DNA from: Tubulanus polymorphus
Lineage: Eukaryota > Animalia > Nemertea
Assembly: GCF_964204645.1 (NCBI RefSeq)
Contig: NC_134028.1
Coordinates: 10,896,213 to 10,960,212 of the forward strand
Direction of reading: 5' to 3'
DNA: 64,000 nt
Shown: positions 1-64,000 of the stretch, piece after piece
Position numbering within the stretch: position 1 is the stretch's first letter
How the letters are laid out: every line of letters begins with the position of its first letter
Program-made: the position numbers and the translations under genes
Notes under the pieces: generated by a model
Seen by the model: the letters and a program-made list of their open reading frames with translations, nothing else
Database searches by the model: none
Told to the model about the DNA's origin: nothing

Positions 1-27
1 AAATATTTTAGTATTTATGACATTAAG

Positions 28-380
28 TTACCGAGATCACATTGCGATCAATTCAATATATTTCTTTGATTTCACCGAGATCAAAAGTTTATTTCACTTC
101 AGATTTCCGTTAAAAAATAAAATGTCTTTCATTTTTCATGATATTCGGTACAAATTACTTTGGAGAGTGCATTTACATTGTATTTTTCTCAATAAATTTC
201 AATTTTTTACAATAAATTTCAATGAATTCTGATCTCAGCTTAAAGTTATTTTTCTACAAAATATGAATCTAGAAGGTATTTATTACTGATATAACATGAT
301 TTCAAGTGTTAAAAGGGTTCAGAAATTGGCAAAAATGCTATATTTCATGTCATCTCGGTAAATTGTGTCATCTCGGTAAT
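28..380. mobile_element. Fragment of the AT-rich foldback/MITE family also at 26505-26888
   Basis: CTAGAAGGTATTTATTACTGATATAACATGATTTCAAGTGTTAAAA at ~268-313 is identical to ~26789-26835; ACCGAGAT/ATCTCGGT motifs recur in both orientations. Confidence 0.6.
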
Positions 381-3300
381 TAGGAGCACCCTTCACTGGG
401 ACGCTGCATTGCCAAAAAAATCACAGGGACTTGTCACAATTTGATGGAGGATGGATGTCGCGTTATTTTAGTTTTGTCGTAATGTCGCCCTCATTTGCAT
501 ATTCGTGTTTTTTACGCATGGCCCTTATCAGCCACCATAGTAATGGCTTTCGACTATCGTCATCGGCACTTCAATGTAGTCTTACAGCTTTAGTAGGGAT
601 TCACCCTGGGAACGAACCTGAAATCGTTGACTGCTGGATGTAAATACAAATAAACGTGCGTTTGTTTGTCCTGCTGGGCCGCTTACAGCGAATTCAATTA
701 AATGTTAGAGCGCTATCAATAACTTTAATTTTGCTCTTAAGGCGTTACCGTCGTCAAATATGCTGTCATTTATATGCTTTTATCACTAATTATAGCCTAC
801 ATTGTTTTTTTTACAATTATTTGAAAAAAATCAATGAAATGAAAAAAGATTATAATTAACACAGAATTTAGCCTTTCAGCAATTCAGTGATTCAGCGATG
901 TTAGAACATCCGCCAGTAACCTGTCTGTGATAAGGAACCATTCTGAAAAACTGAGCAATGGGTCTGTACCCCTCCAAGAACCATTCTGAAACGCCGGTAT
1001 GGACCGGCAACATGGTCAGAACATATCACTAAGTCCAATCATACTAATTTTGATCCAAAGATTGTGTATGAATGTCATAACCAATGTTTTGAACAACTCA
1101 GTGTGAGAGAACTGTGTCATGCACTGTTATGATGCTGTGCTGTGTAGGCTATCCTAAGTCAGTCAGGTCAGTAAATTACTAGATGTATAGTACGGTACTT
1201 CACTGTTAGATGGCAAACACATCTTTTTAAACCGAATTTTAGCCCGGGCTTAAAATGAACATTGTGACTCCCAATCTGTTTGAAACATGTAACTTGACGA
1301 TGGGAACAACTGGCATTAAGCACACACAAGGTCAACACAGTCAGGAACACTTTCCAAAAACGGCTTATTCTGCCAATTTGGCATTTGGGGAACAACGGCT
1401 AGGTACTAGACTAGCCCCTGACATGTGTCGTGAAAAAAATACACAAACCTTTTGCGCTTTCGACCATACCAAATTCACCTTACTCATTCTAAATGGTCTA
1501 ATAGTATCAGCAGAGTACTGCATTCCAGACGCGATGATTCTGTTCAGGAATAGGACACACATGATAAAACACAATAAGCGAAGCATTGTACCCAAATTGC
1601 GTACCGGTTGTTGAGCTCAGACCACTATTCCAAAATCTTCTATATCCTATAGCAAAAACAAGAAATTCGAGAGTTTAGTTCATATATAAGCGCGTAAATT
1701 TGGGGGAAATCCTGCTTTTGGCTCATAGGCCAGCATCTTAGCTACGCATTGAAGTGGTTTTCGCCCAGGGGGCCTACATTGAGAGAATGTTTGAAGAAAG
1801 AAAGGTCCTTTAGAAATAGGTGATACAAAATTCTCTGAGACACACAATTTTCAGAACAAAGTTGCTATATTTACGGCGTCGTAGCCGTATAGCAGTAGTA
1901 AATTCTATATTTACGACGGTTTTATATTGACATTGGGATTATGGTCTAGAGAGGAGAGGATTAGTGTCAAGAGGGTGAGAAGAGGGTCCAGAGGGTTAGG
2001 GTTAGGGTCCGTTTTACCCCCTAGGGATAGGATTAGGGTAAGGTGAGGCTATATTTAGTTAAAACATTCGAGTGGTTTTCAGCGAGCTCGGTGGTCTAGT
2101 GCCAGTGGTATGATGCTGCGCTAGTAATTTACTGGCCCAGGTTAGGTATATTCATGTCCGCGCGGGGCACCACTATCGATTGTGACGACCATTATTGATT
2201 AGGAAAAGTGTGATGCGCGTTTTTACTACGCGTTTTGACATCGCGTAGTAAAATCATTCATAAAACCTGTCTATCAATGCAAATGAGCTAAAATCTTTTG
2301 GAATCAACCAATAAGATCGATCTTTATCACTTGGGGGTTGGTTTAGTGTATAAATCCGCATTTTAGACGAAGAAAATAGAAATCGAAATATACCCTTTTT
2401 CAAGAGCAAAATTCGTCAGCTTAGGACCCGGAATAAGCGACGAATCATCAGGAATCGGAAGGTTTAGGATCTTAAAATTCAAATACTGAAGACCGCATGA
2501 TTTTATTTCGTGTCAGGGCTGAGCGATCGCTGCCGGAAAATTCAATGTCTAAGTTTTGCGTTGAAGCGAGCGATACAAAATGGTGGCCGGCACTTGTTAT
2601 TGAATGACGACGCGCCGCGCTGCTCGTGATGAGATCAATATTCAACAATTATTCATCGGTCTAGCGGTGAATTATTGTATTTATTTTCCGATTCATACTT
2701 ACTCATCACTATATTTCTGAATATTAGGACAGATTTAGCGAAATGATCGGCAAAAAAAATTTTTTTGGGGCGCGGATCGCCACTACGCTCCCGTCGGTAA
2801 AGCGGCTGTTGAAAGAGGGAGGCGTCTAACGGGATGAATTGAGGCTTGTGACGGGCAAAAATAGAGGCGCGTGATGGGACAGTGAGGCTCCCGAGGGGAT
2901 TTTCCAAAAGCAGCAAAATTGAAATATATATAAAATATTGTTGAAATTTAGCTCAAAACAAAACAAATGGATTATTATTTAGTTATTATTAGTAGTATTA
3001 TTACTTTTGCCTGGTTTATGTTTCTAAACTGATTGATTTTATTATGATATCATGAATATATTTCAAATTTCAGCGTTTTGAGCTAGGCCAAGCCTAATTT
3101 TCTGCTTTTCTTAACTAAAATCCATTTAGCAAATCATATATAAAATTGGTATATTTAAATCAATTTGCAATAGGAGCCTATGGCTATAGACCTAACTGAC
3201 AGGCCTTGATAATCATGTTCATTCATTTCAAAAATTATGTAGTGAAAAAAATAATTTCTTCTGAAATCATATCAATATTTCACATTTTTTCTTGCCGTTA

Positions 3301-3797
3301 CCATGGAAATCTAATAATGATAATCTATATAATAATAGATATTCCTAGATAAACTTGGGCAAACATGAACTATTGATAACTAGTTATTCTATCCCCTTTC
3401 TACATCATAACTTTTGATCTAACATCGATATTTTCATTATTTTACCATTTTTCGGCTGGTTTCCATGGAAACCATAGGCATTTGGAATCAGATAAAAATT
3501 TTGGGTCTTTCAACTGTCACCTGAAAGTGCTATGAGTGTATTGCTCTTTAAATTTCTAGTCTATCTCTTTTAGTTTAAGAGATATTGAAGTTTGTTTACA
3601 ATTCAATTCAAATTCAATTCAAAATATCTTTATTATTCCGTAATGCTTTACATTATTGGTTTTGCACAATAAAGATGAGAAAAAAAAAGAAGAAGAAAAA
3701 CAGTATAAAATATGAGAAATTCCTTAACAGTATTTACATTTTGTACATGATAGGAAATTATATACATATCTGGAATAGTTAGGTATTGTTTCTTTAT

Positions 3798-6700
3798 TCA
3801 CAGCGGGTTTGTTTTGCTAAGCCAAATATATTTGCCAAGGTTATGAGCCATCAGGGGTGAAGACATAATGGTGATAAATTTGTTTTCAGGGGTTGTAAAT
3901 TTCTGTTCGGAAAAATGGGTATCAAAACATTTAATTAGTTCAACTCTGTAGCTATCAAATTTGGTACACTGCATAATAAAATGGAATTCGTCTTCAATTA
4001 TATTACATGAGGTGCATAACCTATTTTCCCTTGGGAGGCCAGAATGCCTACCCCTTTCTATTAACAGATGGTGAGCACTCAGTCGCATTCTTGTGACTTC
4101 GGATTTATAGGTTTTGTTGATGCTCATTGATAGATAGTGTTCCATGCTGAATTCAGATTTAATTTGGCAGTAGCATTTCAATTTGCTAAATTGGAGGATT
4201 TTTTGTTTCCAAAATATTTTGTATCTCTCAGTTAGGACGTGTCTTATAGATTTTGAGAGTTCAGCTAGTACTCTGTCAGTATCTAGCTTGATGTTCCTGT
4301 TCGTGGCTGTTAAAAGAGCATCAACAAAACTATTCCATGTACATTTTTTTGACATCATTTCTTTAAAGACTGTATTGATAAGATGACCTTTTCGTGCGCA
4401 AGCGTGTTCCCAGTATCTAATGACTTGAGTACAGGCATTGATGTACATAGGCAATCTCCCTAGTACCCCTAGGACAGCTAGATTTGTTGTTTTTCGGTTA
4501 ACATTCAGAATAAATTTACAGAATTTAATAATCAGTCCAGTTAGATGAGTATCACTGTCAAATGCTTGCTCAATACAATATGGTTTACCAGAGGTCATCT
4601 TCTTGCTTAATGTAATATTTGGCAGCCAAATTTCACAGCCGTATAAAGAAATGGGCATGACAAGGCTGTCGAAGAGTTTCAGAGAGATATCTGGTGAACA
4701 ATTTTGTATCCCTATCATTTTCATTATTGATAGCATGGCCCGGTTGGCAGTGTTGTAGAGTATTTCTTTTGCTTTTTTGAATGAACCGTTGGCTGTAAAA
4801 ATTAATCCCAAATATTTGAATTCTTTAACAATTTCAACACTCTTCCCATTTATATCGAATTCAACATTGATTGGAATTTGCCCCTTTTTGTTAAAGATTA
4901 TAACTTTACTCTTAACAGGGTTGATACTGAGTTTCCATTTTGAGCAGTAGTTAGAAAATTTATCCATACATTTCTGAAGACCTTCTTTCGAATTCGATAC
5001 AATGACCAGGTCGTCGGCATAAGAGATAGTTAATAAATGTTTCGCCAAGTAGCCTAGTACAGGATCACAAAATTCATCAAATATATCGGCGACATCATTT
5101 ATGAAGACATTAAAGAGTAACGGGCTTAAAATATTACCCTGTTGTACACCATTGTGACACTGGAAAGGCTGTGATGTGGAGTTTTCATTAATCTTTAGGC
5201 TCCACGAAATATTTTGATACATACTTTCGATAAGTCTGGTGAACCTCTTTCCAAGAGCTAAATTGCTAATTTTGTGGATCAGTCCCTCATGCCATATTGA
5301 GTCAAATGCTTTTTTAAGATCGATAAAGCATGTATATAATTTTTCCGAGGCACTAAGTTTCATCTGAATAAGTCTTTGGAGTGTGAAAAGGTGGTCTGTT
5401 GTTCGGCATTTAGGCATAAATCCAATTTGGTTTTTGGTGATAACATTTTTGGTCTCCAGGTATGACATAAGCCGATTGTTCAATACTGAAGAGAATAATT
5501 TGCCGAGACAGCTGTTTAGGGTTATGCCCCTATAGTTATCTGGGTTGCATTTGTCTCCATTTTTATGGATTGGTACTATCAACCCTTCAGCCCATTGATG
5601 CGGGAAGTGCCCGCTTGAATACACAAAGTTGAATAGTTTGGCCAGTGGGTGAATCAGGATATCAATGCCATATTTCAAAATCTCATTTGTTATACCATCA
5701 AGACCAGGCGATTTGTTGTTCTTTAGTTTCTGAACAGCAATTCGAATTTCTTTGTCGGTGATCAAGAAGTCTAATTCAGTGAATATATCATCATTTGACA
5801 AATTTTTAAGGGGATGTTTTTGCCTTGCATCATTTACATTATCTTGAAAAATTGATTTGAAATGATGAATGAATGGTTCCAGGTCATCAATAGAGTTACG
5901 TGAGGATCTGTTAGTGTTTGATAATTTTTTAACTTATTTCCAAAACTGTTTAGGATTCCTTTTCGCGTTTCTAAGTTCGTCAAATTGCCCCTGCCTAAAC
6001 TCAGCACGTTTAGACCTTAGAAGTTTGCGGTGGAGTTTTTTGCGCATAAAATATTTTTGCCTATTACATTGACTGGGGTATTTATGCAGGATCTTGCCGA
6101 AATGTCGAACTTTAGTTCTTGACCTTTCACATTCTCTATCAAACCACTGTTTGTTATCAGTTTTCATGGGGGGGTTAGGATGTCGTTGGGGTTCAGCTAC
6201 TTTTTCATTTAGGATTAGCATAAAATCGTTGACAACAGTATCTACAGTGTCATAGCTTGGGTTCAGAGATTGCCATACTGCATCTTCGCAGTAGTTTTGG
6301 AGTTTTGAGATGATGTCGTCGTTTGTCAGAATTTCTATGACGTCATCAGGGCTTTTAAACTTCGAGAATTGTCTGTTATTGAACTTTTTGGATTTACATT
6401 CACTGCGATTCCCTTCTCCCATATAGTGCGATTGGAAATCAATCCCAAAGCCTATTGCACTGTGATCTGATAATTCTGAGAATGATGTGTGGACATAGAA
6501 GTATTGAACCAGGGGAAAAATAGTGTCGTTTACAATTGCCAAATCAACAACACTGCTACCATTCCACTGATGGCATGTAAACTCCCCGAAATGATCACCT
6601 GGGGTCCTGCCATTTAGGATGCACAGGTTATTTGTTTTACATAAGTTAATCATATTTTTACCCATCTTATTTACTGTTTTGTCTTTACTTTTCCGTTTTT

Positions 6701-7302
6701 TCAGTATTGGTATGTCTAGATCTATACTAACCATATTTGGTATATATTTGTCATCTGGATTAATTGAACTTATGTCAGATACCTCCCCAATTCTAGCGTT
6801 AAAATCACCCGTAATTATTACATTGCCCTGGCTCGCATATTTTAAATACTCTAATTCAAGTAGGCCCTAATTGAAAAGTGTCATCCGAATTTTTGTTACC
6901 AAAGGTAGAATTTGTTGGGCTGATATAACATGATGCAATGAAAAGGGGAGTATTCGAGTTCTGCCCTGTACTGTCTTGGACTTTCAGCCAAATAATTTCA
7001 GATGAAGGTTGTTCAATTACTTTTACACAATTTTTGAGATGATTTTTACATAGTATCATTATACCACCAGAATTGCGCCTAGCATTTTCACCGCGATTTC
7101 TGGTGACCTGGTAGTTGAAATAGCCAGGTACCTGGATGTCATCGGATTCAGAGGAATGGGTTTCAGTTAGACAAATGATGTCGTACGGTTTGATTTGATC
7201 CAGAAATAGTTTGTCTTCAATTTTGTTATGATAATGACTGACCAGGCCCTGGATATTCCATGTACAAACATGCAACATAACTCTATCGGACCTTGGAATC
7301 AT
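3798..7302 (-). pseudogene. LINE ORF2 (APE endonuclease - reverse transcriptase - C-terminal CCHC), ~1165 aa when repaired
   Basis: Motifs TWNIQGL, CLTETH, ITGDFNAR, VVDL, SDH (EN); NYRGITL, FIDLKKAFD, GVQQGNILSPLLF, YADD, YLG (RT). Two lesions: 7-nt insertion at 6861-6869 and in-frame TAA at 5934-5936. Confidence 0.93.
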
Positions 7303-7344
7303 ATTGGTTGTTCCGAGATCAGACTACACGTAATATAGTGAATA

Positions 7345-9337
7345 TTATTTTCCAAAAAGTCCGAGTGATGAGCGTGTGGTTACAGCCAAGTTTCTAGCGA
7401 AGGATCGGATTCCTTGCCCGTCGTTAAAGTGTACATTGTCCATGAAGAGTCGTTTGTTGTTTAGGTTCTCATGTCTGCAGACGTATGCGTTAGAATCTTT
7501 AGCGGCCATACTTTCTATGATGGCGTTAAATAGTCTCGACTTTACACTCCGGATATCGGCGTTTAATCATGTTTATGAGGTCGATCATTGTTGTTACGCA
7601 CTCGTCCGCGCAGTTAGTGTTTCGAATATCATTTGTCCCAACATGTAGTATGATACAATTCGGGTCGTATGTATCTGGGAGACTGTCGATCACGTTTGCA
7701 GCTTCAGTAATTGTGTACGCCCGGATTTTTTCTACTTCGCAACTGTCTTTCACAAACCTCCTTTCGTTAAGGTATTTCAAGTTTGACTCACCGATTACAA
7801 GTACACTTTTCTTTGATCGCGATTGTATGTGTTCAGACCGGTGACTGTTCCCATCGTGCGGGTAGCTATCTTGGTGGCTTACCGACGACTTTCTTTCGCC
7901 CGAATAGTTTTTTCCGTGGTCATGCTCGCCGATTGGTATATCTGGTCTGTGTGTGTCCCGCGGTTTACGTATCTGTACGGTAGTTTTAGCATTCGTATGC
8001 AAATAGTCGGTAGTGTCCTCTTTTTTGTTTAGCATATTCGCGACACGGTTTATACTAGAGTTTTGTTCCTCCATATTTGCCTTCATATCGTGTAGATCTT
8101 GCTTTAGAGTATCTGTATTGTGTGTTGATTGTAAGATATCGCGGATTCTCGAATCGTTTCTATCCAAAATTTTTCGGACAGTTTCTGTGGTTTTAATCAT
8201 GTCTGGAATGTTTTCACAATATTGCGATACATTATCAATCCTCTGCGCACAGTTGTCAAGCTTATCGTTGATGCCTCGTAACTGACTAGTTCTCGCGCAC
8301 TGGCTGACTTCCTGTGTTAGTGATACTATTGCTGCCTGTATGGTCTGAAACATTTGTATGATGTCTTCCCCATCCAGAAGAGTCTCTTTCGTTTGGCACG
8401 CAGCAGTTGTTGTTGGTTCAGTCGCTATCTGTTTGGTGATAGTATCTGCGGCCTCCGGGTTTACAGCAATCTCGCACATAGTGGCAGCATCACAGTATGA
8501 TTTGATATTCGTCACATCAGTTTTTTTGGAAGGCCTGCACTTAGGACACATGTACAGATCATCAATGTTTTGCACTAGGTTTTCTACCTGGTCCTTCGGT
8601 AGTTTGGTACATTTGAAGTGCGTCCAGTTTTCGCACAGAGAACACTGGATCATCTGCGTGTTATCTGGATCATTACACTCGATACAGTTATTCTTTGTTG
8701 CCTTGGTAGGGCTGGCAATCGATAGACGCTTTAGTTGTCCCCTTTGAGTAATTCTGTTCTGGATATCATGGAAGTGTTCGTTCATCCATAGGAGATACGA
8801 GTTTCCTTGGACGTGTAGTTTGGGTGATTTGGCTGTCTTTCCTTTTGCTGACCCACGGTACAGGGTGATATGGACCGATCCAAGCGAATTTTCATTACTA
8901 CCCTTGTAGATCGATGAGAAGTGAAGGCCGTGTGCTCCCCTGTCAACAGGGTTACCATACATTTCACGTAGAACGATTATATACGCAGCAGTTTTTTCCG
9001 TATCAAATTCAATAACCATAGAGTTTGATTTTTCATCAATGTTGACGTTGTTCTCGGGGGTTGTACTGGTCCTGGTCGACGCTCTTGAACTTTTAAGTTT
9101 GTCTCTGAGATAGATATAGGCTCGATTAAGCTGTTGAAATTGTTCAGTTGCCTCGGCAGCTACGTTTTTATCCGGATGAAGCTGCTTTGCTAAGTTTATG
9201 TACTGTGTTCTCAGTTCTTCTAAGGAGTTGGGTGTGCTCGATAGCTTGAGGACGGATAGAATCCCTTTGATGTCGGATTTCGTCATAGTCGTTTCTCGCG
9301 GTTTCTTGTTGTTGTTATTGTTAATGGGCGCCGCCAT
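7345..9337 (-). pseudogene. LINE ORF1: J-domain + unknown alpha/beta domain + PHD finger + coiled coil + SGNH esterase
   Basis: ATG at 9337 (AAGATGGCG); J-domain with HPD at 9170-9178; C4HC3 PHD ~8537-8686; VLVIGESN, LHVGTND and, after a frameshifting deletion near 7540, DNVHFN, ending at TAA 7345-7347. Confidence 0.85.
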
Positions 9338-12300
9338 CTTGGATTTATATCTCCGATCGTTCTGGTATTTAAACAATGCCTTAAAACTCTTGAATACACT
9401 CACGTTTCTTGTTGGTTAGCTTATAACTATTCTCGAGTATCTTGTCTTATAAGCTGTTGCAGTTTTAGGTAACTGTGTTGGTTAATTCGTTGGTAATTTT
9501 TGACTTTCTTAGAGTAGACTCAATTAACCCGCCATCGCTCTGGTGGCGCCACCACTGTTACATGAAATATTGCCTTCTTAGATCACAGTTTTTGTGTATT
9601 GAAACATGAAGACACTTTTCGCTCAAATTTTCAAACTTCAATTTACGATATCTCGAAAACTACTGAAGATAATTCAAAAATTTAAAAAGCATATTGTTAT
9701 TTGAGCACTCCCCATTCCAACAAGCTTTCTTTCAGTAAGATTGGAGCTATTTGAATTTTTTATGGATATAGCTACCCGGGTTCGAGTCTCGCTCTATCCG
9801 CTCTATTTTCTCCAACTCTTGATTTTTCTAAGTCATGCACCCTAGTGCGCATGCGCAACGCGAAATAGCCAATCAGAATGAAACGTCGTAAACTTGACTA
9901 GTAAAATCTTTCGTAAAATCTGCGAAATGATGTTTCAATGTCTAAGAAGGCCGAATCCCCCACCGTGTTTGGTACCCTTACTCCTAGTTAGTTACCTAAT
10001 CGTTGGTGGTAAGCTTTTTATAATCAGATGGGCTTATACCAACGTTAGGGATGACAAGGACCAAAACACGGTTGAAAAAAGTAACACTTCAAAAATATAC
10101 TTTCTATTCACTTCAGTCCACAATTAATGGCTTAATTCACAAACTAACACAGGTACCTTCCGAAATAATCCAATTTTATGTATGTTTCGAGTGGTTAATG
10201 AACATTATTTTGAGAAATTAATTAATTTCTCCACCAATTTCGCCATTGGCCGCCATTTCTCTGTATTGCACATGTGGCATGATAAGACAAGGGGACCTAC
10301 AAGGATTTATATAAAACTTCCAAGACGAAACGACAATTTTTATTTTTGATGGTTTTCCAATCTATATTTCAGATCTTCGTGTTTTCCATAATAAATAATG
10401 AAATAATAAATTCTGGTATAAGAAAAATGTGAATAAGTGTTGATTTCTTAATTTTTTTCAATTTCGTCGTTTCGCTTCGTTAGTTTGTGCTGTTGTCCTG
10501 GCCTCAGTCCACAGGTGCCAGCACCTCCAGTAATTTTTAAAATGGCAGCTGTTGACCCGACGGAAATTTACTCTCACTTTACGGCCGATTTGCACATGGA
10601 TTAAGATCGTCAGGTGAGGTGTTATAGGTATCAGACAAACTACGAATCTGTTGTGCGTCGATTACAACAAAAATTGGACGGATATCTTAAGAGACAATGA
10701 AATGCCAGGCAAATTACTCGTCAGTCAAATTGGCTGACGAAGATTTCATACAAAAGTGACCTTCCCATTCCTGACTGTGGTTTGTGAAAATATCCGATTG
10801 TGAAACTAAACCACAGACAGGTTACTGACTACCTTACTCCTCCAAGCAAAAAAGTCCACGGAATCCCTTATTTCATCATCGATCTGTCTCCAGGATCAAT
10901 GGATTTCATCTGTTCATACATAGGCCTAACCGAAATTCGTTACCTCTTATCTATCCCATTTGCAGGTACTATTTTTGGTTCGGCCCTACGCCTCTTTAAG
11001 CTACTAACCTCATTGTGGTCTGATGTCTGTTTGCGTTGCAAAGTCATCCACACACAACCACACGGCCTTGAAATTCGCTTAATAGTCCCACTTTTACCGC
11101 AATCGTTTTATAGACGGTCTAGACTGGTTGCCTGTCCCATTCTCTATTCTAATTGAAGATGTTACGCCCCAAGTGAGAATACAACCCAAGTTGAAATATA
11201 GTTGCATCTAAAATCCGAACTCCGCTACGACTGAAACGCTGATGTGTTAGTTAATTAGATGGCGCCAGCTACCGGTGCAAAAATAGTCGAGGCTCGAATT
11301 TATCCTTTTTTCACCAGGTTTTTGAACTGATCAAAACAGTAAGCTCATATCGATATGAAATCTTTAATTAACTAAAATTCACACAATTCATTCTATATTT
11401 AAACTTGACATGGAGTGTCTGATTTTTGGGCATTCCATATCACTTTCCGAGTAGGCATAGTATAGTGTTCCTGGACCCCTTTAAAAATGTACTCTGAAAA
11501 AAGAATATTCTCTATTTTGTTATGTCATTGAAGATTCTCTTCTATGGTTGTGCCAACGCAACTTCTTCTAATTTTGATTCCATGTGTGAATTTGCATAAT
11601 TGATTTGCATTTTGCAGGTATGAACTTGTATTGAATATTCAAACATTTTTGTCCATTTGAGGATTATGAGTGTCCATAGATGGAATCAGGTTTCTTTTTA
11701 ACGTTTTCATTACACTTTGATGTGTTGTCTTGATGCCTTTCCTAGGGGCATCGTATAATTTTTATGGACTTTTGCTTTACTGAAGTCCATTTTTGCTCAT
11801 GTATGACACGTGCCTCCATTGGTACAAAATAACTTGCGAAAGAAGCTTAGTTTCTCATCTGAACTTTCAAAATGTTCAATGTTGTAATAATCTCTAACCC
11901 TCCTGCACCACCCTCCTGTAAGGTTTGTTAGAACTCTACAGCCGGTAAGTCTTAATAAATCTTCTTGAAAGTTTGTGTATGAGTTGGAACAGGTAAGAGG
12001 TGATATTGAAAATGGTGATCTATCAGCTAGATGATATGTCCAACATGACAGCCATGTCTGCCATCTTGAAATTTGGCACCATACAGCCTGCCAACCTATA
12101 TTGATTTCCTTGACCCTGGTGTATTAGCAGGTAAGAGGTCTACCCCTATTAAAATTGGTGACCACCAATTGTCTAATATTGCTGCTATATTATCCAATGT
12201 ATGATTTTCTTCATTTTCAATAATCATTAGCATTGTCACATGTTATATACCTGTAGAAATCTGTGACTAATGAGTATACTCTACACCAGGGGAGTTGAAA

Positions 12301-13201
12301 ATTTGAATACACTACTACGTATTAGTCAATTTTTATGAAAACCATGTTATGTATTGATAATGATGTTAAATGGCCATTTGTCTACAAGGTATATATTGAT
12401 TCCCCTATGTAGATTCAGTTATTTTCGATTTGAGGAATTTCTATCAACCTCAGGTACATGTATATCGTACATAGTTTAAAATGACCCTTGTGTAAAAGAT
12501 TAATTTTGTGCTGTAATTATCAAAAGTGTCGGAATATTCATTATTGCCATACCACGTACCAACCATTGTGGGAATAGACTATTTCTGTTGCATGGCATGT
12601 TGTCTCTACTAAGAGTCCTCCATGGTTGTACATCAGGGGACCAGTCAAAAAATGAAAAAATAGTTGAGAAAAAAATGTTTCGGTTCTCCATCGTAGGTTT
12701 GACACATATGTATTAATGTTGTAGTCATCGAGAATTAATCATATCTCTACAGATTTTGTGCATATTTACATGTCAATAAAGATATTTTCAAATAAGACCA
12801 TAGCGTTGTGTTTCCATTGCTGAAAAGGAATAGGATCGATTCGATGCAGCTTACTTGATTCCTTTATTCGACTAGGGCCTACATCTTGTTCAAAAAATGG
12901 CGTCCGGCTGTTAAGACGTGTTGGTACAGTGGAGATTTAAAGTTTCATTTCGATGTCCTTCCACACTTGCTTGATTTATAAGATCTACTCAATCTATGCA
13001 GTGCTGTTCTTCTGAATGAGACAACGAAGTGTACAAAGAAATTAGGTAACTTTTTACTGGTATTTAGTGGTTCTATAGTATTAATCTATAGATATCGTCG
13101 ATAGTCTGTCCTTAAGTCGTTCACACCGTAGTTGCCAAACGTTACCATAGAGACGTTGTGTACCTGTCAAAAAGTCATGGTCGACTGGAGATAATCTAAG
13201 T

Positions 13202-14161
13202 ATGGGTAGACCGAAGAAAGATCGCTCGACGAAACCTGCCACCGCTACCGCAGATAACAAAGGCACAACGCCGAGTAACAATAACGTTGAACCCGCGTCA
13301 AATACTCAAAGCGCTCCGAAACAACAAACTCTGATCACGCCAGTCACTAGTACCCCGACTGCAGCCTCAGACCCCGAATCGAGGAAAAGATTCCCCTCTG
13401 AAGAATTCTCACCTCGTGAAGGTATAAAAAAACCCAATATTCCTCCAAACGTGAATCAACAGGCAACGAGGCCACATAATGAAAATTTCCCCGTAGACGA
13501 AATTGCGAGCACCGTCTCGAACCTGCTAAATAACGAGGAATCAACCGCGGGTCTAGTGAACCGAATCGTGTCGGCCATAAAGTTCACATTTCAAAATCAA
13601 CTGGAACATCTTGTAAAAACGATCGATGATCAAAACGAAGTCATAGCTGATCTTAGTGCGAAACTGGATCACCAGGAACAATATTCCAGGCGAAACAATA
13701 TCATTGTAAACGGTATAAAAGAAAATTCTTCCGAAAACACGGACCAAATAATTCTAGATCTCGCACGTAAGATCATGCCTGATGACGCTCCCGCGATGGA
13801 ACTCCGAGATATCGATCGATCTCATCGCCTCGGGCCCAAAAGAGATGGAACAAACCGCCCGATTATCTGTAAATTCGTCACTCACCGAGCGCGGCAATAC
13901 GTGTTGGTTAATCGTAAAAAGCTCCCTAAAGATGTTTACGCTAATGAAGACCTGACGAAAAGACGCCAGGCGATTCTGTACGAAGTCCGAAAATTATGGA
14001 AATCTAAGCGTATTTACGGTTTTTACGTTCGCGATGGTAAAATACTCGTCATTAAAACCGAGCGCGAGAAAGCGATTGAAATCAGCGACCATTCATCAAT
14101 ATCGGCTCTCAACAAGGAATCAACCCCATCAGCGAACCCGAACGACACCACATACTACTAA
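13202..14161 (+). CDS. LINE ORF1 protein (coiled coil + RRM-like L1-transposase-type domain), 319 aa
   Basis: Intact ORF with LDHQEQYSRRNNIIVNGIKE, DIDRSHRLG, RPIICKF and VYANEDLT motifs typical of CR1/L2-group ORF1. Confidence 0.88.
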   Translation: MGRPKKDRSTKPATATADNKGTTPSNNNVEPASNTQSAPKQQTLITPVTSTPTAASDPESRKRFPSEEFSPREGIKKPNIPPNVNQQATRPHNENFPVDEIASTVSNLLNNEESTAGLVNRIVSAIKFTFQNQLEHLVKTIDDQNEVIADLSAKLDHQEQYSRRNNIIVNGIKENSSENTDQIILDLARKIMPDDAPAMELRDIDRSHRLGPKRDGTNRPIICKFVTHRARQYVLVNRKKLPKDVYANEDLTKRRQAILYEVRKLWKSKRIYGFYVRDGKILVIKTEREKAIEISDHSSISALNKESTPSANPNDTTYY

Positions 14162-15149
14162 TCCGATCCCGTCAACAATTGCGTTGCATTCGTGTTTTGT
14201 TCATATCTGAAATCCGTACACTTCTATGTTCGACCCCGTTAGCGAACTCGAACGACTCCGCGTACTAGTGTTCCGATCCGTTCATTATATACTTACATCA
14301 CATTGTGTTCCGTCCATCGTGATATCCGTACCATACCCTTCTACCTACAAACCTAACCTATTCTACGATCCGTTGCGAAATTAGACCCTTTAAGGGACTA
14401 AATGTTGCATTGTGCATTACTTTCAGTTTCCGTTTAAATTACGCACCTTCCTTTCAACGACTCGACAGAATAATTCATACCGTTTCGATGGGCACTAAAA
14501 ATCGCTCCATGGTCCGCACTGCGTTAATTGTCTCGGCGATCCTTAACGTTCGATATGAACGAAATCCGAGACTAAGGGAAGTCTCGAACAAAACCTCTTT
14601 TAGTATATATTTGTGGTGTTTGACTTAACTGCATTTCACTTCGTTTATTGTTGAATTTGATAATATGATACTAGATGTAAATTCAAAAGGTGTTACATTT
14701 CTTTTTAAATCATGCATTTATTCGAACTCTCAATTCAATTCTGTGTCTGGACTCGAGATTGTACCTCCTTTAAACCTCTTCCTTATTATCAATGAGTTAT
14801 AATAGGGAACTTTATTTTCTCTACTCATCGACTCGTTTGTTGGTTACTATCCGAGCGAATCGGAATATAAAACTACTTGTTATCCTTCCTTGAATACGTA
14901 GACATTTGGTGTATAGAGATATGTAACACGTCTGCCCGTTCTATTATGTACCTATCATTAGTACATTTTGATTAATTTTCGATAATATAACTCCAGTGCG
15001 ATATCCCCAAGTTATCATCACTATTACTCTGCATATGCGATTAATACTGTGTACATGTCTAAAGGACAAAATTTTTTTTTGTTGTTTCCAATTTTTCTAC
15101 TGTGTAACCATCTACCCGCATTTCGCCTGTAAATTATGTTTCATGATGA

Positions 15150-18066
15150 TATATTTTTGGATAGTGAGAAGGATCCCCCCCGACACTACTTATTATTCCA
15201 TTGACTCGCTTAACGCTCTTGTGAACACCAACGACCAACAGAGTGGATTATTTCTATACCATACCAATGTTAGAAGCATGAACAAAAACTTTGAAAATTT
15301 AAGAGATACAATAACTAGTTTAAACTTTCACCCACAGTCATTGGGATATCCGAAACGTGGGCGCTAGACGATCACGATAATGACGTATTATACAAACTAG
15401 ACGGGTACAATAGCTTTTTCTTAAATCGTCATTTTAACCATGCAGGCGGTGTGGCTATATACATCGATGACCATTACCATTGTAAAGTACGTAACGACCT
15501 GAGTATAGAAAGTAACACTTTTGAATTGTTATTTTGTGAATTGTCGATTTCACGTAATGAAAAAATATTAGTCGGTGTCTTATATCGACAAGGAGGTTAA
15601 CCAATTGATCAGTTTACCAATGAACTTAATTCAACATTAGCTAAATTGCCTAAAAATAACGTGTTCATTATGGGCGACATCAATATAGATCTCATCAAAG
15701 CATCCACGCACAACAAGACCCACGACTTCTCAAATAACATGGTTTCGCATTCATTACAACCTCTTATTTTAAAACCAACAAGAGTCACCGAAACGTCAGC
15801 AACCTGTATTGACCACATATATACCAATGTTGACAACCAACGATCCGGCATATTGACTACTGATATTTCAGACCATTATTCTACCTTTGTTATTTACCCG
15901 CGTGCTCGACGGCTTAAAAATGCACCGTACATTATCCATTTTAGACCTATCAATGAACTCAATATTTCGGATCTTAAAGCGCGCTTGGCCAACGAAGACT
16001 GGAGTGACATATACACAACCAATGATCCAAACGTAGCATACAATCTCTTTTTCACGAGATACAAGATGCTCTACGACTTAAGTTTTCCTATTCTAACTAA
16101 AAATGTAACTCGTCCTTCGTGTAAACCCTGGCTGTCCGAGGGCTTACTAAATTCTGTCAAAACCAAATTGAAATATTACCGAATATACAAACGAACTAAG
16201 CGCGCTGATCATCACGAACGTTACAAGAAATATCGCAACAGGTTGAATCGATTGCTTAAAGCTGCGCAGAAACAGCACTTCGCACGAGCATTAATTGCTG
16301 CGAAACATGACCTGAAAAAAACTTGGTCGATTCTAAACCAAGTTATCGGTAGCCCTAAAGATATAAATATATGCCCACCATGTAGAGACATAAATGGTGT
16401 AGACCTTGACCCTTTAGATGTAGCCAATAAATTCAATTCTTTCTTTACTAACGTTGGTAGAAACTTAGCGGACAAAATTCCAACAACCGAAATCTCTCCC
16501 CTATCATACCTCCAACCCGATTCTTCAAATAACCTGTTCCTAAACCCAATTATTCAGCAGGACATTTTATATATTGTCAATAATTTGGATGCTAATAAAG
16601 GTGCTGGGCCTGATGATATAATACCTAAAATTGCTAAGTCTGCCATCTCTGAAATAATGGAACCATTACTATACATCTTCAATAAGTCATATTCAACGGG
16701 GATAGTTCCCGACGCTCTTAAAATCGCCAAAGTTACCCCAATTCATAAAGGCGGTGATAAAAATGAAATCACTTACTACAGACCTATATCAGTCCTTTCG
16801 TTCTTTTCTAAAATCCTAGAAAAAATTACCTACGCCCGTATAATATCCTTTGTTGATAATCATCATATCCTTAACCCTCATCAATATGGCTTTAGGAAAA
16901 ATTCATCTACGGAACTTGCACTGCTTGACTTTACAGATCATATCTCAAAACAGGTTGAAAATGGCCAATTCTCAATAAGTATTTTCATTGATTTATCGAA
17001 AGCTTTCGATACAATCGACCACTCAATTTTGATCCAAAAACTACACAGATTAGGCATAAGAGGCTTACCGAATGATTGGATTAAAAGTTATTTATCAAAT
17101 CGTAAACAATATGTAGACTACAACAAATCTCCTTCCAGTTATCAGCCCATCTCGCACGGTGTCCCACAAGGTTCTATTCTTGGACCATTACTTTTTCTTT
17201 TGTATGTAAATGACATAATACATGTTTCTAAGTTATTCAAGTTTATACTGTTTGCTGACGACACTACCATTTCTTGTAGCAACAAAGATCCTATAGAATT
17301 AATTCGTGCCGTAAACCGCGAACTGATAAAACTATCTACGTGGTTTAGAGCAAACAAACTCTCGTTGAATGTAAAGAAAACAAGCTACATGAAGTTTGGC
17401 AATTTTAGATTACCAGACAATACAGAAATCAGTATAGACAATCAACCTGTTGCTCATTCGTGCACCAACAAATTTCTTGGTGTGATTTTTGATGAAAACC
17501 TAAACTGGTCAGCACATACTGCCTATACATCTGACAAAGTTACACGTGCTATTGGTTTATTGTTCAAAGCCCACAAATGTCTACCCCAGCCCATTTTGCC
17601 CACACTTTATAATTCCTTAGTTTTACCATATTTCCAATACTGCAACATTGTCTGGGGACGTACATATCCAATCCGTCTGTATCATCTTAGCATCCTACAG
17701 AAACGGGCTTTACGACTTGTATATAATGTACCTTACCTAGCACACTCTTTAAACTAGGCAATCACCTTAATTAAATTAACTGACATTAATAAGCTCCAAA
17801 CAGCAAGCTTCATTTTCAAGCTGACGTGCAACAAGGTACCTAATACCCTACGACATATTCTTTTATATAGGTCTGGTCAGCAACATCATATTCTACGAAA
17901 TGCCAATAATTTAAATATACCGCAACATCGCACTACTAAACGCTCGTTCTCTATTAGTATAGCAGGCCCAAAGCTTTGGAATTCTTTACCAATCAACATC
18001 CGAAATAGTTCATCTCTTTATAGTTTCAAGCACAATCTCAAGAAGCAACTCATGTCAACCTATTAA
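15150..18066 (+). pseudogene. LINE ORF2 (APE endonuclease - reverse transcriptase), disrupted
   Basis: HTNVRSM, then frameshift to IGISETW, GGVAIY, in-frame TAA ~15598, IMGDINID, TCIDHI, ISDH; RT HQYGFR, FIDLSKAFD, GVPQGSILGPLLF, FADD; TAG at 17755-17757, then in-frame C-terminus to TAA 18064-18066. Start uncertain. Confidence 0.9.
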
Positions 18067-19536
18067 TCAACATCTAAAATCTTGAGCAAACCAAAATATT
18101 ATAAATGTGTAGAAATTTATTTTATGCAGAAATGCTTATCTTTTTAGGGATAATATCTCATTCGTCGAAATGGGAGGACTTTTCTATTCTTAAATTATCC
18201 CGTTAATTAATCAATAACAGTCTACCATCAATTAATCCCATGGCTAGTTTATGCTATAACGTAGAATTTTGCATCCTTCTCATTATCCAAATAGTATCAT
18301 TCCATAATTCTCAATGTTCCTTCTTTTCATAACTGCATTTTATGTTATTTGCTCCAGGGCCTCGGCTTGACAATCACTTAATGATTTCCGAGGTCCTGAT
18401 GATTGTCATGTATTATACATAAACATTTTGTAACAATTATGTATTTATATTTGTATCATGATAATCATCAAATAAATCAAATCAAATAAATCAAATATGT
18501 TAAATTCCCCGACATCAATTTCCGAAGTTCACGTTATCGTATTGGGTTTTAGTTCAACATTTTAGTTGAGAAGTTTATGCATCTATAGTTTTGACTGGAA
18601 TACAACACCGTTGGGCAAATATCTCAAATATATAGAAGGAAAAATATCGAATTGTGGTCGGCCCAGACTGCAGATCGATTCCTATGTACTGCCAAGGCTT
18701 CTAATGCAATATCTCGAGGCCCCCACATCGCTGCTGCAGACCAGATCTTTGATGCAGAGCCCAACATATGAATGACCTGTTCAGCCCTACAAATACATTT
18801 TTCTGGCATTCTATCATATCATTTAATGATAATTACTGAAGTAAAGTACTCGACGTAAGCCCCAATACGAAATATTTTGAAGCATGAGTTTATTTTTATT
18901 GTTTCAATCATAATATTACATGTAATGCATTCACATCGAGATGTTACTTAGCCTAAATGTTTAGAATAGTTATTAAGATGAGCGCAACATACATAGCATC
19001 AAAATTTAAAAATTCAGCCATCCATTAAAAATATTGACTCGTTTTTTAGTGGGGTAACTAAAACACATTTTAAAAAATAATTTCCAGTGCCGAATCTGTA
19101 AGAAGAGATGAAGTGGGGTTTCTTCCGACTTCCTGAGCTATGAATAACTAGTTTTAAAATTTAAAAGTGATTTCGACGGTTTATCCGAAGTTTAAAAGCC
19201 TTGCGTAAGTTGGATCTTTTGGGACCAAGACAAATCCTTCGACTTCGAAAAATTCCGATTTCCAGCCGTTTCCAAAAACTATACGACTTCCAATTAATTT
19301 CTGTAAACGGAAAAATTTAATCCATATCTACAAGAATGATTAAAAACACTGAAATATTTCGGGTTCAATTTTTCCAATATACTCTCACAACTAGAATAAC
19401 GACTGTTGACATGTATCATCGATTTACAGCCAGAAAAAAAGGGTCGGAACAGAAAAGAGAATAGAGGAGAAAATTCTGGACCATCAGTATTCATGTGATA
19501 TAAATGTGATCGTGATATAAGCGAGTATCCGACTAC

Positions 19537-21000
19537 GTAAATTCCTTGTTTCTGAGTTGAAATCATCGCCCTTTTATTTCCGCAAGTGACTTTTTAGGTA
19601 TTTTCCGAGTTTCTGAGCTGAAATCATCGCCCTTTTAATTTCGCAAGTGACTTTTTAGGTAAATTCCGAGTTTCTGACCTGAAATCATCGCCTTTTTAAT
19701 TTCGCAAGTGACTTTTTAGGTAAATTCCGAGTTTCTGACCTGAAATCATCGCCCTTTTAATTTCGCAAGTGATTTTGTAGGTTAATTTCGAGTTTCTGAG
19801 CTGAAATGATCGCTCTTTTAATCTCGGAAGTGACTTTGTAGCTAAATTTCGAGTTTCTGACCTGAAATCATCGCCCTTTTAATTTCGCAAGTGACTTTTT
19901 AGGTAAATTCCGAGTTTCTGACCTGAAATCATCGCCCTTTTAATTCCGCAAACGACTTTTTAGGTAAATTCCGAGTTTCTGAGCCGAAATCATCGCCCTT
20001 TTAATTTCGCAAGCGACTTTTAGGTAAATTCCGAGTTTCTGAGCCGAAATTTTCGCCCTTTTAATTTCGCAAGTGATTCTGTAGGTAAATTCCGAGTTTC
20101 TGACCTGAAATCATCGCCCTTTTAATTTCGCAAGTGACTTTTTAGGTAAATTCCGAGTTTCTGACCTGAAATCATCGCCCTTTTAATTCCGCAAACGACT
20201 TTTTAGGTAAATTCCGAGTTTCTGAGCCGAAATCATCGCCCTTTTAATTTCGCTGCGACTTTTAGGTAAATTCCGAGTTTCTGAGCCGAAATTATCGCCC
20301 TTTTAATTTCGTTAGTGATTCTGTAGGTAAATTCCGAGTTTCTGAGCTGAAATGATCGCTCTTTTAATCTCGGAAGAGACTTTTAATGTATTTTCCGAGT
20401 TTTTGAGCCGAAATCATCGCCCTTTTAATTTCGCAAGCGACTTTTTAGGTATTTTCCGAGTTTCTGAGATGAAATCATCGCCCTTTTAATTTCGCAAGCG
20501 ACTTTTTAGGTAAATTCCTAGTTTCTGAGCCGAAATCATCGCCCTTTTAATTTCGCAAGCGACTTTTTAAGTAAATTCCTAGTTTCTGAGCCGAAATCAT
20601 CGCCCTTTTAATTTCGCAAGCGACTTTAAGGTAAATTCCGAGTTACTGAGCCGAAATCATCGCCCTTTTAATTTCGCAGTGACAACCGGGATCACACACA
20701 ACTCACCAGAACAACAATGGATTCTTTTCAAGAGAGCGATGTCACAACGCTACATTTCTGAAGTGAAATCATCGCATTTCACAAGTGATTTAGGTAAATT
20801 CTGAGTTTCTGAGCTGAAATCATCTTTTTTTAATTTCGCAACTGACTTTTTAGGTAAATTCCGAGTTACTGTGAGCTGAAATCATTGCCCTTTTAATTTT
20901 AATTAAGTGATTTTGTTAGGTACATTCTGAGTTTCTGAGTTAATCATCGCCCTTTTTTCACGAGTGTCTGTGTAAATTTAGAGTCTCTGAGCTGGACATC
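19537..21000. repeat. 61-bp tandem repeat array (~19 well-conserved units to ~20680, degenerate units beyond)
   Basis: Unit ~GTAAATTCCGAGTTTCTGAGCCGAAATCATCGCCCTTTTAATTTCGCAAGTGACTTTTTAG head to tail without spacers; unrelated interruption at ~20680-20755. Confidence 0.95.
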
Positions 21001-21828
21001 ACTAGTTTAAGGGATTATTGGTAACTTTCGACTCGAGATCTAGAATCATTATAGTAAGTGATTTTCGAGGTTTATACCGTTTGTGAGCTAGGAATGATTA
21101 CATTTTAACAAAAGGGAGTCGCTTGACGAAACTAAGACTAGGAATCAACTATCTTAGATTTCAAAAGTTATCTTGATCGCCATCGTACGCCAAAATCTTT
21201 CCTCGTTTTAATCCGAGTGAAATAGGAATAAATTCCACTATTGCTATTTTCGGTATGATTCCAAGTCTGTGAGCTATTCAACTTAGGGAAAGTTGGACTT
21301 AAATGCCAATTCTAGGAAATTATCTGACCGCTGATTTTTGTCCCCGAAATGTTTGTATGATCGTCGAATTTATTCATCACATCGGCATACCAAGGACTGC
21401 AGTTGTCACCTTGTTGTGTTTTAATATGCAGTTGAGGTTCGGTCCATATTTACCGTCTGGATTATTTAGGAACGGTTTTATGATAAGCCAATAAGGAACT
21501 TCATGGTACAGGCTTACTAACGAGGATATCATCCACCCTCTAAGCAGTCTTTACTACGTGATACTAAACTATAAATACGTACTACTAATACCGGTACCAT
21601 TCTATTCTCAGAAGATTGATTTTTCAAAATCCCAATCACATCATAACTGGGAGATATAAATTGTATTAATTCCAACGAACGAATTGGCGGTTGCGGGGCC
21701 ACCCAGCGTAGCAAAAATTCAAAAAACAATCGGATCCACCCGCTCGTAATGAATGATTTGGCTTCCGTTTATATAATTTCTTAATCTTCTACTTCATATG
21801 AATTATTTTTCTTCTTTTTCTGGAGAGA

Positions 21829-21879
21829 ACGATGATTTGTTTGCGGGCCGGCGTAGGCGGCCCGCAAACAAATCATCGT
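21829..21879. repeat. Perfect 22-bp inverted repeat with 7-nt loop
   Basis: ACGATGATTTGTTTGCGGGCCG-gcgtagg-CGGCCCGCAAACAAATCATCGT. Confidence 0.95.
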
Positions 21880-22042
21880 GCCACCTTTGAAATCTTCAAT
21901 TTATAATAGTTTGAATACGGGGTGATTGCCACTTGGGTTGTGACAAAGATAGAGACCGGTAACCAGTCTATAGACGGTCTTTCCTATAGTAGACTGGTTG
22001 CCTGTCCCATAGATAGACTGGTTGCCGGTCTCTACCTTCAGT

Positions 22043-22366
22043 CATCCTCGCTTGCCAGGGGTCCAGTATCACTCCCGAACTCGCTTCCTCCAGCCCCCTG
22101 GCCTCACGAAGCGTGATTTCATTACTGGCGCTGTTGCGCATGACGTCATCGATTTGCGAAATACTTCCTTGTTCGGTAAAACGTTCGCTGATTGGTCCAT
22201 TTAACGGGAAAACAAACAGAAGTCTACTGTCGGTTTGTTACAAGCGCTGTGATTGGTACGACCGGATTCTGGTCGGCTAGTAACGACTCCAACGACTCGT
22301 GAGGTCAAGGGGTTCAGGGGAACAGCTTTAGCGTAGTGGGTTCGAATCCCTTGACGGGTGAAGATG
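22043..22366 (+). mobile_element. CAT..ATG mini-element, long form (324 bp), 9-bp TSD
   Basis: TSD ACCTTCAGT at 22034-22042 and 22367-22375; ends CATCCTCGCTTGCCAGGGG / CCCTTGACGGGTGAAGATG; extra internal segment ~22095-22312. Confidence 0.85.
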
Positions 22367-22382
22367 ACCTTCAGTTAGAGAC

Positions 22383-22485
22383 CATCCTCGCTTGCCAGTG
22401 GTCCGGTATCACTCCCGCCCTCGCTTCCACCAGTTCGGCGAACAGCTTTAGCGTAGTGGTTCGAATCCCTTGACGGGTGAAGATG
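22383..22485 (+). mobile_element. CAT..ATG mini-element, short form (103 bp), 9-bp TSD
   Basis: TSD GTTAGAGAC at 22374-22382 and 22486-22494. Confidence 0.88.
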
Positions 22486-23803
22486 GTTAGAGACCGGTTG
22501 ATCCCATCTGTCAAACATGTCAGTATCGAGTTACTTCCGGGTTAAAATGGCGTCTCATCGAATAAGCGAAACTAAGAGTAATATCAAAATCGCACTGATT
22601 ACAGTAAATCAGCTGATAATCTATGAATCATAAATGTAATCACCTAACAAACGGACATTTAAAGACCGAAGAAAGGCATTAATTGCTGTGAGTATCGAAT
22701 AAATCCGCTGATATCACTCGGAATTCAAATAGACACGACTGAATTGATACTTATTAATTTTGTAGGTTAGGAAAAGGGATCAGCTGTGACAGTCATTCTG
22801 AGGGAACTTGGCTGGAAGGGCGACATGGTTTCTTTGTCAACCATATGTAAAATATATTCACCCAATTGTTGTGTTTCTGATGATGTGAAAATGACATCTG
22901 AATGACGTCTGAATAAAGTTTACAATAGTTGAACTCCTTGTCAGTTTTTTGATATCAGATATTTGGATCCAACGCGGCATCTCTACATATATTCCTGATG
23001 ATACAGACTGCAAGTTTGGATAGACCAGTAATTCAGATCAACTGGATATTTGCAATATTTTCCTCTCCTCATGGACCATACATGATTTTTGCTAGAAATT
23101 GAGTAAAAAATCCATCACGACAAACTCTTTTTTACTGGCAATTCTATATTTATTGTCCACTTTCTAGTACAAAATCTTATTCAGGATGCCGGACAAGACG
23201 GTGACAAACGTATTCTGTGACATAGCAAATTGTGTGACAACAGAATGACACTGATATCTCTAACTTAACTCGAATCACAAAGACCAAGTCTTGTCCAGAA
23301 AGTAGGCCTAAATCCAATCTCAATTCAAATTGCATGCTCGCTCGTGTAGTTATTAATGAATTCCAGCTCTTTAAACCTCATCACTGTATCAGAATCCAGG
23401 AGTTTCACACCACTTGTTATTTGGAATCTAATTTCATGGTGATTAATGCTGGATTCGTTAATCTCTTTGATTCGTGATTAAGGTTACTTTCTGAAATTAA
23501 ACCAATATACATATACTAACAATTAAACCTGGATTGACTTTTCAATTCATGTTTCATCCGTTTTTCAAACTTACCATGAATATAACAACAATTCATTCTG
23601 TGCATGTTGAGCTCATTCAATTTCTTCTTCCGTTTACTGTCAGCATCAACTTGTTGATACGTATAACTTCTAATTCTTCAGAAAACCTGAGGTATCTCAG
23701 AAAATCAACATCAGAACACACACAATGACCTACAATAGACAATCAACAGAATATTTGTAAATAAGTAGTCATTTACTGTTCACAAGTTTTAAAAGACATT
23801 TAA

Positions 23804-24089
23804 CCCTTTCAGTGCGTACACCGCAGTGCAGTGTACGAATCAGTGATGGATTTTGCTAGTACACCGCATTGCAGTGTATCGATTTAATTAGTAATTACTA
23901 ATTATCTCACATGAAAGATGGCAGCACCTGTCAAACATAGTGAAATATTAGTAACTAACGATATACCGCGCCAGGGTGTAGACACACTATAGTGCTATTC
24001 CCGTTATTCAACACACTAGGGTGGAATTTTTCAGAATTTTCAAATTATCTTCAGCGCCATAGGGTATTATTCAGCCAGCACTGAAAGGG
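23804..24089. mobile_element. piggyBac-type MITE (286 bp)
   Basis: TTAA flanks; TIR CCCTTTCAGTGC / GCACTGAAAGGG; truncated inverted copy at ~46709-46903. Confidence 0.85.
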
Positions 24090-24147
24090 TTAAGACTAAG
24101 TGAAGTTACCTGTAGTGTCGGCTAATATTTTCACCACACTGAATTGA

Positions 24148-24198
24148 CTGGTGGAAGCGAGTTCGGGAGTGATACCGGACCCCTGGCAAGCGAGGATG
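24148..24198 (-). mobile_element. Half copy of the CAT..ATG mini-element
   Basis: Reverse complement of CATCCTCGCTTGCCAGGGGTCCGGTATCACTCCCGAACTCGCTTCCACCAG. Confidence 0.85.
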
Positions 24199-24918
24199 GC
24201 TCTTGGAGTAATCAGTCGGATTACTCCAAGGTGGTCTGAATCGAATTCTATGACTGTAATAATGCTTCAAGAAGAAAAATAAAAAATGTTTTGTTTCGTC
24301 TTTTATGTTTTTTTTCCTGAAATCTCTAATGATGTTGGTTCATAATAGTAAAATAGGACAGGGCTTTGAATTGATATTTTTCTTAAGCAGATTTGAAGCT
24401 AGAGTTTCACGTATCATACTAAATTTAAGACGAATTGAAGAACTTTCGATCATATTGGAGTTCAACTGTGTTAAACTGGTATGACTGTAATAACAAAACA
24501 CGTCTTCATTCATCCTTCAATTTGATGATTGGATCCCAGGAGAAAGGCTCCATATAATTAGATCACTAGCCTACTAGAGTTGTATTTGATTTTATCGTTA
24601 GGCCTATAAGTCGACCTTGCAAGAAAGTTATGTAAGTAAATAATCCATTTTGTTTATTTACATACCAGTGGATGTTCCTTTTTGAATAATGTTGAATAAA
24701 AAATCATCAAAAGATGATAACGGAGGAAGATTGCGGCAATTTGTTTATGATTATGCAATCCGGCGCACAGAATTGTTTAAATAAAGTATTTGTATTTGAA
24801 TTTGTTCCCCTCATCACGCACGCATGTGGTTATGTTATTATTTATGTATGACGTCATCGACAAACTCGTCTTTGAACTAATGACGACTGTGTTAAACCTG
24901 TCCTATTCTGACTGCGAA

Positions 24919-25023
24919 CATCCTCGCTTGCCAGGGATCCGGTATCACTCCCGAACTCGCTTCCACCAGCTTCGGGAAACGCCTTTAGCGTAGTAGGTTC
25001 GAATCCCTTGACGGGTGAAGATG
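24919..25023 (+). mobile_element. CAT..ATG mini-element, short form (105 bp), 9-bp TSD
   Basis: TSD GACTGCGAA at 24910-24918 and 25024-25032. Confidence 0.88.
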
Positions 25024-25257
25024 GACTGCGAATGCAGTTGGCGCAGAATCGGACAGGCGACCAGTCTATATACCAAATTGAATGGGACAGGTAACCAGTC
25101 TAAAGCAGTTTAGACATTTAATTTGTAATTTCAGAATTTTTTCTTAAACGAGCAAGTCTTAAGTGCTGTTGCAAAATTTTATCCAGTCGATGATTCATTT
25201 AAGGTTTAATCTTATTTAAAAAAGCTACTTTATAGCCTCGCTTTCACACGCCGGCAA

Positions 25258-25263
25258 CACGTG
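25258..25263 (+). promoter_or_regulatory. E-box CACGTG just upstream of the eIF4E start codon
   Basis: CACGTG ~40 nt before ATG 25300; function inferred only. Confidence 0.3.
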
Positions 25264-25299
25264 ATTGTTAGCCATATTGAATAGGATTAAAAACGAAAC

Positions 25300-28200
25300 A
25301 TGATGGCTTGCGAGCAACTTCATGAAATAGAAGAATCGAAAACTGAGGTAATTTCACTGTGAGACGACTCGACGTCGCCATTTGTAGGCAAAATAAAGTC
25401 TTCTTGACGGTTATGAGGAGTGTCGACGTTGAGGAGTACAGCGACCCGGTGTATTTGATAAAGCTTTCTACATTCTTGGCCGTGTCCAGTATGTAATTAG
25501 TAATATAGTACGTCTAATGTCTATTTCAACCTGACTTGAGAGCATACAGGGTGGCCTAGCTCAGTCAGTTGTGGTGGTACATACCTGATTAAAGTCTTAT
25601 TAGGACCAGAATGCATTGGCAGTCGACCTAAATCATCATTTTTTAATCCATTTGAAACTGTATTGAAGGATATCCAAAAATCTGCATTGAGAGGGGTTCC
25701 TGAGCCTGAGGCTGAGTCGAGAGAAAACTGAAAAGAGACTCCAATATCCATGATTTGAAAGTTTAACAATATGTCTCCATGCCTACCAACTGAAATTTGA
25801 TATGTAGGCATGGAAACATATTGTTAAACTTTCAAATCATGGAGTCTCTTTTCTCTCGACTAAGCCTCCAGGCTCAGGAACCCCTCTCAATGCAGATTTT
25901 TGGATATCCTTCAATACAGTTTCAAATGGATTAAAAAATGATGATTTAGGTCGACTGCCCGTCCTTTCTAGTCCTATTAAGACCTTTATCAGGTATGTAC
26001 AACCAAAAATGAGTGAGCTAGGCCACCCGGAATGCTCTCAAGTCAGGTTGAAATAGACATTAGTAGGTCTGGTATGGTAGGAACCTTTGTTTTTGGCTGA
26101 TTCTGCCGTCAGTTGGAATTGACATCCCCTCTAGGGCTCTACTAAATACAACCGAACTGTCATTCATTAGGGGGCACAGCCCTATAGAAAGGCTAAAATT
26201 CAACAATTTTTTTTAATTTTGGGGAAATGTTTTGCTTCATCTTCATCATCCTCTAATAATACGACCATCCTCCCCCAGCAGGGATTCGAACCTTATGGCA
26301 TCGAGATTGCCACGGTATGAAACTCTGCTGCCACACTAAACCGAGTGCGCAGCTTAGTTAGATATGTCATTATCATCCGCCAATCAGATATCCCATTTTA
26401 TTTCGGCATGGTTTTCCCATTTATAGTTCTTCGTGAAATTTACCTCGGCAATCATAGGCCTACAACCGAGCAATCTGAATCGGTCATCCTTATTACCGAG
26501 ATGACGTATTTTACCGAGATGAACCAAGATCAACCGAGATGAAATTAAATATAACATATTTATTTATTCCTTATCGATTTTAACACTTGAAATCATATTA
26601 CATCAGTAATAAATGCCTGCTGGAGTTATATTTTACATATTTTGTCGGATATTTTTGTAGAAAAATAACTTTTAACTTAACCGAGATGAGATCGTCGATC
26701 AATCAAATTCAATGAAATTTTATTGCTAACCAAGTTTACGTATTTGAAGTCAAAATTTTTTTAAATAAAGAAATATGTGAAATATGACTCTAGAAGGTAT
26801 TTATTACTGATATAACATGATTTCAAGTGTTAAAATCGATAAGGAATAAATAAATATGTTATATTTAATTCCATCTCGGTAAAATACGAATATAATATAG
26901 GCCTATCAATAGGGAAACTATTATTCTGAATTTTCCCAAAGTTCGATTGAAATCGGATGACAATTCCCACAGATATATATAAGTTTCTTTTCTGCTTTCT
27001 ATTGTTTCTTAACCAAGAAATTGATCATTTGGTCACCATTTTGACCTTATGACCTTTAGTTCATTTCCTAATGAAGACTAAATGGCTGCGAAGTGCGATT
27101 TTCAGCCGACAAATTCCATCATAACTTTTGAACGGCTTGACCGATTTTAGTTCTGTAAATTGCTATCATCTTATTTTAAACCCTTCTTTCATTTTAGCCC
27201 ACTTGGGACTTAAGTCCCAGCGGGCTATTGCGTTCACTTTTCGTCCGTCCGTCCGTAGATGGAATCCAGTTATTTTGGGAAGTTTTGAAGACGCTTCAAT
27301 GTAATGTCTTGATATTTGGGTTACACTTGTATCTACCCTAGACACATCTTCAGCCCAAAAACTGGCCCTGTCAGAATCAAGATGGCCGACTGGCAGCCAT
27401 TGTTGTTCACCAAAATCAGCACTTTTTACACATTTTTGAAGTTTTTGAGGGAAATTTTGAAGACGCTTTGATTAATTACCTTGATCTTTTGTATATATTT
27501 GATCCCCCAAGGGCCCATCAGCATGAGAAAAATTGGGTCAATCGGACTCGAGATGGTCGTCCTATGACCTTTTTATTGCCCAAAAATGTCAATTTTGGCC
27601 GGAATTCTGGGTCCTGTAGCTTGCTACTGGTTTGCCATTTCTCTTTGCAATTTGTGATGGGTATTCTTTGGAAAGGGATGTTTTATACCTGAGACAGGTA
27701 TTTTTGATCAGCCAATTATGACACAATTGGCGGCCATCTTGGTGTCATCAGCACTCATTGGTAGGTGGGAAAAAGTTTTTCCACATTATATTGATACCTA
27801 AGCATACTGTGTCACTACAATCAATTGGAAAGTTGTAGCCCATAACGTGTTCTATGATTTTGGTGAATTTCAAGGTCATTGGTTTTTTGGATATGGCCAC
27901 CAGGGGGCGTTGAATAATACAATAACTTAGTGTTTCTATTTTATATTTGTACCCATGCATATTTTGTTACCACAATCAATTGCAAAGTTGTAGCTCATGA
28001 CATCGTCTTTGATTGTGGTGAGTTTTGAGGACATTAGTTATTCTATATGGTCACCAGGTTGAATAGTAGAATAACTTAGTATTTCCTTATTAGATTGGTA
28101 CCTAGGCATATTTTGTTATCATGATCAATTGCATGTTATCATGATCAATTGCAAAGTTGTAGTTCATGACATGTTCTATGAATGTGGTGAGTTTCAAGAT

Positions 28201-31200
28201 CATTGGGTTTTGGATGTCACCAGGGGGCGTTGAATAGTAAAGTAACTTAGTATTTCCATATTAAATTGGTAACGAGGCATATTTTGTTATCACAATCAAT
28301 AACAAAATCGTAGCTGCTGACATGTTCTATGATTGTGGTGGGTTTCAAGGTCATTGGTTTTTTTATATAGTCACCAGGGGTGTTGAATATTAAAATTGTT
28401 AGATTGTTCAGCATTTGAAACCACTTCCCAAGTGGGCATGGTGTCCCTGGACCCCTAGTTTAAATTGTTTCTATAGTGTTTTTGAAAATTTTCACTTGAA
28501 AACCCTAACCTTGTTGACTTTGGAATTATATTTTTAGCCCACTTGGAACTTTAGTCCCAGCGGGCTATTGCGTTCACTTTTCATCCATCTGTCCATCCGT
28601 CCGTTCGTCTGTAAACGGAATCAAGTTATTTATGGAAGTTTTGAAAACGCTTCAATGTAATGTCTTTATATTTGTGTTACAACTTCCCTAGACACATCTT
28701 CAGCCCAAAAACTGAAGCCCAGAACAGATACTATTCAAATGTTTTGAGTCAGTACGATCATCAACCAATGAATGCAGCATGAATTCATAATCCAAAATAG
28801 ATTCAGCTCTGAATCAATAATTAGCCTAACTTCCATTTGAGTATAGAACAGTCAGTTTAAGGTGAGTTGATGGTGTTTTAAAGGGGCTGAAATAGATGCT
28901 CAAAGCCTCGACGAAAATTTGCCTTATGCAGTTTCACCACATTGTTTGAGGAACCTGGACCCCTAGTTAGCATTCCTCTGACTGACTTTGCTGCTCTATT
29001 TTCAGGGCGAAGCTGAAGATTCTTCTTCCTCTGCCTGTGCTGTTATGGACCCTGAGTTTTTGATGAAACATCCGTTACAACACAAATGGGCTTTATGGTT
29101 TTTCAAGAACGACAGAACTAAAGATTGGACGTCTAATTTAAAACTCATAACTAGTTTCGATACAGTTGAAGATTTTTGGGGGTGTGTAGGCCCTATTCGT
29201 TTAACAATGCAAACATTCAAATCAAACTTTACTATGATATTTCATGTAAGTTTTTTTTTTTTTAATTGAAGACTCATTTCAATTTTAGATTATTTAACCA
29301 TGTTCAACCTGCTAGCAAACTGCCGTCTGGATGTGATTATTCATTGTTCAAGGTAATATCTCCAATCCCAACTGCCTCTCAGTTCTCTTACTTTCCTCTC
29401 CCATTTACTCTCACCCTCACCTTTTCCGTTTTAATGGGCTTGCTTACAAGGCGATTATTGCTATAACTAGCTTGACTTTTTAGCTTGGAAACATTGAAGT
29501 TACAGACTTCATAGGTGCTCAAAGTTTCACAAATTTTATTCAGTTATATTAGCAAGCTCCCTTCCATTCATTGGTAGCTTTTTGTGGTATAATTAGAATG
29601 AAATCAGACTTTTTTAGTTTACCTTTGTCAGCAGTATGAGGTTGGCTTTGAGCCAATTCATGTAAAATCGCGGTACGTTTTTTTATGTGAGCCTTTTTTC
29701 ATTGGTTCTCTGGTTAAACAACGTATAATGGATGCGATTGAAGACATGACGAACCTCCATCGATGGCATGGTCAACTTTGTTTAAATTCAAAGAAAAACT
29801 GATTTTGGCGGGAAAATTCTTAGCTCTTGCGTATAAAATTGCAATGAACTCGATTGGGGGCGTCGTCGGCGCTATTGCACTTTCGTACCCCTCTCCCAAA
29901 AATTTTTATTTCAGCATACTTATTAACAGGGAGGTTTAGGGATTCAAAATCAGTGACTTTAGACCCAAAAAGCTTACTTTTTCTAGGTTAAAATTTGTTA
30001 TTTTGGGCCCTTAATCGCGTGTAAATTCGCCGATTCGCGACGTCAACAATGCCATATTGGATGTCAATCAAAGTTCTAACCCTCCACTGAAATGTCATGA
30101 CATAAAAACTTAGCAAAAACCATGTTTTCAAACATAACCATCTCTGAAAATGACGCGTATGTTTGCATTATTTTCATACTTAGCTATTGATTTAAAGATG
30201 TTCTGATGAAGAAAAGTTATATGCCGAAAAACGAAATTTTGTCAATTCAATTAAATTTATTGACATATATTTATTCAGATGTTTTTAGGTGGTAATTAGT
30301 GCGGAAACATGGCTGACCCGTCGGTTTGAATCGAGGAAATCAGCCCCAAATTATCAGAATTTTGGCTTGGAAAAAAAAAAATTTTTGTCAAAAGTAATTT
30401 ATTTTGGCTCTACAAACCTCCCTGATTAATAATATACAGAAATAGAAATTTTTGGGAGGGGGTACGAAAGTGCTATAGCGCCACCGCGTCTCTACAAGTG
30501 AATGTGATAGGCTGTTTTTGGGAATACGCGGAAGTCGGTGTTACTAAAATAATTATGGGAAAGCCATTAATGGCGAACGTTTCATTGGACTTGGTGTCGT
30601 AATGTGCGAATTTTAAAATGCTCATTGCTGGTGAGAATATAATTATTTCACATATCACCATAGGTATTGTTTCATTTTATTACCCGGTGATTGTGTTGAT
30701 TGAGATTGAAGTGAAGCGAACGCTCACTACACCAGGCCTCCACGTGCGCGGGAGTGCTAAACATTAGACTGTTGCACACGCAAACACACGCTCATACAGA
30801 CTACTATATGGTGATGCTGTAACATGCTTGGCGTGTGCACGTTTGGTATGATAACAGGCTGAACAATCGTCGTAGCAGAAGATGAGCGCTGTGTTTTCTG
30901 TTTGATAGAATTTGTAATGAATAGTAATTTCTTGTGACCTGAAAATACTAAGCAGCAAACTATAGGTATAGGTCGAGGTCTGAATATTGTAGTGGTAAAT
31001 TCCAGGATTTAAATCGATCTAATACTACGCTCCGGTGTTTTAGCTTCTGCGGCCATACATTGGAAGAGGTTTCGTTTCCAAGACTCAATATTCAGCAACC
31101 CGCTGATATGTGACATCATATGAATTTTAGGCCAAAAAAAAAAGATGTCTTGTTTCTCATGATTTTGAAGTCCCGCCCGCATTTGAAAAATCATCGGCAA

Positions 31201-34200
31201 ATTAGCGATGAAAATAAAGTCCGCCCTCCCGCATCATAGCTCGAAAATAAATTTGTTTTTAATAAAAATTAAAATCCGCCCGCCCGCATTGATATAATAC
31301 GCATATCGTCATCTTTTTATCATTTTATTTCTCTATGAACGTATCGAGAAAAGTTGATCGTATAAATATCATCGGCACCACACTGGTGACTCGAACCCAT
31401 ATCAACGGAATCGGTTACCGTAGGCCTAAATGTCAAATGCCAAGGTCGCTGTGGAGCTTGATTTCTGGCGTGATTCTTATTTCGAAGCGATTTCTCTTGG
31501 TAAAATGTGGTGCTAATAGCGTCCAAGATGTTGCTATCTGTTCAAATAATATTCCAAAAGAAGCCAATACTACGTAGGCCAATTCTACAAGTATCTCCAG
31601 ATTCAACAGTGATGGAACTTTTCGAAAATGCGTTGGCCGGTTGAGGTGTTGCAATGAATTTTCAGGATTCACCAATCATTTTCAGGATAAAGCAGTGATT
31701 TTCCAGTTAAATAAAAATAAACAAGAAAATTAACTTTAATAAATTATTTGACGCCTGCAGAAAAATGTAGAATTTCTGGTATAAGCTAATGTGGAATTGC
31801 AAATTTGTAAAAGAAGTTTTAAGAAATTTCGGGAATTATGAGATTTGGCGATTGGGTAGATGATACAGTCTTCGACTGGTCTAATCAAAAAAAAAAATTG
31901 TCAACTTGTGACTTCGATTCACTTTTGCATCTAAGCTGGTCTGCAACTTCATTGCCTCCATGGTTGAAGAAAGAGCTCTTCTGATGTCTGCTTCATCATG
32001 ACTTCGAGCATATCGTGTAGCCAGCCAGCCCGGTCCTGGGGCCCGGTCTGGCTGTCACTTGATATCCTAGACTTGAGTCTGGGTTGAAGTAGACATTGTC
32101 ATATAATTAACTTATTCATGTTATTCTGTATGAATTACCCGTGTGTCTTGTATTTTCTTATTTTAAAATTTGTAAATGTATTGATTTTTGGAATTTTATC
32201 CCGGAATTTCAATGTAATAAGGATCAATAAAGTATTGAATTTAATTGTCACCTTATACACATGCCATCAGTGGACGCGGAGCCGTATATGACAGCTATGC
32301 TATTATAAATTGCTAATCTCATGAAACCTGCATACGTCTAATATCTAACATATTTTCTAAAACATTTGAATATTGAAATTATATAATTACACGTTTTCTC
32401 TTACACGTAAGGCTCTTTTGCTTGCCAAATGAGGGCATATTCGAACAAATCACGTATTTAAGCGTAATCCATTCTCGGAATCGTAGCGAGCAGAATTTTG
32501 AAATAGGGTCTCATAAAAATGTTTTCTGCATTTTTCACGAAAGTTAAATCGGGAAAATTTCAATTTTTATCAGCCAATCAGGAAGTTGTGTCTTCCCTGT
32601 GATTGGTTTATCTGAAAATATCAGCAGCTGTTCACGTGAATTATCGCGATTTCATTACTGGCGCTTTTGCGCATGACGCCATGTATCAACACGCGACAAT
32701 ACTTCCGCATTCGCTACGTGTTCGCTGATTGGCCCATGTACTGGGAAATTCCACAGAAGCCTAATGTGGTTTGTTACAAGCGCTGTGATTGGCCCGACCC
32801 GATTCTGGCATGGCTTTAGCTTAGTGGTTTCGAATCCCTTGACGCGTGAAGATGATGGATCCTATCAATATCTATTGAAACAAATAAGTTTCCCGGTTGG
32901 GCAGCCGCGGATATCTACCGGAAGTGTTCCGGTTCGATATTTCGAGGTTTCTTTGAATTTTGGAGTGATATTGAAATCCGGTAAATACCAGCGGTAGATT
33001 GTGAAAACCCATTGCATGATATTTGTATTACTTAATCCACGAAAAGCGTCGGGGCCGCGCCAGGAGTTTTCGTGATTCAAGTAGCGCAATAGCCTACTTC
33101 TTCGTGTTCGTCCACCTCAATTTTCATTCCGCCGATCTCTGACACAGCTCTGTCCCCGTCGGCGCTGTGATTGCACTTTCGTACCACCAAAATTTTTTAT
33201 TTCTATATCAGGGAGGTCTGGAGAATAAAAAAGTCAAAATTTGGATATCACATAGGCCTGATTTCATCGAATAAGTCGACCATGGTCGTTACGTTTCCAT
33301 ACTTATTACCACCTAAAACCGTCTGAACAATTTTGTCACAACCAACATTTCGTTTACAGAAATCAGGTGTTCACGTGAACCCGCGGTATCGTCTACTGTT
33401 TTACTTCCGGGTTTTATTTTAAGATTTAAAATTGTATTTCAAGATCGATTTCTATGAAATCTTTAGTTGATTAGGTGTTTGGGAGGAATTTTTATTTGCT
33501 CTACAGAAAATTCATCCTTGACAATTGCGCAAGGTTCGCGAAAAAAATGGTTTTACCAAATCGGGTGTATGACCTTGATATGCTAATTAGCCATGTGCCC
33601 ATATTGCAAATTCAATCAAATTTTATTCTGCCAAAAAAATGTTAAATACAATTCGCTTTCCGAGAGTTAATGGTATGCTGCATGGAACAAAGTTGTTTTG
33701 AGATGGGTCTTGAAGCTATTGAGGTCGAGAGATAACCATCTAGATAGTTCGTGAGAGTTCCAAAGTTTTGAAGAGGCTTTAAGGTAATGTCTTGATATTT
33801 GGTTTATACGTGTATCTACCCTAGACACATCTTCAGGCCAAAAACTGGCCCTATCAGATTCAAGATGGCCGACTGGCAGCCATTGTTGTTCGCCAAAATC
33901 AGCACTTACACATTTTTGAAGTTTTCGACGGAAATTTTGAAGACACTTTTATCAATAACCTTGATAATTTGTATATATTTGTTTCCCCCGTGGGCCCATG
34001 GGCATGTGAAAAATTGGGTCGATCGGACTCAAGATGGCCGTACTGTGACCTTTTTTGTTCCCAAAAATGTCAATTTTGGCCTGAATTCTGAGTACTGTAG
34101 CTTTCTAATGGTGTGCCATGTTTCATTGCAATTTGTAATAGGTATTCTTTGGAAAGGGATCTTTTATATCCGAGAGGGTATTTTTGACCAGGCAATTACG

Positions 34201-36929
34201 ACGCACTTGGCGGCCATCTTGGAGTCATCAGTACTCATTCGTAGGTGGAAAAAAGTTTTTCCACATCATAATTGATACTTAAGCATATTTTGCTACTATA
34301 ATCAATTGGAAAGTTGTAGCTCATGACGTTCTATGATCGAGGTGAGTTTCAAGCTCATTGGTTTTTGTTTATGGCCACCAGGGGGCGTTGAACAATACAA
34401 TAACTTAGTATTTCTATATTACATTCGTACCTATGCATATTTTGCTACCACAATCAATTGGAAAGTTGTAGCTCATGACATGGTCTATGATCTTGGTGAG
34501 TTTCAAGCTCATTGGTTTTTGTATATGGCCACCAGGGGGCGTTGCACAATACAATAACTTAGTATTTCTATATTGCATTCGTTCCTGTTGTCTGTGTTAA
34601 CACACGATTTTACTATGTAAATGATATTGAGCAGGGAGTGTATATTGATAAATATAACACACAGATTACATCATTTATAAAAAGCAAATCTGACAGGCTG
34701 GCCATTGTGCCCCTTGGGGCTCTTGTATAGACCGCTTGTAGCCGCCGATGAAATTCACGCCGGCCCAACTCAGATCGTAGATAGCTTCGTCATTCCACTA
34801 GCATCCCCATGTCAGTGTCTGACTTTTATATCAGACTTCCAAATCGTGTATACATCCGCCATTTAACCGAATAATCCGATTTACTTATCATTTCTATTTA
34901 TCCCTGCCGCCCCTGATATAATCATACATCCTTTACTATTACAATACGTCTTCTCATGATATTCAATACGATATAACATTTCGACGTTCAAATAGAGGTC
35001 ATTATATAATCCCAGGGAGCCATTCTACATCTTTATCAATAATATTTTGCCAAATAGCTTGTATGTGTACACATAAACCTGTGACGTTTTGCACATCGAT
35101 TTACGGTTGTCGTTTGTAAAATGACGCTGAATGGTTATCATTGTTTAGGTTTCATAATGGTAACGTTTTATAAGGCGTCAAAAAACTACCTCCCGCATCT
35201 GAAGAAAATATGTCAGAGGGATATTTTTATTGATATGATAAAAATAAAAAGACACCTCCCGCATCTCAAAAACAAATTCAAACAGTTCTTTTTATTTCTA
35301 CTTTTTTTTTTTTAAAGTACATAAAAAAAAAAACCGCCCGCCCTCGTCATGGTAAAAAACAAAAGTGTGATGAGAAACAAGGCATCTTTTTTTTGGCCTT
35401 ATTTGAATATTTTTTCATATTGTGAAACTATATACTTACTCACTATATAGTTTATATCTTTATTCAGGATGGAATTGAACCGAAATGGGAAGATGAACAG
35501 AATAAAAGAGGTGGACGATGGTTGATTAATCTGGACAAAAAGGAACGACACTCATGTTTAGACGATTTCTGGTTAGAAACAGTAAGTACAGATAGCTACT
35601 AATGGGTGAACTGAAAGGATTAAAAAAATATATTTCGTAATTGGTTTTCCGCCCATGTGGGACATTATTGTATATGGTTACCAGGGGTCGTTGAATAGTA
35701 GAATAACTTAGTATTTCCTTATTAGATTGGTACCTAGGCATATTTTGTGACCACGATCAATTGCAAAGTTGTAGTTCATGACATGTTCTATGATTGTGGT
35801 GAGTTTCAAGGTCATTGGGTTTTGCATATGGTCACCAGGGGGACGGTGTTAAACAGTAGAATAACTTAGTATTCCCATATTAAATTGGTAACGAGGCATA
35901 TTTTGTTATCACAATCAATTACAAAGTTGTAGCTGCTGACATGTTCTATGATTGTGGCGTGTTTGAAGATCATTGGTTTTTGTTAGTGGTCACCAGGGGG
36001 CGTTGACTATTGAAATTCTTTGATTGGGGAGTTTGAAACCACTTCCCAAGTGGGCATGGTGTCCGTGGACCCCTAGTTCTTAATGGTGGGCAAAGTTGAA
36101 AGATTTTTTTTAGAAATATACCAAAAAGTTTCGAAAATTCAATTCATTTGAGCACTTTTTTTATGCAGCAACTGTCCAAAATCACACATGTGAAAATTCA
36201 ATGCTATTTGTGTCGGAAGAACGTATATCGCCAAAATTCGATGCTTTGTTCGGTAGTTATGGGCTTTCAAAAGACGAAATGGCAATTTGTAAATTAAAGC
36301 GTTATGGGAATCTGTAGCAGTTCACACGTTATGATTTTACCTGTGCTAATATTTGGCTCAGCCTGGAACAATGTTTTTGGTGGGCCAGACAGGCATGGGT
36401 ACATTTGGCACCCGTATGAACAGTTGTTTCCGAATGCCCTCTGACTACTCGAGAGGTTGGTGTCCTTTGCAGAAACATTTTTGACTTATTGATTGATTCT
36501 TTTATGCTTCTAGTTATTATGCTTAATTGGTGAAGCATTTGAAAGTCATAGTGACCAGATTTGTGGTGCTGTTGTGAACATTAGAAATAAAGGTGACAAA
36601 CTCGGACTGTGGACTCATGATGCAACTAAAAACGCTGCCACACTTGATATAGGGTACGCATCATAAATCTAAAATTCTATGGTTTAAGTGTTGAAGGGTT
36701 CATTGTTACTCACTATTGTATTCCACTTTTTTTTTCAGGAAAAAATTAAAAGAACGATTAAATATTCCTAATAAATTACCGATAGGCTATCAGGTACATG
36801 TGATGTTGTCATTCATACTAAACCTTATTTGATCAACAAGAATACTGGTAATTTTATTTTATTTTACAGGCACACACGGATACAATGTCTAAGTCAGGAT
36901 CTACGACTAAAAATAGATTTACAGTATAA
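25300..36929 (+). CDS. EIF4E: Eukaryotic translation initiation factor 4E, class I (218 aa, 7 coding exons)
   Basis: Exons 25300-25347, 29006-29181, 29289-29352, 35468-35581, 36514-36653, 36739-36793, 36870-36929; all GT-AG, phases consistent, 657 nt. Motifs HPLQHKWALWFF, DWTSNL, FDTVEDFWG, GCDYSLFK, IEPKWED, GGRW, LIGEAF, CGAVVNIR, TTKNRFTV. Exon 1 is the least certain. Confidence 0.95.
25514..26063. mobile_element. Foldback MITE with ~240-bp arms in eIF4E intron 1
   Basis: CTAATGTCTATTTCAACCTGACTTGAGAGCAT.. is inverted to ..ATGCTCTCAAGTCAGGTTGAAATAGACATTAG; arms pair over most of their length. Confidence 0.85.
26269..26352 (-). mobile_element. tRNA-derived SINE head or tRNA pseudogene
   Basis: Minus strand GCGCACTCGGTTTAG..GGTTCGAATCCCTGCTGGGGG (A-box-like and B-box); no clean cloverleaf. 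Confidence 0.5.
26505..26888. mobile_element. AT-rich foldback MITE
   Basis: Arms ~26533-26643 and 26771-26880 are reverse complements; outer CGTATTTTACCGAGAT / ATCTCGGTAAAATACG. Confidence 0.8.
27192..28460 (+). mobile_element. Helentron-associated non-autonomous element (HINE/DINE-like), family 1, full length
   Basis: 5' TTTAGCCCACTTGGGAC hairpin, (CCGT)n, ~154-bp core tandem repeats, 3' subTIR TCCCAAGTGGGC, short hairpin GGTGTCC-CT-GGACCCC, TAGTT end. Confidence 0.82.
28531..28968 (+). mobile_element. HINE family 1, internally rearranged copy
   Basis: Family-1 5' end at 28531-28712 and 3' CCTGGACCCCTAGTT at 28954-28968. Confidence 0.7.
29864..30486. mobile_element. MITE with ~70-bp TIRs in eIF4E intron 3
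   Basis: GGCGCTATTGCACTTTCGTACCCC..CAGGGAGGTTT inverted at ~30414-30482; another left end at ~33156. Confidence 0.75.
32645..32854 (+). mobile_element. Partial long-form CAT..ATG element
   Basis: Homologous to ~22112-22366, including the GAATCCCTTGACGCGTGAAGATG end. Confidence 0.8.
33763..34585 (+). mobile_element. HINE family 1 internal fragment
   Basis: Homologous to ~27280-27950, including core repeats. Confidence 0.8.
35660..36078 (+). mobile_element. HINE family 1, 3' part (eIF4E intron 4)
   Basis: Core repeats plus CACTTCCCAAGTGGGCATGGTGTCCGTGGACCCCTAGTT. Confidence 0.8.
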
Positions 36930-37969
36930 CACAGGTGCAATAATAGTTCTTACCTGTGAAACACCGTTACGATATAAACCACAGGAGCAATATGGACCCT
37001 GTGAAGCCATGAAATATTGAACTGTTCTCATAAACTTTATAAAAGGACAATATATACATAGATGTATAGACGAGTTGTCGCAGACTGAAGGATAATTTAT
37101 CCATGTGATAAGTCAAAGCCTTCATCCCATTTCCTTCCAAACCAATTTTTCTTAGCTTAAGTCTAATTTAGTTAATTTTGAAAGAAGTAGAATTGATGAA
37201 GGCATGGGTGAAATCGTTTGTGTGCTTCAATCCGTAGTGAATGGAGACAAATGAGGGGTTATTTTTGTGTTCAGTCCACAAGTAGAAGCAGCAGTCATTG
37301 TGGATTTTATGTATTATTAATGCTTCAATTACTAGGTATCAATGATTTTGTGTACCTAGGCTACAGCATTCAGCAACTTCCCACAGCTAGGCAACAGCAA
37401 TCACACTTAACTTTTGTTTACAAGCTGTTTGCACAGTTGAACCTTGTTGGAATAAATTTGGGTCTGTCTCAGAAGTGTCCTTAACATCTCTGCATCTTTG
37501 TTATTTCAATCCGTAAAACTCGATTATAGCTTTTCAGAAAAAATGGGCCAGAATTTTTCATTTCAATTCATGCTCAAATAAAAATCTGTTGAGTTCCTGG
37601 GAATTGCTTAACCTCGGAATATCACGGATCATTGTTTAGAGCAAGGCAAGAGAAAAGTTTCTTAGGACTATATGAGAAATTCTCAACAACTACGCAGTGA
37701 GATGTAAAAACTGACTATATACTTCAGACTGAATTTTCCAAATGATTTCCCGGAGATTGGAGGTATTTAGTATGTTCTAATATCTGTAATGTTACTATGT
37801 GTATTGACTTATTGTATGTCTAGCTTTTTGGTTGGCTATGCTTAATGCACTATTGAGTACCAACACTTTCGTCGAAATGTGAATAGCATGATGAAATTTA
37901 ACATCAGGCACCAAAGGGTAAAAGGGGACTTAAAAAAGATACCTTGTCCAAAATCGACCTACCCACCTG

Positions 37970-38096
37970 GGGCCGGTTGCTCAAAAATTGGTAAGAGTTG
38001 ACCAGTGGATAGTTGATATGTTGACAATTGAAATTTCATTGTTACTATGGTATTTAATGGCCGGTTATCTTTAACCAACTTTTGAGCAACTGGCCC
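37970..38096. mobile_element. PIF/Harbinger-like MITE (127 bp)
   Basis: CTG TSD both sides; TIR GGGCCGGTTGCTCAAAA / TTTTGAGCAACTGGCCC. Confidence 0.75.
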
Positions 38097-38656
38097 CTGA
38101 ATTTTTTAATTTTTCCTATTTTATAGAAACGTAAAATTGTGTTAAAAGTAAAATATTGAACGGGATGGGTAGCCTACTGTTTGTTTATTTAAAAATGCCC
38201 AACAGATCTATCAATGTATGTTTCTCCCATTTATCTTTCGAACACATGTAAAACAACACTGGCTAGTGGTGGCACCACATATGTTAAAGTGTTGTCAGAA
38301 CTAGCAGTCAGACAAGGTTAAGCGAATCATACAGCTCAGACATCATATAAATATTCGATGTAAAAAAGAAACAACATTAATGAATAAATTTTATGGACCC
38401 TGCTGGTCAGATTTTATTTTGGCTGGCCATGAGAGACGGGGTATCTTTTTTAGCCTGATTGGAAAAAGTCAGGCACTTGATATCACTGCATGTCATATTG
38501 TCCATCAAACACAAGTGGTTAACTGTGGTTATTGTTAAAAGGTCTAAACGGACATTTGACACATGCTAACAATATAATATGTGTTGACACATGCTAACAA
38601 TACATGTGATGTCTGTTCCATAACCTCTAATGCAGGGTCTGTCTCAAATTCAATAT

Positions 38657-38910
38657 AGCCGCGATCACATATGCATTTTTGGCCCGGAACAACTATTCAC
38701 ACTGGTGCCCAATGGGCCCGACCAAAAACGTCGGAGCCAAATTTTAGCACCATACAAATGATTGCGTTTGAATTACAACTCGCATTGTTTAGTATCGAGT
38801 TGGTGGTTTGCTTGTGAAAGCGCTCTCCAATTAGGCTCGGGCCAAATTTGGTTCCAGTCTGATCGTGCCAATTTGGTCCGGGCCAAATTGTCTCCATGTG
38901 ATCGCAGCCT
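38657..38910. mobile_element. MITE (Harbinger-like)
   Basis: AGCCGCGATCACAT..TTTGGCCCGG inverted to CCGGGCCAAA..ATGTGATCGCAGCCT. Confidence 0.6.
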
Positions 38911-39388
38911 TTGTTTCCTTGTCTGTGATATTATTGAGAATTTCATGCCTGAATAAATTAAGAGTTGGAAATTTATGAAACCTAGTTGACAGCAAGTTGA
39001 ATATAGGCGTGGCACTTATTGGATTTGAGACAATTTGTTTCAAATAATAAAAATGAACTGGGATTGGCTAATCGTTGGTGTAGTTCAATTTCTAAATGTG
39101 AAATGTAGATGGGTTACATGTCTAAGGCGCTTTATTGAGGTGAACCTGGATTTTGATCTAATCCCAATCTTATTTATGGTTACATACAGAAATGTATGTA
39201 AAATATATGATCATAAACCAGATTGGTTTATCTGAATTAAGCGGGTTCTACTGTTGTCGTAGTCAATTCTTGGTTTGAACAATCCAAATTCTTGGAGTTC
39301 GTTGGACAAGATTCCCGTGCATACTTACCCCAATGACTTACTGGTAATGAGGTTCGGCCTCCCATTACTCCATTAACTCCCAATATTA

Positions 39389-39919
39389 TGGAATGCGATA
39401 AATGAAAAAATGATGCACCGATGTATGTTTTTTGCAACATTTATCGCGTCTTTACGTATAGATTTACCACGGCATATATTTTTACAGCAACATATCTTAA
39501 TATAACGATGTAATAATGATGTATTTACAACGATATCTATTTGTGACGACGTACTCTCACATCCTGATTTAATGATGAATTCCGCGACAACATGAGTTAT
39601 TTCCAATAAATCAACAGCCCGCAGTGCCAGGTAGGGTATATCAATAATTCAAAGATGAGTTTGTCTGACAACATGACCACTGCGTTTCAAAACAAATACT
39701 CAAAAATCCTACAAAATATCTGCAGGGCCACCTGGTGGTGATTTTGAGAAATAACTTACGTCGCAAAATTTATCATTATGCCAGGATGTGTATGTATGCG
39801 TGTATGTTGTCACGAGATATTGTTGTAAAAATATGTCATCAAAATGTCGGTATATGAATACGTTGCATAAAACATACATCGGTGGAGCCGCATCTATTTT
39901 TTTAATTTATCACTTTCCA
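39389..39919. mobile_element. MITE with TA flanks and long imperfect TIRs
   Basis: TGGAATGCGATAAA..CACCGATGTATGTTTT inverted to AAAACATACATCGGTG..TTTATCACTTTCCA. Confidence 0.65.
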
Positions 39920-40454
39920 TACGTATCTATAAAGTGACAAGGATTGTTTATATAAAGTGTATCTTGCTATATATGTATCAATTATTATGTGCTTGGGTTA
40001 TTATCTTTCCTTGTGGAATCTGTAAAAATTTGTAAAAAATAAAATGTAATTGAAATAATGGCATCGAGTGTTAATAGTAATCTGGGATTAATTTTACTAT
40101 CAAAAATGTCATCGTATAGTTGTTTCTACGTACGTGTATATGGTTGCTAGCTACGGGATGTAAATGGTTGCAATTGTTGGTTCTTTATGCTTTAGCTCTT
40201 GGTTAGTGATCTGAATGATTATATTACATATTACCTATTTTGAAGAGAATTTGCTTCATAGTTTCATTTCATGTTTTATGCCTTGCAATGCAGCATCAAC
40301 CAGAGTGACCATATGAGTTCATTTATTCTGTGGAGACTTCAAGGATGGATTTCACACAGTTTCTTGCACTGTTCATGTGTGTATCTTCACTTGGCAAGGT
40401 CCACATTTTATGGATATGTAATTTATTATGATTTCCTTTTTATTTTTGGTCATA

Positions 40455-41203
40455 CAGTCAACCTCGGTTAATCCGTATCTCAAGGAACTGAGCTTTTTAG
40501 TATGGATTAAGTGATATACGGATAACAGATACTTCGTAATTGATATGAATTAACTATTACCCGAATAAACTATGATTTAAGAGCACAATCCGTATAATAG
40601 CTGGTTTAGTTATCTCTCAAACCGTGGACGACTACACTAGAACCGCGTTTTAACGATCCATTGGGGGGAGGTAAGAGGATAAAAAGTTCATAGCATCCAT
40701 TTGATATCATTTATACATGAAAAGAAAACACCCCCTGGTATGATACAACACAAACCAACTGGTTTGTGTTGTATCACACCAGGTACAAGTACAGATAACC
40801 CACAGGTCATGTACTTCAGGGCGATTCATCGAAGGACTTTTACCGATTGACGGATAATATACTGAATATTTAGTGAAGCTTGAGACTATGACATTGATGG
40901 ATAAACTTCATTGTTTTCTGGAGTTTCTCATATTATATGGCCACATTAACCTCATTAGATTGTTTATACTTTTTTCACTTCAAGTGTATGTTCCCAACAG
41001 TTGATACGGATTACACATAAGGATTTACATATAAATTGGACAACGGGACCATGCATTTGTCTACGGAATAAGTGAAAATACGGATTATGGAGTACGAATT
41101 AGACACAGAACTTTAAAGGGAATAACCAAAAACCGGGACCAATCTATTTGTACGGAATAAACACATACGGTTGAACCAGAGACTGATTAACCGTGGTTGA
41201 CTG
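40455..41203. mobile_element. Tc1/mariner-pogo-type MITE
   Basis: TA TSD; TIR CAGTCAACCTCGGTTAATC / GATTAACCGTGGTTGACTG; internal 24-bp-arm palindrome at 40734-40783. Confidence 0.8.
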
Positions 41204-41506
41204 TAATATGAATCCTAGAAATGTATTTTGGGCATTGCTCATGAGACCAGCACTCATTCATGTGCGTAGGCTGCCAGCGTCTTTCAGTTCAGAAAAAATC
41301 AGCTTTTTCTCTGGTCAGCTGTCCTACCATTGATGTAGGGTCCAAATTTCATCGAAATCGGCAGAAAGTAATTGATTTGCAAAAAAATTGGAGTTTCTCA
41401 TTTAATCTGGTCCAATTTCTACCAAAAATTATCTCTATCGTCAAATTTTATTTCCAAGACTAGACCATTTAAAATAACTTAAGAACTTGATATAAAATTC
41501 CCATCG

Positions 41507-41851
41507 GACTATTGCGTTCCATTTTCGCCATCGTTGATGGAATCGAGTTATTGTGGGTAGTTTTGAAGACGCTTCAAGGTAATTTCCTGATATTTGGGTT
41601 ACACATGTATCTACCCTAGACACATCTTCAGCCAAAAAACTGGCCCTGTCAAAATCAAGAGGCCGACTGGCAGCCATTGTTGTTCGCCAATTTCGGCACT
41701 TGTTACACATTTTTGCTTTGAAGAGGCTTCGATCAATTACCTTGATATATACCTTGTATTTTAAACCCCCAAGGGCCCATCAACATAAGAAGAATTATAG
41801 AGCATTGGTAACCACTTCCCAAGTGGGCATGGTGTCCCTGGACCCCTAGTT
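41507..41851 (+). mobile_element. HINE family 1, short deletion derivative
   Basis: Family-1 5' body joined directly to the 3' ACCACTTCCCAAGTGGGCATGGTGTCCCTGGACCCCTAGTT. Confidence 0.8.
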
Positions 41852-42400
41852 AGCAAATTTCCCTGTTGTGCAGAGTTCTGTAAGAACCATGACCTGAGAC
41901 ATCAACATTCAGACTGAAGTTTGAAACGGGACTAAGTCAGTTGAAGGACACTCCAATTGTCCAACACGTAGTTTCCTGTGAATTTTAAAGCTTTCCATGC
42001 TCGTTTGTTCGTCATAACAAAACTACATGACCATGTGCATTGAAGGAGACAAGGATAGATGATTTTAATCTACTAAAAAAGGAAGAACGCTGATTTAAAT
42101 AACTGCAAAACCAGCCATCATCCATACTTTCAATTCCTGATGGGAGCGAATCCAGAACTTAGATGCATCGCACATCGCCGGATATGAAGCATTGTTGCCC
42201 TTTTCCTGCAACCCCCTTAGAAGAAATTCTAGATCCGCCGCCCCTGTTAGTCAAAAAGTCCAACAATATTAATCAATAATTCGTTTGATATTTTGTTTAT
42301 TACATAAATAAATTGGCACAAAGCCACAAGAATGTTACAGAAGATACCTATTTATCCTTACAATAATCAAAATATTAAAACATTAACATATTTTTATGTT

Positions 42401-45400
42401 CTAATCGCTGTCTTCAAATGTCGTTTTCTTTCCTTGAAAATCGCTGATAACTGAAATATCAAAATATATCACAACATTCCCTGATTGTTTCAAACTTCTG
42501 ATCAGTTCATTTAAAATCGATTTAATAGATGTAGTTACCTCCTTTGTGAGCTGCTGAACCTCCACGACCCCCTCGACTGCCTCCCCGACCTCCTGTAAAA
42601 TCAACACAACATTCTTAATAACAGTTTGGTCAAACGAAATGGTTACCGTAGAGTACACATCAGCCGGATCTGTCATTTTTGGTCCGACATGCACAAATTC
42701 TGTGTTGCAGGAATTCCAAATTTGGTTATTTTCATTTGGGAAGGTACGCGTATGTACAGGAATACATACATGTGATAAATATCATATACCGGTACTTTCA
42801 TTTTCTTTAAGGGATTAATAGAACAATTGCTCTTAGAATTATTATTTCACATACAGTCTATCTTGGATGTAACGTCGTTGGATATACCGTAGATTCACTT
42901 ATATCATATTATTTCCCTGGTCTCAATTTTTAGCCCACTTGGGACTAAAGTCCCAGTGGGCTATTGCATTCACTTTTTGTCCATCCATCCGTCCGCAGAC
43001 AAAATCCAGTTATTTTGGGAAGTTTTGAAGATGCTTCAAGGTAATGTCTTGATATTTGGTTTATACGTGTATCTACCCTAGACACATCTTCAGCCCAAAA
43101 ACTGGCCCTGTCAGATTCAAGATGGCCATGGCAGCCATTGTTGTTCGCCAAAATGGGCACTTTTTACATATTTAAGACTCTTTTATCAGTTACCTTGATC
43201 GTTCGTATACATTTGAATCAGAGGCCCATCAGCATGAGAAAAATTGGCTTGATTGGACACAAGATGGCAGTCCTGTGACCTTTTTTGTACCCAAAAATGT
43301 CAATTTTTGCCTGAATTCGGAGTCCTGTAGCTTCCTAATGCTTTGCAATTTTTCATTTCAATTTGTGATGGGTATTCTTTGGAAAGGGATCTCTTATACC
43401 CTAGACAGGTAGGCTATATTTGATCAGGCAATTATGACGCAATTGGCGGCCATCTTTGTGTCATCAGTACTCATTCGTAGGTGGAAAAAAGTTTTTCCAC
43501 ATTATATTGATACTTAAGCATATTTTGTTACCACAATCAATTGGAAAGTTGTAGCTCATGACATGGTCTATGATCGTGGTGAGTTTCAAGGTCATTGGTT
43601 TTTGTTTATGGCCACCAGGGGGTGTTGAACAATGCAATAACTTAGTATTTCGATATTATATTCGCACCCATGTATATTTTGTTACAACAATCAATTGGAA
43701 AGTTGAAGCTCATGACATGGTCTATGATTGTGGTGAGTTTCAAGGCCATTAGTTATTCTATTATTAGTTTTAGGGTATTTTGTTACCACGATCAACTGTG
43801 CATATGGTCACCAGGGGGCATTGAACAATAGAATAACTTAGTATTTCCATATCATATTGGTAACTAGGCGTATTTTGTTACCACAATTAACTAGGCATAT
43901 TTTGTTACCACAATCAATAACAAAATTGAAACTGCTGACATGTTCTATGATTGTGGTGAGTTTCAAGGTCATTGGATGGGGCGTTGAATATTGAAATTGT
44001 TAGATTGTTGAGCATCTGAAACCACCGCCCAAGTGGGCATGGTGTCCCTGGACCCCTAGTTTTTCTTCTATTTGGTCTTAAAAAAACCTTGAATATGCCG
44101 TATGTTTTATGTTGTAGATCGCTCATATAGTATAAATTATTTGGTCCCAATTCGTAAAATCAATGTAATCATTATCCTCAGATATAACGTATCGCCAAAA
44201 TTAAATAAAGGTCCAATGGCCCTGTGGCTCACCATTAAATCATTGAGTGCATATATTGTCAAAAATATTATACTAAATATGAATTAATTTGGATTAGAGA
44301 TGTATGAGGCTGACAATATAGGCCTATGCGCCTGCGGATGTGTGAGAGTGCTGTGTATACTATAGTAGCATATATTTAGACTCGCTCAGGTGATTCACAC
44401 ACAGCCATACTGTAACCTATATTCGCACACACGCGGCTGACTGCTGACGCACGTATATACAAATGTACTAGCGAGGCAGTACGGTAAAGCAGTATTAGAT
44501 TGACCGCAATTTCACAAGTCAGAATCCATCCATCGACAAAATGTCAAAAATACAAACATATACAGACTTTTTTTCTACTAAACAAATACCGGCTATGATT
44601 TTTTTCTTAAATATACAAATAAATACCGACTTGGAAGACCCCTGCCATTGATCGTCGTACTTGCTAGTTCAGATACTGAATTAAATAGCCTACTCGCTTA
44701 TGTTCGTGACAATGAACAAATTATAAGCATAAGTACGATACCTAGTCGAACCAGAAAGAAACTTTCCATGATGGGTTTCTGTGTAATTGTTTCTGTTTCA
44801 TTCACCGAACTCGCTGTCAAAAAGGCGATTCTCGATATAAATAGTAATGGGTTTTCCCCGCGGGATACCCGCTTTGGGAAAGGCACCTGAATCGATGCTA
44901 CGAGTTCGAATCCCAATATTTAGACGTAATTTATTATTCTTTGAAATAAATTCTTAGAATTTCTATTTATGATAGGATGTGCAGGTTTTGATTTGGTAAT
45001 GATGTTAATAAAAGTTAACCTCTTAAGGTATTGTTTTCTATCTATTATTTGTGACGGATTAGTTTCGATGCTCCTCACAACCCGCCCCACCACGTGTCAC
45101 TTATTCACGGACACGCGGATTGTATCATTTGTAATAGGCCTACCACATGAAAGAGTCCATGGCCTACCGTAGAATAGTAGGGCCTACCGATCACGCTATG
45201 TGCGATGAAAGTAGTGTTTGAATAAAACAAATTTTTAATGAAATAACCATTATTTATCATAATTAATCAATAGATCAGGTGCCGCCTAAATAATTGTTTG
45301 TTTCGTGAAATTTGTACAAAACTTTGCGACTTTGTCATGTCTTGTGATCCTGAAAATACTAGAAGAATCATCGGTATATGCTTATCAAACGGCGAGGTCA

Positions 45401-48400
45401 ACATAGTAACAACAACTTCGGGGATTGAAAAAAAAAACTCGAAAGAATTATTTCTTATACTGATGAGTTATACTGATGGGGAGTAGCGACCGTCATTGAC
45501 ACCGGTTATTTATCCATTCACTATCAAATGTGACGAGCCCAATAAATGATTGCGCATAGATTCGGCCTCTCAGCATTTAGCACAGCAGTTCCGAGAAGTG
45601 TTAAGACCGCGCTATCTAAAACCACTGCTAGTACGATCAATATCTACAGGTATATACGTGTTCAGTATTACACAGCGAGTACCAGTATGTTGATCGAGCG
45701 TCGTCGTAGCAACGCGCTATACAGCGGCTTGAACTAGCGAGTAACGTTAATTATCTTTTAACCAAATTAGAGCACTTATAACCATCGGAATCAAATATAA
45801 AACAAGCTGCACCATCTACATCAAGTAGAGAATACCTGTGTGAAATTACAGAATTGTCGGTCCACACAAACAGCTTAAATCGTGTCATAAAGAAACATCC
45901 ACAGACGGACAGACGGACAGACAGACAGACAGACATGACGACGATGCCATAGATGGGTTCGTCTGACGAAGAAACCCATCAATAAAAAGCTCGCCATTTT
46001 GTTTTGGGCTTCACATTAGGCTTTCCCAATGGGCTTTCCCAATTACATCAGAAACGCCGAAATTCCCGGAATTTCCCGTATATCCCACAAACAGCCAATC
46101 ACATTCATTGTAGCTCAGGTTACAAGGTCAACTCAAATAAATAGAAGCGAGGAAATTTAGGGGGTTTATAAAGTGAGGGCCTGTAGGTCGAAAAGTACAT
46201 TGAAATCAGTCGAACTAAAAACGGCGACACTTCCAGGAAGGATTGAACTTTTATATATTTCAATTCCAAGCATGCAAATTGTTATGTGTAAAAACGTGCC
46301 ATTACTTAGTGCTAAAAAGCGGGGTTTTTGCGTGTTTTTCAAGAATAAGTCCCCTAAAAATAACCCGATCACTATGAAATTTTTGTGGGCTCGAGAACGC
46401 ATTAAGCCAAACCATGACACCAAAAATCAACACTATTGGTTCAACAGCCAATGTTTGTGCCTTGTTGACACACCGGTACTCTATTCATTTTCAATGAAAA
46501 CTGCTTCATCAGACCCTTGACATAGGCAAACCTACGGTTCGCCAAAAATTAGAAAAATATATATAACAGTTAAAAACGAAAATGTTAATACAGTGCAATA
46601 TCCTTACTACTGTACGCACTCGTGTCATGTGAAGTGGGCCCTTTTCAAAGTTGGTGCCCTTTTTTCATTGTGCTGTAGTCACCGAATGGCCCTGGAAACG
46701 CGCCTGACCACTATAGTGCGTCTACACCGCGGCACGGTATATCCTTAGTTACTAGTATTTCACTACGTTTGACAGGTGCTGCGATTTTTCAAGAGAGATA
46801 ATTACTAATTACATCAATACACCGCAGTGCGGTGTCTGCTGTGTACTAGCAAAATCTATCACTGATTTATACACCGCACTGCGGTGTAGACGCACTGAAA
46901 GGGTTAAACTACATTGGAAGTCAGATAGATGGCATATGGGGGTACTGAGGGCTCGTAGCCTCAAGACCAACCAAAATTCAAGGCCATTTGAGATGCACAT
47001 TCAAGGCTTTTTACCCCCACGAAAAACATTTTTACGGTAATATTTATTCGCTTCATCCATTCAACAACAATCAAAACAGCTTTAACAGGGTTCATTGTGC
47101 CACTGCTGACCCGAATCACTGATATTCACTGACACGGCCAACTACAGCAACTTTAGGAAATTTTCTTGGACCTATAACGGAAAAAATAAGTGTGAAAACT
47201 GTATTGGGTTGAATTCAAACGATGGGAGAAAACTTACTTTTTGCAAATAATTAAGATGGAAATATCAAGAAAAACATCTTTTATATAAATATATCTGATG
47301 TAAACACAAATAACACAAACATAAATTCAATCTGTTTTAGGCGGGATTTCAGAGGGGATCCACGTGAAAAGCGCTATACATGCAGTAATAAGAGTCAACT
47401 GAATGATGATTCATCATGAATATACATAGTAGTGGGATTCCCCAATGACTCAAATAGACACCTACTGTACAACATAGGTCTCCAAGGATAAACAAAGAAA
47501 CCAATACGATTTATATACCATGCAGTAGACATCGTCACGCTGTTATCAAAATTTCCATCATTACAAACAGTCATAAATCTACAGATTTGAAACATTTTCC
47601 GAAATTCAAGGCCCTAAAATCAATTTTCAAGACCAAAGTGCTAAATTCAAGGCTTTTCAAGGCCTTGAATTTCCTTTTGCCAATTCAAGGATTACAAGGC
47701 CCGCTACGAACCCTGACATAGGAATGCATGGATATCCCTTGGTTTTAAATGACATTCTCATATAAAGATGCTTCTACGGTATATACATATACCGTATTTC
47801 GGTTATAGCGTATAAATTATCTGGTCCCGACTGCTACGTTACATCCAAGGTAGACTGTATAGCGTGACAAAAATCCTATTCAAACAATGTGTGTGAGCGT
47901 CACATCGCATACCAATCTGCCGGCAAAAAGGTCAAACCCACTCGTACGACAGTCAACTCATCTGCATCGGAACGTCAAAGAGGATGACCAACACCTGTTA
48001 TCTTGTTCTCAGCTCTTAAGCATATTGAATTTGAATTGTATGTTCTGTCTGTGCACAGCTACGTACATAGTAGGTCACAACCACTGACTTCCGTTTTAGA
48101 GTCCGTGGTACTACCGAGCTTATCGCTTGGCAATTCCTTGAAATGAATCAAATCAGTAAAAGTAACTCGTCTGTTTCATGTTTTACTGTCACTAATGATT
48201 AACCAAGATTCGCCACCTATGCGTCAGGGACGTATTCACTTAAGATAGATCTTGAAATTTTTGATGCAGGTTAGAAAGGGTACAAAATTGCTTTGTAATA
48301 CAATTTTTCAATTGGACCGAGATATTTTATCTGAGTCCGACTTATTATATCCGACTCAATCATACAGTTTGTACTATCTTATTCCCAAATGGACCTGGAC

Positions 48401-51400
48401 TTGACTGACATATGCATACACCCGAGTTAAGCATATCCGACTTTATCGTACTCTACTCTATCACATTATAACAAATTTTTTCACTCATTTACCTCTTGCA
48501 CCTCCTCGACCTCCACGATTACCTCCTCGACCACCACCACCTCCTCGGCCTCCATTATCTATCAACAAAAACCAATTTTTGTGTGATTAGCAAATTGCTC
48601 GACAAAGCAATCTACTGATGTTAAGCAACTACTGAATGCTCATACCTGGTTTCGGTTCTGCTAATCTAATTTGTAATTCACGTCCATCTATGTTATATGT
48701 ACCGCTTAAAGCCTGTTTAGCTTCTTCTGCTGTTGAAAATTCCACAAATCCAAACCTATAAAATAGTCAAGTAATGACTCGGTTTAAATGGCAAGGGGAA
48801 GTCATGAATATTGAAGAGTGCTTCAAATTAGTTCACTAGCAAATCAATTAGTAGTGAGCATAATAGCTTTATTTTTTTCTTCCAAACAATAAGGCCCTTC
48901 AAAGTTGATACCTTGTTTCTCAACTAATCGCGAAGCCGCCTGCGCCACTCCCAAAAGCCAAAATAAAAAGAAAATAATAAAGTATGAAACTCGCATCAGA
49001 TTGCTTATGGTCAATAATTTCTCTTAAAATAAAAAACACTTGACATGCGTGTGATGTCACGTTGTACAGTAATCTTTTCCCATGCATTTCACTTTCATCG
49101 ATAATGAGTATTGTGTATAAGTAATGCACTTATTGAACGTTTTAATTTTTCTATGATGAACTTGAGCAAGTAACAAGAGGCCCATAGGCATTTTCGTTAG
49201 AGTAAATCGGATGAAAACGATTAATTCTATTGAGTTCCTAACTTTTGAAGTGAGGATCGGAAAACTGTATTGGTCACATGATGAACTGGTTTATGCGCAT
49301 GAGAAGTGCTGGATTTATATCCTTGCCCATGCCTCATACTATAACCAAATATACGTTGTTAACAACTAAAACATCGTTAAAAAACGCAACCCGACCACAA
49401 AAATAAGCAAAATGAACATTTCTTGGTTTTGTCCACATAACCTTCTATGGATTGAGTCTCTGAAAAACTCCCGCCCTCATCTCATATAAGTTATCACACA
49501 GTGAATAATCTTTGGATTTAGAATGAAAAAACCTCCCGCCCTATTCTCCTTGGAAAATACAAGTTTATGTCCACTTTTTTGTTTAAAACAATACAATAAT
49601 TAGCATTGGAGAAAATCAAATCAAATTCTTTTTTATACCTAGAAATCGGAAAAATTTGTCGGCAGATCTGCAATCCAACTTATGAGAAAAAAATGGCCTA
49701 AATGGCACAAATGACGTGTGGAAATTTTGACAGACTTAAATTTTATCTACTTAGGACCATTATACCTCTTCAAATTTGAGAGGTTCAAAAGATGTTGTAT
49801 TGGATAAACATACAAACATACAGACCTGCCAACCCTGAATTTTTTTCCAAGTAACACTTATCTAAATTCTAAGTATTTTCAGAAATTTCTAAGGATCCAA
49901 CCTTTTAACTGGTAATATTCATGAAAAATAAGTAGTTTCCTTAACTAAACACAAAAATCAAAATCAATTAAATCTTCTGTAAGTTCTGTCTCAAGTTTAG
50001 AATCGAGTGTGTCACTAGGCTCAGATTGAGATGATGGATTTGAAGAAAACTCGGCATCAGAAATGACAGAATTATCCTCACCAGACGCCATTTTTGATTC
50101 AACATAGATGGCATTAGCTGACAGAACTTCATCATAGCGGGTCACAAAGCAGTCAGTGTTCCGCCAAAGATCGTTGAAAATTTATTCTGACGTGATTTAC
50201 CGCAAAAGCAATTAAATGAACAATATGACGACTTTTATTCGTGTAATAAATGATATCTATTTAAATGTTACGAAAAAAAATATCCCAGATTTTGAATCTA
50301 TATGAAATACGTAACATTTCCGGAAACGTAACACCGTAATTTCACTTTCATTTACGTAACCATTCCGGGAAAAACGGAATGGTTGGCAGATCTGAACATA
50401 CCCTCTAGAATCACCGGTTTCTTTATCCTTAGCAATATTACTCCTAATTGCAGTTTTAAATGCAGCCTGTAAACTACTTTCTTCGGTTTCGTACGATAAA
50501 TTTCTAACAAATAATTGGGTTGCTTCACCATTTCCTACAAAATAATACAAACCAAGAGTGACATACCCTGACATACTTTTATATTACAGTTGAACACCTC
50601 AACTAATGATCTGGGCTCAAGTCCCAAGTGTGATGAAAAAAAAAACTCTTGGTTCAACGGACATACCTCCTCCCATGGATCTTCGACCACCACCACTGCC
50701 CCCTTTCGGACATTCTCGACTGATGTGACCAGATTCTCCACAGTTGTAACAGGATCTATTTCCGCCACCACTGCCCCCCGTAGGACAGTCCCGACTGATG
50801 TGACCAGATTCTCCGCAGTTGTAACAGGATCTATTACCACCACCACTGCCCCCTGTAGGACATTCTCGACTGATGTGACCCGATTCTCCGCAGTTGTAGC
50901 ATGATTTATCACCCCCGGAGTAGGATTGACGTTTCTTGGAGCACTGTTTACTAATATGACCTTCTTCGCCACAATTGAAACATTTCTGATCCGCTAAAAA
51001 AAACAGATCTCAATAAATCTGAGGCACTAGTAGATGCATAGATGGTACCGATGATGAGGTGGCAACACCGTACTTACATCCAGTAGGACAACTGAAACTC
51101 ATATGACCTTCTTCACCACATTGATAACATGCTAAAAACAATAAGAAACATCTAACGTACCTGCAAAGCAATAATGCATTTTCACACAGAGTCCTATATT
51201 GATGAATTGTTGGTATATGTTCTAAAAATTTTGTAGAGTAGACCCCATTTAATCTGGATCATTTAGAACCCATGACAAATTAGAATTATGGAAATTGAGA
51301 AAAAGCACCATATTTCATTTAGGCCAACAATTTTTTTGGAGTTGCGGGAGGAGTCTTTTTATTGTTATTATAACAATAAAAATATCCCTCTGACATCTCT

Positions 51401-54400
51401 CCAGATGCGGGAGGTAGTTTTTTTAATTTTTAGCACCACCTTTGCACGAAAAATAAATGAGAAATCGCTTCGAAATAAATCACGCCAGAAATCAAACCCG
51501 GAAGTAGCTCCACAGCGACCTTAGCATTTGACATAGGCCTATGGTAACCGACTCCGTTGATAGGGGTTAGAGTCACCACTGGTGCTGATAATATCATATA
51601 TATTAATACGATCAACTTTTCTCGATACGTTCACAGAGCTGCCAACCTTGATTTCATCTTTGGCTGAACACATGTCCAGATTTATCAGTATTTTCAAAAA
51701 TTTTCCAGTAGTCCCAAATTTTCAAAACAGAAAACGCTTAAAAAGTCAGTATTAAGTTATCAAAAGTCTGTATCACAATTAACACATAGAACGTTATTCA
51801 TAATAGAACAAATTCTATTAAAATATGTTAAAATATATTGAAATACTTCAGTAACAGAAATATTATTGATTGTCGAGATCACAATTAACTAAAATTAACA
51901 GTCACAGTAGAAAAACACAACAAAACTTTTGTTTGTTGATAAACTAAAATAAAACATAACATAACATAGCAGTAACAATTATAATACTAAATTTATGATC
52001 AGGCACTAGATAATGCCAGTGTGTTGCGATTAATGATTTTTTAATGACAACCTGGTTGTAGATTTGCATTTTCTTAATAAAGTTTCACTATGATTATTCA
52101 AATGGCATATCCCACCACGTGACTTCAAAAGCATCAGTGCCTCCAGAGTATCTGGAGCAAGGCAAGAACGAAAATCTGTCTTATTTTTACGGACGGTACT
52201 GAACACGCGTTCACAGCAGGCATTGGCCACTGGAATCAGAAGAATTATCATCATGAGTCTGGGAAGCACATTAAATCTAAAAAAGATGACAGACAAGATG
52301 CTCATTGATAAGAATCTAATATATATGACATAAAGTGTTACACTAGACATGAATGAGCCTATGTACCTTTGAGATCCAGTACAATCAATAAGCTGTGCCA
52401 TCAGTTTCCACTGTTCTTCGGCTGGTCTATGAACAGGATCCTTCATTTCAGTAGCAGACGGAATTATGAACAGATCTAATGGGAGATCTTCTTCCTTCAA
52501 GGTTTGATAATCATTGAATTCAGCCTCAATGACATCGAGATCAAAGTTGTCTCGAAGACAGGGGAATCGATCAATGAAGTACTTCATATCTCTAAATTTT
52601 GTGGTCCCTCTCAATGATATGTCAGCCACCTGTGAAGATTAGAAATGCACACACAAACATAAGCCTGCCACAGCAAAGACTATTAAGTTGCAGCGTAATT
52701 TACTTTGAACTGTTCAACCTACCTCAGCATGTTTCCACAAAGGCTGATCACCTGGGTTAATCTTCAGTTTGATATAATTCAACACTGTTTGATAAAACTT
52801 GACTACATCTTTGTAGAATTTCAGTTCCGTGGACTTTGATACGCCATTTGAAATGACATCCTGACTGGCAGAACCTATTACTAGATCTGTGTTCCCTTTA
52901 ATATTATACGAACTTGTGTAATCGATTTGCATTACATTTGGTTGCTGGGTAAACGCAGATGGCTTGCAAATTCTTTGTATCAAGGTAGTCACCAGTTTTT
53001 CGATCACTCTTCTCACTTTGTGGATTTGAGAATTTTCACTCTGCAAAGTCGAGTTAGTAGTCTCAAAAATCTACAAAACATGAATTAAGAATACTGTTTT
53101 ACAATACATGAAGTTGTCATTTAATAAGTCCACAGTATATTCACCACATTAATTATAGACAAATGAATACAGCTTAATATAGCAAGAAGTCTTGAGACAA
53201 AAAACCACATCAATAACCCTAGAATGTATTAATCTGTATTAAGGATTAGGCTATGTAAAAAATATTTGAAAGATTATAATTACCTCTACAGCTTTCATGA
53301 CAAAGGCAGTATATAATTTAGCCGTGCGCCTGCTGAAGAAAGATTTCAGTGTTTTCTTCATAGAACCAGACGATTCAGTACCAAGTTCATCTTCATAATC
53401 CTCACCATCATTTTCACCATCACTACATTCAGCATCGAAAAAAGATTTCAAGGCAGTCCACTGCTCCAGAAGGCGCTTCAAAGCAGGGCCCATAGTTAAC
53501 CATCGTGTCGGGACATGCTTCTTCACTTCATGAGGGGGAATTTCAAGATCCTGTTGAAGTTGCAGCAAAGCCGCGCCTCTCTTTGTTGACTTACTGACAT
53601 ACCAATACAGTTTTCTCAAAATGTCATCGAAGTTGAATTCATCGCTTAAACATTTTAATCCTTTTGAACACGCAAGGTCAAGTAAATGACAGATGCATCC
53701 GGCCAAGTGAACTTTACTATTTTTATCATGAACAAACTTTATAGTTCCTCTTTGTTTCTCCCTGTCATTACAGAGCAATTATCGCAAACAAGACTAAGTA
53801 GTTGCTTCCACTCGATCCCGTTTGAATTGAGTTCTTGATTTATTATGTCAAAAATTGCCTCACCGGTGTGTGATGAATTCCAAATTGGTAAAGACAAGAG
53901 CTGCGTGTGACAGTTTAACGATTCGGTGTCAATAAATCTCACAACAATGGGATAATAAGTGTTATTTTGTAAGGCAGAGCCATTAATTCCTAAAACAAAT
54001 GGATTCGTTTTAAGAGCATCGACACATTTTTCTTTGACGACTTTAGCCAACTCTTTTATTATGCATGTTGTTTTGGTTCGACCAGAGCTATAATCTTTAG
54101 CTATTTGACTGTCAGGAAACATTTTGCGAGCCAATTCCCCGACATGGTCAGCTGCACTAATAGGAATATTGTGCTCGACTAAGAACTCACAGAACATCGT
54201 TTCAGCACGAATAACAGATAGGTCTTCTTTTTTCACGAAAAATGATGTTATATTCTTAGATTTATTCAAAGCTTTGGCAGCTTCCGAATGTTTACTTGTG
54301 GCCATGTGTCTATGGATATCGTCGACGCCACCGTAGGCTACCGTAAAATCGCTTTTACAGTAGGCGCAGAAGGCATGATGTTTGGACTTACTACTCTTTT

Positions 54401-55320
54401 CAATACACGGATATTTCATTGAATATTCCTCCCGAAACTTTTGCATTCTACGCTTTTTCTTTGCAGGGCAAGCCGCTTTAGTATTCAGCTCCGAAACATC
54501 AGAATCAGACGATTCTGAATCAGATCCTACCGAAATCAAAAGGCCGGTCGCCATTTTGTCAACAAACTTCTGACACCGTACTAGTGCGCCATCTTCACTT
54601 CAATGAAGGTGGCGCACTAGTACGGTGTAAGAGAAATTAGATAAGGACCGGCGGGGTCCTCGGGGATGAACAAATGAAGATCGTCGATCATCGGGCCAAA
54701 CTCCCCCCTCAACTTACAAGTTTGATTGAGAGAAAATGAGGAAAAACAAAGTAAATTGCTTTAAAAAGACATTTTGTCAATCCGTAATATATCAATTTTT
54801 TCCGTACTCTCTGGTGAAAATATCCGTAATGATTTTTCAAAAAAAGGAACCCCGTATTTTGTCACGATTTTCCGGAACTGTTACGGAAAAATCAGAACGG
54901 TTGGCAGCTCTGCGTTCATAAAGAAATAAAATGATAAAAAGTTGACGATATGCTTATCATATCAATGCGGGCGGACTTTATTTTTATCGCTAATTTGCCG
55001 ATGATTTTTTTGCAATGCGGGCGGGTTTCAAAATCATGAGAAACGAGAAATATTTTATTGGCCTTACAAGTAAGAAAAACCATAAATAATCTACTAAGCG
55101 GGATTAACTACCGAATTTGTATCAATTGGCATCTATTGCCCACAACATGCAGTTCACTATATCAGTATGTTTAATAAACCAGTATATTTATGTCTAGTAT
55201 ACATTCCATTCAGCTTCACGCGGATACAGATATAACAACCAACGAAAAGGTAAAACTTACCTCCACCAAATGATTTACGGTCTCCTCTTCCACTTCTGTC
55301 ATTTTTACCCCCTTGAGAGT
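42401..55320 (-). CDS. NCL: Nucleolin/NSR1-like protein, 3' part (8 exons): 5 CCHC zinc knuckles, RRM, RGG tail; upstream exons not found in window
   Basis: Exons (minus) 55261-55320, 51078-51131, 50667-50993, 50402-50534, 48646-48755, 48493-48558, 42539-42592, 42401-42450; GT-AG, phases consistent. RNP2 LFVRNL, RNP1 RGFGFVEF, IDGRELQI, RGG repeats, nucleolin-type end FQGKKTTFEDSD*; AATAAA at 42296-42301. Orthology to NCL is inferred. Confidence 0.8.
42927..44062 (+). mobile_element. HINE family 1, full length
   Basis: Same 5' hairpin, microsatellite, 154-bp core repeats (43521/43675) and 3' end as 27192-28460; T-rich flanks. Confidence 0.85.
45732..45988 (-). mobile_element. HINE-like element of another family with (GTCT)n microsatellite
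   Basis: Minus strand TTTTTATTGATGGGTTTC..GAACCCATC hairpin, (TGTC)n/(CCGT) tract at ~45900-45935, CTAGTT end. Confidence 0.6.
46709..46903 (-). mobile_element. Truncated piggyBac-type MITE
   Basis: Inverted homolog of ~23804-23995, ending GCACTGAAAGGG|TTAA. Confidence 0.75.
49821..50394 (-). mobile_element. hAT MITE with 6-bp TSD
   Basis: TIR CAGACCTGCCAACC / GGTTGGCAGATCTG; TSD AACATA at 49815-49820 and 50395-50400; acidic ORF remnant MASGEDNS.. resembles a transposase N-terminus. Confidence 0.85.
51634..54912 (-). mobile_element. hAT DNA transposon with 6-bp TSD (hAT6-like), 3279 bp
   Basis: Perfect 14-bp TIR CAGAGCTGCCAACC; TSD CGTTCA at 51628-51633 and 54913-54918; transposase inside. 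Confidence 0.92.
52030..54554 (-). pseudogene. hAT transposase with three introns, one frameshift and a probable D>N change at the first catalytic residue
   Basis: Exons 53284-54554 (frameshift ~53750), 52723-53070, 52367-52629, 52030-52276; BED-type finger CAYC..H..H, FVLGINGS (D expected), CDNCSVM, CICH, TRW, NACCERVFS. Confidence 0.9.
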
Positions 55321-55623
55321 CTGAAGAAAAAAGAACGAACAATCATTAATACACATATTGCCCTGAATGAATTTAAGGTCAACATTTTTCATGAATGGGA
55401 CTACAGTCAACCTAGATTATTCTGCATCACCAGGGACCAAATTTTTTAGTATGGATTCACGGTGGTATACAAATTTTGTGGTTCTACGCATTAGCTATAA
55501 TCCGTATAAACTATCATTTTAAGCACTTCAAGGGCAGATCAAGGATCTTTGTAGGGGTAATCTAGAGGAATACTAGTGGGTCCAGGGACACAACACCCAC
55601 TTGGGAAGTGGTTTGAAATGCTT

Positions 55624-56605
55624 AACAAGAGCCCCAAGGGGCACTATGGGCCAGCCTGTCGACTTTTCAATAATTATGGCAAATGATGAATTCTGTGGGT
55701 AATATTAATCAAAATACACTCCCCGCTCAGAGTCATATAATTTACACAGTGTATTTGTAAATAGCATAGATGGGGAACTGGCAGGAACAAATACCTGATC
55801 AATCTAATCCCTTGATCTAATTGATTTGAATGCAGAATTTGAATTGGATTTTCTGAATTCTATTCGTTCAATAAAATTAATTTGAATTTGATGTTTTATT
55901 TGTTCAATAGAGTAAAATTTAAAAGGATATGATATTTCTTTGGATAATAAAATTTGCTTGTACTTACAAATCCAGCACATGGTTAATTAGCATTTCAAGG
56001 TCATTCATCGAATTTGAGAAAAAGCTACTTGAGATTTCACAGAAATCGATCCTGTTATACAATTTTAAATCTTAAAATAAATCCCGGAAGTAAAACAGTA
56101 GACCATACTGCAGGGATACGTGAACACCTGCTGATTTCTGCGGCTAAGCCAATCATAGAGCAGAGGAGTCTTTGCTTGGTGATTGGCTTTCTATAACTGA
56201 TATTTTTGTGTTCAGATTTTTGCGAAAAACCTCGCGTAAATTTCAACGAGGCCCTTATTTTCCAAATTCAGCTCCCTAGGATTTGTAGAATGGATAATGC
56301 TTTAATGAATGATTTGTATGAATATATACTCCGTTTCAGTCAGTGGGCCAATCCTCTGGGAACCATGTCATTTAAATTCGCTCCATTTGTATAGCAATAG
56401 GCTCAGCCTATGGCTGGCAGAACAATTAGTAAATGTCAATATTCAACAATCCCCAGTGAACATACTGAAACCGATGTACTTGAAACTCAAGTTACAATTT
56501 TGGTATACACAAAAATCAAAATTTCAAATCACCAAATCACTGGATTTTACTCCTTATCAAATGTAGGGAATTATTATAAAGGACCAATGGTCCAGTGGCT
56601 CGCTT
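55624..56605 (-). mobile_element. HINE-like family 2
   Basis: AACAAGAGCCCCAAGGGGCAC end also at ~34706-34726 (inverted); ~55980-56300 is homologous (inverted) to ~32460-32640 and ~33360-33600. Confidence 0.55.
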
Positions 56606-57280
56606 AAATGGTGTGAAGTAAAAAATTTGTCATGTATATAGGCTACTAGTACGCAAAAATTTATTTCATTGAAAATTACAATATATCAAAAAGGACTTGT
56701 TCAGTGATCTGACTTTTTAATGAGAATGAAATCTTCGAAAAACTGATTATGGGAATTTTCATAATTTTAACACATCCCTTGGATGACGTATAAAACAACT
56801 TAAACTGTGAGTGACCCATTAAAATACGGTACAAAGATAGAGCTGGGTTTCATAGGAGGTTTTTCATTATCATACGGACCAATCAGGACAGAAGCGCGCA
56901 AGTTTATGCAAATTTGAGGCCAGTGCCGGTTACTGACGAAATAAAGTTTATCGACTGACATGGTTTTTAATAATTTCACGGATTGCTTTTAGTAGGCAGG
57001 CAAGCTTACATCTTCACTCAGACAAATCGTTATGAGCGCATTATCGATGACTGATACATACATGCATTGAACACGAGAAAATAAGGCGATATTGCATACA
57101 CTACTGCACACGACTGTTTTCAACGCGAATGCTCATCACTGTGCCGCCATTTACAAACTTATACAAATAATCAGGCTCCAAAACGGATTGTTAATGTGAA
57201 CGTCAATAAAATGACTTCAATTAATGATGATAAAACAACTATTCCAGTCGTGTAAATATCATCTTAAAAAATTCATCTTA

Positions 57281-57964
57281 AACTAGGGGTCCAGGGACAC
57301 CATGCCCACTTGGGAAGTGGTTCCAAATGCTCAAAAATCTAACAATTTCAATACTCAATGTGAAAACTAAATATGCCTCGTTACCAATTTAATATGGAAA
57401 TACTAAGTTATTCTACTATTCAACGCCCCCTGGAGACCATATTCAAAACCCAATGTGCTTGAAACCCACCACAATCATTAAACATGTCATAAGCTACAAC
57501 TTTGCCTGTCTCAAACATCCCTTACCATAGAATACCCATCAGCAATTGCAATGAGAAATGGCATACCAGTAGGAAGCTACAGGCCAAAATTGACATTTTT
57601 GGGCACTTAAAAGGTCATAGGACGGCCATCTTGAGTCCTAACGACCCAATTTTTGTTATGCTGATGGGCCCTGGGGGGATTCAAATACATACGAAAGATC
57701 AAGGTAATTGATTAATGTGTCTTCAAAATTTCCCTCAAAAAGTTCAAAAACATGTAAAAAGTGATTTTGGAGAACAACAATGGCTGCAAGTCGGCCATCT
57801 TGATTCTGATAGGGCCAGTTTATGGGCTGAAGATGTGTCTAGGGTAGATACATATGTAACCCAAATACCAAGACATTACATTGAAGCGTCTTCAAAACTT
57901 CCCACAATAACTCAGAACTGGATTCCATCTACGAACGGATGGACGGACCCAAGTGGGCTAAAAA
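57281..57964 (-). mobile_element. HINE family 1, minus strand
   Basis: AACTAGGGGTCCAGGGACACCATGCCCACTTGGGAAG at the left, GGACGGACCCAAGTGGGCTAAAAA at the right; another 3'-end fragment at 55572-55622. Confidence 0.85.
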
Positions 57965-58879
57965 TTTGATGCTATCAGCTGATCAGTATCATCAGTGAAT
58001 CAGCCGTGTGGCGAACACAATATTCAAGTATTCAAATATTGTGCCTTCCATTGAACCTTAAGTCCCAGTGGGCTAAAAAGTGTCACGGCGGCTTGAGGAG
58101 TAATAGGCAGGGTGGATATGGGTGACTTCGGTGCTAATGGGTTAAAGTCGGCTATTTTTACCAGCTTCCCGTACATCGCAGGTGCGCATTTGCTGTGAAA
58201 AACCCTTGATTATTTAATTTTACTGGTTTAAGACCAGTGACTTATTTTTCTATTAGGCTGGTCCCAGGTCCTCATTTATATGCTTAAAGTATCATTTTAA
58301 AATTACAATTTTTGGAACTAAAATTTTTATTTCCGAGTAGTACTTACCCTTTCCTATCGTTTTTGCCAATATTTTCTAAATTTGGATTTATCGCCAATGG
58401 TTTTTCTATACGACCCGGCCCTGCGGTATTGCATTTAGCCACCGGCGAAATCCGCCATCTTTTTACGTCATAGCAGACCAAAAAAAAAAAACAGCTATGC
58501 GGGGCAGGTGGGCGGGATTCCCACCATAGGAAAGGGTAAGTACTACTCGGAAATACAAATTTTAGTTCCAAAAATTGTAATATTTCCGTCGAGTACTGTA
58601 CCCTTTCCTATGGTTTTTGCTAGACTCGCCTAGCACAAGGATGGTGGGAAAGGTAGATAGAAAAACCACCGCTCAAACGCAAGGTAAGAGGGAAAAAGAG
58701 AGCACTTACCCAAGCACGGAATGGAGCACTGTAGCACAGGGAAGACCGGTTGGCCACAGTGAGTCCGTCCAGCTCAGGGCCCCCCCCCAGAATTTTGCGA
58801 AATTAATACTTGCAGATATGAGCCCAAACTATGTACAAGGATACACCCCCTGTGATCCTGATAATGCAACATAAATATT

Positions 58880-60230
58880 CTACACTAAAGGGTCCGATCG
58901 GAAAGAACGGACACCTTGAGCCATGACAACAGGACCAAGTGAAGCTAATGAGCCTAACTGGCCTGAAACATCCCGTAAATAAAATGACGTGAATGTCGAC
59001 GGTGAATTCCAAAAGGCGGCCCGACAGACTTCCTCCAACGGAGCACCCGAAAAGGCTGCGCAGGAAGTAGCCATAGACCTCACTTGATGAGAAACGACTC
59101 CCTCCGAGGAAAGATTCTCCTTCAATAAAATGTCCTTGATCATTGAAGAGACCCATCGGGCTACTGTGTCCCGCGAAATATCCCCCTTTAGGTGATCCAG
59201 CAGCGGAATAAATAACCGCTCCCGTGAAGCAGAGCGATCTAAATAGAAACACAACGCCCGCACAGGACATAAAGTCCTGTCCGGGATGCCCGGTTCCACT
59301 CGATGTTTTAGGGCTTCAATTCGCCATTGACGCCCAACCGAGCCTGGTCGTTGGTTCTTTGCCAAAAATTCCAAAGCAGGCAGCAGCGAAACAAATTCAT
59401 TCGCTGGCCCAAAGACAATATGACCTTGTCGGACTGAAAGCGCATGAATCTCAGAGCGACGGGCCGAGCAAGCCAAGAGCAGCAAAAATACAGTCTTTTT
59501 TGACAAATTTGCAAATGACGCTGCCGAAAGAGGTTCAAATGGAGCCTCCATTAACTTCTTCAAAATTACAGACAGATCCCATGGTGGAACTGTCCTTGTT
59601 ACCCGAGGCCAAAAATTCCAAAGCAGGCAGCAGCGAAACAAATTCATTCGCTGGCCCAAAGACAATATGACCTTGTCGGACTGAAAGCGCATGAATCTCA
59701 GAGCGACGGGCCGAGCAAGCCAAGAGCAGCAAAAATACAGTCTTTTTTGACAAATTTGCAAATGACGCTGCCGAAAGAGGTTCAAATGGAGCCTCCATTA
59801 ACTTCTTCAAAATTACGGACAGATCCCATGGTGGAACTGTCCTTGTTACCCGAGGCCGGGAAATAGAAAACCCTGCAACCAGCTGGGATATCCGATGATC
59901 CCCTGCTACATTTGGCCATCCAGAAGCACGCAATGTATGAGAAATCGCGGAGCGGTAACCTTTAATAGTTATGACCTGCAAACCTTTTACTACAAATAGG
60001 TGCAGTAAAAAATCTGCCAATTGAGCTACAGAGGGTGAGCATGGATCAATTTCCCCTGCAGCACACCAATCCGCAAAATGACTCCATTTGGCATCGTAAA
60101 TGGTACTTGTTGATGGCCGCTTAGATCCTGCGATAAAGGAGGCAGCCTGTTCTGAAAAGCCTGAAGCTGACAAGGATCGCTGGTCAATGGCCAGGCGAGC
60201 AGATTTAACCACTGGCTGTTTGGATGATGC
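58880..60230 (-). pseudogene. DIRS tyrosine recombinase, disrupted by a 247-bp tandem duplication
   Basis: STSTIYDAKW, IKGYRSAI, PPWDL, ARRSEI, LCPVRAL, HQVR, W..STFTSFY; duplication 59361-59607 / 59608-59854. Confidence 0.92.
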
Positions 60231-62195
60231 CGAAAGTTCCCCTGAGACAGAAGCGATGGGAAATTCGGAAGAATCCTGGGGTTGTCGCACAGTAGGTTGA
60301 GAAGTGGTAGGAACCATTTCTGAGCCGGCCAACATGGTGCTACCAGAACTATGTTGCAATTGACTGATCTCTCTATATGATCCAGAAGCGCGGCAGGACT
60401 GATGTGGGCGGGAACGCATACGCATGCATCCCGACCAGTCCAGAGAGAAGGCATCGACCCACCACGCTTCCGCATCTGGAAACGGGGACACAAACAGAGG
60501 ACACCTCCGATTGAACCGGGTGGCAAACAGATCCAGCAGCGGATTGCCAAAAATGCCCCGAACCCGATCGGCTACTTCTTGGTGGAGAACCCATTCTGTC
60601 GTAATAGCCTGACCTCGACGAGACAGAGCATCGGCCATCACGTTCCTTTTCCCTGCTAAATGTGCCACAGTCAGGGACACGCCCTTTGTCTGGCACCAAA
60701 GAAGAATTTTGGCCGACAGACCTGTGAGGGTTTCTGAGTGAGTGCCCCCTTGGTTCTGAAGGTAAGCCCTCACTGTTGAATTGTCTGTGGCTAACCAAAC
60801 GTGGTGGCCCTCCACTCTCCTGTGAAAGAACTTCAGGGCCTTCCACACGGCCAGCATTTCTAGGAAATTTATGTGGTTGGTGGCCTCGTAGCGAGACCAT
60901 CTCCCGGCTTTGACTCGGTTCTCCAGATGTGCCCCCCATCCTTGGTGACTGGCATCCGTGAATACACGAACTGGAGCCTCTAACGGGGCTAGTGACACCC
61001 CGAGCCGAAGATTCGTAGTTGCCGCCCACCACTGAAGATCCGGACTTAGATCGGTTGGAGGTACGGGAATCAAGGCCTCCCAGTTGCCCTTCGACTGAGA
61101 CCAGAAGCCCTTCCAATATTGTTGCAAGCGCCTGCTTCTGAGGCGGCCTAAGGGCACCACCAGACCCATGGAGCTGATGGAGCCTAGAAGCCGTGACCAG
61201 TAACGAGCTGTTCTCGGGGTTGTGGACACTCCCGCTACAGCTTCTTGAAGTTTGGCTACTCGAACCATAGACGGAAAGACTTTGCCGATTCGGAGATCGA
61301 AGTCCATGCCGAGATAAGTGAACTGTTGGGCCGGCGTCAACTGAGATTTTTCCCTGTTAACGCGGAACCCTAGCTGATGGACTAAGTCCAAGACTGAGGT
61401 CATTGCCTCCCGACATTCCTGAGCCGTATTCGCGACTATTAACCAGTCGTCGAGGTAAACGAACAGTCGAACACCCCTTGACTGAAGTACCTTCTGAACT
61501 GACTTGACCAACTTGGTGAAAACCCACGGGGCCGTACTGAGGCCAAATGGAAGAGACCTGAATTGGAACTGGCGGCCTTTCCACTTTATCCTGAGAAATC
61601 GCCGAGATTTTGAGTGAATTGGAACCTGAAAGTAAGCATCTTTCAGGTCCAATGAAGCCGCCCATTGACCCGGAGGGAGCCCTTGAATCACGTCCTTGGG
61701 CTTGGTCATCCGGAACCTTGGAATGTCTAGGTGCCGATTGAGGGATGACAGATCTATCACTGTCCGTTGACCCCCTGTGGCCTTTGGTACCATGAATATT
61801 CGAGAAAACCAGCCGGGAGAAGTTTCGTTGCAAACTGGTTCTATCGCTCCCTTCTCTGCCAGTTCCTTGAGAGCCGGAGAGATTAAGGCCTCCTGACCTG
61901 GTTTTGGCCGCACGTCGGGAGGTGACCTCATCAGGCGCGGTCGCCTTAGGAAACGGAGACGGTAGCCACGAGAGACGACCCGGGAGGGCCAACCGTCTCC
62001 AAAGAGGTCAGACCAGTGGGTTGCTGCCTGCTGCAGACAACCACCCACTGGTCCCAAGAATTCATTTCGAGTTTTTCCGAAAGGAAGAGCCCCTTTTTGG
62101 AGCCTTCCCCTTGCCTCGATACGAACCGGAACTGTTACGACCGGACGAGGCTTGACACGATTGTTGAAGTTGCGCGCTAGTTCTCCAACCGGCAT
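60026..62195 (-). pseudogene. DIRS pol: reverse transcriptase, RNase H, Dam-like adenine methyltransferase
   Basis: SLDLKDAYFQ, LPFGLSTAP, YLDD; FTDAS, HINFLEM, TDN, NVMADALSR; MT DLFAT..VDAF, then YAFPP and VLVAPCWP..W in shifted frames (two frameshifts at ~60380-60430). Confidence 0.92.
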
Positions 62196-64000
62196 CCGAA
62201 GCCGCCTGAGAAAGCGCTGAAGTTTGAGATGGTCCTGTTTGCGTCCGTGCCGAAACTTGCGCCGCCGGCGTCGGACCAGAACGCTTTTTCCACGGAGTTC
62301 GGGGGTTGGAATTGGCCTGAACCTCCCGAATCTTCCTCAGCTCTGCGGAAACCGGAGCGCACCAACCGGAGAAGAGACGTGAAGACGTCCCCAATGGGGC
62401 TCTCAGCAAAGCATTGGACACCATATCCGGTAGACGAGTTTTGGAACTGGAGTCCATCACTGACTAACGGGAGGCTAATACCAGATTAGCCTGACCCCGA
62501 ACCGACAACGGAATAACATGCGAAACAGACCGAGCCAAAGATTGGATAATCCGGTCCATTCCCTCCAGTTTTAGGGCAACTGACTCTGGGTCGGAGCCCG
62601 CATGAACGGTGGCGTGAGTCTCGCGAAGCTCACCCGTCAACACCTTAAGTGCCATATCTTGAAACGAACCAACCCTGGTAAGATTGTCCAGGATTGACGT
62701 CATGGCCACCAAACCGGACTTAGGCAAACGAATACCCGACTGTTCTGTAACAGTATCCGGGCTGATCAAAGTATAATCAGCATCCAGGCAGTTATGACTG
62801 TGATCCACAGCACCTGGAGTTGCGTAATACGCCGAGCGAAATGCGCCTATAGGTGGATCGGTTGAACTAAAATATTTCCCAGATTTCATACCCCGTTCTT
62901 GAGGGGGAAATGAAAATGTTCCAGGCCGACATTCACCCCATAATTGCGTATCCAATCGAGCCCATTCTCTCGAAACCGCTGACGATTCCCATAAAACGTT
63001 AAGATCGGAGTCCGGAGGGCGATAAGCTTCCATTGACTCACCGACCAGAGGAGCTGCTGTGGGCTTAGCGCGAGTTGCCCCGTGCTTGACAAAGAACTCA
63101 CTTATCATCGCTCTAAATGGCATGTCCCCCGCTGGTTCGGATAAAACTGAACGGGACGGAGATACATTGTGAGCCAGGGAAGCCCCCATCGTCTGGGGCA
63201 ACCCACAATTGCTTGCGACAGGAACGACCCCAGAAGGAATTGCCGCTTCTGGGACCGGATCCTCATTGAAATCAGACCCTACCGCAGCATCCAGGAATTC
63301 AGAGTCAGAATTCCGAAAAACTGAGTGGGCTGGCGAACTTCTAACCGGACAATCAGGAATAGGCTTACCTGTTGTAGAAGTTGCAGCGACTTGTTGCGAC
63401 GAAGATAACAAGTTTAAAATTTTCTCCTCAAATACATGGAAATCCTTCTGAGTCAGGTATTTTCCAGTATCCCGACGATCATACTTCGGTGACGGTCCCT
63501 CGAACGGGATCGCGACCTACTAGAAGAATCGCTTTCATCGCTAACCGACGTCCACGAACGATGAGAAGACCGACGGCGAAACTTCCGACAATAACGATCG
63601 TAGTCCCTCTCGCGATCAAACCTTGATCTGCGACAAGGAGATCTTGCTCGTTTATTACGCTCACGGCGTCTAAATCTAGTGGGAGAGCGAGCTCTATCCC
63701 CGGAGCGACGATCAGAATCAGACGATGAACGTACCGGATGTTTTGAACCGGACGACGTCTGGACCGGACCGGTGGCCGAACCGGACCGGACCGGACCGAT
63801 GCCCAACCCGGACCGGTACCGACCGAACCGTTCGCGACTACCGCGGCGCGCGCTCGGTTCCGAACATTTAGTCTGAACCGGTGAACGACCAGAGACCGGT
63901 GAATGACCGGAGACCGGTGCCGGTGAACCAGCGTTCCTCCCCGGTGAACGGAGTTGGGAAGCCGATCGTACCTGAACGACCGGCGACCGCTCCGCTTTAC
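62062..64000 (-). pseudogene. DIRS gag-like ORF1 (Arg/Ser-rich N-terminal part), disrupted
   Basis: ORF pieces 62062-62460 and 62464-63411 are in the same frame, split by TAG; 63453-63806 is RS-rich; position upstream of and overlapping pol. Confidence 0.7.

What the first reader, a model, noticed from the sequence alone, without database searches (positions are those of the whole stretch)
9101..9271. LINE ORF1 protein starts with an Hsp70-recruiting J-domain (HPD intact)
Seen: within the boundaries of an RTEX-type LINE, ORF1 reads ..ILSVLKLSSTPNSLEELRTQYINLAKQLHPDKNVAAEATEQFQQLNRAYIYL.. (HPD at 9170-9178). It is intronless, in frame with the PHD, coiled-coil and esterase parts, and starts ~20 aa after the ATG. 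Established: this helix I / helix II / HPD / helix III layout is the DnaJ J-domain that stimulates Hsp70 ATPase, and polyomavirus T antigens use an N-terminal J-domain to co-opt Hsc70. The LINE ORF1 modules I know are RRM, CCHC, PHD, coiled coil and esterase; I do not recall a J-domain among them. Inference: a retrotransposon lineage encoding its own co-chaperone, perhaps for RNP assembly or disassembly, RT activation (as Hsp40/Hsp70 do for hepadnaviral RT) or remodelling silencing complexes at PHD-bound chromatin.
Basis: partly seen in the sequence, partly recalled or inferred. Interest (0 to 1): 0.88.

Follow-up and report, generated by a model that had tools for sequence, protein, structure and literature searches.

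The report
LINE retrotransposons carrying their own J-domain
A complete but broken copy of an animal jumping gene (a LINE) starts its first protein with a genuine J-domain, the module that switches on Hsp70 chaperones, and dozens of distant relatives keep the same module with its key motif, so this lineage likely brings its own co-chaperone to build or take apart its RNA-protein particle, which is untested and was not found in the papers I could search.

Summary
Confirmed. A full-length LINE lies on the minus strand at 3601-9557 with a 5-bp target duplication. Its ORF1 opens with a J-domain (Pfam DnaJ 42.7 bits, cut-off 27.8; HPD at 9170-9178). The domain is a lineage trait: 69 of the 150 best hits among 1.84 billion representatives pair a J-domain with the same following domain, and 61 of the 69 keep HPD. 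It models well and has a KA1/TBP-like fold (best Z 7.3, fold level only). J stays tied to this domain, whereas the PHD is missing in 7 of 22 long relatives. That favours Hsp70 acting on the RNA-protein particle over action at PHD-bound chromatin. Against: an amphioxus clade has lost HPD; this copy is dead; no relative's DNA could be tied to a reverse transcriptase; RTEX membership and Hsp70 binding are untested. Ten literature searches found no J-domain in a LINE ORF1, but Repbase could not be read. No earlier finding of this scan describes it. New variant of a known kind.

The parts
3601..9557 (-). Full-length APE-type LINE, 5957 bp, inserted in a multicopy repeat; dead copy
   Evidence: Empty-site joint 3595->9558 in 118 X4 reads and in contigs of X1, X2, X3, against an element depth of about 8-31 over most of its length
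9558..9562 (.). Target-site duplication, 5' side of the element (TTACA on + strand)
   Evidence: (both=5)
3596..3600 (.). Target-site duplication, 3' side of the element (TTACA on + strand)
9338..9557 (-). 5' UTR, 220 nt
   Evidence: between the target duplication and ATG 9337
7526..9337 (-). ORF1, 603 aa open in this copy, intronless, stops in the middle of the esterase
9080..9280 (-). J-domain, aa 20-86 (Pfam match aa 29-82 = 9092-9253); three helices, long helix III
   Evidence: Pfam PF00226 42.7 bits; PDB phmmer; model
9170..9178 (-). HPD motif, aa 54-56
   Evidence: no variant listed there in reads
8717..9052 (-). Domain X, aa 96-207: alpha/beta domain of helix-grip (KA1/TBP-like) fold; candidate nucleic-acid-binding module (inferred)
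   Evidence: model pLDDT 91.9; VIA-align best Z 7.3, none >= 8; conserved in 80 of 150 hits
8537..8689 (-). PHD finger, about aa 217-267
   Evidence: Pfam PF00628 26.9 bits; Foldseek PHD matches
7991..8347 (-). Probable coiled coil, about aa 331-449
   Evidence: weak coiled-coil-type Pfam hits; heptads read by eye; inferred
7529..7807 (-). SGNH esterase, N-terminal half (GES and GTND blocks)
   Evidence: Pfam PF13472 E 1.6e-5
7345..7566 (-). Frame holding the SGNH C-terminal part (DNVH block), out of frame with ORF1 in this copy
   Evidence: a contig of run X1 carries extra sequence at 7538
5937..7323 (-). ORF2 N-terminal part: APE endonuclease, split by a frameshift near 6860
   Evidence: Pfam PF03372 E 4.7e-8 and PF14529 E 6.9e-8
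3798..5933 (-). ORF2 reverse transcriptase and C-terminal Cys/His motif, behind a stop at 5934-5936 that other copies lack
   Evidence: Pfam RVT_1 E 6.6e-40; read variants at 5935-5936
3601..3797 (-). 3' UTR ending in AATAAA and a short TTGAA-type tandem tail

Best explanation
This is a dead full-length copy of a LINE lineage whose ORF1 protein begins with a conserved J-domain joined to a KA1/TBP-like folded domain, and the pair likely works as a tethered Hsp70 co-chaperone on the element's own RNA-protein particle. Shown: the J-domain, its HPD, its position inside the element, and its retention with domain X across families only about 30-37% identical. Inferred: ORF1p multimerises by its coiled coil and coats the element's RNA; domain X likely holds the RNA or the RT-RNA complex; the neighbouring J-domain would then trigger ATP hydrolysis by host Hsc70 at that spot, so that Hsc70 clamps onto ORF2p or the ORF1p coat. 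The predicted outcome is that the reverse transcriptase is folded or primed on its own template, or that the coat is loosened for target-primed reverse transcription. The PHD and esterase would be accessory targeting modules.
For: J-domain above Pfam cut-off and 65 of 72 chosen relatives above it. 69 of 150 best hits have J followed by X, and 61 of 69 keep HPD; the 11 X hits without J mostly start at or near X. In alignment A1 (63 rows) H, P and D are 95, 90 and 95% conserved, the linker averages 11% identity, J 37% and X 33%. J and X identities co-vary: Spearman 0.62 over 59 non-amphioxus sequences, Mantel p 0.001; the J nearest neighbour is among the five nearest in X for 39 of 59, 5.1 expected. 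This fits one old capture inherited with the element, though kinship alone gives such a correlation. Helix II is net basic in the 55 HPD-bearing members (mean +3.35). PHD core absent in 7 of 22 long members, all with HPD. X folds like KA1 domains, including RNA-bound METTL16 KA1 (Z 6.9), and like the RNase H3 N-terminal domain (Z 6.5, rmsd 2.5 over 69 residues). Esterase-type ORF1ps were reported to lack a structured RNA-binding domain (PMC3905857, passages), a gap X could fill. Hsp40/Hsp70 activation of hepadnaviral RT, polyomavirus T-antigen J-domains and auxilin uncoating are recalled precedents, not from a call.
Against: No binding or activity test was run. The X matches are all below Z 8, which the tool says may be only a common arrangement; the top rows include CYTH and Mediator subunits, and no sequence match supports an RNA role. 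A clade of 13 sequences (support 0.995; its named members are amphioxus) lacks HPD yet has near-identical cluster members, so the motif is dispensable there. This copy's helix II is among the least basic (two basic residues). Most LINEs retrotranspose without their own J-domain. No relative's ORF1 was tied by DNA to an RT. Differences among copies in this species are 8 synonymous to 26 non-synonymous, near neutral decay, so selection is seen only between families.
Confidence: 0.55

Rival explanations
1. The J-domain brings Hsc70 to chromatin or to host silencing complexes: ORF1p docks on histone tails through its PHD and Hsc70 remodels or evicts host factors at the target site or at the element's promoter.
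For: The PHD passes Pfam's cut-off and matches H3K4me-reading PHDs by fold. Host J-domain proteins act in plant chromatin and silencing complexes (SILENZIO, PKL partners; search listing and abstract openings only).
Against: 7 of 22 long relatives have no PHD core but keep HPD; in others the PHD sits about 200 aa further on; the 2 HPD-less long members keep their PHD. J tracks X, not PHD.
Confidence: 0.15
2. The J-domain is a counter-defence or decoy: it diverts Hsc70 or its co-chaperones from piRNA/Argonaute loading, stress-granule sequestration or degradation of ORF1p, rather than acting on the element's particle.
For: HPD and a basic helix II are conserved. Related ORF1s also captured NADAR (P0004, P0114, L002), which suggests a habit of carrying host-facing enzymes. 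That Argonaute loading needs Hsp70/Hsp90 is recalled.
Against: No direct evidence. The fixed short spacing to X (17-43 aa in a first count of 63) suits a tethered local action better than titration.
Confidence: 0.15
3. The J-domain serves ORF1p itself as a folding or solubility aid, or as a structural cap on domain X, with Hsp70 activation secondary or lost.
For: The amphioxus clade keeps the helical fold (Pfam DnaJ E about 1e-8) without HPD. This copy's helix II is weakly basic.
Against: HPD is kept in 61 of 69 relatives at about 35% overall identity, which a purely structural role would not need.
Confidence: 0.1
4. The relatives are host genes or a mixed set, and only this locus is a LINE-host chimera.
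For: No DNA linking a relative to an RT was obtained; the two contigs found are 2.0 and 1.9 kb and end inside ORF1. Databases name the amphioxus proteins as host proteins.
Against: Other 5' junctions in the same species (9541 in X2, 9420 in X1) lie upstream of an intact J region. Relatives come as 96-99.6% identical copies on up to 8 different megabase contigs, some split into pieces (cluster P0022). 16 of 20 relatives of 750 aa or more carry the GDSL/SGNH domain typical of these ORF1s.
Confidence: 0.05

Closest known systems
Esterase-type (type IV) ORF1p of RTEX, CR1 and L2 LINEs, e.g. ZfL2-1, RTEX-n_BF, RTEX-1_SK (PMC3905857: passages and supplement file 2 part 1; PMC4120745: passages)
   Same: Coiled coil followed by a C-terminal SGNH domain in ORF1, ahead of APE-RT. 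Sizes match the amphioxus and Saccoglossus RTEX entries: coiled coil within aa 266-462 and esterase starting at aa 469-550 in Table S1, against about 331-449 and 511 here, and 460-512 in most amphioxus relatives.
   Different: An N-terminal J-domain and domain X are not mentioned ('dnaj' 0 hits in PMC3905857 text and in supplement file 2; the single hit in PMC4120745 is a typographic run-on in a reference). The N-terminal ~270 aa of the RTEX_BF entries are unannotated in that table, so some catalogued RTEX families may already carry this region unrecognised.
Polyomavirus large/small T antigen N-terminal J-domain (recalled)
   Same: A genetic parasite's multidomain protein starts with an HPD J-domain with a long helix III, placed next to its other functional domains.
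   Different: DNA virus; client is the Rb-E2F complex and replication machinery. No homology beyond the J fold was tested.
Hepadnavirus polymerase activation by host Hsp40/Hsc70 (recalled)
   Same: A reverse transcriptase that must engage its own RNA may need Hsp70 action.
   Different: The virus borrows a host J-protein; here the retroelement encodes the J-domain. No evidence yet that this RT needs chaperones.
Class C J-domain proteins (auxilin type; recalled)
   Same: J-domain without G/F region or DnaJ zinc finger, joined to a targeting domain that would deliver Hsp70 to one assembly.
   Different: Encoded by a mobile element; partner domains are X, PHD, coiled coil and SGNH.
KA1 domains (Chk1, SAD-B, METTL16, TUT1) and RNase H3 N-terminal TBP-like domain
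   Same: Fold of domain X (Z 5.5-7.1).
   Different: 8-14% identity, no sequence-level match; fold resemblance only.

Membership tests
J-domain (DnaJ/Hsp40) proteins | Profile match above the curated cut-off | tested here: met
   PF00226 42.7 bits vs 27.8
J-domain (DnaJ/Hsp40) proteins | HPD in the loop between helices II and III | tested here: met
   aa 54-56 between model helices 39-53 and 63-86; 61 of 69 relatives
J-domain (DnaJ/Hsp40) proteins | Basic helix II surface | tested here: inconclusive
   family mean +3.35 over 55 HPD members, but only two basic residues in this copy
J-domain (DnaJ/Hsp40) proteins | Binds Hsp70 and stimulates its ATPase | not testable with these tools
APE-type non-LTR retrotransposon (LINE) | ORF2 with APE endonuclease and RT | tested here: met
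   PF03372/PF14529, RVT_1 E 6.6e-40; PDB hits are R2 and L1 RTs
APE-type non-LTR retrotransposon (LINE) | Target-site duplication, tandem 3' tail, empty site, dispersed copies with different 5' ends | tested here: met
Esterase-type (type IV) ORF1p | Coiled coil followed by SGNH domain with Ser, GxN and DxxH blocks | tested here: met
   GES, GTND in frame and DNVH in the next frame; other copies read GDS; 16 of 20 long relatives have Pfam GDSL_2
RTEX clade | RT domain groups with RTEX references in a phylogeny | not testable with these tools
   no labelled RTEX reference sequence could be fetched
RTEX clade | Long esterase ORF1 with the domain boundaries of RTEX_BF/RTEX_SK | tested here: inconclusive
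   sizes agree with Table S1 of PMC3905857 but no residue-exact match to a named family
KA1 / TBP-like nucleic-acid-binding domains (domain X) | Structural match clearly above background | tested here: inconclusive
   best Z 7.3, none >= 8; KA1 rows Z 6.5-7.1, RNase H3 Z 6.5; Foldseek no E<=0.001

The most novel reading that the evidence does not exclude
An old, widespread LINE lineage encodes its own Hsp70 co-chaperone: a J-domain fused to a previously unrecognised KA1/TBP-like RNA-binding domain delivers host Hsc70 to the retrotransposon RNP to activate the reverse transcriptase or uncoat the RNA. It would be the first transposon-encoded J-protein and a fourth kind of ORF1 RNA-binding module, with the HPD-less amphioxus clade as a natural control.
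Probability: 0.4. Interest if true: 0.85.

Novelty: new variant of a known kind. Interest (0 to 1): 0.72.

Why it matters
How ORF1p coats are assembled on LINE RNA and removed for reverse transcription, and whether LINE RTs need chaperones, are open questions that are hard to test because host chaperones are essential. An element that carries its own J-domain makes this a one-motif experiment (HPD change) with a natural HPD-less sister clade. It also extends the T-antigen strategy of co-opting Hsp70 from viruses to transposons, offers domain X as a candidate for the missing RNA-binding module of esterase-type ORF1ps, and warns that some database 'J domain-containing proteins' of invertebrates are probably transposon ORF1s that inflate Hsp40 gene counts.

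Tried and rejected
Whole genome not held, so copies were studied through reads. Word-index search with the full ORF1 found nothing; the 'longer' search for ORF1-ORF2 fusions covered only 2007-5000 aa and gave one unrelated giant protein; none of the 12 hits had an endonuclease or RT domain. DNA context for relatives: 2 short metagenome contigs, none in viral contigs or prokaryote genomes; so RT linkage of relatives stays open. ESM Atlas: no usable hit for the N-terminus; P0014 gave only leads under 0.9. Foldseek: no match at E<=0.001 for either model. Complex prediction with Hsp70 was not available, so there is no result. No RNA holder was listed; this says nothing on expression. A first domain-X profile was contaminated by PHD columns and was rebuilt; only the J-X spacing is quoted. 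A first tree run failed and was redone with FastTree (75 sequences, 172 columns, midpoint root, deep nodes weak; sequences with short or N-terminal X matches left out). The J donor gene was not identified. PF27108, listed on the amphioxus proteins, is not in the Pfam copy results and has 0 paper hits. Rejected: chance resemblance (score above cut-off, conserved in relatives); neighbouring host gene or exon (inside target duplication, intronless); one-off chimera. Literature: searches found no LINE-encoded J-domain; Kapitonov and Jurka 2003 and Kapitonov et al. 2009 are not held; Repbase, Dfam and supplement file 1 of PMC3905857 were not seen and could hold a prior note. Earlier-finding look-ups showed none on this architecture.

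Full report
Observation. Pfam DnaJ matches aa 29-82 at E 5.9e-11 and 42.7 bits (cut-off 27.8); PHD matches at 26.9 bits (cut-off 24); Lipase_GDSL_2 matches at E 1.6e-5, below cut-off. All 18 PDB sequences matched at E<=0.001 are J-domain proteins. An AlphaFold2 model built on 63 aligned sequences gives helices 20-29, 39-53 and 63-86 with HPD (aa 54-56, 9170-9178) in the loop, at pLDDT above 90 over aa 21-80. The J-domain is real.

The element. Downstream lie an APE endonuclease (7323-5937, split by a frameshift) and an RT (RVT_1 E 6.6e-40), then AATAAA and a short TTGAA-type tail. Reads of the same species label show the empty site: a joint from 3595 to 9558 with five shared letters in 118 reads of run X4 and in contigs of X1, X2 and X3. 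The element is thus 3601-9557 with a TTACA duplication, inserted in a repeat that is more abundant than the element itself. The J-domain starts about 280 nt inside the 5' end. Other 5' junctions at 9541 (X2) and 9420 (X1) point to further copies that also contain the J region. This copy is dead: ORF1 stops mid-esterase, with the DNVH block in another frame, and an X1 contig carries extra sequence at 7538 that, read by eye, continues the esterase; ORF2 has a frameshift and a stop that other copies lack. Other copies are broken elsewhere: one base is missing at 8521 in 13 of 17 X4 reads and in X1 and X2 contigs, and an insertion sits at 8979-8982 in some. The 34 listed substitutions within ORF1 are 8 synonymous and 26 non-synonymous, as expected for decay after insertion. 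None was listed in HPD, which at this depth is weak evidence.

Relatives. phmmer with aa 1-312 against 1.84 billion representatives gave 232 hits at E<=0.001, of which 150 were listed. I scanned 72 of them, chosen because they matched beyond a lone J or PHD: 65 of 72 pass the DnaJ cut-off, 17 also match GDSL_2 at E<=0.01, and 16 of the 20 proteins of 750 aa or more do. With profiles built here, 80 of 150 carry the region after J (domain X), 69 carry J then X, and 61 of these 69 keep HPD. Of the 8 without, 4 belong to the amphioxus group and 4 have a single changed residue. Mean pairwise identity is 37% in J, 33% in X, 25% in PHD and 11% in the linker. J and X identities co-vary (Spearman 0.62, 59 sequences, Mantel p 0.001; 0.47 among pairs under 45% identity in X), which fits one old capture rather than many, although shared ancestry of close relatives contributes. 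The relatives look like mobile-element ORFs: cluster P0022 has 9 members at 96-99.6% identity on 8 distinct megabase contigs, some in pieces; P0016 and P0002 have 3 each on 3 such contigs; many others sit on 5-9 kb contigs. These could partly be the same locus in different assemblies. I could not fetch DNA joining any relative to an RT; that link is inferred. The only named relatives are Branchiostoma proteins, labelled 'G-protein coupled receptor', 'J domain-containing protein' or esterase. They fall in a clade of 13 sequences (support 0.995) that keeps the J fold but has no HPD.

Residues 96-207 model at pLDDT 91.9. Against 48,161 solved chains the best Z is 7.3 and none reaches 8. The list holds CYTH proteins, Mediator subunits, BamC, KA1 domains (Chk1 7.1, SAD-B 7.0, METTL16 bound to U6 RNA 6.9, TUT1 5.6) and the RNase H3 N-terminal domain (6.5, rmsd 2.5 over 69 residues). 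This fixes a helix-grip, KA1/TBP-like fold, not a function. It matters because esterase-type ORF1ps were reported to lack a structured RNA-binding domain (PMC3905857, passages). Among 22 long members, 7 lack a PHD core (one has C2H2 fingers instead) and all 7 keep HPD; the 2 HPD-less ones keep the PHD. J plus X is the constant core; PHD, esterase and NADAR (P0004, P0114, L002) vary around it.

Mechanism. Shown: a conserved HPD J-domain fixed 17-43 aa ahead of X in ORF1 of a LINE. From established knowledge (recalled): HPD and basic helix II are the Hsp70-stimulating surface, and class C J-proteins act where their partner domain tethers them. Inferred: X holds the element's RNA or RT-RNA complex, and J loads Hsc70 there to prime the RT or loosen the ORF1p coat (0.55). 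Human L1 ORF1p complexes contain chaperones (PMC3753637, one passage), which is compatible but not specific. Rivals: action at PHD-bound chromatin (0.15), decoy against host defence (0.15), structural role (0.10), relatives are host genes (0.05). Against the main reading: HPD loss in amphioxus, the weakly basic helix II of this copy, fold-only support for X, and no binding test.

What is known. The architecture matches esterase-type ORF1ps. Table S1 of PMC3905857 (supplement file 2, part 1 of 2) lists RTEX_BF and RTEX_SK ORF1s with coiled coils in aa 266-462 and esterases from aa 469-550, like this element and most amphioxus relatives, and says nothing on their N-termini. So the lineage is probably RTEX or close to it, and probably already in Repbase, but I could not test this with an RT tree; that the C-terminal Cys/His motif of ORF2 is RTEX-like is recalled. 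'DnaJ' has no real occurrence in the main texts of PMC3905857, PMC4120745, PMC5408684, PMC11203168, PMC10294476 or PMC13343379 (term searches with passages). PMC5753468 was read only for RTEX passages. Ten library searches listed no paper on a transposon-encoded J-domain. Repbase Reports, Dfam, two Kapitonov papers and most subscription journals were not visible, and automatic UniProt names already flag J-domains on amphioxus members, so a prior note is possible.

Verdict. Observation confirmed; interpretation partly supported and refined. It works like a class C J-protein carried by a parasite; it is a J-domain by sequence and fold, an APE-type LINE by anatomy, and an RTEX only by likeness. 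New variant of a known kind; interest 0.72.

Noticed in passing
window 8521: Most reads of X4 (13 of 17) and contigs of X1 and X2 have a T-run one base shorter right after the PHD, which would end ORF1 after J-X-PHD. Unexplained why this state is the majority; it may be one common dead allele.
   Followed up: partly
proteins P0038, P0050, P0068, P0086, P0161-P0169: Amphioxus clade with a J-like fold but no HPD; several are named 'G-protein coupled receptor' in NCBI, probably mis-annotated LINE ORF1s.
   Followed up: partly
proteins P0004, P0114; L002 1075-1902: NADAR domain inside J+X ORF1 relatives, either before or after the esterase.
   Followed up: partly
proteins P0060, P0071, P0074, P0124, P0131, P0143, P0198: Divergent clade (support 1.0) with J + X followed, in the long members examined, by C2H2 zinc fingers instead of PHD and esterase; whether these are LINE ORF1s is unknown.
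   Followed up: partly
listing: A newer Pfam family, PF27108, is precomputed on the amphioxus relatives between DnaJ and GDSL; it may be domain X. Its description was not available.
   Followed up: partly
window 9330-9342 (minus strand); L001 90-330: The ORF1 start sits in AAGATGGCGG, which resembles a YY1 site (recalled); L001 has similar words in its 5' region.
   Followed up: no
window 13151-18500 (+): A second, unrelated LINE: ORF1 with a weak baculovirus-FP-type match, broken APE-RT (RVT_1 E 1.2e-37) and an ATCAA-type tail at 18467-18496.
   Followed up: no
window 59538-64000 (-): RT plus RNase H-like frame (Pfam RVT_1, RT_RNaseH) with GC-rich upstream frames, possibly a DIRS-type or LTR element; a 247-bp tandem duplication at 59361-59857.
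   Followed up: no
window 52033-54599 (-): Broken hAT-type transposase (Dimer_Tnp_hAT E 1.2e-10).
   Followed up: no
window 19537-20683: Tandem array of 18.9 copies of a 61-bp unit, 89% matches.
   Followed up: no
window 3300-3600 and 9558-10300: The LINE landed inside a multicopy repeat; a far more abundant repeat (depth about 2000 in X4) begins near 9985.
   Followed up: no
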